Part shown: positions 1-64,000 of the stretch, piece after piece
How positions within the stretch are numbered: position 1 is the first letter of the stretch
How the letters are laid out: the number at the start of each line of letters is the position of its first letter
Assembly: GCA_951406725.2 (NCBI GenBank)
Contig: OX597839.1
Coordinates: forward strand, 26,350,001 to 26,414,000
Source of the DNA: Octopus vulgaris
Lineage: Eukaryota
Length of the DNA: 64,000 bases
Direction of reading: 5' to 3'
Translations under genes and position numbers: made by a program
The notes under the pieces: generated by a model
Databases searched by the model: none
Told to the model about the DNA's origin: nothing
The model's input: only the letters and a program-made list of their open reading frames with translations

Positions 1-18
1 GATAGATAGATAGATAGG

Positions 19-78
<60 letters not shown>

Positions 79-262
79 CAAGTAGTAGATAGATAGATAG
101 ATAGAATAGTAGAATGAGAGAAAGGTAGATGGATGGCTAGATAAAAAGACAGACAGATACAGGGATAGGTAGATAGATAGATATTGACAGGTACAGAGAA
201 AGAGATAGATAGATATAGACAGGTAGATAGAAAGGTAGACAGACAGAGAGAGAGAGAGAGAG
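1..262. repeat. (GATA)n/(GACA)n/(GA)n microsatellite
   Basis: Direct inspection. Confidence 0.95.
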
Positions 263-794
263 AGGGGTGTTAAACTGTTGAAAAGAGAAACGAAATTCTA
301 CGAAGAATCCACAAAGAAAAAAGGTGGAATTAGGAAATGGAGAGGAACAAATAGATCAGCTTATTATTTGCTGTCTTTCGTGGTTTTTTTTGGTAGGGAG
401 GGTTTAATGAATGAATAGGTTTCTTGTTTCCGTGAAGTTAGGTCCGTTCCATGGACGATGACAACAAAAACAAATAAAGAAAAAAAAAGGAAATGGTCAA
501 TGTTTGGTAATATAAAAATATCCCGTGATGTTGGCTTGCAACTGATGGAAACGGTGTCCTGTTGTTGCTCTTCTTCTTGTTGCTGTTGTTGTTGGTGGTG
601 ATGGGGGAGGAGGGGGTCGGTTCGTCGACTGGGAAAATGTTTTTTTCTCTTTTTTTTATATAAGAAAATATTTAAAAGAAATGTCGAAGAGAGGAAAGTT
701 GGAAAAAAAAAAGACAAAACAAACACAGAAAGAAAAGCGGAGGAGAAAAAAGACTTCTGCGAGTTGGATCGAGTCGCCGGTTTTAAAGAGAGGA

Positions 795-1427
795 GAGAGG
801 GTGAGAGGGTAAGTGATAATTAGAGAGAGAGAGAGAGAGAGAGGAGGAAAAGGAAGATATGTATAGAGATAGAGAGGGAGAGAGACAGGGAGAGGGTAAG
901 TGATGATTAGAGAGAAAGGAGGAGGAAAAGGAAGATATATATAGAGATAGAGAGAGAGAGAGGGAGAGGGTAAGTGATAATTAGAGAGAAAGGAGGAGGA
1001 AAAGGAAGATATATATAGAGATAGAGAGAGAGAGAGGGAGAGGGTAAGTGATAATTAGAGAGAGAGAGGGAGGAGGAAAAGGAAGATATATATAGAGATA
1101 GAGAGGGAGAGAGACGGGGAGAGGGTAAGTGATAATTAGAGAGAGGAGGAGGAAAAGGAAGATATGTAGAGAGATAGAGAGGGAGACAGGGAGACAGGGA
1201 GAGGGTAAGTGATAATTAGAGAGAGAGAGGGAGGAGGAAAAGGAAGATATGTAGAGAGATAGAGAGAGAGAGGGAGACGGAGAGAAGGTAAGTGATTAGA
1301 GAGAAAGGAGGAGGAAAAGGAAGATATATATAGAGAGATAGAGAGAGAGAGGGAGACAGGGAGAGGAAGAGGGATAATTAAAGAGAGGGTAAGACGGGAA
1401 TATATATATATATATAGAAAGAGTAAG

Positions 1428-1488
<61 letters not shown>

Positions 1489-1629
1489 GGGGTGGGTGTT
1501 ATAGAGCGAGAGGGAAAAGTGATAATTAGAGAGAGAAGGAGTAAGTGATATAGAGAGAGACAGAGAGGAGAAACAGAGAGAGGGTAAATAATGATTTCAG
1601 AGAGGGAGGGAGTAAGAGTGTAAGAGCTT

Positions 1630-1664
<35 letters not shown>

Positions 1665-1742
1665 AAAGTGATAGAGAGGGGTAGTGTAAGTGATATACTT
1701 ATATAATACAGCTAGAGATAGAAAGGGAGAAACAGAGAGATT

Positions 1743-1774
<32 letters not shown>

Positions 1775-1775
1775 A
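795..1775. repeat. Purine-rich ~60-65 bp minisatellite grading into (GA)n
   Basis: Unit GAGAGGGTAAGTGATAATT(AG)nGAGGAGGAAAAGGAAGATAT(AT)nAGAG repeated about 8 times, then degenerate copies. Confidence 0.9.
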
Positions 1776-2094
1776 GTGGGGGGAAAGGGGTGAGTCTGGC
1801 AGCGGAATTTTCACTCCTTGTCGGATAACCTTGCTGTCTTCCCAACGGACGGCGGTCCATTGGTGACCAGCCAAATACACACACACACACACACACGCAT
1901 ACGTATATATATGTGTGTGTGTGTATGTGTGTTTTATCTTTCGCTTGTGTCAGTCATTGGAGCATTGGGGTGCGACCAAACTGGGGCAGCACTTTGAAAG
2001 GTTTTGGTCCCCAGCACTTTTTTTTTTTTTTTTTGGTAATATTAAAAGCCGGGTAACTTATTCCATCGAGTTCTTATGCCGAACCGTCAAGTTA

Positions 2095-2149
<55 letters not shown>

Positions 2150-2470
2150 GAGATAGACAGAGTATTTCTTTATTCACCATAAGGTTGAGAAAAAAAGGGG
2201 ACAAAACAAAGGTTGGGGGTCAGAGAGACAGACAGACAGACAGACAGATAGACCGAGGAGAGAGAGAGAGAGAGATAGAGGGAGCACGGCACATAGACAC
2301 AGAGAAGATAAATGGAGAAAAATGGTCAGGGGCCAATGCTTGGGTGAAGAAGGATTGATTACAAGAGAACCACAGCGGACCTTTGGGGTCAATTACAATC
2401 CCACCCTCGCTCTCTCTCTCTCTCTAATATCCTTGTTTTTCACGAAAGGGCCTTGTCTACACACACACAC

Positions 2471-2526
<56 letters not shown>

Positions 2527-2919
2527 TCCTTTCTACTATAGGCACAAGGCCTCGAATTTGTGGGGAGGGGGACAGCCGATTACATCGATCCCCAGTACAT
2601 GACTGGTACTTAATTTATCGATTCCCGAAAGATTGAAAGGCCAAGTCAACCTTGGCGGAATTTACACACACACACACACACACACGTATATATATATATA
2701 TATGTATATATGTGTATATATATATATATATAATATATGAAAGGATGACAGGTGTGAACGATGGTTGCCAGACGATATTTCCATAACTGGATAATAATGG
2801 AACAGAAGGAATCTTGTGGCTGAGTGAAACCTGAAATAAGTCGGGGCTAATTTTATCCTCCCCCTCCTCCTCCCCTTCTTCTTCTTCTTCTTCATCTTCT
2901 CCTTCTTCTTTTTCTTCTT

Positions 2920-3060
2920 CTCCGCCTTCGCCACTTTCTCCACGCCACCTCCTCCTCCGCCCTATCTTTCGTAGGCCATGAACACAGCGTCATTGCGCAT
3001 GCTCCGCACCGGACATATCGGAGACACGTGCAATCAGCTGCACTTCGCTTCCTGTGTGGG
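2920..3060. promoter_or_regulatory. CpG-rich promoter/enhancer-like patch
   Basis: NRF1-like TGCGCATGCTC, E-box CACGTG and ETS-like CTTCCTGT clustered in a unique GC-rich island between microsatellites. Confidence 0.35.
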
Positions 3061-3230
3061 GATATGTGTGTGTGTGTGTGCGTGTGCATGTGTTTATATG
3101 TAGGTGTCTGTGTATTTATGCGTGTGTGTGTGTGTGTGTTTTGCAGGTACCTTTGTACGTATATGCCTCTCTCTCTCTCTCTCTCTTACTATACATGTGT
3201 GTGTATGTTTATATAAGCGTATATATATAT

Positions 3231-3457
3231 TTCTTTACTACCCACAAGGGGCTAAACACAGAGGGGACAAACAAGGACAGACAAACGGATTAAGTCGATT
3301 ACATCGACCCCAGTGCATAACTGGTACTTATTAAACGACTCCGAAAGGATGAAAGGCAAAGTCGACCTCGGCGGAATTTGAACTCAGAACGTAACGGCAG
3401 ACGAAATACGGCTACGCATTTCGCCCGGCGCGCTAACGTTTCTGCCAGCTCGCCGCC
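3231..3457 (-). mobile_element. SINE family C (Nin-domain-like core CCGAGGTCGACTTTGCCTTTCATCCTTTCGG)
   Basis: Head GGCGGCGAGCTGGCAGAAACGTTAGC and B-box GAGTTCAAATTCC. Partial copies near 2530-2663, 16765-16920, 53560-53760, 54223-54435 and 54770-54975. Confidence 0.8.
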
Positions 3458-3769
3458 TTATATATATATATATATATGTATACTACGTGTGTGTATCTAT
3501 GGGTGCTTGTGTGAGTGTGTGTGTATTTTTGTCTTTGAATGTGTGTACGTGTAGGGTTTATATCTGTGCGTGTGTAGCATGTGCAAGTATGTATGTTTCT
3601 ACGCCTGTCTTTGTATGCGTGCGTGTTTTACACGTGCGCGCGCTTGGGTGTGTGTGTGTGTGTGTGTTTGTAACTTAGTTTGCTTAGAGCTAACGCACGA
3701 TACTCTCGGCACTTGAGTCACTCTAACACTTCTGTCAAATATACATACATCCATGTCTGTATATACATA

Positions 3770-3971
3770 CAGTGCTTTTCAAACTTTTTGCTGGAGCGGA
3801 ACCCCAAGGAAACATTCCACTGGCTCGAGGAACCCCTGTGCAATAATTTAATTGTCCTATGCACACACATATCGGAAACAGGAGAATTAAAAATTAGTCG
3901 ATTTTAGCATTTTTGTAACTTCTTGCGGAACCCCTGGACTGTACTGGCGGAACCCTGGTTGAAAACCACTG
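3770..3971. mobile_element. hAT (Charlie-like) MITE
   Basis: TIRs CAGTGCTTTTCAAAC / GTTGAAAACCACTG; near-identical to the 15264 copy. Confidence 0.78.
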
Positions 3972-3998
3972 GTATGTATATATGAACGTATGTATATA

Positions 3999-4236
3999 CA
4001 GTAATTCCTCGCCATATCGCGGGTCATCTACCGCGGTTCACTTATCACGGTTTATTATTTAAGCTTACGTCGATTCCTCCGCGGTGCTGTTTTGTATTTA
4101 TAACAAAATAAATATATACAAATTATAAAAATGATAATAAAAAAATGCAGTACAGTATCGTTTCCACTTCGCGGATTTTCACCAATTGCGGGTGGTTTTG
4201 GAACGTAAGCACCCGCGATAGCCGACAGATTACTGT
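3999..4236. mobile_element. Tigger/pogo-like MITE with TA flanks
   Basis: TA|CAGTAATTCCTCGCCATATCGCGG...CCGCGATAGCCGACAGATTACTG|TA. Relatives near 5083, 15470, 16375 and 45360. Confidence 0.7.
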
Positions 4237-5309
4237 AGGTATGTATGAACGTATGTATGAATGTATGTATGAATGTATGACCAGAGCCTGTCAAACCGTC
4301 CATTTCATGCCAGCATGGAAAACGGACGTTAATTGATGATGATGATGATCGATATATATACACACACACGTATATTGCTGCAAGTTAATCTGGTGAAGGG
4401 TTTTATTGCTTAATTAACATGTAATCACGTATCCACACCCATAAACATAAGTACTCTCTCTCTCCCTCTCCCTCTCTCGTATACACCCACCCCTGCCATA
4501 CAGTATTTGGGAAGATATATAACAACACAATATTTCAGTAAACGGAGTCACATCTACTTTCACTTTCACTATCGACAACGTGAGCCAGAAAGGCAGTGAC
4601 GTAGCTAAAGTGCATGCAGCCTGCGCAGCCTCGAGTTTAGGATCCCAAGGCTATGCGAGGTTGCATAGCAGACCCAGAAGTTCCACCCACAAAAAAGTGT
4701 CCCACGAGGTGGATTGCCCTTCTCGCCACCACCGCTGCCTCAGCTACACTACAGCTAGAACAATATAAAACAAAAGGGAAGTTCAGATAATCTTACTAGT
4801 GTCTGTTACCCATGTAATCTGCAGTTGTGTTATATATATAGACACACACACGAACCCTCACACACATATATACTACTATATTATTTAGATGTTGTTCCCG
4901 TTTACAATAATTTATATTGACCTGTCTGTGAGATGGCTTCATAAGTTACCCATTAGCTGTTGTTTAGCTCCAGCGGAACAGAGATTTCTTAAGAAGGTTC
5001 CAAAGAACTCCTGCCTACCATGAAAAACTACGGGGTTTCAAAAAGTACTTTTGTTTTTATTAAAATGCTATAAAAATTATAATAATCCCTCACCATATCG
5101 CGGGTCACCTATCGTGCACTCAGAACATCACGGATTTTCCTGGCTAATATATGCAAATTTATATCACGGACTCTTCAGTATGTCTGGGTTCCTGCAGCCG
5201 ATAAGTATTTTATGTTTTTGTAGATTTTAATTATTTCCGTGGGAGGTTTTGGAACGTAATACCCATAGTAGTCAAGGGTTTATTGGAAAACTAGATATTC
5301 TAAGAACTT

Positions 5310-5429
5310 GTCCCACTGTGTGGCATCTTGGGCAAGTGTCTTCGGCTATAGCCCCGGGCCGACCAATGCCTTGTGAGTGGATTTGGCAGACGGAAACTGA
5401 AAGAATCCTGTCGTATATATGTATATATG

Positions 5430-5460
<31 letters not shown>

Positions 5461-5650
5461 TTGTGTGTCTGTGTTTGTCCCCCTAGCATTGCTTGACAAC
5501 CGATGCTGGTGTGTTTACGTCCCCGTCACTTAGCGGTTCGGCAAAAGAGACCGATAGAATAAGTACTGGGCTTACAAAGAATAAGTCCCGGGGTCGATTT
5601 GCTCGACTAAAGGCGGTGCTCCAGCATGGCCGCAGTCAACTGACTGAAAA
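5310..5650 (+). mobile_element. SINE family A, 5'-truncated copy
   Basis: Starts at gtcccactgtgtggcatcttgggcaag; same body as the full copies. Confidence 0.8.
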
Positions 5651-6879
5651 AAAGAAAGACTGTTGTTATCGCTAGGCCTAACTCATCGTAAAGCAAATAC
5701 CACCATCAGTGATATCCAGATTACAGTGGAGAAGGCAAAGCCACTGGATTTGGTTAGAAAGGGACGATGTGCAATGGGTAGATGTTGAGTAAAACCTGAA
5801 AACCAGCTGATCTAGCAGGCAGGGTCTCGTTTCAGAGAAAGGGGCCGGTGCGCAAAGATGCCGTTGAGAAGTAAGACCCCCAAACGGCACGCGTTCTCTC
5901 CTGATGACCCCATAAACTTGTAAGGACCTGGTCTGTGCAGTATTTGCATTTGCCAGTTGTTTGCAAAAAATCAAAAATTCTACATATTGTTTTTTTAGAA
6001 CGATCATTTCTTTTTCTTTTTATTATTATTATTTTTTTTTTGTCAAATAAACCCAGGTACCAAATTTACCTGTTTGTCATTTCAAATTTATTATAACTTC
6101 CGATTTAGCGAAGGCAGAGGTATTGTTTTCAGTCGCATTTGTTTGCTTGCCCATGGACAAGATATTTCAAGAACCGCTGGATGGATTTGCATGAAATTTT
6201 CGGGGACGTTTGGCCTCGTGATTGGCACGAACTGATTTTGGGAACAATCTGTTACCGGACAAGGATTCTAGATTATTTTACCATCTTTTTTCCGTAATTT
6301 TTGAGAGCGGTCGGGTTCGTTCTTAATATTCTCACAAGTTTAGCATAACCAGCCCCAGCCCATTCAAAAGTAAATTTGAGTCAAGTACATACAACATTAA
6401 AATAAAAAGCAAATGGAAATCGTAGTTGTGATACCCGTGTCGGTGGTACATAAAAAGTACTGTCCGAACGTGGCCGTTTTCAGCCTCCTCTGGCCCCTGT
6501 GCCGCTGGCACGTAAAAAGCATCCACTGCACACACGGAGTTGTTGGCGTTAGGAAGGGCATCCAGCTGTAGAAACACTGCCAGATCAGATTGGAGCCTGG
6601 TGCAGCCTCCTGGCTTCCCAGACCCCAGTCGAACCGCCCAACCCATGCTAGCACGGAAAACGGACGTTAGACGATGAGGAGGGGGATGATGAAGCATGTT
6701 GTTGACAGTGACTTTGAAGTTTTGGCCAGCTAAGCCATCATCGGGCATCTAATTAGGTCATTTCCTCTAATTACTCTGCAATTTAGGTTTGAATTATAAA
6801 TGCTCCAAAATGACACGAGGCTGTTTGTTTGTATTTCTAATACACACACACACACACACACTATATATATATATTCTTT

Positions 6880-7084
6880 TCTTTACTTTTTTACTTGTAT
6901 CAGTCATTTGACTGCGGCCATGCTGGAGCACCGCCTTTAGTTGAGCAAATCGACCCCAGGACTTATTCTTTGTAAGCCCAGTACTTATTCTATAGGTCTC
7001 TTTTGCCGAACCGCTAAGTTACAGGGATGTAAACACACCAGCATCGGTTGTCAAGCAATGCTGGGGGGACAAACACACACACAT

Positions 7085-7138
<54 letters not shown>

Positions 7139-7290
7139 GATGGGCTTCTTTCAGTTTCTGTCTAACAGATCCACTCACAAGGCTTTGGTTGGCCTGAGGC
7201 TATAGTAGAAGACACTTGCTCAAGGTGCCACGCAGTGGGACTGAACCCAGAACCATGTGGTTGGTAAGCAAGCTACTTACCACACAGCCA
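6880..7290 (-). mobile_element. SINE family A (~400 bp, tRNA-like head, CORE-like CCTTGGGCAAG, internal (TA)n(TG)n)
   Basis: Reverse complement of the 15972 copy. Confidence 0.85.
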
Positions 7291-7317
7291 TATATATATA
7301 TAAATATATATATATAT

Positions 7318-7515
7318 AGTTAATCCAAACATGAAAACACAAAGAGAAAACACAACATGAGGACGTGGAACAAGTATAGTATTATTGGACGCTCAGGAAA
7401 GAAGGAGGGTTTAATGTTTCGAGCGGAGCTCTTTGTCGGAAACATAGGAAAAGGAAAGATCCAAAGAAGGGAAGACGGAGGAAAAAAAAATCGCCAACGG
7501 TACACACGCGGTCGG
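7318..7515 (-). mobile_element. Penelope-like terminal-repeat fragment with decayed hammerhead motif (7411-7443)
   Basis: Minus strand TTT-CCGACAA-AGAGC-TCC-GCTC-GAAACATT-AAA keeps the stems and GAAAC, but the CTGANGA box is mutated. Confidence 0.45.
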
Positions 7516-9012
7516 TTGCATATATATTGGGTTGCAACATTCGCAGGCTAAAATGATGTCAAGTGCACTGTGACCAGTGATGTATAATGACATCTGATAG
7601 TCTGGTTGATACCATGATACTGTAATACAGTTATATATATTTTCTGTGTGTGTGTGTGTGTGTTTGTGTTTGTCCCCCACCACTGACTGACAACCAGTGT
7701 TGCTTTGTTTATATCCCCATAACTTAGCAATTTGACAAAAGGGAACAATACATCGAATATCAGGCTTTAAAAAGAAAAAAAAATACCAGTGTGGACTTTT
7801 TCACGTAAAAACCCTTCAATGCAGTGCCCCAGCATGGCCACAGCCCAATGACTAAATCAAGTAAAACATTATAAGACTCATCACAGTCACATGGCTTCAT
7901 TCAGAATCAAAATGGATTCTGATTCATAAAAAGAAACTCTTTCTCTTCACTGTTTCTTTTCTCTAAATTTTTCCCAGTCATTTGCTCGGATGAACTTTCT
8001 GCTCTGATAACCCCTGCCAAGGCCTTTCAATGTGTCACCTGCTTTTCTTCCCAACTACAGTGTTTCTCTGTTAAACTTCCAGTTAGTCATCAGAACTCTG
8101 ATTCCAAAAGCTTTTCACCTCAAACTGCTCACCTCCAGAACTCATTGTCACCGTTTTGCTTTCCTCTTGTCTCTGTTCTTGAGCAAGACACTTTATTTCA
8201 CATTGCTCCAGTTCACTCAGCTGTAGAAATGAGTTGCGACATCACAGGTGCCAAGCTGTATCGGCTCCTTTGCTTTTCTCTTGGATAACATCAGTGGTAA
8301 GGAGAGGAGAGGCTGATATGCATGGGCGACTGCTGGTCATCCATAAACAACCTTGCCCAGACTTGTGCCTCAGAGGGTAACTTTCTAGGTGCAATCCCAT
8401 GGTCAGTGTCGTGACCGAAGGGCGTCTCTCTGTCTCTGGTAATCAATCCTGTAAGGTTTCAGCCAATTGACATCTTTTGAATTTGTCTGGCCCCTTCTTT
8501 CTTTTCTTTAACCCTTTGGGGTTTCAACTGGTCATGTCAAGCCAAAATAGTCTTCCTGTTTTATGTCCAAGCCGGCCAGATCTGGCCTCTCACACCTACC
8601 CTACAATGTCATTCTAAAAGTAAACAGTGACATTGTCAAAATCTCAGAGTCACAAGATGATGTACAGGGTGGGGCAAAGAGGATGGATGCTTTTGAAATG
8701 GCTATTACTCAGTCCCAGGAGGAGGGAAATATGTCTGACAGGTACCGTTTGGTCTGTGGTGTCTTAGCACTAGTCTTTCTTTTCAGGTGAAGCCATGGTG
8801 ACAAACACAAACACAGATATGTATATATATATTATATAAATACTTATATACACTACAGGCTTCTTCCAGTTTCCATCTACCAAATCCAGTCACAAGTCTT
8901 TGGTCAGCCTAAGGCTATAGTAGAAGACACTCGCCCAAGCTGCCATGCAGTGGGACTGAACCCAGAACTATGTGGTTGAGAAGCAAGCTACTTACCACAC
9001 ATCCACACCTGC

Positions 9013-9066
<54 letters not shown>

Positions 9067-9881
9067 TCATCATCATCATCATCATCGTTGTATATATATA
9101 TATATACACGACTCCTCTTTCAGTCTCTGTCTACCAAATCCACTCACAAGGCTTTGGTTGGTCCAGGGCTGGAAGAGACTTGCCCAAGGAGTTGTGCAGT
9201 GGGACTGAACCCGGAACCATGTGTTAGGGAAGCAATTTCTCTCCACGGAGCCACAAGCATGACATATTTGACAGCTGTGAAGGCACACGGCTTAGTGGTT
9301 AGAGTATTTGGCTTACAAGCACAAGATCGTGAGTTCAATTCCTGGCAGTGCCTTGTGTCCTTGAGCAAGAAGCTTTATTTCACTTTATAGCTCCAGTCCA
9401 CTCAGCTGGCACGAATGTGTTGTACCAGTAATTCCAAAGGGGTCCAGCCTTGTTACATTCTGTGTCACGCTGAACCCCCCTGAGAACTACATTAAGGGTA
9501 TGCATGTCTGTGGAGTACTCAGCCACTTGCATGCTAATTTCATGAGCGGGTTGTTCTATTGGTTGGATCAAGTGGAACAGTTATCGTCATCACCGACGGA
9601 GAGCGAGATTATTTGACGACTCAGTGTATGTCACGTGGCACTCTGTCGTGCCTCAGTTTATCCAACTGGAAGAAGAGAAAAAACAGGGTCCACTCCTATG
9701 TCACGGATGAGTGATTAAGGAGACTTGTCTAATTGTAACGAAAGGATGGAACAGAAAAGCAAAAAATAAAATTCTCTAACAACAAAAAGCAATAAAAAAA
9801 AAACTAGTGGAAAACAACATTGGAATAAAAAAACAATGAAAATACAAAAACAAATAAAGAAAATGAAAATAAATGAACATT

Positions 9882-9884
<3 letters not shown>

Positions 9885-9915
<31 letters not shown>

Positions 9916-9946
9916 GGCATCACAAGCTGTAAAACCTGTTCTGAGG

Positions 9947-9977
<31 letters not shown>

Positions 9978-10067
9978 CTATGTGTATACATATATTTGTG
10001 TGTGCACACACAAATATATATATATATATACATGTATGCGTGCATATATATGGATATGTATATATAC

Positions 10068-10113
<46 letters not shown>

Positions 10114-10128
10114 ATTTGTATATATACA

Positions 10129-10171
<43 letters not shown>

Positions 10172-10264
10172 ATATGCATATATACAAGTGTGTGTGTGTG
10201 TATATATATATATGGATATGTATATATATGTGGTATATATATATATATGGATATGTATATATAC

Positions 10265-10332
<68 letters not shown>

Positions 10333-10335
10333 ATG
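9885..10335. repeat. Compound (TA)n/(TG)n microsatellite array
   Basis: Repeated GGATATG(TA)nCA(TG)n blocks; accounts for several spurious YIYI ORFs. Confidence 0.95.
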
Positions 10336-11508
10336 ATGTATAGTGTAACCAATCCTATGTACAATTGTTGCCATTGGCAACAATTGTTGTACATAGGAGC
10401 AAGGTATGGGGATGTGTGGTGTGGGTGGCCATGGGTGATGAGTTGCGCAAGAAACGTTTCATAGATGATGATGATGATGATGATGGTGAGGAGGAGGAGA
10501 AGAATAAAGCTTTCTGAAATAGTTTATCTCCACTATTGTTTAACCCCTGGTCAGTCCTGTTTAAGTTAATCAAAACTCTAAGGCATCCCAACCATGACCA
10601 TCCAAATTTTTCTTTTTCAATCAATAAATTTTAATTATCTAATGTGTCTGTTCTATTTTTTTTTGTTTTGTTTTAGTCACTAGGGTCGCATTTGAGGTAG
10701 GTTTAGTTGCTATTTCTAGCTGATTGAGTAACCACCTAGAGGCTCCTTCGTTGGTGCTCGTGTCCTTGACACACAACACAATCAGTGGACGACATCGGCT
10801 CATATTTCTTTCCTTTCCTAATGCAGTCAGATATAAGTTGCAAAGGTGTGTGGCCCAGTGGTTAGGGTGTTGTACTCACAACCACAAGATCATCATCATC
10901 ATTTAATGTCCGCTTTCCATGCTAGCATAGGTTGGACGATTTGATTGAGGACTGGCGAACCAGACTCCATTCTGATCTGGCAGAGTTTCTACAGCTGGAT
11001 GCCCTTCCTAACGCCAACCACTCCGAGAGTGTAGTGGGTGCTTTTACGTGCCGCTGGCACGAGGGCCAGTGTGGTGGTACTGGCAACGGCCATGCTCAAA
11101 TGGTGCTTTTTATGTGCCACCTGCACAGGAGCCGATCCAGCGACGACCTTGCAAAGATCGTAGTTTCAATTCCCAAACTGGGTGGTGCTTTGTTTCCTCA
11201 AGTCAAACCCTTCATTTCACATTAGCCTGCAATCTGTGTACCCGTACGGATAATGTTGATCAGATGGAGGGCATGACCTGAGGTTCAGCCCAAACATTTG
11301 ATCCCTATAAACAAATCCTTGTTATTTACAACATGAACAGCATACATGTGGGATAATGAATGAATGAAGCATTAATTCCATGGGAAGGCTGCTCCCTTGA
11401 TCAGATCAAATGGAATGCTAGACATCATAACCAACGGAGTCATTCATCCATTTGGTGTTCATTGTGCCTCGTGGCACTTGAGGTGACAGCAAAATCATTC
11501 CACCTTAA

Positions 11509-11729
11509 CCCTTTAGCATTTAAACTGGCCATATCCGGCCAAAAGTATTCTGTATGTTTTATGTCCAAACTGGCCAGATCTGGTCTCTCACACCAACCCT
11601 ACAATATCGTTTTAAAAATTAACTGCTACCTCATCAAAATCTCTCAGCTACAAGATAAGGCAGGATTAGTTCAAAACAATGTGGATAAAAAAGGATTAAT
11701 TTTGGCAGAATAATGCGAACACTAAAGGG
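11509..11729. mobile_element. piggyBac-like TTAA MITE
   Basis: TTAA|CCCTTTAG...CTAAAGGG|TTAA. Confidence 0.8.
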
Positions 11730-11733
11730 TTAA

Positions 11734-11963
11734 GGCAGCGAGCTGGCAGAAACGTTAGCACACCGGGCAAAATGCGTTGCCGTATTTCATCTGCCGTTAG
11801 GTTCTGAGTTCAAATTCCGCCGAGGTTGACTTTGCCGTTCATCCTTTCGGGGTTGATAAATTAAGTGCCAGTTACGCACTGGGGTCGATGTATTCGACTT
11901 AATCCCTTTGTCTGTCCTTGTTTGTCCCCTCTATGTTTAGCCCATTGTGGGCAATAAAGAAAT
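11734..11963 (+). mobile_element. SINE family C, full length
   Basis: Collinear with the 3231 copy; abuts the TTAA of a MITE. Confidence 0.8.
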
Positions 11964-11964
11964 A

Positions 11965-12415
11965 AGATCATTCCACCTTCTAACACTGAAAGCGCCGTTG
12001 ACAGCTTGTTCTATTGTTAACCCTCAGCTTTTAAGATCTTTTGTTATTGTCCCCAGCCAGGTTTCCTTCGGTCGCCCACGTCTTCTTGTACCTTGTGGAA
12101 CCCATTGCAAAGTGATCCTGACAACTGAGTTTGGTTTATAGTGACAAACTTGACCCAGCCATTTCCATCTCCTGGCTTCAATAGTTTTCACGTTAGCCTT
12201 GCTGTGTTGTTGGCTAATCGAGATCATATTCGGCCAGTGGACCTGCAAAAGTTTTCCTAAACATTTTCCTAAACCCCTCCAATTCCTTTTCAATACTTTT
12301 GGTTGTTTCCCAGCATTTGGATCCACAGAGGAGGGTGCTAGGTATGTTACTTTGGTAAAATCGTATTTTGGTGCTCAATGGAGTGCCAGGTTTTACATGC
12401 TTTGAGTTCAAATCC
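11965..12415 (-). mobile_element. Degraded RTE-clade LINE, ORF2 C-terminal fragment
   Basis: Frameshifted peptides LSTKIRFYQSNIPSTLLCGSKCW and RRWKWLGQV...LQWVPQGTRRRGRPKETW. Confidence 0.75.
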
Positions 12416-12449
12416 CACTAATGTCCGCTTCGTGGAGGCACATGGCTTC

Positions 12450-12576
12450 ACCATCATTGTTCGACCGTGGTCGAGACAATGGAATTTACTATGTTATGCC
12501 AGGCCTCACGGTGCATCATAGCATTACGGAGGTCCTGTTGCTGGATGTCTGTATCCCTGGAGATTACATCAGGGTA
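12450..12576 (-). mobile_element. RTE-like LINE 3' fragment inserted into a SINE head
   Basis: Matches the 35575 family (YPDVISRDT...TTVEQ*). Host TGGCTT|AGTGGTTAGGG is split with GGCTT duplicated. Confidence 0.72.
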
Positions 12577-13047
12577 GGCTTAGTGGTTAGGGTGTTGGAC
12601 TCATGATCATAAGATTGTGGTTTCAATTCCTGGACTGGGCGGATGCATTGTCTTCTTGAGCAAAACACTTTACTGGGTTGGCCAAAATATCCGATTAGCT
12701 TTTGTGGAACACTTAAACTTCAAGCACTCCAATAAGCAACCAACTTCAGTCTGCCCTTTGGGCATCTGCACTCATTAGATGCTTGATGCTTCAGACCATT
12801 TCAGATGTGAACAAAGAGAGAGAGAGAGGTTTAAATGACTGAAATACCAACTCAGGTGTTACAAGTTCAAATCTGATGCTTGATGTTTGTGGTCCTTTGG
12901 GGTTTCTCACTCAAGTTTCCACAGTTTTACACTGCTTTACTTAACCGATTAGCACCCATGGTCCTTTTTTTTTAGGACCAGAAGGATAATCCATCAGATT
13001 TCTGAAACACCTGGATTTTTCTGAGATATCTTTAATTAGTCATCAAG

Positions 13048-13351
13048 ACTATTGTTCCTCCTTCTCGAGCCATGCCTGGCTCATAAGGGCCGGTTTCCTG
13101 GTTTCCTTGGTGTATAGGTTCCCAACCTGGACAGGACGCCGGTCCGTCACAGGTGAGCTGCAAGATGCAGGAGGAAAGAGTGAGAGAAAGTTGTGGCGAA
13201 AGAGTCAGCAGAAGTTTGCCATTACCTTCTGCCGGAGCCACGTGGAGCTTAGGTGTTTCACTCATAAACACACAAATCACCCGGTCTGTGATTCGAACCC
13301 ATGATCCTTCGACTGCGAGTTCGCTGCTCTAACCACTAGGCCATGTGCCTC
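13048..13351 (-). mobile_element. SINE related to family B
   Basis: Minus strand head GAGGCACATGGCCTAGTGGTTAGAGCAGCG...GGTTCGAATC; shares the ...ccacaactttctctcactct core. Confidence 0.72.
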
Positions 13352-13430
13352 TACTATCAAGACTGTAGTGTCTTTCAAATATTGTAATAACATTTTTTTA
13401 ATATATTTAGTATCAAATAAAGTTGTATAA

Positions 13431-13708
13431 AAAACAATTGCAGCGTGGAAGGTGTTTGTAAGCCATTTAAGAAACACACAAAAGCCGTTCGATTCACTTC
13501 AACATTTAAGTTTAATTTGTCAAAATATTTTTGTCACTTTAAGACCGTGACCTGTTCACTGACACACGGATTTTTGTCAGTGAACAGGTCGCAGTCTCAA
13601 AGTGACGAAAATATTTTGACAAATTAAACTTAAATGTTGAAGTGAATCGAATGGCTTTTGTGTGTTTCTTAAATGGCTTACAAACACCTTCCACGCTGCA
13701 ATTGTTTT
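13431..13708. repeat. 278-bp near-perfect palindrome, probably Penelope-derived
   Basis: Arms of ~134 bp (AAAACAATTGCAGCGTGGAAGG... / ...CCTTCCACGCTGCAATTGTTTT) around a ~10-nt spacer. Confidence 0.9.
13575..13621 (+). ncRNA. Candidate minimal type I hammerhead ribozyme with G3-C8 core variant
   Basis: Stem I TGTCA/TGACA, core GTGAACA, stem II GTCGC/GTGAC, GAAA, palindromic stem III AATATT. Confidence 0.55.
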
Positions 13709-14911
13709 CGTTTCAGCACACAATCTCAGATCAAATCACTTGCTATGCGAGTACATCTCCTTGTATAAAAAAGATTTTTGGTAATAAATTAAATAAAAAA
13801 AATTTGGGGACTGATGGCTTAATTAATCAATGGTAGTATAGAAAATAGGGACCAAGCATTTATGGGAATGCTTTGTGGGACATAAACTTACCTGGATGAA
13901 GCAACAGGAGACCAACACCTTCTAATGAAGGTGTGTTGGCCCTTTAGACAGCAACCTACCTGAGACCAACTCTTGATTCTATGACAAAAAAATTCTTCCC
14001 TTAAAATGGTAGAAATCAAGCATTTTACCAAAATTATCAGGTTATGTTCCCAACACCAGATTAATGAAGACAGAATTATTTTGATAAATTCTTTATTATT
14101 TTCAACACAAACTGAAACAAAAGTAGTTTATTTCAAGGGAAATGGGGGGTAAAGAAGGGGTTAATTCTTTTGATAGCAATCCACCTGAGACTGATCCTTG
14201 TTCTATGAGACAAACACCCTATTTTAAAGGGATCTTAATGAAAACCTTCCATCAAACTTTCTTGTTATGTTCCAACCACCAGATTAATGAAGACAGAATT
14301 ATTTCATTAAATTCTTAATTATTTTCAAAATTAATTGAAACAAAGTCCATGCATTTCAACAAAAATATGGTAACAAAAGGGTTAAAGTTATCTAAATTAA
14401 AACTTCCCACTAAAATATCATGTTAATTTTATGTTCCAAATATCAGCTTAATGAAGACAAAAATTACTCCAGCATGGAGAATTTGATAGCGTTCAAGAAG
14501 CGTTTTCTTTTCAAATATCATGAAAAAAACCCCAAAAAACATCTCATATGTGTAATTACTTAATATTCATGAATATACAGAACTGAAATAAGGGTGCGTC
14601 TAACATACCCGTGCGTCTTTTTAGGCCATCAAATACGGTAATTTATCGCTGGATTGGATTGCGAGGTTTTCACCCATTTGCCATACAAAGGGAGATAACT
14701 CCACGCAGCATATTGCACACACGCACAACAACCGTTTCCGTTCAAGCAATCTTCTACTCTGGCCACAGGCTGACCAAAGCCTTGGGAGTGGATTTGTTTG
14801 ACTAAAGGCCGTGCTCCAGCATGACCACAGTCAAATGACTGAAACAAGTAAACGAAAAGAATAGCAGGAAACTGGAAGCCCATAGAGTAAGCATGTGCAT
14901 ATATCTAGAGC

Positions 14912-15251
14912 GTGGAGGCGCAATGGCCCAGTGGTTAGGGCAGCGGACTCGCGGTTTCGATTCCCAGACCGGGCGTTGTGAGTGTTTATTGAGCGAAAAC
15001 ACCTAAAAAGCTCCACGAGGCTCCGGCAGGGGATGGTGGTGATCCCTGCTGTACTCTTTCACCACAACTTTCTCTCACTCTTACTTCCTGTTTCTGTTGT
15101 ACCTGTATTTCAAGGGGCCAGCCTTGTCACTCTTTGAATATCCCCGAGAACTACGTTAAGGGTGCACGTGTCTGTGGAGTGCTCAGCCACTTACACATTA
15201 ATTTCACGGATCAACCAGAACCCTCATCGTCGTAACCGACGGAGTGCTTCC
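14912..15251 (+). mobile_element. SINE family B (tRNA-like head GGAGGCGCAATGGCCCAGTGGTTAGGG)
   Basis: A-box TGGCCCAGTGG and B-box GTTTCGATTCC. Flanked by direct repeat ATATCTAGAG at 14901-14910 and 15254-15263. Confidence 0.82.
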
Positions 15252-15263
15252 ACATATCTAGAG

Positions 15264-15465
15264 CAGTGCTTTTCAAACTTTTTGCTGGAGCGGAACCCCA
15301 AGGAAACATTCCACTGGCTCGGGGAACCCCTGTGCAATAATTTAATAGTCTTATGCACACATATCTGCACAGGAGACTTAAAAATTACTGCTGATTTTAG
15401 CAGTTTTGTAACTTCTTGCAGAAACCCTGGACTGTACTGGCGGAACCCTGGTTGAAAAACCACTG
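15264..15465. mobile_element. hAT (Charlie-like) MITE with 8-bp TSD ATCTAGAG
   Basis: TSD at 15256-15263 and 15466-15473; CAGTG...CACTG termini. Confidence 0.87.
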
Positions 15466-15971
15466 ATCTAGAGTAATCCCTCGGGTACCGCAGGTGTTAC
15501 GTTCACCCCTCACAAAGTAGAAACAGGGCTGTACTGTATTTTAATAATTTGTATATATTTATTTTATTATAAATACAAAACAACACCACGGTAAGATTAA
15601 AATAATACACCGTGATATGTTCAGGGATTACTGTGTGTGTATGTAAGAGTGTTAAAAAGCACCATCCGAACGTGGCCGACGGCAGCGCCGCCTTGACTGG
15701 CTTCTGTGCCGATGGCACATAAAAAGTACCAACCGATCGTGGCCGATGCCAGCCTCGTCTGGCACCTGTGCCAGTGGCACATAAAAAGCACCCACTACAC
15801 TCACGGAGTGGTTGGCGTTAGGAAGGGCATCCAGCCGTAGAAACATTGCCAGATCAGACTGGAGCCTGGTGCAGCCTCCTGGCTTCCCAGACCCTGGTCG
15901 AACCGTCCAACCCGTGCTAGCATGGAAAGCGGACGTTAAACGACGACGACGATGATATATATATATATATA

Positions 15972-16362
15972 GGCGCAGGAGTGGCTGTGTGGTAAGTAGC
16001 TTGCTAACCAACCACATGGTTCCGGGTTCAGTCCCACTGCGTGGCACCTTGGGCAAGTGTCTTCTACTATAGCCTCGGGCCGACCAAAGCCTTCTAAGTG
16101 GATTTGGTAGACGGAAACTGAAAGAAGCCTGTCGTATATATGTATATATATGTGTGTATGTTTGTGTGTCTGTGTTTGTTCCCCTAGCATTGCTTGACAA
16201 CCGATGCTGGTGTGTTTACGTCCCCGTCACTTAGCGGTTTGGCAAAAGAAACCGATAGAATAAGTACTGGGCTTACAACGAATAAGTTCCGGGGTCGATT
16301 TGCTCGACTAAAGGCGGTGCTCCAGCATGGCCGCAGTCAAATGACGGAAACAAATAAAGAGA
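15972..16362 (+). mobile_element. SINE family A, full length (resembles described octopus tRNA-derived SINEs)
   Basis: Head GGCGCAGGAGTGGCTGTGTGGT (A-box-like) and GGTTCAGTCCC (B-box-like). Tail AAGGCGGTGCTCCAGCATGGCCGCAGTCAAATGAC. More than 15 related copies in the window. Confidence 0.88.
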
Positions 16363-16954
16363 GAAAAAAAGAGAGTAATCCCTTGACTATTGCAGGTGTT
16401 ACTTTCCAAACCTCGCCCCGCGATGGGTGAAAATCAGTATTGTACTGTATAAATTTTTTATTTTCATAATTTGTATATATTTATTTTATCCTAAATGCAA
16501 AACAACACCATAGAAGAATAATAAGCCACGATATGGCAAAGGGTTACTGTCCCTCGATAAAGGAGTTTACGTGTGTGTTCGGAGTAAACTTGTGAGTCGA
16601 GGTATTTAGTACCGGATGACTTATCTCCCTTGCAAACTACCTTTTGGTGGAACTGGACAGATACGAAGACTTACACGTCTACCTGGGAGGACATTCAACT
16701 GAAGATCAGCATTTTAGCAACGGTCAATCCGACATTAAGTGAGCATAAATTGCAGTATATATAACTGGCAGAATTGTTAGCATGAAGGGCGAAATGCTTA
16801 AGGACATTGCGTCCGTCCTTATGTTCTGAGTTCAAATTCTGACTAAGTCAACTTTGTCTTTCATCCTTTTGAGGTCGATAAAATAAGTACCAGTTGTGTA
16901 CTGGGGACCAGTGTAATCGATAATGATGATGATGATGATGGTAAGAAAAATGAC

Positions 16955-17341
16955 GAGTGGCTGTGTGGTAAGTAGCTTGCTTACGAACCACATGGTTCCG
17001 GGTTCAGTCCCACTGCGTGCCATCTTGGGCAAGTGTCTTCTGCTATAGCCCCGGGCCGACCAATGCCTTGTGAGTGGATTTGGTAGACGGAAACTGAAAG
17101 AAGCCTGTCGTATATATGTATATATATGTGTGTATGTTTGTGTGTCTGTGTGTGTGTTTGTCCCCCCAACATCGCTTGATAACCAATGCTGGTGTTTACA
17201 TCCCCATAACTTAGCGGTTCGGCAAAAGAAACCGATAGAATAAGTACTAGGCTTACAAAGAATAAGTCCTGGGGTTGATGTGCTTGACTAAAGGCGGTGC
17301 TCCAGCATGGCCGCAGTCAAATGACTGAAACAAGTAAAAGA
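16955..17341 (+). mobile_element. SINE family A
   Basis: Same head, body and tail as the 15972 copy. Confidence 0.85.
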
Positions 17342-18350
17342 TATATGTGTGTGTGGCTTAGTGGTTAGGACGTCAGCATCATATTCATAAGATTGTGGTT
17401 TTGATTCCGGGAGACGCGTTGTGTTCTTGAGCAAAACACTTCATTTCACGTTGCTCCAGTTCACTCAGCTGGCAAAAATGAGTAACGCTGCGATGGACTG
17501 GCGTCCCGTCCAGCTGGGGAACACATATGCCACAGAAACCGGGCCCATGAGCCTGGCTTGGCTTTAAAAAGGGCGCATTTATTTATATATATATATATAT
17601 GAAAGTTGGGGCTAACAGGGGACCAAGGCTCCTGTTGGTTTGCTAAGTAAAATTCTAATTGCATCCAGGCATGTGCCCTGCATCTCTCTTCAGCTGAGCA
17701 CCCCTAACCTTGCAGGTTCGTGCATGCTGGGACCATGTAAATGCACCTGTGCTAATGCTGCACAAAAGCACCCAGTCCACTCTGTGAAGGGGTTGGCATT
17801 AGGAAGGGCACCCAGCTGTAGAAACCATGCGCCTGGACAGCTCTCCAGTTGACCGGCTTCTGTGAAACCATCCAACCCATGGCAGCATTGAAAATAGATG
17901 TTAAATGATGATGATGATGATTGTGTGTGTGTGTGTGTGTGTGATGCAGAGGTTTGCCCCTCACCAAGCAGGTGGTTTCACGTTGCATCTTACTAAGCCC
18001 AGACATGATTCAGTATTGCCATTTTGATACCAACTTACCTGAGACTGTCCCTGGTTTTATATGAACTTCGTTTCTTAAGGAGATCTAAATGAAAACTTCC
18101 TATCAAAACAGTCATGGTATGTTCCAAAAACCAGCTTAATAATAATGGCAAAGTCATGATACATCAATTCCATTGTTTTCAAAATTTGCTGAAACAAAGG
18201 CAGAATCTTTCAACATACATAAAAGAAAGAATGAATTTGGTAAAGACATAACTATGAGTTTCATCATACACACAGACGCTTTCAGAATCTGCTCTGACAC
18301 CCTGTCGCTAACATCAATGTCTTCTTTCCAACTACACCCACCTGTCCTTA

Positions 18351-19026
18351 TAAGGGGTGATTGAAAAGTATTGGGATTGTTGCTATGGTAACGGAGTTGA
18401 AGTGCACAGAGTGAAGCCACTTGGCACAGACCGAGCTTGAACTCTGACGCACATGCTCCATTAAGTTATAACATTCCTACTCACTGCTAATGATAGAGTG
18501 TGGTCGTCATTGTTGTAGAGCTGAAAAAGAAGTAATTTCTACTCTTCTCCTCTGGAAGCCATCTGCTCGCAATACCAGAGGGCGCACACTCTCCTACTCT
18601 GATGTAATCTCCAGGGATACAGGCATCCAGCAACAGGACCTCCGTAATGCCATGATGGACCGTGAAATCTGGCGTAGCATGGTAAATTCCATTGTCTCGA
18701 CCACGGTCGAACGATGATGAATGATGATGATGTGGTCGTCTCCAAAAGCAAGATCGGGTCCCAGCTGCGCAGGATCTCCTAGAGTGAGTTGAGGAAGATG
18801 AGTTTTTGAAAACAGACATAACAGGTGATGAATTGTAAGTCTGTGTGACTATGATCCTGAAACTAAGAGGATTCAACAAGACAGCTGCTCTCTGTTCCCC
18901 AAAAAGAGTTCCAGGAATGGAAACGATCCTGGATAAAGTGGAAGACCTCAGAAGGGGATTCCATGCTAAATTGATACGTGTTGTAGATTTCTTTTTATAG
19001 CATCAGCCCTGATATGGTTTCACACA
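18351..19026 (+). mobile_element. Internally deleted mariner transposon remnant
   Basis: TA plus TIR-like start (TAAGGGGTGATTGAAAAGTATTGGGA). Broken transposase peptide QKQDRV..AQDLLE...ITGDE...DYDPETK. Confidence 0.7.
18509..18730 (+). mobile_element. RTE-like LINE 3' fragment inside a mariner remnant, ~10-bp TSD
   Basis: HCCRAEKEVISTLLLWKP...AMMDREIWRSMV, (TGA)n tail. TGTGGTCGTC at 18499-18508 and 18731-18740. Confidence 0.85.
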
Positions 19027-19309
19027 TTAACCCTGTAGCATTTAAACCGGCCAAAAGTATTCTGCCTGTTCTATGTTCAAAATGGCCAGATCTGGTCTCT
19101 CACACCAACCCTACAACATCGTTTTAAAAATTAACAGCTACCTCATCAAAATCTCAAAGCTACAAGATAATGCCTGATTAGTCCAAGACAATGTGGATAA
19201 AAAAGGATTAATTTTGGCAGAATAATACGAACCCCAAAGCCCCTTTATTGGCGTTTGTGGGAAGTCTGCAAAGATCCCTGGTACATTTGGCAGTTAATGT
19301 GTAACTCTC

Positions 19310-19704
19310 TTTTACTCTTTACTCTTTTACTTGTTTCAGCCATTTGACTGCGGCCATGCTGGAGCACCACCTTTAATTGAGGAAATCGACCCCGGGACTT
19401 ATTCTTTGTAAGCCCAGTACTTATTCTATAGGTCTCTTTTGCCGAACCGCTAAGTAACGGGGACGTAAACACACCAGCATCGGTTGTCAAGCAATGCTAG
19501 GGGGACAAACACAGACACACAAACACACACTTATATATACGTATATATAAACATATATACGACGGGCTTCTTTCAGTTTCCGTCTACCAAATCCACTCAC
19601 AAGGCATTGGTCGGCCCGGGGCTATAGCAGAAGACACTTGCCCAAGATGCCACGCAACCATGTGGTTGGTAAGCAAGCTACTTACCACACAGCCACTCCT
19701 GCAC
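19310..19704 (-). mobile_element. SINE family A
   Basis: Reverse complement copy with small head deletion. Confidence 0.85.
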
Positions 19705-20250
19705 CTTAATCTATAATAATAATAATAATAATAATAATGAAGCACAAAAGTGAGTTTGCAGAGTAGAAAGTCTTCTTACAACCCCATGGATCTTGGTTTA
19801 ATCTTGATAGAGTGTCTTTAGCTTAGTCTCGTTGCTAGGGGAAGCTTTGTAGGTAGAAAATGGGGGAAAAAGCTGGTTGTGAGTTCAAGCCTGTTATTCC
19901 CATCCACGTCAGAGTCAGTCTGAGGTGCGATTTCATGGTCAGTTGCTTTCCATGTCGTTCAACCCTGACATAATTTTTTTTGTTTTTTCAAGCAATTGAT
20001 ATTTTATTCCAAAATACTTTTAAACTGAGCAGCAACCAGACGTAATGTCAACAGGGAATCGGTGCAAAAGTCACATCACCATTTTGCCACACACGCACAC
20101 ACACACACAATAACTCTTCCTACAGATTCCGCCTACCAAATCCACTCAGAAGGTATTGGTCGGCCCGAGGCTGCAGTAGAAGACTCTTGCCCAAGGCCAG
20201 TTTAGATGCTGAAGGGTTAAATTTTTAGAATTAATAATTGAACAGAAATA

Positions 20251-20690
20251 CATCATCATCATCATTTAACATCCGTTCTCCATGCTAGCATGGGTTGGAC
20301 GGTTCGACCAGGGATCTGGGAAGCCAGAAGGCTGCACTAGGCTCCAATCTGATCTGGCAGTGTTTCTACAGCTGGATGCCCTTCCTAACGCTAACCACTC
20401 TGTGAGTGTAGTGGATGCTTTTTATGTGCCACCTGCACTGGTGCCAGGTGAGGCTGGCGTTGGCCACGGTCGGATTGGTGCATTTTATGTGCCACCGGCA
20501 CAGAAGCAAGTCGAGGCGGCACTGGCTTCGGCCACGATCGGATGGTGCTTTTTACGTGCCACCAACACGTAAGCCAGTCGAGGCGGCGCTGGCATCGGCC
20601 ACGATTCGGATAGTGCTTTTTACGTATCTCCAGTCCAGGGGTCCTGGCATCTGCTGGGTGCCAGTCATAGGATTGGTTCAATTTCGATTA
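20251..20690 (-). mobile_element. Repeat family D: (GAT)n-tailed retroposon with variable ~60-bp internal modules
   Basis: Core GGTTGGCGTTAGGAAGGGCATCCAGCTGTAGAAAC on the element strand. Further copies near 6370-6690, 10890-11150, 15650-15955, 21880-22160, 47190-47330, 53970-54200, 54484-54778, 56110-56520 and 57925-58120. Confidence 0.8.
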
Positions 20691-21261
20691 AAAACAATCT
20701 CCTGGATGAGGAATACTGAGGTGATGCAGAGAAAGAAATTTCCTGCCTTTAAAATATCATAAAATACACAAAATTGAAACAGATCAATCAGTCAGCTAAT
20801 TGAATGCTTTATCAATTCAACCACGTTGCCTCACAATGTTTACAAAGGAACCGATTTATTTCAGTGTCTTTACGAAGTCCATACCAGCATCATCACCAAC
20901 AAGACCAGTGTTTACCCTTCGGTTCAGGAAGCAAACCATTGAATAGAATAAACAAATAAAAACAAAACTTCCTCCTGTTGTTCCTGTTGTTGAAAATGTA
21001 GGCATGTCACCTCACCATCTTGATACCAACTTACCTGAGACTGTCCCTGGTTTTATATGAACTTCGTTTCTTAAGGAGACCTAAATGAAAACTTCCTATC
21101 AAAACAGTCATGCTACGTTCCAAAAACCAGCTTAATAATAATAATAATAATGGCAAAGTCATGATACATCAATTCCATTATTTTCAAAAATTTGCTGAAA
21201 CAAAGGCAGAATCTTTCAACACACATAAAAGAAAGAAAGGCTAAAATTGATTTAAATTAAA

Positions 21262-21565
21262 ATGTTTTATCACAAAGTTATCAACCACCTCACCAACAAC
21301 AACACTGAACACCTTTTTGATCTCCATGTGTCCAACACCCGTGGACATGCCTACAAAGTCAGAAAACAACACAGCTCCCATGACTTTTGGAAACATTTTT
21401 ACACGCTCAGAGTTGCTGAAGCATGGAACAAACTGCCTGTGTCAGTTGTCGACTGCCATGACACTGCATCCTTTAAGGCCCTCATGCTTTCCGAAATCCG
21501 ACGAAACTACACCCGATTATATATACACTTTAGATGAGTTGTAGTGCACCTGAGCACTGTACACA

Positions 21566-21610
<45 letters not shown>
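21262..21610 (+). mobile_element. CR1-clade LINE 3' fragment with (TTA)n tail
   Basis: NTRGHAYKVRK...HFYTLRVAEAWNKLP...FK. Confidence 0.85.
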
Positions 21611-21613
<3 letters not shown>

Positions 21614-22159
21614 TATATAAAATTTTCATGCAATGTTTCAAAAACCAGCTTAATAACAAAGTTATCGTAGAAGAGCATAGGTTTGAAATGTCAAAGACTT
21701 CTCCATTTTCCCTGGGTGCTCAACTAATATGCCTTGCTTGTTGTTTCCTCACCTGTCTTTCTCATCTTTTTTTGTACAATATTGAACCATTAATAACAAA
21801 GTTATTCATATTTTCAAAATTAATTGAAACAAAAGACAGTGTATTTCAACAGAAATATGGTAACAAAAGGGTTAAAGTGATCATCATCATCATCATCATT
21901 TAATGTCCGTTTTCCATGCTAGCATGGGTTGGACAGTTCGACCAGGTAAGCCATGGAGGCTGCACCAGGCTGTAGTCTGATCTGGCAGTGTTTCTACAGC
22001 TGGATGCCCTTCCTAACGCCAACCACTCCGCGAGTGTAGTGGGTGTTTTTTACGTGCCACCAGCACAGGTGCCAGGGCAGGCTGGCAAACGGCCATGATC
22101 GGTTGGTGCTTTTACATGATGCCAGTCAGGCGACGCTAGTATCTGCCACGTTCGGACGG

Positions 22160-23160
22160 TGATCTAAATTATAACTCACCCTCAAAATTTCATGTTCATT
22201 TATGTTCTAAATAACTTGATTAATAATTTTTCTTTTATCCTTTTATTTGTTTCAGTCATTTGACTGCGGCCATGCTGGAGCAACGCCTTTAGTCGAAGAA
22301 ATCGACCCCTGGACTTATTCTTTGTAAGCCTAGTACTTATTCTATCGGTTTCTTTTGCTGAACTGCAAAGTTACAAACACACCTATGACAAAGTTCTTTT
22401 ATTAAATTCTTCATTATTTTCAGAAAGTGTATTTCAATAGAAAATATGGTAACAAAACGGTTTAAGTGATCTAAATCCACCCTTTTGAAACCATTTCTGG
22501 CTCTGTAGTACAAATGTCTTGTTTTCATAAGTTTTGAATTAAAACCTTCCACCAAACCTCATTTCACAATTTATGTTCCTAACACTAGCTTAATGATAAC
22601 AAAGTTATTTTACTAAATTCTTTGTTATATTTAAAATCAATTGAAAGAAAACACAGAGCATCTCAACAGAAATATAGTAACAAAAGGGTTAAAGACAGTC
22701 AGTCAAATGTGTCTTCAGTTTGCACAAGATTTGGCTGCTATTTCTAACAAGTCAAACAAAATCTGCAAATAAACCCTTTCGATACCAACCAACCCAGCTG
22801 AAACCACCTCTGGCTCTGTAGTACAAATGTCTTGTTTTCAATTAAAATCTTCCACCAAACCTTAGTCACAATTTATCTTCCTAACACTAGCTTAATGATA
22901 ACTAAGTTGTTTTACTAAATTCTTTGTTATATTTAAAATAATTGAAAGAAACACAGAACATCTCAATAGAAATAGGGTAACAAATGTCCTGTTTTCATAA
23001 GTTCTGAATTAAAATCTTCCACCAAACTTTAGTCACAATTTATATTCCCAAAATTAGCTTAATAACAACAAAATTATTTTACTAAATTGTTAATTATTTT
23101 CAAAACTGACCAAACTGAAGTTGGCATATTTCAACAGAACTATGGTGATAAAATGGTTGA
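22160..23160. mobile_element. Tandem array of a second AT-rich TTAA MITE family
   Basis: Repeated AACCCTTTCGATACC...AAATATGGTAACAAAAGGGTTAA units. Similar arrays at 13950-14470, 30030-30340 and 42640-43140. Confidence 0.65.
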
Positions 23161-23292
23161 GCATTAATTCAAACGCAGGAGACACACGGTTAACAAATTC
23201 TGCAACAAAATACACAAAAATAAATTTAAAAAATGGAAAAAAAAAACAACAAAGAGAGGAAAAAATTCCATGTTTTAACCAATAATCTTACA

Positions 23293-23298
23293 TTTATT
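23293..23298 (-). terminator. Putative polyadenylation signal AATAAA
   Basis: Minus strand reads caAATAAAtg, followed ~30-60 nt later by tttttcctctctttgttgttttttttt. Repeats resume just beyond. Confidence 0.5.
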
Positions 23299-23894
23299 TG
23301 ACAAGAAAATATTTCTAATTAAAATAACGCATAAATGATGTCTTTGAGGAAGGGAAAATTGTATGAAGGAAAGAATGGGCAGATGACAAAATGGTAAACA
23401 CAAGATTTCACCAGTTCTTCTAGATTCCCTGATAGGACCAAACCTGGCTATCAGAACACATTCATTATCAAAGTTGTAGTAGTAGTAGTTGTAGTAGTAG
23501 TAGTAGTCGTTGTCATTAGTTCCTGTACAGTATATAGATATATATACATATATATTTATATATAGGTGTGTGTGTGTGTGTGAGTGTGTATATATATATA
23601 TGTGTGTATATATATATATATATATAGACACACATCTATGTTTATGTGTGTATACATATATATATATATACACACACACACATAGATACATACATATATA
23701 TATAGCAATGGTGATTGAAGACCATCACCTCAGAATAACGAGTCATTATATCCCGTGGTTTCACATGTTGGTGACCCCCTCTGCTTCAGTTTTTTGTAGG
23801 ATGAGTTTTCCAAGAAGTAGCCTTGTTTAGCTGGGTGGGTGTTGAGTGGGGCTGGGTGGGTGGGTGATTGGGGCTGGGGGGCAGGAAGGGCTTT

Positions 23895-23912
23895 TAGTGC
23901 CACCTAGTGGCT
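23895..23912 (-). promoter_or_regulatory. CTCF consensus motif
   Basis: Minus strand AGCCACTAGGTGGCACTA matches the bilaterian CTCF core CCACYAGRKGGCRS. Binding not shown. Confidence 0.5.
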
Positions 23913-26900
23913 ACTGACGTAAGACAAACCCCACAAGTTGCAGCTGCTCCAGTCGCTGCCGCCGCTATCACCGCTGCCTGCTCTCGCTTCAGGCCCCGGC
24001 TCGGTCACCCCTATCAACATCATCATCGTCATCATCGGATCCCTGCAGGAAATCGTTACTGCCACACCACTAATTGGACCTGCTGGTGTATATAACGCAC
24101 ACATAACATTACACACACACAGACATATATCATTATACACATACACACACACATGCATGCACAGACACACACACATGCATATACACACACACACACTTAC
24201 AAAAACAAAGGGTTCGTATTTGACTTCAAAGTCCAGAGTATTTCAGTGTGGGGGAGCAGGGAGGAAAACACAGCGCTTTATACAACAGGCAAGAACTGGT
24301 GGTGGTGGTGGTGATGGTGGCAGTGCCGATGTCAGACTAGCAATAGTTGTTGTAATTAGCAATAATAATTAACAATTATTACAATATCACTAATCAACAT
24401 TTGCAGATGTTGAACTGGGGTCAAAAGAAATTTACATATTTTTCTATATTTTTTTGCCAATTTTTTTTTTACAATCTGTTATTTTATTATTTTTTTTTAC
24501 ATATTTTTTTTTAAATATTAATTCTTTTTTACAATTATTATTATTATTTTTTTTTTTGTATGTGTAAATATCCAGGCCTGTCATTATTATTATTATTATT
24601 ATTATTATTAATTACATTTACTCTGGAAATAGTGAAAAGATAAAGCAAGCAGAGTGACTTGTCTTTTGATCAACCACCCACATACCATCCCTTTTGTTTT
24701 TTGTTGTTTTTTTTAAATATTTTTGTAATTATTCTGAAATGAAGAGACTAATTAAAATTAGCAATGACTAACAAAAAAAAAAAAAAAAAAATTAAATTAA
24801 AAATAAAATTAAAAAACCCCTCCCCAGTCACCACAAAGGAGGGGAGGGTGGGAGGGACTACTCGAGACACGGCACTGCTCGGTCAGTGCCAGAAACCAGT
24901 CAAAGACCACCAAGTTCTTCAGAGCACTGGGGCTTTTATATACATACATACATATAAATATATACACACATACATATATATATATATATACACACACACA
25001 TATGCATATATATATATAGATATATATACATACACACATAGATATATATATATATACATACATATATACAGATACATAAATATATACATATACATATATA
25101 TATACACACACATATATATATTTATTTAAAAATTTGTTTCTGTTTTTGACATGGCATTTATCTTTCATGGCAACCCAGATCATGCTAAGGATCTTCCCAT
25201 CGGAGATTTCATGCTCCACTGATCTCAAAACAACAGAGTTGAAAGAAAAAAAGAGAGGGGGAGGAATGGGGGGGAGGGCGGAAATGAAGAACACAATTGT
25301 CTTTTTATTTTATTATTATTATTATTATTATTATTTTTTTTTTTTTTACTCAAAAGAAAGATTTTTTTTTTCTCAGTCTTTTTTGAAGCCGATAAAGGGG
25401 GTGGAAAAAGTTGTATTGAGAAGTGCAAGCCTTCCGAACTCGAGGCGGCGCTTAGCAGAAGGGGCATTTTTTTTTTTAATTTTGTATGTGTGTGTGTGTG
25501 TGTGTCTGTGTGTTTTTTTTTTTATAAAAAAAAAAAAAAAAGAAAAAAAAAACAACGGAGTTCTTTACATGTTCATGGGAGTCTAATCGAGTTCTTTGTT
25601 CCGTAAGAGTCGTGTTGGGGTTGGTTTGTTTTGGGAGTTTTCATCATTGATACTGATCCCCCCCCACCACCATTTTGCTGTTTGGGTCCATAAAAATCAT
25701 GGTGCCGCTGCTGCTGCTGCTGTTGCGTTCATTAACTGCCCCTGAGAAGCTGTAGATCAAACAAGTCAGGTTCATAGGTGTTGTTGTTTTTTTACCCTTT
25801 TTTTTTTTATACATATGTATTTTTTTTTTTAAAGTTCAGGAGTTTTGGTAGCAAAAAAACCAAAAAACAAAAACAAAAAAAACCCAAAAGTTACAGTGGG
25901 AAGGGGTGAAGGGGGCCAATCGTGCCCCTCACCATCCCTCCGCCCCCGCAGAGACGCTCCATGGTTTCTTGGTTTCAAAAATGGTAACAGCTGTCGAAGT
26001 ATTTAACAACGGGAAAATGTTGGTGGTAGTTGGGCCGTGGAAAACGGTTCTCGTCATGCCCCTGTATTGCTGGTTGACCCCTCGTAAGGTCTGATGGAGT
26101 TCTAAGACAGACAGACAGACAGAGAGAGATATAGAGAGAGACACAGAGAGAGAGAGAGAGAGAGACGTCTCACCTCAATACTTTGCTGGCTCTGGTGTGT
26201 AGATTGGCACAGGGCTTGTGCCTCCTCCTCCTCCTCCTGCACTGGTGCTGTAGTCAGGGTGCGACGTGACGTTGGCGGCGTGGTCAGGCTTTGGTCCGGC
26301 TGGAGCACCGGTGGCGATGTTGCTTGTGGCGACGGCTGGCGTGGATGCGGATGCTGCTGCTGCTGAAGCTGGTGTGTGGGGTCTAGAGGCATCGTCCTTG
26401 CTGCTGTCACCCGAATGTCCACCACTGGCTGCTGCAGCTGGGGAGGTTTCTGCAACTCACCAAAAGGATCAGTTCTTACTGCTTCGTCAATGTTAATCAT
26501 TTTTTTTGTTTTTACTTTTGCTTTTTTTTTTCCTTACTTTTTTTGGTCTGTAGGGGAATAAGCAGCCAGTGCTGCTGACTCCGAGAAAGGTTTAAGGAGA
26601 AGAAGAAGGAATGGTGTGGAGAAAAAAGGTGAGGAGGTATAAGAAGACAAGGAGAAGGCAGAGAGGAGGAAGAGGAAGAGGTAGAGACTGAATGCAGAGT
26701 CAACAACAGAGGGCAAGCCGACTGCTCTATTGCTCCCCCCCACTACAGTTAACTGCAAGGAGTTCAGAGTGGGATGGTGGTGGTGGTGGTGGTGGTGAGT
26801 AGAGTACAAAGGCCAGACCACTACTGTCAGCTTGGTAGCCTGTACGAAGGGTAGCAAATCTACGTTCTGAGATGCTATCCGATAAAAAAGAAGGTGGAGT

Positions 26901-27094
26901 CTGTGGCACAGAAACAACTGTGGGTGAACTGTGAAAGTCTTCAGTGACCCCTCTCTTTCTGCTGGTTGTTCATGGGAAATGGTTAGTTTTGGCTTGTTAC
27001 AGGCTATGCGGGCGGGGTTGAGGAGCCTTACTAAGAGGGACCCCAATCGTCAATAGCCGGTCTGACAGTGAAGGCAGCGCACTAACTTAGTTAT

Positions 27095-27102
27095 TTAATC
27101 AT
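27095..27102 (-). CDS. NCOR: Probable coding start of the terminal exon (xAT GAT TAA = D-D-stop)
   Basis: Strong acceptor tgttccctctttgcag|ATGATTAA. All three frames stop within 12 nt. The phase-1 reading gives an acidic D-D-stop like NCoR C-termini. Confidence 0.55.
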
Positions 27103-27183
27103 CTGCAAAGAGGGAACATAAGACGCGCTCAATAGCAAGGATACAAGACAGATAAATGAACATAAAGACATCATACATGTGTA

Positions 27184-27222
<39 letters not shown>

Positions 27223-27250
27223 TACATACATACAAACGTGTGTGTGTTTT

Positions 27251-27558
27251 AAAGAGATTTGTTGTGTAATGTTGGGACAATGCGAGAAGTTACAAAATAA
27301 ACTACAAGAGGAAAATGAAACAAAAAAAGTTATAGTTTTACCTCATATTCCGATATTTTGGGGCAATAAGCCCTTCTTCAGGACATTTAGAAAAGTGATT
27401 TCTATCCTTCGCTTTTCCAAATGTTCTGAAGAAGGGATCGTACCAATGAAATATAGAAGGATATGGTGTGACTAACAACTTTGTATTGTTTCGTTTGCCT
27501 TTTGTAGTTTACTCTGTATCTCTTCAAACTGTTCCTGCCTTACACAATGAACCTCTTT
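27251..27558. repeat. Old ~310-bp fold-back element with two decayed hammerhead cores
   Basis: Imperfect inverted arms; central CCCTTCTTCAGGACATTT / AAATGTTCTGAAGAAGGG puts CTGAAGA on both strands. Confidence 0.65.
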
Positions 27559-27603
27559 AGAATAATATCACACAATACTTCACCAAAGCTACTCCGTGTA
27601 TAT

Positions 27604-27634
<31 letters not shown>

Positions 27635-28112
27635 CACATGCACATACACAAACACTAAATGCATTATTAAAGGGAAACCTGATATATATATAATCAAATG
27701 AGCTAAAGCAGGAGGGAATCATGGGATAGCTAACAAACATATTGTGCAAAAAAAAAAAAAATATCTAATCAATATCAGGGTGTACTATTTAATAATACAG
27801 AAAGCAATTATTAAACAAGATTAAAGAAAAAAAAAATTCAAAAAACAAAATAAATGCAAATTAGAACATTAATTGACATAAAAATATAACGAACATCAAT
27901 CTTTAAAATAACTCATTCAATTATATAGATGTGTGTGTGCCTGTACACATATATGTTACATGTGTGTGTGTGTGTTTATATATATGAGGGGATGCTGGAA
28001 AAGTCCCTGGCTTTGGATAAAAGAAAATGCATGAAGAGGATCAGTTAATTATGATTTTATTCAACATATTCGTATATATGTATATATATATATCGCTAAG
28101 ATAAATATTTCA

Positions 28113-28182
28113 ATTACCTGAAGATTGACTGTAACCATAACTCGAATTATTACGAATTGTACAAGCATGAAACGATCGTAGT
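28113..28182 (+). ncRNA. Penelope-type hammerhead ribozyme motif with long stem II
   Basis: Stem I ATTAC/GTAGT, CTGAAGA at 28118-28124, GAAAC at 28169-28173, putative AUC cleavage triplet at 28175-28177. Confidence 0.5.
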
Positions 28183-30749
28183 GTTTTACTCTTTATCTTT
28201 TATTAAACTTTTAATACTTTTGATATATATTTAAAATAATATAAATTAATTAATTTTATGTATTGGCGTATGTTTTTCATTGTTTGATTTGCTTAATAGT
28301 GGTTTTATCTCTAATTTAATATAATATATATATGCGTGTGTGTGTGTATGTTTGTGTGTCTGTGTTTGTCCCCCTAGCATTGCTTGACAACCGATGCTGG
28401 TGTGTCTATGTCCCCGTCACTTAGCGGTTCGGCAAAAGAGACCGATAGAATAAGTACTGGGCTTACAAAAGAATAAGTCCCGGGGGTCGAGTTGCTAGAT
28501 TAAAGGCGGTGCTCCAGCATGGCCGCAGTCAAATGACTGAAACAAGTAAAAGAGAGTGAGAAAGAGAGAGAGAGAGAGTATTCCCCTCTCAGATTCGCAC
28601 ATTTATTGTAGTGGTCCTTCAGTTTTTCTAAATCCCTATAAAAGAGTTCGGAAGGTTAGGCTTCTAACCAAGCCCTTTGTGACACCCTTTAAAGCCAGGA
28701 ACTTTTCAGCCCCACCCCCTCATATATACACATGTCATTTCCTTATCTGTTAAAGGACACACAAGCACCGTTACACACACACGACAAGATCTTCACCTAA
28801 GAAATTCAATTACAAGGCTTCAGTCAGCGTTATATACATATGTGTGTGTGTGTTTTTATGTACATACATATATACAAATATGTGAGTATATAACAGTTAT
28901 CTCTGACAAAAAGACCCACCCACCCACATATACACAAAACATGATTTCTGCAGGGTTTATAACATAGACGGGAACAGGCAGAGGGAGCAGTCAAGTCTAT
29001 TTCTAACCCTTTCAAAAGGTCCTTGTTCTTAATTAAAGAAAGAAAGAAAGAAAACCGAAAGCAAAACAAGAAGCCATTTTTTGAAATATTGTGAGGATAT
29101 TGGAGAGTAGGACTTGGAGAGTAGGATGCTGTGAATTTGAAATCAATATATGATGGAATGATTCCCTGTCCCCAAAACAAACAGCTATTTTGATGCAAAG
29201 GGTGAATAGGTAACAGCAAAATTGGGAGACAGCAGAATTTCAATGGGAAGAATAATTAATGATTAACAGTTAAATGAAAAAAGGAATTTGCAATACTCAT
29301 GCACAGACGTATTATGCATGGTGGCAGTTTTTGTTTTGAGTGTGATGGCGGTGATGGTGGTGATGATGAAAATGTTCTGTAAGTTTTAATGGGATATATT
29401 TGGTCACTGTAATGGACTTAAGGGTCCATGTGTTGAATTTTTTTCAGTTAAACCAGACAGAAGTAGATTCTCCTTTAACCGTTTAGCATCCGGATTTCTC
29501 CGTCAAATGTGATGTTTATTTATTCACATGGTTTTGAATTAATCAGGGGTTGTCTTGAAGCTTTGAACATGAAGCCAAGTAGAATGTTTTGACTGGATAC
29601 GACTGGTTTAGATGCTAAAGGGTCAAGATGTCGACTACAGCCAGTAGCTTAGCTTATGCCTGCCCATCAAACGCAATGACAGTGTCGATCCAAGAGCTGA
29701 GATCGGATAGGCAGAAGGCAGATCCTGTGGCACTGAAATTGGCCCCAAACAACAGCTGCAGGGGGGGGGGGTGATGGTGACGTCTACTCCTCTCTTCATG
29801 CAGTCCCCTGTGTTCAGTTCCAAAGCGATCTAGCATTTCACTTAACAGCCAATGGCTCCAACTGAGTGGGAGAGACACTGTATAATATGAGAGACCGCTT
29901 GAGACCTATTTTCAGTCTCAACCTTGCTGAAGAGGACCATCTTTGGGAGTCAGTTAGCTGGCATCCAAATCACACGGCCAAGCAAGCAGAGAAGATGACA
30001 AAGGATGCAGGCCTATTGTAATAGAAGGGTTAAAGTGATCTAAATCAAAGAATTTCTCGTTAATTTATGCTCCAAATACCATCTTAATAACGACAAAGTT
30101 ATTTCAAATAAATTCTTCATTATTTTCAAAATTAATTGAAACAAAGGAATTTCATCAGAAATATGGTAGCAAAAGGGTTAAAGTGATCTACATCAAAACC
30201 TTCCATCAGAATTTTTATGCTATGATCCAAACACCGGCTTAATAAGAGCATATTTATTTTACTAAATCTTTCCTCATTTTCAAAACCAACTGAAGCGAAA
30301 ACAGTATTTCAACAGAAGTATGGGAACAAAAGGGGTTAAGACAGAAAATATGCATTTTTTTTAACTACCAAGGGAGACGAGTAGTAATTCCTCCTCTAAA
30401 GAAGCTGGAATGATTCTGGCTTAAAAGTGAAAGATTACCATTGTACTACTCACAACACATAAAGCTGAAGGGCAGAGGATCAAGATGAAAAAAAACCGGT
30501 GGGGAGAACAGGTCAGCACACAAGGGAACCATTATAAAGTGTGTGTGGAAACCAGAGACAATTGCAAGGTCTGATAGAAAAAAGTATTGGGACAGGTGCT
30601 ATAAGAAGAAAACTACAACCCATATCAATTAGGCATTTAACCCCTTGGAGATGGAGCCTCATTTGGAGTTGCAGTACCAAGAAGAAAGACCCCTTTTCAT
30701 AAGCCCTACACAAGACATGTACTCATTTTCCAATATATATATATATATG

Positions 30750-31027
30750 TGTGGAGGCGCAATGGCCCAGTGGTTAGGGCAGCGGACTTGCGGTTGTAGG
30801 ATCGCGGTTTTGATTCCCAGACCGGGCCTTGTGAGTGTTTATTGAGCGAAAACACCTAAAAGCTCCACAAGGCTCCGGCATGGGGTGGTGATCCCTGCCG
30901 TACTCTTTCACCACAACTTTCTCTCACTCTTTCTTCTGTTGGCCTGCTCGCTTAGCCAGCGGGGTGGCGTCATTCAAAGGCTAAAACAATGCAAAGTGCA
31001 TTGTGACCAGCGATGTGTAACAACATC
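30750..31027 (+). mobile_element. SINE family B variant with a different 3' tail
   Basis: Same head and body to ...ctttctctcactct, then a different tail (ggcctgctcgcttagccagcggggtggcg). Confidence 0.78.
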
Positions 31028-31606
31028 TTGTTCCTGTCAAGTGGTTATTTGATTTTTGGAAAGACGAATGGGTCACAGCCATGGACCCACAATTTGTCAC
31101 CTGTTACAATCTGCTTTTTTTTTTTTGTTGTTTTTTTTTTGGAAAAAGATTTTGTCACCCTCGACACAATCAAGGAGACCCTGCATTGTTGAAACCCGAT
31201 CTCCTTTTCGAGACAGCCACACTCCACAAACCTTACTTCCAAGTCTTCTTATAAACAACAGGAGTGAAAATGTTATACCTTAGCATAGAGGAGCGACAGA
31301 GTTCGAGGTCAATCTGTGCCAATGTGTTACCATAACAACAGTCCCGATACTTTTTACTTTTCTTGAAGCTGATTCTCAAAATTGCTTACTTGCGAGTTTT
31401 GATTCAGTCCAAAGTTTATTCACAGCTATGAGACTTTATTTCATTCATTCTTTTCACCATGCTAGCATGAGTTAGAGGAGTATGTATTATTGAGGCACTG
31501 CTGTACACCCAGATATCTTGACTGTCTCTAATCCAACAGAATCCATTCGTCTTTGAAAATGCAGAGTTACCAGATAACTTGTTCACAGGAAAATGTCAAC
31601 AAAATA

Positions 31607-31993
31607 GGCGCAGGAGTAGCTGTGTGGGTAAGTAGCTTGTTTACCAACCACATGGTTCCGGGTTCAGTCCCACTGCGTGGCACCTTGGGCAAGTGTCTTC
31701 TACTATAGCCTCGGGCCAACCAAAGCCTTGTGAGTGGATTTGGTTGACGGAAACTGAAAGAAGCCTGTCGTCGTATATATGTGTGTGTGTCTGTGTTTGT
31801 CCCCCTAGCATTGCTTGACAACCGGTGCTGGTGTGTTTATGTCCCCGTTACTTAGCGGTTTGGCAAAAGAGACCGATAAAATAAGTACTGGGCTTACAAA
31901 AGAATAAGTCCTAGGGTCGATTTGCTCGATTAAAGGCGGTGCTCCAGCATGGCCGCAGTCAAATGACTGAAACAAGTAAAAGAGTAAAGAGTA
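31607..31993 (+). mobile_element. SINE family A
   Basis: Full copy with (GAGTAAA)n tail. Confidence 0.87.
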
Positions 31994-32756
31994 AACGTCA
32001 CTCTTCTGAAACCCAGATCACAAGGTAAGCACCCATCCCCACCACCACACATGACAGATGCAGGCGTAGTGATGAGTTAAGGAGCTTGCTTCCTAAGCAC
32101 CTGCCTTCTCTACATGTAACTATATATGTTACACAGATACCCTCTCATACATGCACCCAGTGACCCACATCTTCCTCTTTTTTTAACTCCCCCCCCCCCA
32201 TAGAACTGCATTCCCATATAGCCTCTAAACTGTTTTTCTTTTTCTTCTTCCCTTTTTACCACCATCTTTGCCCCTCTTACATTTTTTCTAACGAAGACGA
32301 CCCCAGGACGAAGTACCGAAGTATGGGCTTTCAGACGAGATGACAATGGACCGAGATACCTGGCGCCCTGCTGTATTCAAGAAGACCCCTGTCCTACACA
32401 GCAGGAGTGTTAAGGCCATTCTTCCTGGAAGGAGGATTGGTCTGCAAGAGTTTTGTGCCAGTGCCACATTGAAGCACTTGTACGGTTCCATGTGAAAAGC
32501 ACCCGGCATACACAGGTCATCCAAACACAACGTATATTAATCATCTCACCAGAGACTCTGAATGCCTCTCCAAAGACATTCCTCAACTGATGCAGGACCA
32601 AGACGGAGGTCATGTATGGGCTAAACATGTCCAAGCAAGCTTGGCCAGGTGAGAAAGGTAATACACAAATAATGTCCCTTACTGATGTGATCTCATTCCT
32701 ATTTAATTGATAGAATTTGAAATTGATCTTAACAAAGGAGGGGTTCAATTATTGTA

Positions 32757-33022
32757 GCGGGGTCATTCCAAAAAGCTCTACCTGCGACGATTTCATCTCA
32801 ATCGAAGGAGAGGAGCTTTCTCCGTCCGGGTTGCGGATCCGTGGAACAAGCTGCCAGACGAGATGGTGAAGATGCCGACGACCGCTTTGTTCAAAGCCTC
32901 CCTAGACCTCAAGTGGCCTGAACTCTTTACATGAACACCACCCTGTACTTAACTCCATGTCCCCCTACATGGCCTTGCTATTTGCTTTTGAGCCAAATTA
33001 ACTAACTAACTAACTAACTAAT
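32757..33022 (+). mobile_element. CR1-clade LINE 3' fragment with (TAAC)n tail
   Basis: Reads RGHSKKLYLRRFHLNRRRGAFSVRVADPWNKLPDEMV...FKASLD. Confidence 0.82.
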
Positions 33023-33244
33023 ACGGTCAATCAAATCAACTCTGGTGTATTAATGATACTTAAATTAATGAACTTGCAGGATGAAAGGTAAAGATGATTT
33101 TAGTAGGGGGTGGGGGTTGTTTACAAAATCAACAAATTGAAAATGGTCAATACACATCTGTTTGATAATCAATTGATAGGAAATAAATTCCAATAAGCTC
33201 AATGATATATATTTGTAATTGAGGCAATGATGAAAGCTGAATAA

Positions 33245-33790
33245 GGTTAATGAATGATGAATTTCAAATGGGGTTAATAATGAACTTCCAAAGGACTATA
33301 ATGAATATGCCAATAGGGGCCAGCAATAACCTTCTAAAGACCAAAGATGAACTTACCAACAAAGGGCCAACAATAAACTTCCAACAGGGGGAGGTGGGGG
33401 TGAGGTGGGCTAATGAATGCCCAGTGGCGGCCAACAATATCGTCCAATGGAGAAAAACTAATGAGAAACTTCCATCAAGGGTCGACAATGAACTCCCAGG
33501 GGGAGGGTGGGGGACAATGACAAACTTCTAAAGGAGAGCCGACAACAAACTTCCAAGGAGGAGGAAGGGGTTGCAATGTTGAACTTCCCAAACGGGACCA
33601 ACGACGAACTTCCGAGAATGAAAATTCCAGCAGGAATAACAGTAAACATCTAACAGGGGAGTGGGGGAATCAACAATGAACTTCCAACAGGGCTGAACCG
33701 TAATCTTCCAACGCAGGGTCAGTGATGAACGTCCAACAGGGGGCCAACAATGAAAAGTCCCAAAGGGTTCTACAATGAACTTTCCAATGC
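33245..33790. repeat. Degenerate ~24-30 bp tandem repeat with core AAYAATGAACTTCCAA-CAGGGG
   Basis: Roughly 20 diverged units with variable G-rich linkers. Confidence 0.75.
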
Positions 33791-34006
33791 AAGACAAAAG
33801 AAACATATTGGAGCAACAGAGACAAAACAAACAGCAATAAGTTGAGTAATTAAGTCTAGAAAGAGTTATAGTAACGCGGTTTAAAGAGAGATCGTTAGCA
33901 TACTGCTGGCTAGATTATAATTAAGAAGCATGCTACATGTAACTAATTCACTGGAGGCCAGTATAAGCCACTGTGGAACAACAGGAAGACAGGCTTAGCA
34001 TCTTAC

Positions 34007-34138
34007 CAATTTTAGGCCTAGAGAGAAGACTTGAAATATGTTGATGATGGGCAACTACTGGCGTTGGCCGTGCCCGAGGAGAACGTGATGGGGAGATTTT
34101 GGATGACATAGCCTCATTGCTTTCAGATACTGAAGGCC
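34007..34138 (-). CDS. NCOR: Probable NCoR exon, 132 nt, phase 1-1 (GPSVSESNEAMSSKISPSRSPRARP...RPKI)
   Basis: Acceptor atttctcattccag|GG; donor ATTG|gtaaga. S/P-rich open frame; phase matches the 43828 donor. Confidence 0.72.
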
Positions 34139-34192
34139 CTGGAATGAGAAATATTAAGGCTTCATAACAAGAAATCTTTTGCGTTTTGGTTT

Positions 34193-34776
34193 TGTGTGTG
34201 TGTGTGTGTGTGTGAGAGAGAAAGTGAGAGTGAGAGAGTGAGTGTGAGTGCAAGAGAGAGAGAGAGTGTTTGAATGAAAGAGAGAGTGTTTGAGTGAGAG
34301 AGAAAGTGTTCGAGTGAGAGAGAAAGAGTGTTTGAGTGAGAGAGAGAAAGAGTATTTGAGGGAGAGAGAGAGAAAGAGTGTTTGAGGGAGAGAGAAAGAG
34401 TGTTTGAGTGAGAGATAGAGACAGTGTTTGAGAGAGAGAGAGAGAGAGTGAGCAAGAAGATAGAGAGGGGAAAAAAAGAGCAAGAGCAGATGTAAGAGGT
34501 ACTAATGAAGATTTGTAGTTTTTTGTCCCCCCACCCCCAGAATATTGTGAGATGGGTCATGAATGAACAAAACAGAAATGAGCAAAAGAGGAACGAAAAT
34601 GGAAAGAAAAAAAAAGAAAAAAATGAAAATGAAAAGGAAAAAAAAAAAAAAGGGAAAAAAATGGCAAGATGATCGGTTAGAAACAAACACATACATACGA
34701 AAATATATACATGTACATAGAAACATATTTACACATACAATACACAAACATATGCACATACATACATACATACAAA

Positions 34777-34807
<31 letters not shown>

Positions 34808-35362
34808 AAGTGAGAGTGAGAGAGTGAGTGTGAGTGCAAGAGAGAGAGAGAGTGTTTGAATGAAGGAGAGAGTGTTTGAGTGAGAGAGAAAGTGTTCGAG
34901 TGAGAGAGAAAGAGTGTTTGAGTGAGAGAGAGAAAGAGTATTTGAGGGAGAGAGAGAGAAAGAGTGTTTGAGGGAGAGAGAAAGAGTGTTTGAGTGAGAG
35001 ATAGAGACAGTGTTTGAGAGAGAGAGAGTATGAGCAAGAAGATAGAGAGGGGAAAAAAAAGAGCAAGAGCAGATGTAAGAGGTACTAATGAAGATTTGTA
35101 GTTTTTTGTCCCCCCCACCCCCAGAATATTGTGAGATGGGTCATGAATGAACAAAACAGAAATGAGCAAAAGAGGAACGAAAATGGAAAGAAAAAAAAAA
35201 AAGAAAAAAATGAAAATGAAAAGGAAAAAAAAAAAAAGGGAAAAAAATGGCAAGATGATCGGTTAGAAACAAACACATACATACGAAAATATATACATGT
35301 ACATAGAAACATATTTACACATACAATACACAAACATATGCACATACATACATACATACAAA
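34193..35362. repeat. Near-identical tandem duplication of a ~585-bp low-complexity unit
   Basis: 34193-34776 and 34777-35362 share unique text (e.g. GAGCAGATGTAAGAGGTACTAATGAAG) and differ mostly in homopolymer or dinucleotide lengths. Confidence 0.9.
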
Positions 35363-35574
35363 TACAAATCAAAATAATGACTAGGAATGAAATTTTTTAA
35401 AAAATCGTAAAAAGTACATGTTAATAAAAACAAAAAAAACCTCTGACCCTAAAGTATTTCTATTATCAAATTCTAATACAGTTGTCTGAAACTGGGGCCC
35501 AAATGACCCTTGGGGGTCCATATTAGACTTGGTTGTTACGCCATGTGCCCATGGGCATATGGCGTAGTGGTTAA

Positions 35575-35865
35575 TGCAAATATATGGGAAACTACCACCT
35601 GTGTCATCTCTTGTGAAAGGTAGGAGAGTCCAGTTTGCTGGACATTGTTGTAGAGCTGAAAAAGAGGTAATTTCTCCTCTTCTCCTCTGGCAGCCATCTA
35701 CTCGCGATACCAGAGGGTGCACACTCTCCTACCCTGATGTAATCTCCAGGGATACGGGCATCCAGCAACAGCACCTCCGTAATGCCATGATGGACCGTGA
35801 AGTCTGGCGTAGCATGGTAAATTCCATTGTCTCGACCACGGTCGAACAATGATGATGATGATGAT
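35575..35865 (+). mobile_element. RTE-like LINE 3' fragment with ~11-bp TSD
   Basis: RRVQFAGHCCR...LLWQP...AMMDREVWR, (TGA)n tail. GTAGTGGTTAA at 35564-35574 and 35866-35876. Confidence 0.88.
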
Positions 35866-35993
35866 GTAGTGGTTAAGAGCGTGGCCTACTAACCCCAAGA
35901 TTCTGAGCTTTATTCCAGGCAGTGACCTGAATAATAATAACAACATTGAAAAATACCTTAGGAATGAGAACCCAGGTTCGTAATTTCCCCAAG

Positions 35994-36038
35994 ACACCTG
36001 ATGAAGGCTGGAAGGTATATCAGCTGAAATGTTGTATT
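35994..36038 (+). ncRNA. Penelope-type minimal hammerhead ribozyme motif, slightly decayed
   Basis: CTGATGA at 35998-36004, stem II GGCTG/CAGCT, GAAA at 36026-36029, stem I ACAC/GTAT. Confidence 0.6.
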
Positions 36039-36525
36039 AACAACAAACAAGATGAGGACAAATATCCATCGAATGTAAATAATATACATAATTCCTCATC
36101 TCTTAAATACACACACAAGCATGGATCCATACAGACTTCCTCACAAACATACATACATATATTCACCCACACATTCATACAGCAGGCATCATTAAGTTTC
36201 TACCAAATTCCCTATGCTGGTATTGGTCATCCCAAGGCTATAATAGAAGACACTTACCCAAGGTGCTGTACGATGGGACTGAACCTGAAACCATGAGAAT
36301 ACAAAGGAGAATTTTTTAATCATACAAAATGCACGTCTTTTGTCATTCTATAGCGAAAAGACTGGTGCTTTGAAATGAAAATCCCCTGTATGGTATTTCA
36401 TCATCATTACCGTTTAACGTCCGCTTTCCATGCTGGCATGGGTTGGATGGTTTGACAGGAGCCAGTGGAGGCAGAAGACTGCACAAGACTTCTGTGTCTG
36501 TTTTGGCACCGTTTTTATGATTGGA

Positions 36526-36901
36526 CTAGCAGTATCGCCCGGCGTTGCTCGGGTTTGTAAGGGAAATAACTATAAAGCATTTTTAGAGAGTTATAGCCAA
36601 AAAATGGAAAAAAAAAAATGGTAAATTTTTTTTTTTAGTTAAAAAGGTCGAGTTGCGTCCCCTAGACAGTCTGTGGTTTGTGTTTCTGATTCTCGACCCC
36701 ATGTCGAATATATCGATTTTTTTCAGAACTGGGGGAACTCTTCAAAATTTTCGCTGCGTTAGTTTTGAATTATGACATTGGGCTATGTGTGTGTCAAGTT
36801 TCATCAGAATCGGTTGAAAGCCGTGGTCAGGGTGAGGGTACAACCTAACAGACACACAGAAACACACACAGACAAACTGCCGTTTATATATAGAGAGAAG
36901 A
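36526..36901 (-). mobile_element. Non-autonomous Helitron inserted at A|T inside a family D repeat
   Basis: Same hairpin and CTAG end as the 48956 copy. Removing it restores the host TGGA|TGC...CCT-AAC motif. Confidence 0.82.
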
Positions 36902-37299
36902 TGCTCTCCTTAACATCAACCAACAAATTAAACCAGTCTCTGTTATTGTCACCTTCAGAAATGCAGGGATTGGCCCAGAAACCAGTAATCGATGACTATT
37001 GCTGACAAATTGCTATGTAAAGAAGAGAATCTGAACTAGAAGACTCACAACCGAAACAAGCATCAAAGATGCTTGGCCCCACACAGAAATGACAGGAGCA
37101 ATTCAGAGGTTTTGCAAGCTCTTCTAAATCCATTGCAACACTAGAAACCCTTCCTTATCACCAGCAGGTATCTCAGGGTGACAACTGTGGAAGACACTTG
37201 CCCAAGGTGCAATGCAGTGGAGAATTCTGGAAAAAGTACCTCATTTAAAAAATATGAGTTAGCTTGGTTCCCATGTTCCAAGTGCCCATGCACAGAACC

Positions 37300-38520
37300 A
37301 AATCTACATGGTTCTTGTGCAGTAAGGGATAATATAATGATTTATGATTGCTAGACGAGAGTGAGGTGAGAGGATACTGTAGGGAGAAGTCACACACATA
37401 AAGTGCACGAGGTTTACAGGCAAATCAAAGAAACGAAAAGAAATGAGAGTATACGCATTATATAGAGACGTATGATACAATCTGCATAGAGTGGCATGGC
37501 CTTGGGTCACATTGGGAACCCCATGGGCCCAGAATTACTTTGAATATAATAAGTAAGGAGCCACCCCCTCCAGTAGTCCTTTTCTGGCCCATAATAACAT
37601 GCTGAGAGAAGTAGGCCCATTCACTGAGAGTTTGGTTGGAATTAAGGGTCTGCACTTAGTCTTTTCAGTCAAACCCACCAGAGAATCTCTTTCATGAAAG
37701 CAATCAGACAGAGAAAAACTGCTGCTCCTCCTTGGCCAAAGGGACTTTGTGCAGGTGTGTGTGTGTGTGAGATCTTTGTAATGGACTTGGCTGACAGCTG
37801 GGTCAGTCCTACATGTTTGACAATACTCAGAAACTGGGCAGAAGAATTTCATCATTCGGCATTCATCTGGGGTGAGTTCAGCTGATCCCGAACAATGAGT
37901 TCCCCACGTTCCTCACATTTGGGGGTCAGCCACAAGCGAGGCTGTAAATGGATACCCACTCCCCAAATCACAGACATGGGGGCCTGATTGTGTCTCTATG
38001 CCTGCCTTTACTGTCACCAACTGTGATTTTAGTTGTCCTTCAGTTTGTTTACGTCAGCCTGGGACAGCATCAGCTGGGTTGACTGCCTTGCAAATGAATT
38101 CCACTGGAGGCTGACAGAGATATGGCCAAGCCCACTTAGACATCTTGTGAGTAGAGCTTGATGCTGAGCACTACAAATTCTCTGCAGCATCATTCTGCTG
38201 CACATCTCAGACTGCCCAGGTGACAGCAGTTCTTTTTCTGTGGGTGTGTGTGTGTGTGGAACCAGCCACATAATTTGGTAGCACTACCAAACCAGGGATT
38301 ATACCAAAATTCTCAGGGACACAATTCATCTGATAATCGCAGATGCTTAGAGTTTTCCTAACACTATTCGAAATGTCAGGTGCCTCAGTTTGGCTCTTCA
38401 CCTGATTGAGGACTGCCAGAGACAAACTGCAGGAGCTGCAACCTCACCATACGCCTGTGCACTACAGCCAAAAGATACCGAGTCTTTCTCCTCGAGGGTG
38501 TTGACAATAGAAAGAACAAC
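37300..38520 (-). mobile_element. Possible heavily degraded LINE (zinc-knuckle ORF1 plus endonuclease remnants)
   Basis: Unique, more GC-balanced sequence with stops in all frames. Weak knuckle-like (TPKCEERGE) and endonuclease-like (RTTGGGGSLLII) peptides. Confidence 0.25.
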
Positions 38521-38880
38521 TCCTCAGGGAAATATATCTCTAAAGGCGGTGCTCCATTGGTTGTCAGGCGATAGTGGAGGAACAAACACAGACACACACA
38601 CATATACATATATGATGGGCTTCTTTCAGTTTCCACCTTCCAAATCCACTCACAAGCCTTTGGTCAGCCGAAGGCAACAGTGGAAGACACTTGCCCAAGG
38701 TGCAATGCAGTGGAGAATTCTGCCGTCCAAGAATTTGGACCAGGAGATCTCCATTTCCAGCGACTTTGAGGGCCACCTTCCAGTGGTGTCGGGTGTCAAC
38801 GAAGAGCCCTCGACTACAAGACGACCAAAGTTTTTTTTTTCCCCCCCCTGAAGGTCTGGGGTCTCCCACCTCTAAGCCCT

Positions 38881-39017
38881 AGACCATCACCTAATCACCC
38901 TTTAGACCATCACCTAATCACCCTTTAGACCATCACCTAATCACCCTTTAGACCATCACCTAATCACCCTTTAGACCATCACCTAATCACCCTTTAGACC
39001 ATCACCTAATCACCCTT
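38881..39017. repeat. Perfect 23-bp minisatellite, 6 copies (AGACCATCACCTAATCACCCTTT)
   Basis: Units start at 38881, 38904, 38927, 38950, 38973 and 38996. Confidence 0.95.
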
Positions 39018-40084
39018 ACCCGTCTTGTTGCTTAACACCAACAACAACAGCAGCAGTATCTGAATTAGTCTGAATACCTTATAGATATGGCTTTACTACA
39101 ATATCTGAACATAAGATGAATATGCTGTCTGTGGAAGTAAGACCAACAGAAAAAAAGAAAGAAAACAAAGACTTTAGTAATCCCTACAGACTTGGTTTTA
39201 CTGTTGTATTTACAGCAAAGTATCCAGGTCTTTAGAAAGCGAACGATATAAAAATCTGATAGTCTGAATTGTAGGGTGCAGAATCTTGAATGCATAAACA
39301 TTTTGTAGAAGAAGAAATTGAAAATTGGTTCAAGATTTAAATACGTAAATTCTCTTTTTAATAATACTTGTTTTTGACTGGTATATTAGTTTAATAAAAA
39401 ACGGTTTAAATATCTTTTATGTATTTGAGAAATTATAATAAAGAATATACTGTGAGGCCTATTTAAGATGTATTTAACAAAGCGGCAAGTTATTGAAGGG
39501 AGTTAACCAAGTTCTACTGTTCTCCAAAAGCAGTTACGTCCCTTACGTTTCATTCTATGCGGACGCTCATTCGTCAATTTTTAAATTGATTAAATGATAG
39601 CTTCTGGAATTTTCTAAATGTTAAAAGGTATTTTATCTTTTGTCAGTCATTGGACTGAGCTCAAAGGTGGGTCACTGCATTGAAGTGTTTAGTCGAACAA
39701 ATCCAGCCCAATACTTTATATAGGACGGGCTTCTTTCAGTTTCCATCTACCAAATCCACTCACAAGGTTTTGGTTGGCCCAGGACTAAAGAAAACACTTG
39801 CCCCGGGTCCACGCAGTGAGACTGAATCCATGACCATTATGGGGAAACACAACAGTGGATGGCATTTATCGATGAAATTAACTGATTCCCAGATAAACTA
39901 AATGAGGGGCGGCACTTTTGGGTCTGCTGTAGGCAATACGTGTTTTTCATGGGGTCCAGTGGCAGCAAACAGAAGGGCTGCCCTGGGCAGAACACACTGT
40001 AGCTATGCTAGTGAAAGATATTTTGCAAAAGAAGAAATGATCAGAAGCAGCTGTATGGCCCAAGATCAGAGTACTTGAGGAGAA

Positions 40085-42083
40085 AACAAGGTAGTTATTT
40101 GAACTTGTTACTGTCTACTATTCGATTCTCAGAGCTGTGGAGTCGGAGAGTCAGAGCCGGAAACAATAAAGGAGTAGCTGGGGTTGGAGTCAGTAACATA
40201 GAGGAGTCAGAGTCGGAAGTGCCAATAGCAGAGGAGTCAAAGTTGTTTGTTTCGACTCCACAGCCCTGGTATTTCTCAAGAGAGCTGAACAGCAGAAGGT
40301 CTTCAGGAAAGGAACCTGCCACAGGCAGGTGTTTCGGCCCTTAACTTCTTATACTCTAAGCGTCCCGGGCTGCATCCAGGTCATGAGTCCTAGGTACCCT
40401 TTTGCCGACACCTTTCAGCCACTTGGATATTGGAGCCTTGTGCATTTAAACCGCTTGGAGATTTCATCTTGTCGAAACTCCTCTCCGTTGACTCAGCTTC
40501 CAAACTTAAAGATGAAATAACGTTGGCTCCCTATTAAGTTAGTTGTCCCTATGCAGGTGTACTTCAAAGTTAGCAGAGAGAAGGTCAGGTCTGATTAACG
40601 CATTAACCCTTTAGCATTTAAACCGGCCAAAAGTATTCTGCCTGTTTTATGGTCAAACTGGCCAGATCTGGTCTCTCACACCAACCCTACAATATCGTTC
40701 TAGAAATTAACAGCTACCTCATTAAAATCTCATAGCTACAAGATAATGCATGATTAGTTCAAAACAATGAGGATGAAAAAGCATTAATTTTGGCAGAATA
40801 ATGCGAACACTAAAGGGTTAAAATAAGGGTTGGGGGCAATGAGTGGAGTTGTGGCTCGTAAGTGAACTACTCAGGGGATTGCTGTGGGCCTCAGACTTTT
40901 TCTAAAATAATTTTCAAATTTAACATATTTTTGAGATTTTAATGTTATTGTCAATTTTTAGATTAGCATTACATGGTAGATGTGAGAGGTTAGATCAGGC
41001 CAGCTTCAACATAAAACTGGAGAAATATTTTGGCTGGATATGGGCAGTTTAGGTGCTAGAGGGTTGAAATCTTTTTGTGTTGTGATTCGTTTTAATTTTT
41101 GTTTTTATAAGCTTTTTTGGTGATGGAAATCATGGTGACGGGCATTTTTAGATGGGCCATGGGGCAATATGAAAAGGGGGTGGAAGAATAATGAGAAGTT
41201 GCTGATTCCTGCATCAAAGTAACAAGAGTTAAGATGGAAAATGTAATCCGTGAAATGGTTGGATGTAGCAAGAATAAGACAAACAATAATACAATACAGT
41301 GTATGTGTGTGTGTATGAAAATGAAAGTAGCAAAGAACTATGGAGAGAACTGCAGGAGTTGAGTAGGGTTAATGTGTGTGTGTGCTTCACAAATAACAAG
41401 GGAACTAGTAATTACAACTGTTTTCTAATAACAATAGTTAATTCTATAAAAGTGTCACAACAGTAACAGAATAACAAAAAAATAAAATTTTTAAATCTTG
41501 TCTTGGGAGGGTCATTTCACCAATAATAACACACACACACTGGTTCACTTCCACTTCTTTACTGTTAGTCAATTAGTTAAATATCTAACCAAGTCACAGA
41601 GCTAGTGTGTGTTAGTCACTGTGAAGGTTGTGAACAGTGCAAAAAGAATTCAGACGAACAAACATTGATTGTTTCACCAGCACATTAACCCTTAGCTTGC
41701 CCTTTCTTATCTCATATAACATACAGGACATATTTCCCTGGTGTCCATGCATCATATAGGATACACATTCACTTCTCTTTTTTTCAACCTCCAAAGTAAC
41801 TTAGGACTTAGGAAAGGAAAGTTTCATATTACTTAGAGTGTATGAAAGTCTGAAAACAAATAACAAGATAGTTATTTGAACTTGTTATGGTCTACTATTC
41901 TATTCTCAGAGCTGTGGAGTCGGAGAGTCAGAGCCGGAAACATAGAGGAGTCAGCGTCGGAAGTGCCAATAGCAGAGGAGTCAAAGTTGTTTGTTTCGAC
42001 TCCACAGCCCTGGTATTTCTCAAGGGAGCTGAACAGCAGAAGGTCTTCAGGAAAGGAACCTGCCTCGGGCAGGTGTTTCGGCT
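40085..42083. repeat. Dispersed duplication (~40085-40338 and ~41865-42083) containing a CAGRGCTGTGGAGTC...GACTCCACAGCCCTG MITE and its flanks
   Basis: Shared flanks TAGTTATTTGAACTTGTTA and GGAAAGGAACCTGCC..GGCAGGTGTTTCGGC; the second copy lacks ~30 bp internally. Confidence 0.8.
40607..40817. mobile_element. piggyBac-like TTAA MITE, same family as 11509
   Basis: TTAA|CCCTTTAG...CTAAAGGG|TTAA. Further copies near 8510, 19030, 40920 and 47620. Confidence 0.8.
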
Positions 42084-43827
42084 TGTTAGGACAAGCTTAT
42101 GAGAATACTTTGGACAGACTAAGGGGTAACACCAGTCCAAATAATGAATGACAACAGGATAATGAAACATAGTGATGATGATGTTGGAGATTTGTTGAGG
42201 ATGGAAATCTGCGAGGTGGAGAGAATGTTTTTGTTTCTGAGAGGGAAAATTGAAATGGCATCAGAGATTGGAATTTTTGCAGCATGAAAATACCGTTTCA
42301 AATTTTGGCATAGGGTTAGCAATTTCAGAAGAGGGATAAGTAGACGATTACTTAGAATGTAAAGATAGATGAAATGTTGCTAACGATTCTGCCTGGCATG
42401 CTAACGATTTTGCCAGCTCTCTGCCTTATCTGAATGGAACAAGGAAATATATCTGAGCAGAAAAAACCAAAGTTAAGTGCAATAGTTTAGAAGTAATGTC
42501 TAAGAACTCCAATCCATATCGTAAAAGAAAACTGAACAATGAGGGTTGTATTAAAAAGGGAGAGTTTAAAAATTCAGAAGCTATTTTTACTTTGAATGAA
42601 ACAAACAATTAAAAGAAAGAAAAAAACATCTATCTTTTAATCCTTTTGATGCTAATCCGGCTGAAACCACCTCTGGCTCTGCAGTACAAATGTCCTATCA
42701 CAATTTATGTTCCTAACACTAGCTTAATGATAACGAAGTTATTTTACTAAATTCTTTGTTATATTTAAAATAATTGAAAGAAACACAGACCATCTCAACA
42801 GAAATATGGTAAGAAAAGGGCTAAAGACACTCAGTCAACTTCAATTTGCACAAGATTTGGCTGCTATTTCTAACAAGTCAAACAATTATGTGAAACAAAA
42901 TCTGTAACTTAACCCTTTCGATACAAACCCAGCTGAAACAGCCTTTGGCTCTGTAGTACAAATGTCTTGTTTTCATAAGTTTTGAAATTAAAATCTTCCA
43001 CCAAACCTTAGTCACAATTTATGTTCCTAACACTAGCTTAATGATAACGAAGTTATTTTACCTAATTCTTTGTTATATCTAAAATGAATTGAAAGAAACA
43101 CAGAGCATCTTAAGAGAAATACAGTAATGAGAGGGTTAAATGTTCATTTTTGGCTAAGATCTAAAAGGATGATATAAAAATATCTGAAGATAAATATGCC
43201 AGTTGAGTTGATATGCTGTTTCTGGGTAGTTAAGAACTCTATGAAGAGTTGAGCAGAGGAAGTTTCTTCAGAGAAGGTCACCATGTGCAAGTGTTTTGGT
43301 TCTTTGAGTAATGCAACAACGAGCAGGGTATATAATCTGGCTACCCACCACCCCACAAAAAAAAAGGTCCATCCTAAAACTGCTTTCAAATGGAGACCAC
43401 AGGAGAGGAAAAAGTTAGGAGAAGAAAACTGAAAACAGCAAGGTGCAGAACATTTCCAAGTGACACGGGAGGGGTCAATATCACGTGGTCAGACACAGAG
43501 GATTGTACAGCCAATAGAAAAGCAGCAGCGCCAACTTGCTGCCCAATGTGCTCGAGACTACAAGAGGAACTGGTAATGATAATAATGATTGTAGCTTCAG
43601 ATCAGGTACTTAACTTGCCTCAGTCCATTAGTCAGACAGCAGGTCCCACTCTGTCCATACCTGACCAGTGGTATGAGGAATGATGGTAAAGACATTTACT
43701 CCAATAATATGCAATGATCTTAAACTCGTTAAAAGAATGGAAGAGAACATTACAAAAAAAAAAGGGTGGGTGGGTGGGGGCTATGTGTCTGCTGGGGTCA
43801 TCGTAAGAGGATGTCCGTTTGATTTAC

Positions 43828-44096
43828 CTGGTGGCGATATTGGTTCAACTTTGATTCCACCGACATGCTGTGTTCGGTTCTGCGGCGAATGGTCTGGTCG
43901 AATCCAGCTGACACCTCCCTGTACGATTTCGTATTCTTCAGGACTAGCATTCGAATGAAGCAAGCGTTGAATTTGACCGACATTCTCAACTTGCTGCGAG
44001 CCACTCATAGAAGCGGCCGCCTGCTGCTGTTGCTGCTGCTGCTGCTGTTGTTGTTGATGCTGCTGCTGCTGTTGCTGCTGCTGTTGATGCTGTTGT

Positions 44097-44128
<32 letters not shown>

Positions 44129-44137
44129 TTCTGCTTC
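43828..44137 (-). CDS. NCOR: NCoR internal exon, 310 nt, phase 0-1, with polyQ tract and KVEPISPP motif
   Basis: Acceptor cttttatttccag|GAA; donor CCACCAG|gtaaat. EPISPP resembles the conserved NCoR/SMRT EP(I/V)SPP motif. Phase-compatible on both sides. Confidence 0.85.
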
Positions 44138-44943
44138 CTGGAAATAAAAGCAAATATACTCATAGAATGCATGTTCTACTTCATTCTTTAAGGTTGTTGT
44201 TGCAGTGGACACTGGACACCAAAGAATTCATCTCTCTCCATCTCTTACTGGTTTCAGTCATTAGACTGTGGCCATGCTGCGGCACTGCCTGGAAGAATTT
44301 TTAGCTGAACGAACCAACCCCTTTACTTCTTTTGCGAAGGCACTAAATTACAGGGATGCAAACACACCAACACCAGTGGTCAAGCAGCAGTGGGGGAGGG
44401 GGACAAACATAGACACAAAGACACTCACACAATTTGTATTTCATACCCAAACCATCATATCTAATATATTTGATGTCCCTAATTTGTTTATCTGCATAAT
44501 TGCCTCCACATCTGCTCAACTTGATCCCTCTTATAGCCATTCTTTACCTTGTAGAATTGATCCCCTGTAAAGACATCAGAAGCTAAGTGTCTTCTACATT
44601 GAGAATCTCTGGTTCTCATTTGATCTGTGGACAATATACATATGTTGTGTGTGTGTGTGTGTGTGATAGTCTTCTTACAGTTTCCGTCTACCAAATCCAC
44701 CCACAAGACTTTGGTTGGCCTGAGAAGACACTTGTCTGAACCACATGGTTGGAAAGTAAACTTCTTATGTTAGATCTTGACCCAGTCCTCCAATTTGTCC
44801 GAGCCTGTCAAATTGTCCAGTCTATGCCAACAAGCACGTTAGAAGAAGACAAGGTTTTGTATATATATAGTAATCCGTCGACTATCACAAGTGTTATATT
44901 CCAAGATACCGTGAGAGGCGAAAATCCACAAAGTAGAAATAGT

Positions 44944-45343
44944 ACTCTCTTTACTCTTTTACTTGTTTCAGTCATTTGACTGTGGCCATGCTGGAGCACC
45001 GCCTTTAGTCGAGCAAATCGACCCCGGGACTTATTCTTTTGTAAGCCCAGTACTTGTTCTATCGGTCTCTTTTGCCGAACCGCTAAGTCACGGGGACGTA
45101 AACACACCAGCATCGGTTGTCAAGCAATGTTAGGGGGACAAACACAGACACACAGACATACACACACACACACATATATATGACAGGCTTCTTTCAGTTT
45201 CCGTCTACCAAATCCACTCACAAGGCATTTGTCGGCCCCGGGCTATAGCGGAAGACACTTGCCCAAGATGCGACGCATTGGGACTGAACCGGGAACCATG
45301 TGGTTGGTAAGCAAGCTACTTACCACACAGCCACTCCTGCGCC
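44944..45343 (-). mobile_element. SINE family A
   Basis: Full reverse complement copy ending ...cacagccactcctgcgcc. Confidence 0.87.
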
Positions 45344-45606
45344 TATATATTTTTATATAGTACTGTATATATTTTTTAAAATTATTTTCATAATTTGTAT
45401 ATATTTATTATAAATGCAAAACAACAACACAGAGGAATCAACGTAAGCTTAAATAATAAGCCACAATAGGTGAACCGAGATATAGCAAGGGAATATGAGC
45501 TATGAAACGTTGGAAGTAAATATCTTTCAGGTAGAATTTTCAAATTTTTCTTTAGTGTTATAAAGTATTGAAAAGAAGCTTTTAGTCATATTTATCATAA
45601 TTGCTG

Positions 45607-45990
45607 TGTGGAGGCGCAATGGCCCAGTGGTTAGGGCAGCGGACTCGCAGTCGTAGGATCGCGGTTTCGATTCCCAGACTGGGCATTGTGAGTGTTTTTA
45701 GAGCGAAAACACCTAAAGCTCCACGAGGCTCCGGCAGAGGATGGTGGTGATACCTGCTGTACTCTTTCACCACAACTTTCTCTCACTCTTACTTCCTGTT
45801 TCTGTTGTACCTGTATTTCAAAGGGCCGGCCTTGTCACTCTCCCTGTCACACTGAATATCCCCGAGAACTACGTTAAGGGTGCACGTGTCTGTGGAGTGC
45901 TCAGCCACTTACACGTTAATTTCACGAGCAGGCTGTTCCGTTGATCGGATCAACCGGAACCCTCGTCGTCGTAACCAACGGAGTGCTTCC
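45607..45990 (+). mobile_element. SINE family B, full length
   Basis: Collinear with the 14912 copy. Confidence 0.83.
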
Positions 45991-46298
45991 TTCCCTTCCC
46001 TATAATTGCTGTCTAAAATATTGTATTTGTTGGTGTATAAGACACAAGCCTACTTTATGAGTGTATTTTGTGGAAGAAAACAAATTTAGTACATTTCATC
46101 AAACATTCAATGTCCCCTCCATCATATGATGATTGCAGGTCACATTGGAAGAACATGTTGCTAAGCAAGGGAAGGAGGGATCAAGGTTTGCAGTCAGATA
46201 AACAAAAAATTTCTGAGCTTGTTTGGATAAAGTAGAAAGTTGAGAATTGTGATCGGGGAAATAACAGCATTGGAACTAACTGTAAAAACATTGTGTGA

Positions 46299-46342
<44 letters not shown>

Positions 46343-46658
46343 ATATGAAAATTGGGCTAACCAAAGCCTTGTAAGTGGATTTGGTAGATGGAAACTAAAA
46401 GAAACCCATCATATATATATATATATATATATTTGTGTGTGTATGTGTCTTTGTGTCCCCTGCTCCGCCACTTGACAGCCGGGGCTGGTGGGTTTATGTT
46501 CCCATAACTTGGTGATTCAGCAAAAAGAGATTGATAGAATAAGTACCAGGCATGACAAAAAAGAAAGTACAGGGGTTGATTCATTTGACTAAAACACCTT
46601 CAAAGCAGTGCCCCAGCATGGCCACAGTCTAATGACACAAACAAGTAAAAGATAAAAG

Positions 46659-46706
<48 letters not shown>

Positions 46707-46822
46707 ATACACACATGTACACATCTATACATACACCAGTGGTCAGTGAGGAAGAGAGACACGCACGCACACACACACACACCTGCATTCATCTCATAAT
46801 GGTGACAACAGGAGGTACCCAC

Positions 46823-47073
46823 CTGATGTTGGTGCATCCGCTTCAGTTTCCAATTATAGCCAACAGGTGCCGACTGTTGGTGCACTCCTGTACTGTAGTT
46901 CGTGTGCAGCCGCATCACTTCGGGTCCACCCTGTTGGTAGGCGGCATCAGAAGCTTGGGACACGACGACATTCGATTGGTTGGTCGGCGACTTCATTGGT
47001 GAAGGTAGGCCGTACTCGCTGTTGATCACATTGGCCAGTGTGCCAACCTGGGCCACAGAGGTGTGGATAGAAA
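46823..47073 (-). CDS. NCOR: NCoR internal exon, 251 nt, phase 1-0 (FSIHTSVAQVGTLANVINSEYGLPSP...WKLKRMHQHQ)
   Basis: Acceptor tgttttcgtttag|TT; donor CATCAG|gtgggt. Non-repetitive S/P/Q-rich open frame. Phases match both neighbouring exons. Confidence 0.82.
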
Positions 47074-47247
47074 CTAAACGAAAACACAAGAGAAGATTTT
47101 AGTAAGGGTCAGATCAAAGTTTGAACAAATCAATGACATTTCAATAACTCACACTCAACATTTGAGGACACTGAGAAAGTTTTTAAGAAATCATCATCAT
47201 CGTTTAATGTCCGTTTTCCGCGCTAGCACGGGTTGGACGGTTCGACC

Positions 47248-47394
47248 GGGGTCTGGGAAGCCAGGGGCTGCACCAGGCTCCAGTCTGATCTGGCGGTGTT
47301 TCTACAGCTGGATGCCCTTCCTAACGCCAACCAGCTGTAGAAACACTGCCAGATCAGATTCGAGCCTGGTGCAGCCCCTGGCTTCCCAGACCCC
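47248..47394. repeat. 64-bp-arm hairpin formed by local inversion of a family D repeat
   Basis: Arms 47248-47311 and 47331-47394, 3 differences by eye, 19-nt loop. Confidence 0.9.
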
Positions 47395-48038
47395 TTTAAA
47401 TTCAAAACACAAATTCACAGTTAAAGGGGAGGACAGTAGAAGAAGGGTTTGAGGGAGAGAGAGAGAGAGAGAGATGTTCAGAGAATTTAAAAAAGCGGAG
47501 GAGGGCGAAATGAGAAATGGAAAGTCAGGGGGACATGTGAAAGAGCTACAAGATAGATAGAGATACAGATGTGGAAAAGCTATGCGAAAAGTGGGGGGTG
47601 AAGAGGTAAAGAGAATTAACCCATTACCTTAATTAGTTTGTCAAATGTAATGCATGTTCATTTACGTTGGTTTGAATTAATCATGTATTATCTCATTAAT
47701 CTCACGAGATTTCAATGATGTGATCGCTTATTTTTAGAATGACATTGTAGGGTAGGTGCGAGAGGCCAGATGTGGCCAGTTTAGACATAAAAAGGGGCAA
47801 AACTTTTGGCGCTGGATACGGCTGGTTTGAATGTTAGAGGGTTAACAGGAGAGAAAGAGAAATGGAGAGTCAGAAAGAGAAGAGAAAAATAGAGCAAGGT
47901 GGAGAGCAAGGAGAGAGGGAGAAGTGGAAGAAATTTCAGTTGAGGAAAAAGTTATTCCAATAATCTAAGTATTGCTATCTTGAAGGGGTGCTGTAAGTTT
48001 AGAACCCGTGAATTAATTGCGAAACTAGTATAGAAGTA

Positions 48039-48433
48039 GGCGCAGGAGTGGCTGTGTGGTAAGTAGCTTGCTAACAAACCACATGGTTCCGGGTTCAGTC
48101 CCACTGTGTGGCATCTTGGCCAAGTGTCTTCTGCTATAGCCCTGGGCCGACCAATGCCTTGTGAGTGGATTTGGTAGACGGAAACTGAAAGAAGCCTGTC
48201 GTATATATATATATATATATATATGTGTGTTTGTGTGTCTGTATTAATCCCCCTAGCATTGATTGACAACCGATGCTGGTGTGTTTACGTCCCCATTACT
48301 TAGCGGTTCGGCAAAAGAGACCGATAGAATAAGTACTGGGCTTACAAAAGAATAAGTCCCGGGGTCGATTTGCTTGACAAAAGGCGGTGCTCCAGCATGG
48401 CCGCAGTCAAATGACTGAAACAAGTAAAAGAGT
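48039..48433 (+). mobile_element. SINE family A
   Basis: Full copy. Confidence 0.87.
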
Positions 48434-48955
48434 AATTCCAACTGTATGATTGAACTAAATCTGCAGGGTTTTGTTCCCCACTAAATATTCTAAAAAAAAA
48501 AAAAAAAGGGTTTCTTTCATTAATCTTTATTCTACATACAGAATTCCTGACAGTATATAGTTATATTCTTTTATTCTGTTACCTGTTTCAGCCATTTGAC
48601 TGCGGCCATGCTGGAGCACCACCTTTAGTTGAACTAATCGAACCCAGGACTTATTCTTTGTAAGCCTAGTATTTATTCTATTGGTATCTTTCGCCGAACT
48701 GCTAAGTTACAGGAACGTAAATACACCAACATCAGTATTCCGTCGTCTCTGTGGGACTTGCCCAAACAGCGTACCCCGCTGACATTACTGTGTCAGTCCA
48801 CTATTGATCAGCAGTGGACCAGCCCACTTCTCACCCCGGGGGGCGTCTGCCACAACAGAATGTGAAGAAACATAAATAGACTGAAGTATTTTCTTTCAAC
48901 ACTCTACACTCTCTGCTATTATGTCGACATAACACTACATCATAACGCTATATAA

Positions 48956-49259
48956 TCTATATATATAAAAGTGAGGTTGTGTGGTGTCTGTCTCCTACGA
49001 TTTAGATTCCTAACTACTCCCACATTTTGCGGTGCAGTTTAACCAAAAGTGGGTATCTTATAGTCGTGATTCATATCGAGCCCTTCTGGGTATTAGCGCG
49101 CGTCTACGATGAGTCTACGATTAAAAAAAAAATTTACCATCATTTTTTCCCATTTTTAATGCATTTTTTGCTCGGTTTATATAAGGGAAGTAACTCTCTA
49201 AAAATGCTTATATAGTTATTTCCCATACAAACCCGAGCAACGCCGGGCGATACTGCTAG
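48956..49259 (+). mobile_element. Non-autonomous Helitron
   Basis: A|TC 5' end, subterminal hairpin CCCGAGCAACGCCGGG, CTAG|T 3' end, no TSD. Confidence 0.83.
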
Positions 49260-50104
49260 TAATTAATATAATTAATGAGGAACAACGAGTAAATATTATT
49301 AATACGTGCTAAGGGAGATAATTCTTCCAGGCAAGATTTTCAGTTTTTTTGAAGTACATAAGATTTTGACATAATTATTCAAAAGATCAGAGAGTCCCTT
49401 CTAACGAGAGGTCCCAGCTCTTGCAGACATGTCATTAGAATGTCACAGGAAAGAATTTCAGGATGGATTCTTGAAAGCAAACCAACCTATGGGAGCCCTA
49501 GGAGTAATGGAGGAACCAGATGGCTGGATGATATTAATAGTTTCAGTTGGTTATACGTTTAGGGATCCGGCTGGCAAGTCTGATGGTGCTTGAGTCAGGA
49601 CCTTAATGCAGGAAGTGCCTGAGGACTCGACCCCCAACAACTTTAAGGAATAGTGGGTACACAAGATGGAGGAACTCAAAATCTACACATTTTGGAATTA
49701 GTGAGTTGTTTACTGTATTGATATGAAAATGGTGAAGAGCAAAACGGGCAAAACTATCTTTCTCAACCCCTACAACTATTGACAAACTAATCAATCCTAA
49801 AGGAGAGAGAAAAAAGAAATTACACTGTGCAACTTGATTTTTGTCCTTGGGTGGCAACTGTTACTTGCTTCCCCTTAGAATGTATGGAAAATGGCTAATA
49901 TTTCTTTCAAACTTTGCTTTTGTTACATTTATTCAAACCCCAAAGAGTCCCTCTCAACACACAGCTACGATGTTCCCCCACTTTTCCTGTTCATGCACAT
50001 ATTGTCAGCCACTAAGGGACATACATGCTCGAGTGGTTACAGTCAAGGCAAATGACAAGCAAATCTGTGGTACAGAGCAGAATATTTGCTATAATGGTAT
50101 TTCT

Positions 50105-50522
50105 GCGGCGAGCTGGCAGAAACGTTAGCACGTCGGGCGAAATGCTTTGCAGTATTTCGTCTGCCGTTACGTTCTGAGTTCAAATTCCGCCGAGGTCGAC
50201 TTTACCTTTCCTTTCGGTGCCGATAAATTAAGTACCAGTTACGCACTGGGGTCGATGTAATTGACTTAATACCTATGTCTGTCCTTGTTTGTCCCCTCTG
50301 TGTTTAGCCCCTTGTGGGTAATAAAGAAATAGGTATTTCGTCTGATGTTACGTTCTGAGTTCAAATTCCGCCGAGGTCGACTTTACCTTTCATCCTTTCG
50401 GGGTCGATAAATTAAGTACCAGTTACGCACTGGGGTCGATGTAATTGACTTAATACCTATGTCTGTCCTTGTTTGTCCCCTCTATGTTTAGCCCCTTGTG
50501 GGTAGTAAAGAAATAGGTATTT
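50105..50522 (+). mobile_element. SINE family C with tandem duplication of its 3' ~185 bp
   Basis: Segment gtatttcgtctg...aaagaaatag occurs twice head-to-tail. Confidence 0.82.
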
Positions 50523-51159
50523 CTGCTTCAACAACTCAATATTGGATCTATTTCAAATGGAATGGAAAATAGGTCAGTTTGAAGACATTGATGTCCCCAA
50601 GTGACAAAAGCCAAGTTTGAAGGGAATGGTAGACGCTTCCTTTGAATTCTAGACAGAGGCAAATGGGAAATAACACTTACTGACCAAAGACAAAAAAAAA
50701 AAAAAGCTGTTACATGGTGTTATTGTATTTCATTTTTTCTCTCTATAAATTTGAAAATGTTTTCCTCTTCGTAGGATAGAAAGAAAAGCACAGAATAACT
50801 AGAAGGGGAACAATAATTGAATGAAAAAATACATAAAAACCATGGCTTTATAAATGTAAGAAAAAAAGAAAATGATTTAAACACGCAAATTAAAGTTTCA
50901 AAATTGAATGGCATTCATTTTCCAACCACAAATATTCCATTCTTTTTTCTCCTTGTTTGACAACAGTCCACATCCAATCTGATTGAGATACTTGTCCAAG
51001 ACATTAATTCATTTTACGGCTACAGATTCTAGTTATTTGATCAGGTAACTCTATGTTCTGATTTCAAAACCTCCCAAGGTTGATTCGATCGTTTGTGGAC
51101 GAGAGTAAATCATTTTAAAAAGGGTCGAGTTATCTGAAAAAAAAGCCTAGCATATAACT

Positions 51160-51748
51160 AAATCCCTGGAGAAGGACATCATGCTCGGAATGGTCAGTGG
51201 CAAGAGAGGAAGAGGCCGACCAAGAACCCGCTGGTTTGACACCATCAAGAGTGATACCGGAATGGACATAGCCAATCTGAAAGAAGCGGCCCAGGATAGA
51301 ACTGACTGGAGGACACTGATCCAACGAGTGACCGAGAGTCGACTTCGACTGAGCGGATAGATATATATATATATACGGAATGGTCAGTGGCAAGAGAGGA
51401 AGAGGCCGATCAAGAACCCGCTGGTTTGACACCATCAAGAGTGATACCGGAATGGACATAGCCAATCTGAAAGAAGCGGCCCAGGATAGAACTGACTGGA
51501 GGACACTGATCCAACAAGTGACCGAGAGTCAACTTTGACTGAGCGGATAGATATATATATATACGGAATGGTCAGTGGCAAGAGAGGAAGAGGTCGACCA
51601 AGAACCCGCTGGTTTGACACCATCAAGAGTGATACCGGAATGGACATAGCCAATCTGAAAGAAGCGGCCCAGGATAGAACTGACTGGAGGACACTGATCC
51701 AACGAGTGACTGAGAGTCGACTTCGACTGAGCAGATAGATAGATAGAT
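51160..51748 (+). mobile_element. Three head-to-tail 3' ends of a BovB-like RTE LINE
   Basis: SLEKDIMLGMVSGKRGRGRPRTRWFD...AAQDRTDWRTLI..VTESRLRL resembles the BovB ORF end. Period ~188 bp, each unit ending in GATA/(TA)n. Confidence 0.85.
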
Positions 51749-52939
51749 AACTAAAGAAAGGTGTTATATAGTAATGTGATTTGAATATTGGGCTCGTAAA
51801 TCCAGGGTTTCTTTCCTTCCTAGACTAGGTGGTGCACGGAGCCCTTAACTAAAGCACTTTATTTCACACTGCTCCAATCTTCACTGAAAGTGAGTACTAG
51901 CAACAGCTGGGAGTTAACCCTGTGATGGACTAATGTCACGTCCAGGGGGAAATCTTGTACATGTAATCTGCCAAGAAAACAGGACACGCACTAACCCAGT
52001 GGACATATAAGGCTCAAGACATTAACTGGTATCTTTATTGACATTATAGGGATGATAGACAAAGTCCTTCCCTGGCGAAACCTGAACTTTCCTCCAGCCA
52101 ATGTTTCTACCCTGGGCAACACAGAACCTTAACTGAAAAAGCATCGTTCTGCTACTGTGTATTCAGCAGTTGGACTTCATCATCATCATCATCATTATTA
52201 TCATCATTTAACGTCTGATTTCCATGCATGAAAGTGAGTAGGATGGTTGGCAGGAGCTGGCCAGACAGAAGATTACCCCAGGTTACTATGTCTGTTTTGA
52301 CATGGCTTTTACAGCTGGATACCTTTCCTAAAACCAACCCACCCTGCAAAGTGGACTGAGAGCTTTTTACATGGCAACAGCACAAGTGAGGACACTTTTG
52401 GCACGGTTTCAACAGCTGGTTGTCCTTCCAAATGACAACCACTTTAGTGTGGACTGGATTTAATCCAAAAGATTTTCAAAATCTCATGGATAAAAACAAA
52501 TATTGTATTTATTTGTGCATAAGTCAAACCTTTTTATTCTTGATTTTAACTGAAAAAAACTGGGGTGCAACTTACACACAGAGCACAGCTGATATCAAGT
52601 TTGAATATAAAGGGGAAAGGAATTTGCCCCAATTAACTTTGAATTAAAGGATGCAACTTATACAGGAGTAAATACAATATTGTCATGGTCCCTGTTTTAA
52701 GATTCACTTTTCCATGCTCACAGGGGTTGGATGGAATTTGTGAAGGTGGAGTTTCTATGGATGGATGCCCTTCCTGTTGCCAACCAATGTAATGCCTGCC
52801 CGTGAACGGATATGTTTTTAGGGAAGATTGGAAACAAAGGGTACCATCTGCACGATGGTGACATTTGCATCTACCATGCAATGTCAAGGCAAGGTGATAC
52901 TAACATACAAGTATGTGTGTGTATGTATATATATATGTG

Positions 52940-52995
<56 letters not shown>

Positions 52996-55013
52996 CACAT
53001 ACATACATATATGCACACATCAACATACTAAGGGCTTCCTTGTGCTTCCTTCAATTTCCATCTACCAAATCCCCTCATAAGACTTTGGTTGGTTCAGGGT
53101 AATAGTAGAAGACACTTGCGCAAGGTGTCACACAGTGGGACTGAACCTGGAACCATGTGGTCAGGCAGCAAACTTCTTACCACACAACCATACCTGCACC
53201 ATCTGAAGGCATGTAAAAAAAAAAAGGGACCTCATGAGGAGGCTGCATCTACCTCATACGTTCACCAGGACATGTGCCTCAGTGGTTAGAGTATTCACCT
53301 TATGATCGGAAGGCCTTGAGTTCAATTCCTGGCAGTGCCTTGTGTCCTTGAGCAAGACACTTTATTTCACTTTATTGCTCCAGTCCACTCAGCTGGCTAA
53401 AATGAGTTGTACCTGTAATTCAAAGGGGACCAGCTTTGTCACATTCTGTGTCACACTGAACCCCCCTGAGAACTACGTTAAGGGTGTGCATATCTGTGGA
53501 CCACTAACGACTCTGCCAGCTCACTGCCTTAATAATAATAATAATAATAATAATAACGGTTTCAAATTTTACCACAAAGCCAGCAATTTTGGGGGTTGTG
53601 GTAAACTGATTACACAGATCCCCACCAAATTTCCAACCTGAATAGATGAAAGGCAAAGTCAATACCAGCAGAATCTTTGAATTCAGAACGTGAAGATGGA
53701 TGAAAATCCTGCTAAGCATTTCGTCCTGTGTGCTAATGATTCTGCCAGCTCACTGCCTTAATAATTTTGGCACAAGGCCAGTAATTATCAGGGGACGTGG
53801 GCAAGCCGATTAATCGACCTCACTACTTTAGGAAAAGATGAAAGATAAAAACTGATGGAGGCAAAACTGATGACTCAGAATGTAAACAAGACGGAAGGAC
53901 CACTACGAAGCATTTTGTCTGATGCAATCACGATTCTGCTGGCTCACTATTAATAATAATAATAATCATCTCATCATCATTTAGCGTCCGCTTTCCATGC
54001 TAGCATGGGTTGGACGGTTCAACTGGGGTCTGTGAAGCCAGAAGGCTGCATCAGGCCCAGTCTGATCTGGCAGTGTTTCTACGGCTGGATGCCCTTCCTA
54101 ACGCCAACCACTCCGTGAGTGTAGTGGGTGCTTTTTACGTGCCACCCGCACAGGTGCCAGACGGAGCTGGCAAACGGCCACGGACGGATGGTGCTTTTTA
54201 TAATAATAATAATAATAATAATCCTTTCTACTGTAGGCACAAGGCCTGAAATTTTGGAGGGGTGGGAGTAAGTTGATTACATCGACTCCAGTACTCAGTG
54301 GGTTCTTATTTCATCGACCCCGAAAGGATGAAAAGCAAAGCCAACCCCAGTGGAATCTGAACTCAGAACGTGAAGATGGACAAAACACTGCAAAGCATTT
54401 TGCCTGGTATGCTAACGATTCTGCCAGTTCACCACAATCATAATAATAATAATAATAATAATAATCCTTTCTACTATAGGTACATCATCATCGTTTAACA
54501 TCCATTCTCCATGGGGGTTGGACAGTTTGACCGGGGTCTAGGAAGCTGCACCAGGCTCCAGTCTGATCTGGCAGTGTTTCTACGGCTGGATGCCCTTCCT
54601 AACACCAACCACTCCCTGAGTGTAGTAGGTGCTTTTTACGTTCCACTGGCACAGGTGCCAGGGGAGGCTGGCAACGGCCACGATCGGTTGGTGCTTTTTA
54701 CGTTCCACTGGCACAGGTGCCAGGGGAGGCTGGCAACGGCCACAATCGGTTGGTGCTTTTTACGTGCCACTGGCACAAGCCTTGAAATTTGGTTGGGTTG
54801 GAGTAAGTCGATTACATCGACCCTAGTTCGCTACTGGTACTTATTTCATCGACCTCGAAAGGATGAAAGGCAAAGTTGACCTCGGCAGAATTTGAACTCA
54901 GAACGTATCAACGGGCGAAATACTGCAAAGCATTTCGTCCAGCGTGCTAATGATTCTGCCAGCTTGCTGCCTTATCAATAATTATAATAATGAAATAGTA
55001 ATGATAATTTCTT

Positions 55014-55372
55014 CATCATCATCATTGTTCAACCGTGGTCGAGACAATGGAATTTACCATGTTACACCAGACTTCACGGTCCATCATAGCATTACGGAGG
55101 TCCTGTTGCTGGATGCCTGTATCCCTGGAGATTACATCAGGGTAGGAGAGTGTGCGCCCTCTGGTATCAAGAGCAGATGGCTTCCAGAGGAGAAGAGTAG
55201 AAATCACCTCTTTTTCAGCTCTACAACAATGTCCAGCAAACTGGACTCTTCTACCTTTCACAAGAGATGACACAGGTGGTAATTTCCCATATATTTGCAT
55301 TTTGGTTGGATGACGCTTCCACGAGAGATTTTGAGCTCTCATAAGGAGGCGAGTGTAAGTTCCATCCAACGT
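55014..55372 (-). mobile_element. RTE-like LINE 3' fragment, longest copy of this family here
   Basis: LDGTYTRLLMRAQNLSWKRHPTKMQIYGKLPPVS...RRVQFAGHCCR...TTVEQ*. Confidence 0.87.
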
Positions 55373-55639
55373 ATTCTCATTTATCACAGAATTGTTCTTC
55401 ACCAACCTTGGCATTGTTTCTAGAGCTGGATGCCCTTCCTAATGCCAACCACTCTGTGAGTGTAGTGGGTGCTTTTTATGGTCAATTGTGAACCGTGTTA
55501 CACTTATCACAAATTTATGTGTGATAATGCCGGTCAGGGTATTATATTTTCCAGCTATTTTTGCACAATTTACTGATCATAAGTGATTGAATTTTACTCA
55601 AAAAATTATTCCAACCATAAAACAAAATAACCAGGTGTA

Positions 55640-56517
55640 TGAGGTCTGATCAAAAAAGTATCGGGACTGTGGTTGTGCTAACGGAGCTGAAGTATGCAAC
55701 GTGAAGCCCCTTGGCATAGATTGACATTGTACTCTGTCGTGCATACACACTAACTTGTAACGTCCTCGTTCACATCCATTGCTTGATAGTAAAGTGTATA
55801 GGGTGTGGTTGTCTTAGAAAACAAGATCAGGTTTCTGCTGTGCAGGATCTCCTTGACCATGTCAAGGAAAATGAAAACTTTTTGAAAATGGTCACAACTG
55901 GTGATGAAATGTGGGTCTATGCCTATGACCCTGGAATCAAGACAAAAAGGAGCAGGTGTGGCTGTGTGGTAAGGTGTTTGCTTCCCAACCACATGGTTCT
56001 GGGTTCAATCCCACTGTGTGGCACCTTGGGCAAGTGCCTTCTACTATAGCTTCGGGCTGACCAAAGCCTTGTGAGTGGATTTGGTAGACATAAACTGAAA
56101 GAAGCCCATCATATCATCATCATCGCTTAACGTCCATTTTCCGTGCTAGCATGGGTTGAATGGTTCGACTGGGGTCTGGAAAACCAGGAGGCTGCACCAG
56201 GCTCCAGTCTGATCTGGCATTGTTTCTACAGCTGGATGCCAACCACTCTGTGAGTGTAGTGGGTGCTTTTTACGTGCCAGGGGAGGATGGCAGCAGCCAT
56301 GATCGGTTGTTGCTTTTTACGTGCCACCAGCACAGAAGCCAGTCAAGGCTGCTGCGTTGGCATCGGCCACATTCGGATGGTGCTTCTTACGTACCACCGA
56401 CACAGGTATTACAACTACAATTTCATTTGATATTTATTTTGATGTTGATGTATTTAATTCAATAGGTCTCCTCAAGCACAGCAGGTCACCCTATGATCCA
56501 AGGTAAGCACAGCAGGT

Positions 56518-56551
<34 letters not shown>

Positions 56552-57602
56552 GATAGCCGTCCACACATGACCGAGGAAGACCATTGCTGACCTTTAGGAA
56601 CCTTGTGTGCTCTAGGACTAACTTATATTTTGCACTTGCAGCTCGGTTGGTGGCTAATTAGCAATGCTCTTGATAAGCCTACATGACTACAAACATTGCA
56701 AACCCAGCTTTGCCCATTCACTACGCCAGCAGTGTGCTTTTTTTAGCAGCTCTGCTTAAATTCTTCATGAAGAAGTGGTGCTCTTTCAAAGCGGTCGACC
56801 CCCTTCTTAACCTGCTTCCACCATTGGTGGCGACAACAGGAACTGCTGTTCTTCCAGTTGGTCTCAGGTACATATTAGTCCCCCACCGTTGCCTGGATTG
56901 TCTATGTCCCCATCACTTAGCGGTTCAGCAAAAGATACCGATAGAATAATAGGAGCAGGAGTGGCTGTGTGGTAAGTAGCTTGCTTACCAACCACATGGT
57001 TCCGGGTTCAGTCCCACTGCGTGGCATCTTGGGCAAGTGTCTTCTACTATAGCCTTGGGCCAACCAAAGCCTTGTGAGTGGATTTGGTAGACGGAAACTG
57101 AAAGAAGCCCGTCGTATATATGTATATATATATATGCGTATGTGTGTTTGTGTGTCTGTGTTTGTCCCCCTAGCATTGCTTGACAACCGATGCTGGTGTG
57201 TTTATGTCCCTGTTACTTAGAGGTTCAGCAAAAAAAACCAATAGAATAAGTACTGGGCTTACAAAAGAGTAAGTCCCGGGGTCGAGTTGCTCGATTAAAG
57301 GCGGTGCTCCAGCATGGTCACAGTCAAATGACTGAAACAAGTAAAAGAATAAGAGAATAAAAAAGCAGATCCCACTTGAAAGGGAAAGATTTCAAGACGA
57401 CAAAGAAATCCAAGAGAAGGCGATGAGGCAGCTGCAAAAGAGGAAACTCAGGAATGGTTCCATCAATGGAAACACTGCCGGTTATAAAGTGTGTGGCTTC
57501 AGGACGGGATTACTTCGAAGGAGATTAAATGTCGAATTGACATGGTGCTGTAGTTTTACTTTTTATATAGCCCCTGTCCTGATACTTATCGATCAGACCT
57601 CG
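55640..57602 (+). mobile_element. Internally deleted mariner transposon with nested SINE insertions
   Basis: TIRs TA|TGAGGTCTGATCAAAAAAGTAT and ATACTTATCGATCAGACCTCG|TA. Peptides VTTGDEMWVYAYDP (first catalytic D motif) and a C-terminal DYFEGD*. Confidence 0.82.
56952..57350 (+). mobile_element. SINE family A nested in a mariner remnant
   Basis: Full copy lying between the two mariner halves. Confidence 0.85.
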
Positions 57603-60284
57603 TATTTAAGAACTGTTTGAAGGGGTCTCAAAATGAAACCCATTTGCCGCATGTGTTTTATAATCGCGTTTATCACAGGGTCTTTTGGAACCAAACACCA
57701 GTGACAAACGAGGATACATGTATCGGCACAAGGCTAGAAATTTTAAGGGTAAGGAAACAGTCAAGTAAACTGACCCCTGGTAATTTCACTGGTACTTTTA
57801 AGGGGCCAGATGGATGATTAGTGAAGCTGAGACTGGCATAATTAAAACTCAGAAAGTTAAGACAAACAACTATATACTGCTAACAAACATGTATATACTG
57901 CTACATTCTATATACAGTTCTCTATCGTTTAGCGTTCGCTTTCCATGCTGGCATGGGTTGGACGGTTCAACTGGGTCTGGGAAGCCGGAAGGCTGCACCA
58001 GGCCCCAGTCTGATTTGGCAATGTTTCTACGGCTGGATGCCCTTCCTAACGCCAACCACTCCATGAGTGTAGTGGGTGCTTTTTACGTGCCACCTGCACA
58101 GGTGCCAGACGAGGCTGGCAAACTACAGATATCTGCTGCATACAGTATACAGTTACCTATGTACTGTAGGTAACTATATACTGTCACAAGACATTTCTGC
58201 TGGATTATCAACAGTAAAAACCAACCTTAGTAGGATTTGAGCTCAGAACATAGAGAAGATCAACTAAATACTTTTATCTGCTGCTCTAACATGTTTCTAG
58301 CACTCTGCTGCTCTTTGTAACACATTAATAATAATAATAATCATAAAAGTAATAATAATAATAATAATAATTTTGAAGACGAGCATGAATTATAAATCAG
58401 GTGTTAAGTAAAAGTTAGTGTCTTAAGTATATCGATGTCAGCACCTACGTTAAGAGCTAAGCTAGGGGATCGAAATGTAGCCTTTCCTTGTTCACTGGGG
58501 TCTGCCATGTAACCCCCGTAACCCCTCTAACCTCATTCCTATATTTCTAATCTACCTTATTAAAAGTCCCCCACTTTTGGATATATCTCGCAAAGTATTT
58601 CTACAAATCATAAAAAGGTGTAAGCGGCTGAATGGGCAAGGAAGAGGGGTCTGTCATCACATAGGGGAACACAAAGACATGAAGATTCTCAAAGCCTGTG
58701 GATTCAGGTTCAGTCCCACTGTGCATAGCACCTTGGACAAGTATCTTCTACTAGAGGTCAGAGCCTACTAATGTCTTGTGAGAGAGTTTGGTTGATGGAA
58801 ACTAAAAGAAGCCCATTATAAAAAGTATGGGTGTGTGTGATGTTTACAATCTATACTAAGTTATGGCTACAGATGGTGATGTTATTGTTTCCAGTTCAGC
58901 TACAAACAAATGCCACCATTTGGGGCTGGGTTACAGCTGGTGACATTTGTTGACATTTCCCATGTCAACAAACCATCTGTAAGCTCTATGCATTCGGATT
59001 TCTCTAGAATAAGAAAAATCCTTTACTCGAAAAACAGTTAAGTGTTGATGACAAGAAAAGTATCCAGCTGTAAATATTCAGCCCCATCTAAGCCATGCTA
59101 GTATGGAAAATCAAATTCTAAATTTAATGATCTGATATAATTAAAGAAAAAAAAAAAATCCCATTTTTCTAATTAGAAAAGTAATCTTTATAGCGAGGGT
59201 TATCACTGATTGAATAAGATCCCAGTAGTTATGTATTTGGTGGTGTTTAGCTAACCCCGGGTCAGAACTGCTCAAGCAAAACCTATACTGATAGAAGAAA
59301 TTCTAGCCTTGACTAACCAGCTTGTTTTTCTCTTCTTTCAACCACAATATACCTAGGACTACACTACCCAATTTGTCCATCCGTGCTTAGGACAGTGACA
59401 TCCTTGACAATGAATATCTAGCTATGTTTCTCACTCTACCACCCTCCATTAGCTGCTATTTCTATCTCATAGTCTCCTGCATTGACTTGTCCAGTGCATA
59501 TCTTATCAATGCTGGCCGAACAACAAGCGAAGAGAAGCTGCTACAAGATTTAAAAGCTTTATCTTGAAGACATTATAACTTATTATTTTGGTCAATATCC
59601 ACTGAAGAAAGTGCTCCGCTATATACAAACTAGCAACTAATTTAACTCCTGTTTCTCTATCATACTTGCATATCCCTCAATGCTAGACCCCATTCACTTG
59701 CAGGACTTGGTGACCTCACCAGTGCTGGTGCCATGAAACAACCCAGTCCATTCTATAAAGCGGTTGGCATTAGGGAGGGCATCCATCTGTAGAAACCAGC
59801 TTAGAGCAGACATTGGAGCTTGGTACAGGCCTCTGGAACATTAAATGATGATGGTATATTCTCACCGTCATTTCCCCTCCTCAACTCTTGACTGCTTCCC
59901 TTCTCTTCTCCCTCCCTCCCTCCCTACTAACACTTCCCGTCTACATGTGTGTTGCCCATCAACTGCAACCAATCACCCAAAACACAGACAATGTAAAATG
60001 CTGCAGATTTTCCCCCCTCTCTCCTCCCAACATTTCTGTCATCTTAAACCCTGAAGGTGGACTGTTCGAAACATCGGATACTCCACTCTCCCTCACAGCA
60101 ACTTCACTGTTCTCTTTCTGTCACTTTCTTAAATTTTATACACATACACACACGTGCACACACACACAAACACGCACACATCTATGTGTCTATTCCCCAT
60201 TGGAACTGAGTGCTGTGACTGTACAATTGTTATGGATATGCAACAATGTTAACATGAAACAGTCAATCAAAATTAGCCACTTAC

Positions 60285-63278
60285 ATGGAGACTTGCTGCT
60301 AGTACCGTTGATTTGGCTCAAAAGCCCACCTTTAGTCGGGATAGAACAGACCAGTCTACGGTTACTGTAGTCCTGTGTGATGATGGCATCTATATGCTCG
60401 CCGAGCGTGATGGCTTTGTTAGAGCCTGGCGGGCCAGGAGATTTCGAAGAGCTCCCCCCTGATCCGGAGGGAGGTCGCTCTTTATCAGTTTTTTCACCAC
60501 CACCACCACCACCACCTCCTCCTCCACCACCACCACCACCACCACCACCGCCACTACTGTTATTACTGCTACCACCGCCACCACTACCACCACCACTACT
60601 ACCATTACCAGTTGCTTGTGAAGGGTGTGGGTGTGGCTGGGGAGTATGGGAACCACTACTGGTGCTGGTGTTACTACTACCAGTGTTATTATTGTTATTA
60701 CTGTTATTATTACTGTTATTGTTATTATTATTATTATTGTTATTACTGTTATTATTGTTATTATTATTATTATTACTGTTATTACTATTACCAGCTCCAC
60801 TGGTTTGAGTTCCTCCATTTGGCCCGTGGTTAGATCCCATTTGTGGTCCGGGCGATTCACGGGGAGACGTGTAATAAGGTTTCTCAGCAGAATCTTCTTT
60901 CTCTTGTTGGTATTTGCTATAACCTTTACGTTTGGTAAACGTTGGCGATGCCGCCTGGTCGAGATTTATAACGGCCGGCGAAGTGGTCTCCCTCGGGGGT
61001 GGTTGCCGACCCTCGGACTGCCACGGTTCCGGCACTCTGCTGACCATGGCCTTAGCTTCTTCCCCTGACTTGGAATCTAATTCCTCGTTGCCACGATGAA
61101 TTTGGTTGATGATGATGGCATCAATCAGATAAGCGGCTGTGACTGTCCGCGACTGCGAGCTGTCGTCGTTAGAACCAGCACCAGCATCGGAGTCAAAATT
61201 GGACGAAGGAATGTTGTCATTATTTTTCAGAGCTTTTAATAAATTAGACGATGTGTCTCCAGTACCTGGTGACCGGTGGGGTCGTGGCGTCATTTCTGTG
61301 TCGCTGCCTCGAAACCGCTGAATGTCCTGAGCGTCAGGAGTCTTGGATGAATCTGGCTGTCGATCTACATCGATGTGTATGGGTCGGTTTGGATCGGTCT
61401 CCCGGACACCGGACGGTGTTCCGTGTCGGGAAGGGGTGGAATATCCAGGTCTGTCATGACAAGGGGGTTGGGCTACTATATTACTTTCGAGTTCAGCTTT
61501 GTTTACCATCATCTGCCGATTATGGAAGTCATGTGCTGGCCTCGGCTCTATTTCATGTTTATCATACTCTTTCACATCAAAACGGTCTTGAGATTCTCTG
61601 TCCCATTCTTTGTCCCTTTCTTTAGGGATCTCGGGATTGATTATTTTTATAGGGGTTTCTCGATGCTGTGGCTCGGGGGGAATAACATGTGTCTGAGTGT
61701 TAAGAGATTGAGGGTAGGCGATAGTGACATGCCCATCATGTCTCGGTGATGCTGCCTTGCTGGGTGGCATTGTTGTACTATCAGGTAAATGCCCTCCATT
61801 GTCTGGTCTTTGCCACCCAGTACCTTTAACGATACTGGGCCGTGAAGGAGGGGACGGTGGATAACGTGATTGTTCCATTGCAACATTTGCTGCTGAGCCA
61901 AGGAGAGGAATTTTAGCTGGATTATTAGACCAAGGAGTTGGTACAGGAGAAATACCTTTGTCATCCCTTGGAGACGGCGTACTTTGGGATGGAAGAGGAG
62001 AATTTCGGTTGAGTCTCTCAGCAACTGAAATATTCATACCTGATTGATGTGGTACATAAATGATACCCGATGGCTGTGAAAGATATGGTGGTATTGCAGG
62101 TGATGGCATTCTTTGGCTTTCAGTAATTGAACTATAGGTCTTTGAAGCATTTGGCAGGGATCTGGGAGATTGTCGTTCATCTTTGTCTGAAGGAGTTGCA
62201 CCCCTTCTGGGCATGTGTTGAGCAGTAACAAAGTCACTCATTATCGTTTGCCTGGAAGTACGAATAGGGGAGAGTAAATCTTGGTAGCTATAAAAAGGTT
62301 CTGCTATTTTTTCATACACAACTGCCCGTCTAATCGCTGGCTCGTACATGATATTTCCCCGGCCCAATATGGGATCTATCACTGGAGAAACTCTGGTTAT
62401 ACTAGCTTCATGACCAACAGGGGTACCCCTCCCAGTCCCAGGTTCTCTGTTCCGTGGAGTTCCCCTTGTTATAGATCCCTGGGGAGGAGTCTGCTGCCGG
62501 TGACTGATGTCAATTCGATGGGATGGTATACCTGAATTATTGGGATGATTGCCACCCGAGGTGGACGTTACAGGATGACTAACAGGGGTCCCGTGGGTGA
62601 TGGATCCAGTGGGAGGTGGAACGAGATGTGAACTAACAGGAGGGGATTTAGGGAGCTTGGGGGACATTTTGGAATTAATCAATGGTGGTGGTGGTGGTAT
62701 ACGGGCCCCCATTTGGTTCCTGTTTTGAAACTCCATGGGAGCAAGATGTGAATTGTAGGGAGAATTTGAAGCGGGTGGCACAGCTCTGATGATTGGTGAT
62801 ATTGTTTGTGCAGGCTCAGGATGATATATTGAGGGTGATTTGACCCGAGGGACGATGGTTTTATGAGACTTAAGTGGTATAGGTTCATCTGCTTGTGACT
62901 GATGGAGGCTAGATGAAGTGAGATGATGAGAATGGGCAGGAGGAGGCAGACCCATATTTTTTCTTTGAGATTCTTCAGGCCTTAAGTGAGAGTCTATAGA
63001 CCTTTGAAAATCACGAGGATCTCCTTTGTAAGCTTTTTGCGTTTTGTCATGGTAATCAATAGGACGCCTTGACAAGTCTTGCACTTCGAAATCACGTAGC
63101 TCTCTTGGATCATGCATTTCCCGTGCAGAAATTCCTCTGTACGCTGTTATGTCTGGAAACATATATGGTGATGCCTGCTCCGGCCGCCTTTCTTTACGCA
63201 AGTCCTGAGGCATGTTGTGGACAAGTCCAGAGAGCATCGATTTCCTGGACAACACAGGGTTTTCAGACATAATGGGTT
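60285..63278 (-). CDS. NCOR: Nuclear receptor corepressor (NCoR/SMRT/SMRTER ortholog), large internal exon of 2994 nt, phase 1-1
   Basis: Lies in the 1026-aa ORF. Contains GSITHGTP and GSITRGTP (NCoR GSI repeats), SRQTIMSDFVTAQHM (resembles NCoR TRQTILNDYITSQQM), and CoRNR boxes TAAYLIDAIIINQI (ID3-like, ~61099-61140) and ITLGEHIDAIITQDY (ID2-like, ~60367-60411). Acceptor ttttcttttccag|AA at 63279/63278; donor CCAT|gtaagt at 60285/60284. Confidence 0.92.
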
Positions 63279-64000
63279 CTGGAAAAGAAAAAAAGAAAAT
63301 AAATAAATGAATAAAACAATTCTATAAACAGGAGTAGAATTCTACAAATGGTTTTTCTTTTTATTACAAAATAATAATTTCAGTTTTTACTTCTTACAAA
63401 ATAATGATTTCTTCCCCAAAGAAGGATTGAAACTATAAAGAATTTTCTGGTTCGGTGCTGGTATCACATAAAAAGCACCCAGTACGCTTAGTAAAATGGG
63501 TGGCATTAGGAAGGGCATCCAGCTGTAGAAACCATGCCAGACAATGGACCGTGGTGTGAACCCCAGCCATACCAGCTCCTGTCAAACAGTACAACCTGTG
63601 TCATCACAGAAAAAGGACATTTGACCACAACAATGATGATGTGGTTAATCTTGGGAGGTTAAGAGATGCAGTTATTACTGCAAGGTTTCTAGTCTGCGAT
63701 GCCCAGATGATTTTGCTGAAATGGTATTCATCTATACTTCATTAGCCCCATGGGCTAATAACAATAATGAGTGTTTCTAATTTAGACACAATTACAGCTA
63801 TTTTGATGAGAAAGTTAGCCAATTACAACAATCTCTGTACTTTGAAAAGGCGAAGAGCAAAGTTAACCATGGCAGGATTTGAACTCAGAATGTAAAGTGC
63901 TGTAACTAAATACCACAAGGTATTTTGCCTGATGTTCTAACAATTCTGTGAATCCACTGCCAGAATAATAATAATAATTCTTTCTAATATAGGGGCAAGG

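What the first reader, a model, noticed from the sequence alone, without database searches (positions are those of the whole stretch)
13431..13708. Palindromic element carrying hammerhead-like motifs with a G3-C8 swap of the catalytic core
Seen: the right arm reads TGTCA-GTGAACA-G-GTCGC-agtctcaaa-GTGAC-GAAA-ATATTT-TGACA. That is the topology of a Penelope minimal hammerhead, but CUGANGA is GUGAACA. The left arm has the same GTGAACA on the minus strand, with the G of GAAA lost by an apparent CpG transition. Known: C3 and G8 form a tertiary Watson-Crick pair in hammerheads and the reciprocal swap can retain some activity; Penelope minimal hammerheads use palindromic stem III to dimerise. Inference: a repeat family with a compensatory non-canonical core that CUGANGA-based searches would miss.
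Basis: partly seen in the sequence, partly recalled or inferred. Interest (0 to 1): 0.8.

Follow-up and report, generated by a model that had tools for sequence, protein, structure and literature searches.

The report
Swapped-core hammerhead in Penelope retroelement end
This palindrome is the cut-short end piece of an abundant Penelope-type jumping gene, and it carries a hammerhead-shaped RNA motif in which two paired core letters have traded places; the motif likely still cuts itself weakly in intact elements (untested), but this particular copy is predicted to be silenced by its own mirror image.

Summary
Observation confirmed: 134-bp arms (5 mismatches), minimal type I hammerhead layout with GUGAACA for CUGANGA, left arm lacking G12. 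The feature is larger than reported: 13435-13760, an inverted short arm plus a long arm with a 52-56-nt tail, between 12-bp direct repeats. The last 88 nt are the first 29 codons of an ORF whose relatives are full-length Penelope-like RT/GIY-YIG proteins, so the motif sits where these elements keep their hammerhead. Thousands of contigs per run match; stem II is Watson-Crick in the majority, the 3' half of the core shows no listed variant, loop II varies. Fixation of G3/C8 could not be measured (the tool is blind there): one further G3/C8 contig and one G3/G8 contig were seen. The palindrome is not a ribozyme dimer: any read-through RNA folds into a 134-bp hairpin that abolishes the fold. U3-A8 is a known natural variant and engineered C3G/G8C partly rescues a Penelope hammerhead; natural G3-C8 was not found in nine searches, but Lunse 2017 was unavailable. 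This scan already noted the same kind of motif on other pieces of this genome and in other genomes. Verdict: new variant of a known kind; cleavage untested.

The parts
13423..13434 (+). Left copy of a 12-bp direct repeat, candidate target-site duplication (last 4 A's also pair as the end of the left arm)
   Evidence: control 155 of 20000 random and 50 of 770 AT-rich position pairs give such a repeat
13435..13564 (-). Inverted, 5'-truncated copy of the element's terminal repeat (short arm, no tail)
13518..13564 (-). Left-arm hammerhead motif, G3/C8 core, G12 changed to A at 13532 (predicted dead)
13431..13466 (-). First 12 codons of the element ORF on the left arm
   Evidence: 12 of 12 identical to P0002
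13565..13574 (+). 10-nt spacer: element sequence upstream of stem I, present on the long arm only; U-rich
   Evidence: family contigs align from 13565-13573
13575..13621 (+). Minimal type I hammerhead motif with G3 (13580) and C8 (13585); stem II 13588-13592/13602-13606; GAAA 13607-13610; palindromic stem III 13610-13615; predicted cut after U17 at 13616
13673..13760 (+). First 29 codons of a Penelope-like ORF (RT plus C-terminal GIY-YIG in full-length relatives)
13705..13760 (+). Tail: 52-56-nt extension present on one arm only, between the family's two 3' ends (about 13702-13708 and 13760)
   Evidence: depth steps and loose ends
13761..13772 (+). Right copy of the 12-bp direct repeat, abutting the family's 3' end

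Best explanation
The stretch 13435-13760 is a heavily 5'-truncated insertion of a Penelope-like retroelement (an inverted short arm plus a tailed long arm), and the motif in it is the element's minimal hammerhead with the tertiary 3-8 pair reversed to G3-C8, which likely still self-cleaves slowly after U17 in transcripts of intact tandem elements, probably as a dimer or with help from the element's protein. Shown: the insertion shape, two family 3' ends, the start of the ORF 52 nt behind the motif, homology of that ORF to RT/GIY-YIG proteins, the hammerhead layout, a Watson-Crick stem II in most family contigs. Inferred: the two arms were made by reverse transcription from two start points on element RNA (as shown in vitro for the anole element PAc); the G3-C8 pair forms; U17 rather than C17 avoids a G3-C17 trap; the swap was kept by selection. 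Predicted for this copy: silent, because the arms are head to head, so read-through RNA from either strand carries the antisense arm first and folds into a 134-bp hairpin; the left arm has also lost G12.
For: Insertion shape as described for PLEs: inverted 5'-truncated copy and a tail at one end (PMC8557442 passages; PMC4209133). Family depth falls from 380,914 to 2,657 at 13760/13761 in run X1 and steps down over 13698-13718; loose ends at 13702 and 13759-13760; opposite-strand joints at several different points. 13673-13759 is 26 of 29 residues identical to the start of Octopus protein model P0002; P0002 25-223 aligns to full-length P0006 (31%, E 8e-26); 83 long homologs of the overlapping P0003, 44 of 83 with all six RT/linker/GIY-YIG motifs, GIY-YIG behind RT in 44 of 44. 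Motif alone folds stems I and II with pair probabilities 0.88-0.94. Family: C at 13603 in 87-98% of depth makes stem II fully Watson-Crick; A13619G (10-19%) is compatible with a G.U in stem I; no variant of 4% or more listed at 13607-13618 in 4 of 4 runs; non-CpG variants at 5 of 9 loop II positions against 0 of 8 in the stem II 3' strand and GAA (p 0.03). Both arms carry G3 and C8, so the swap predates the insertion. Engineered C3G/G8C partly restores the PLE hammerhead of PAc, single mutants are dead (PMC11167929). My arithmetic, no call: if two of 11 core bases changed at random, the chance that they are 3 and 8 and still pair is about 1 in 165.
Against: No cleavage data. G3/C8 frequency in the family is unmeasured: searches list nothing within about 30 letters of an aligned end; direct sightings outside this locus are one G3/C8 contig (table 5c) and one G3/G8 contig (table 5c). 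G3 is predicted to pair with U17 and extend stem I (G3 unpaired with probability 0.16), the analogue of the inhibitory C3-G17 trap (PMC3884650). The stem III homoduplex is only -0.2 kcal/mol. The fold z-scores are modest (-1.9, -1.65). At the 4% threshold loop against stem/core gives p 0.08. PAc hammerhead mutants insert normally in vitro, and no RNA ends were found at its cut site, so selection for cleavage is not established even for canonical cores. No single DNA record holding both motif and RT gene was obtained; the link runs through predicted proteins, one of them a chimeric gene model (P0002). The tail is longer than the published 30-40 bp. The 1-in-165 figure ignores how many decayed PLE families were available to be noticed.
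Confidence: 0.6

Rival explanations
1. Same Penelope-like element, but the motif is a vestigial or purely structural hammerhead: the swap was fixed by drift in one successful master element, cleavage is negligible, and the stems persist as part of the RNA that the element protein binds, or simply by recent amplification.
For: Hammerhead activity is dispensable for PAc insertion in vitro; Naiad and most Chlamys PLEs spread without a canonical hammerhead (PMC8557442); minimal PLE hammerheads cleave poorly even with a canonical core; predicted G3.U17 trap and very weak stem III duplex; a one-master expansion fixes any sequence.
Against: Only the two bases that pair with each other changed, to a pair known to rescue activity; subfamily-level variation is concentrated in loop II.
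Confidence: 0.27
2. The swap is driven by splicing: G3 completes a CAG behind a U-rich tract (and C8 completes a second CAG), so the terminal-repeat intron could end inside the hammerhead, spliced mRNA would lack the ribozyme, and C8 or G3 is the compensating change.
For: Sequence shows a U-tract then CAG ending at 13580 and a second CAG ending at 13587. In D. virilis Penelope the intron ends at the 5' end of helix I (PMC4209133; intron in PMC2377424).
Against: No loose end at 13581 or 13588 on the upstream side among the rows shown for the two RNA-guess runs (80 rows not shown, contigs only). Family loose ends show another CAG just upstream of 13565. A U-rich flank is general in minimal PLE hammerheads.
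Confidence: 0.07
3. A non-autonomous fold-back element derived from the PLE end, in which the hairpin as a whole is the mobile or functional unit (MITE-like or a source of hairpin small RNA) and the hammerhead look is inherited baggage or chance.
For: Near-perfect 134-bp hairpin, -219 kcal/mol; flanking direct repeat.
Against: The arms are unequal, the unit ends 52-56 nt beyond the palindrome at a fixed family end, and strand-switch points differ between copies; the sequence is the start of a PLE ORF; 0 descriptor hits in 300 shuffles.
Confidence: 0.06

Closest known systems
Minimal type I hammerheads of metazoan Penelope-like elements (Cervera and de la Pena 2014, PMC4209133; main text parts 1-2 of 4, supplement file 2 parts 1-2 of 3)
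   Same: U-rich flank, short helix I, extra nucleotide after A9, G10.1-C11.1, GAAA, palindromic helix III, U17 (24 of 56 listed motifs, my count), position in the pLTR, pairs of motifs on opposite strands.
   Different: Core G3-C8; the 56 listed motifs have C3-G8 (53), U3-A8 (2) or U3-G8 (1), none G3-C8 (my count; their descriptors required these cores). Extra nucleotide is G, consensus H (G in 1 of 56).
U3-A8 natural core covariation (Perreault et al. 2011, PMC3088659, section 8; S. mansoni PLEs in PMC4209133)
   Same: Compensatory change of the tertiary 3-8 pair in nature.
   Different: U3-A8 is two transitions through a U.G wobble; G3-C8 needs two transversions through a non-pairing intermediate.
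PAc, Poseidon element of Anolis carolinensis (Frangieh et al. 2024, PMC11167929, parts 1-2 of 4)
   Same: Hammerhead at the ORF start; two reverse-transcription start points inside the ORF that define the tail; C3G/G8C double mutant partly active.
   Different: There the swap is engineered; the ORF starts inside the hammerhead, here 52 nt behind it; relatives here have a Cx2-5CxxC linker that Poseidon lacks.
Neptune/Nematis-type EN+ PLEs (Craig et al. 2021, PMC8557442, passages and supplement term searches)
   Same: RT followed by Cx2-5CxxC linker and C-terminal GIY-YIG in relatives; inverted truncated copies and tail.
   Different: Clade not resolved (no tree against references); tail 52-56 nt against 30-40; this copy is not in a (TA)n tract.
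Metazoan non-LTR retrozymes (PMC7229834 passages; bioRxiv 10.64898/2026.07.22.740005 part 1 of 5)
   Same: Short type-I-hammerhead repeat tied to PLEs.
   Different: No tandem units here; minimal rather than canonical hammerhead; contains the start of the PLE ORF.

Membership tests
EN+ Penelope-like element (C-terminal GIY-YIG) | Single ORF with RT and C-terminal GIY-YIG endonuclease | tested here: met
   Met through homologs, not in this copy: the window holds 29 codons only; chain P0002/P0003 to 83 long proteins, 44 with all motifs in order; Pfam RVT_1 in 3 of 15 and GIY-YIG in 1 of 15, all under the curated cut-off
EN+ Penelope-like element (C-terminal GIY-YIG) | Inverted, variably 5'-truncated copy next to the pLTR | tested here: met
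   opposite-strand joints at several points in family contigs
EN+ Penelope-like element (C-terminal GIY-YIG) | Tail at one end, two fixed 3' ends | tested here: met
   ends near 13702-13708 and at 13759-13760; 52-56 nt, longer than the published 30-40
EN+ Penelope-like element (C-terminal GIY-YIG) | Target-site duplication in AT-rich DNA | tested here: inconclusive
   12-bp repeat abuts the family end, but 50 of 770 AT-rich controls give one; empty site not seen
EN+ Penelope-like element (C-terminal GIY-YIG) | Retained intron in the pLTR | tested here: inconclusive
   upstream part absent from this copy; no junction in the rows shown
EN+ Penelope-like element (C-terminal GIY-YIG) | Placement in a PLE clade by RT phylogeny | not tested
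   no reference set on hand; Neptune/Nematis type by linker motif only
Minimal type I PLE hammerhead | Helix I, helix II with G10.1-C11.1, extra nucleotide, GAAA, palindromic helix III, NUH | tested here: met
   right arm; extra nucleotide is G rather than H; left arm fails at G12
Minimal type I PLE hammerhead | Core box CUGANGA (or UUGANAA) | tested here: not met
   GUGAACA; the 3-8 pair stays complementary
Minimal type I PLE hammerhead | Position in the pLTR, sense to and next to the ORF start | tested here: met
   motif ends 52 nt before the ATG at 13673, same strand
Minimal type I PLE hammerhead | Family-wide conservation and covariation of stems and core | tested here: inconclusive
   3' half visible and conserved, 5' half including positions 3 and 8 in the blind zone; variants cannot be phased
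Minimal type I PLE hammerhead | Self-cleavage as dimer or with protein | not testable with these tools
   needs in vitro assay or raw reads with RNA ends
Non-LTR retrozyme | Tandem non-coding units of about 170-400 nt each with a hammerhead | tested here: not met
   no tandem array at the locus; carries the PLE ORF start
MITE / fold-back DNA element | Symmetric terminal inverted repeats that mark both ends, same structure in all copies (recalled definition) | tested here: not met
   right end lies 52-56 nt outside the palindrome; centres vary

The most novel reading that the evidence does not exclude
The first natural, catalytically active G3-C8 hammerhead: a reversed core pair that arose through a dead intermediate, was fixed in a protein-coding Penelope-like lineage with thousands of copies, and came with a matching cleavage-site base (U17, since C17 would trap G3). 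That would be in-genome evidence that PLE hammerheads are kept for their chemistry, and would mean CUGANGA-based surveys miss whole retroelement families.
Probability: 0.35. Interest if true: 0.65.

Novelty: new variant of a known kind. Interest (0 to 1): 0.45.

Why it matters
Whether PLE hammerheads do anything in vivo is open: they cleave poorly in vitro and are dispensable for PAc insertion in vitro. A natural G3-C8 core in a high-copy family is a ready-made test, since the pair only matters for the active conformation: if it is fixed and cleaves, selection acts on catalysis. It would also widen the natural hammerhead consensus and search descriptors. The element and the palindrome are ordinary PLE features, the swap is known to work partly in engineered ribozymes, and this scan has already noted the motif several times, so the gain is a refinement, not a new class.

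Tried and rejected
No whole genome is held, so copies could not be aligned. No second copy in the window. Pattern scans: metagenome contigs gave 2 matches, both chance hits inside bacterial coding sequence; viral contigs 0; GTDB genomes 0; related-loci searches with the PLE protein alignment found none. I first read the lack of variant rows at 13580 and 13585 as fixation and withdrew it: the first row is 13593 in both, the CpG at 13590-13591 never appears, and run X20 lists 3 of its 6 differences. Expression: contigs in two RNA-guess runs (377 and 118) and one contig in one RNA run cannot be told from DNA; not used. Summed depth is no copy number; not used as one. Rfam: nothing at gathering level in the window; only generic hairpin miRNA models below threshold over the palindrome, no hammerhead family at E up to 10 on the right arm. 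Eight long window ORFs have no Pfam match; no RT remnant of this family elsewhere in the window. PDB sequence search with P0006 found nothing. Atlas: P0001 no useful hit; P0003 hits unnamed eukaryotic clusters, part DUF8422. Rejected: the palindrome as an intramolecular ribozyme dimer (stem I and II pair probabilities 0.0 in the full hairpin); the G-C / G.U / A-U series at 13591:13603 as covariation, because both bases are in CpG dinucleotides and deamination alone gives it. Searches of earlier findings by sequence, near place and relatives were empty.

Full report
Observation. The inverted repeat is real: arms 13431-13564 and 13575-13708, 96% complementary, 10-nt spacer, five mismatches, the longest inverted repeat with arms within 600 bases of each other in the window, apart from a low-identity AT microsatellite. 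The left arm has the same core on the minus strand, with G12 changed to A at a CpG. A strict descriptor with positions 3 and 8 free finds this one site in the window and none in 300 dinucleotide shuffles; it was written after seeing the motif, so it shows rarity, not function. Folded alone, the motif forms stems I and II with pair probabilities 0.88-0.94, z about -1.7 to -1.9.

The element is larger than the palindrome. No genome was held, so I used assembled contigs of public runs. Of 24 runs listed, 23 hold part of 13565-13760 and 19 hold half or more of the sampled words. In four runs laid on 13565-13772, 4,885 to 16,590 contigs matched each; summed depth falls from 380,914 to 2,657 at 13760/13761 in X1, with the same cliff in all four, and steps down over 13698-13718; loose ends cluster at 13759-13760 (4 of 4 runs) and at 13702 (shown for 2 of 4). 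So the family has two 3' ends 52-56 nt apart; the left arm uses the inner one and the right arm the outer one. Contigs switch strand at several different points, so inverted copies with variable centres are common. A 12-bp direct repeat lies at 13423-13434 and 13761-13772; such a repeat occurs in 155 of 20,000 random and 50 of 770 AT-rich control pairs with a looser search box, so it is modest evidence of a target-site duplication. An inverted 5'-truncated copy and a one-sided tail are the described marks of Penelope-like insertions (PMC8557442, passages), and the tail equals the distance between two reverse-transcription start points in the anole element PAc (PMC11167929, parts 1-2 of 4).

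Link to a Penelope ORF. 13673-13765 reads as 31 codons from an ATG. Against 1.84 billion representatives it gave one hit, P0001 (E 1.2e-4), labelled Octopus bimaculoides uncharacterized protein. Its homologs are three more Octopus models. P0002 starts with the same peptide (26 of 29 identical) and runs on for about 220 residues before a methyltransferase part that marks it as a chimeric gene model; P0004 and P0003 overlap it. P0003 residues 110-382 found 83 proteins of 680-1204 aa (best E 2e-66). With motif patterns of my own (partly recalled, partly read from alignment A2), 44 of 83 carry DKS/DKG, RT motifs A, B and C, a Cx2-5CxxC linker and a GIY-YIG motif, and the endonuclease follows the RT in 44 of 44. 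Pfam gave RVT_1 in 3 of 15 scanned and GIY-YIG in 1 of 15, all below the curated cut-off. P0002 25-223 aligns directly with full-length P0006 (31%, E 8e-26). This order with that linker is the Neptune/Nematis type; I built no tree. The host is therefore probably an octopus (inference from 4 of 4 close protein labels). No DNA record with motif and RT together was obtained. The motif ends 52 nt before the ATG on the same strand, the place where PLEs carry their hammerhead, which makes it the positional homolog whatever its activity.

Family variation. Percentages are of summed contig depth, not of copies. At 13603 C makes up 87-98% in seven runs, so stem II is five Watson-Crick pairs if its 5' strand is as in the right arm; 13593 is G in 86-93%; A13619G (10-19%) would give a G.U in stem I. 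No variant of 4% or more is listed at 13607-13618 in 4 of 4 runs, which covers GAAA, stem III and U17. At the 1% threshold non-CpG variants fall on 5 of 9 loop II positions and 0 of 8 positions of the stem II 3' strand and GAA (p 0.03); at the 4% threshold 3 of 9 against 1 of 20 (p 0.08). The tables are blind within about 30 letters of an aligned end: the first row is 13593 in both calls, and X20 lists 3 of its 6 differences. Positions 3 and 8 are therefore unmeasured. Direct sightings: both arms here; one contig with G3/C8 (table 5c); one with G3/G8 (table 5c); none with C3/G8. One contig spans 13572-13640 with three differences only (X11 record 3), which fits G3/C8 better than a reverted core, since two differences are expected at 13593 and 13603. 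Unexplained: C13606T is 4-21% but its CpG partner G12 is not listed even at 1%, while other CpG G-to-A changes run at about 2-7%; this may be selection on G12 or an effect of the tool's filter, and I do not rely on it.

Mechanism. Shown: shape, ends, ORF start, layout. From the literature: C3 and G8 pair in the active hammerhead (PMC3884650, passages); G8C is rescued in part by C3G (PMC8495972, one passage); in PAc the single mutants are dead, the double mutant partly active, cleavage needs the element protein, and cleavage is not needed for insertion in vitro; minimal PLE hammerheads cleave weakly and as dimers (PMC4209133; PMC6765202, passages). Inferred: in tandem transcripts of intact elements the G3-C8 motif cuts slowly after U17. 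For this: only the two core bases that pair have changed and they still pair (about 1 in 165 by my arithmetic, before allowing for how many families could have been noticed). Against: G3 is predicted to pair with U17 (unpaired probability 0.16) and the stem III homoduplex is -0.2 kcal/mol. A G3-C8 core was reported more active with G17 than with C17 (data not shown in PMC3884650), so position 17 matters; U17 avoids the strong trap but is common anyway (24 of 56). This copy is predicted silent: the arms are head to head, read-through from either strand folds into a hairpin of -216 to -219 kcal/mol, and hammerhead pair probabilities on the plus strand are 0.0. The palindrome is thus not a dimer device.

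Comparison and novelty. The element is an ordinary EN+ PLE remnant. The motif meets the published minimal-hammerhead consensus except in the core box and the extra nucleotide. Of 56 motifs listed in the supplement of PMC4209133 (file 2, parts 1-2 of 3; file 1 could not be searched), 53 have C3-G8, 2 U3-A8, 1 U3-G8 and none G3-C8 by my count, with the caveat that their descriptors fixed the core. Perreault 2011 (PMC3088659, passages and section 8; supplements not read) names U3-A8 as the natural covariation. Nine full-text searches showed no natural G3-C8. Lunse, Weinberg and Breaker 2017, the large survey of PLE hammerhead variants, and Przybilski and Hammann 2007 were not held (titles seen in reference lists only), and bioRxiv supplements are closed; any of these may already hold an example. 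Also seen: PMC7229834 (passages), PMC2377424 (passages), PMC2920678 (passages), bioRxiv 10.64898/2026.07.22.740005 (part 1 of 5 and passages). Earlier notes of this scan describe a G3-C8 hammerhead in a Penelope-type repeat on at least four other pieces of this genome and in other genomes; they agree with my reading but are unchecked, and their statements on fixation and sister families were not tested here.

Verdict. Real feature; new variant of a known kind; interest 0.45. Most likely (0.6) a weakly active reversed-pair hammerhead of a high-copy Penelope-like family, silent in this copy; main rival (0.27) a vestigial fold.

Noticed in passing
window 60190-63321 (-): 1043-aa open frame without Pfam match; looks like a large exon of an NCoR/SMRT-type corepressor (two I/LxxII-type boxes; label recalled, not tested).
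   Followed up: partly
window 13591 and 13603; left arm 13548 and 13536: Stem II pair reads G-C in the family majority, G.U in the right arm and A-U in the left arm; both bases are in CpG dinucleotides, so deamination mimics covariation.
   Followed up: yes
window 13606-13607: C-to-T is 4-21% of family depth but G-to-A at G12 is not listed at 1%, unlike other CpG sites; selection or tool filter.
   Followed up: partly
window 13598, 13603 and their left-arm partners: Both arms share the minority T at 13603, but differ at 13598 by two alleles that are both common in the family; the arms may come from two RNA templates or one later mutation.
   Followed up: no
window 13565: The long arm begins just where family loose-end sequence shows a CAG upstream; possible splice acceptor or chance truncation point.
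   Followed up: partly
window 13168-13344, 14923-15090, 30762-30936, 45619-45798: Four copies (75-81% alike) of a short interspersed repeat; two flank the element in opposite orientation.
   Followed up: partly
window 13942-14462: Degenerate direct repeat with a period of about 223 bp, three partial copies.
   Followed up: no
window 47248-47394 and 48269-48736: Two more fold-back arrangements (72-nt arms, 3-nt spacer; 80-89-nt arms) made of other repeats; no hammerhead descriptor hit.
   Followed up: partly
window 51186-51749, 50152-50523, 34204-35366: Tandem arrays: 188 bp x 3 (95%), 184 bp x 2 (95%), and an approximately 586-bp duplicated microsatellite-rich unit.
   Followed up: no
P0002: Public Octopus gene model fuses the start of this PLE ORF to host methyltransferase exons; probably an annotation chimera.
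   Followed up: partly
PMC4209133 supplement, S. mansoni family 3: The one listed motif with G17 has a U3-A8 core, which fits an interplay of positions 3 and 17.
   Followed up: no
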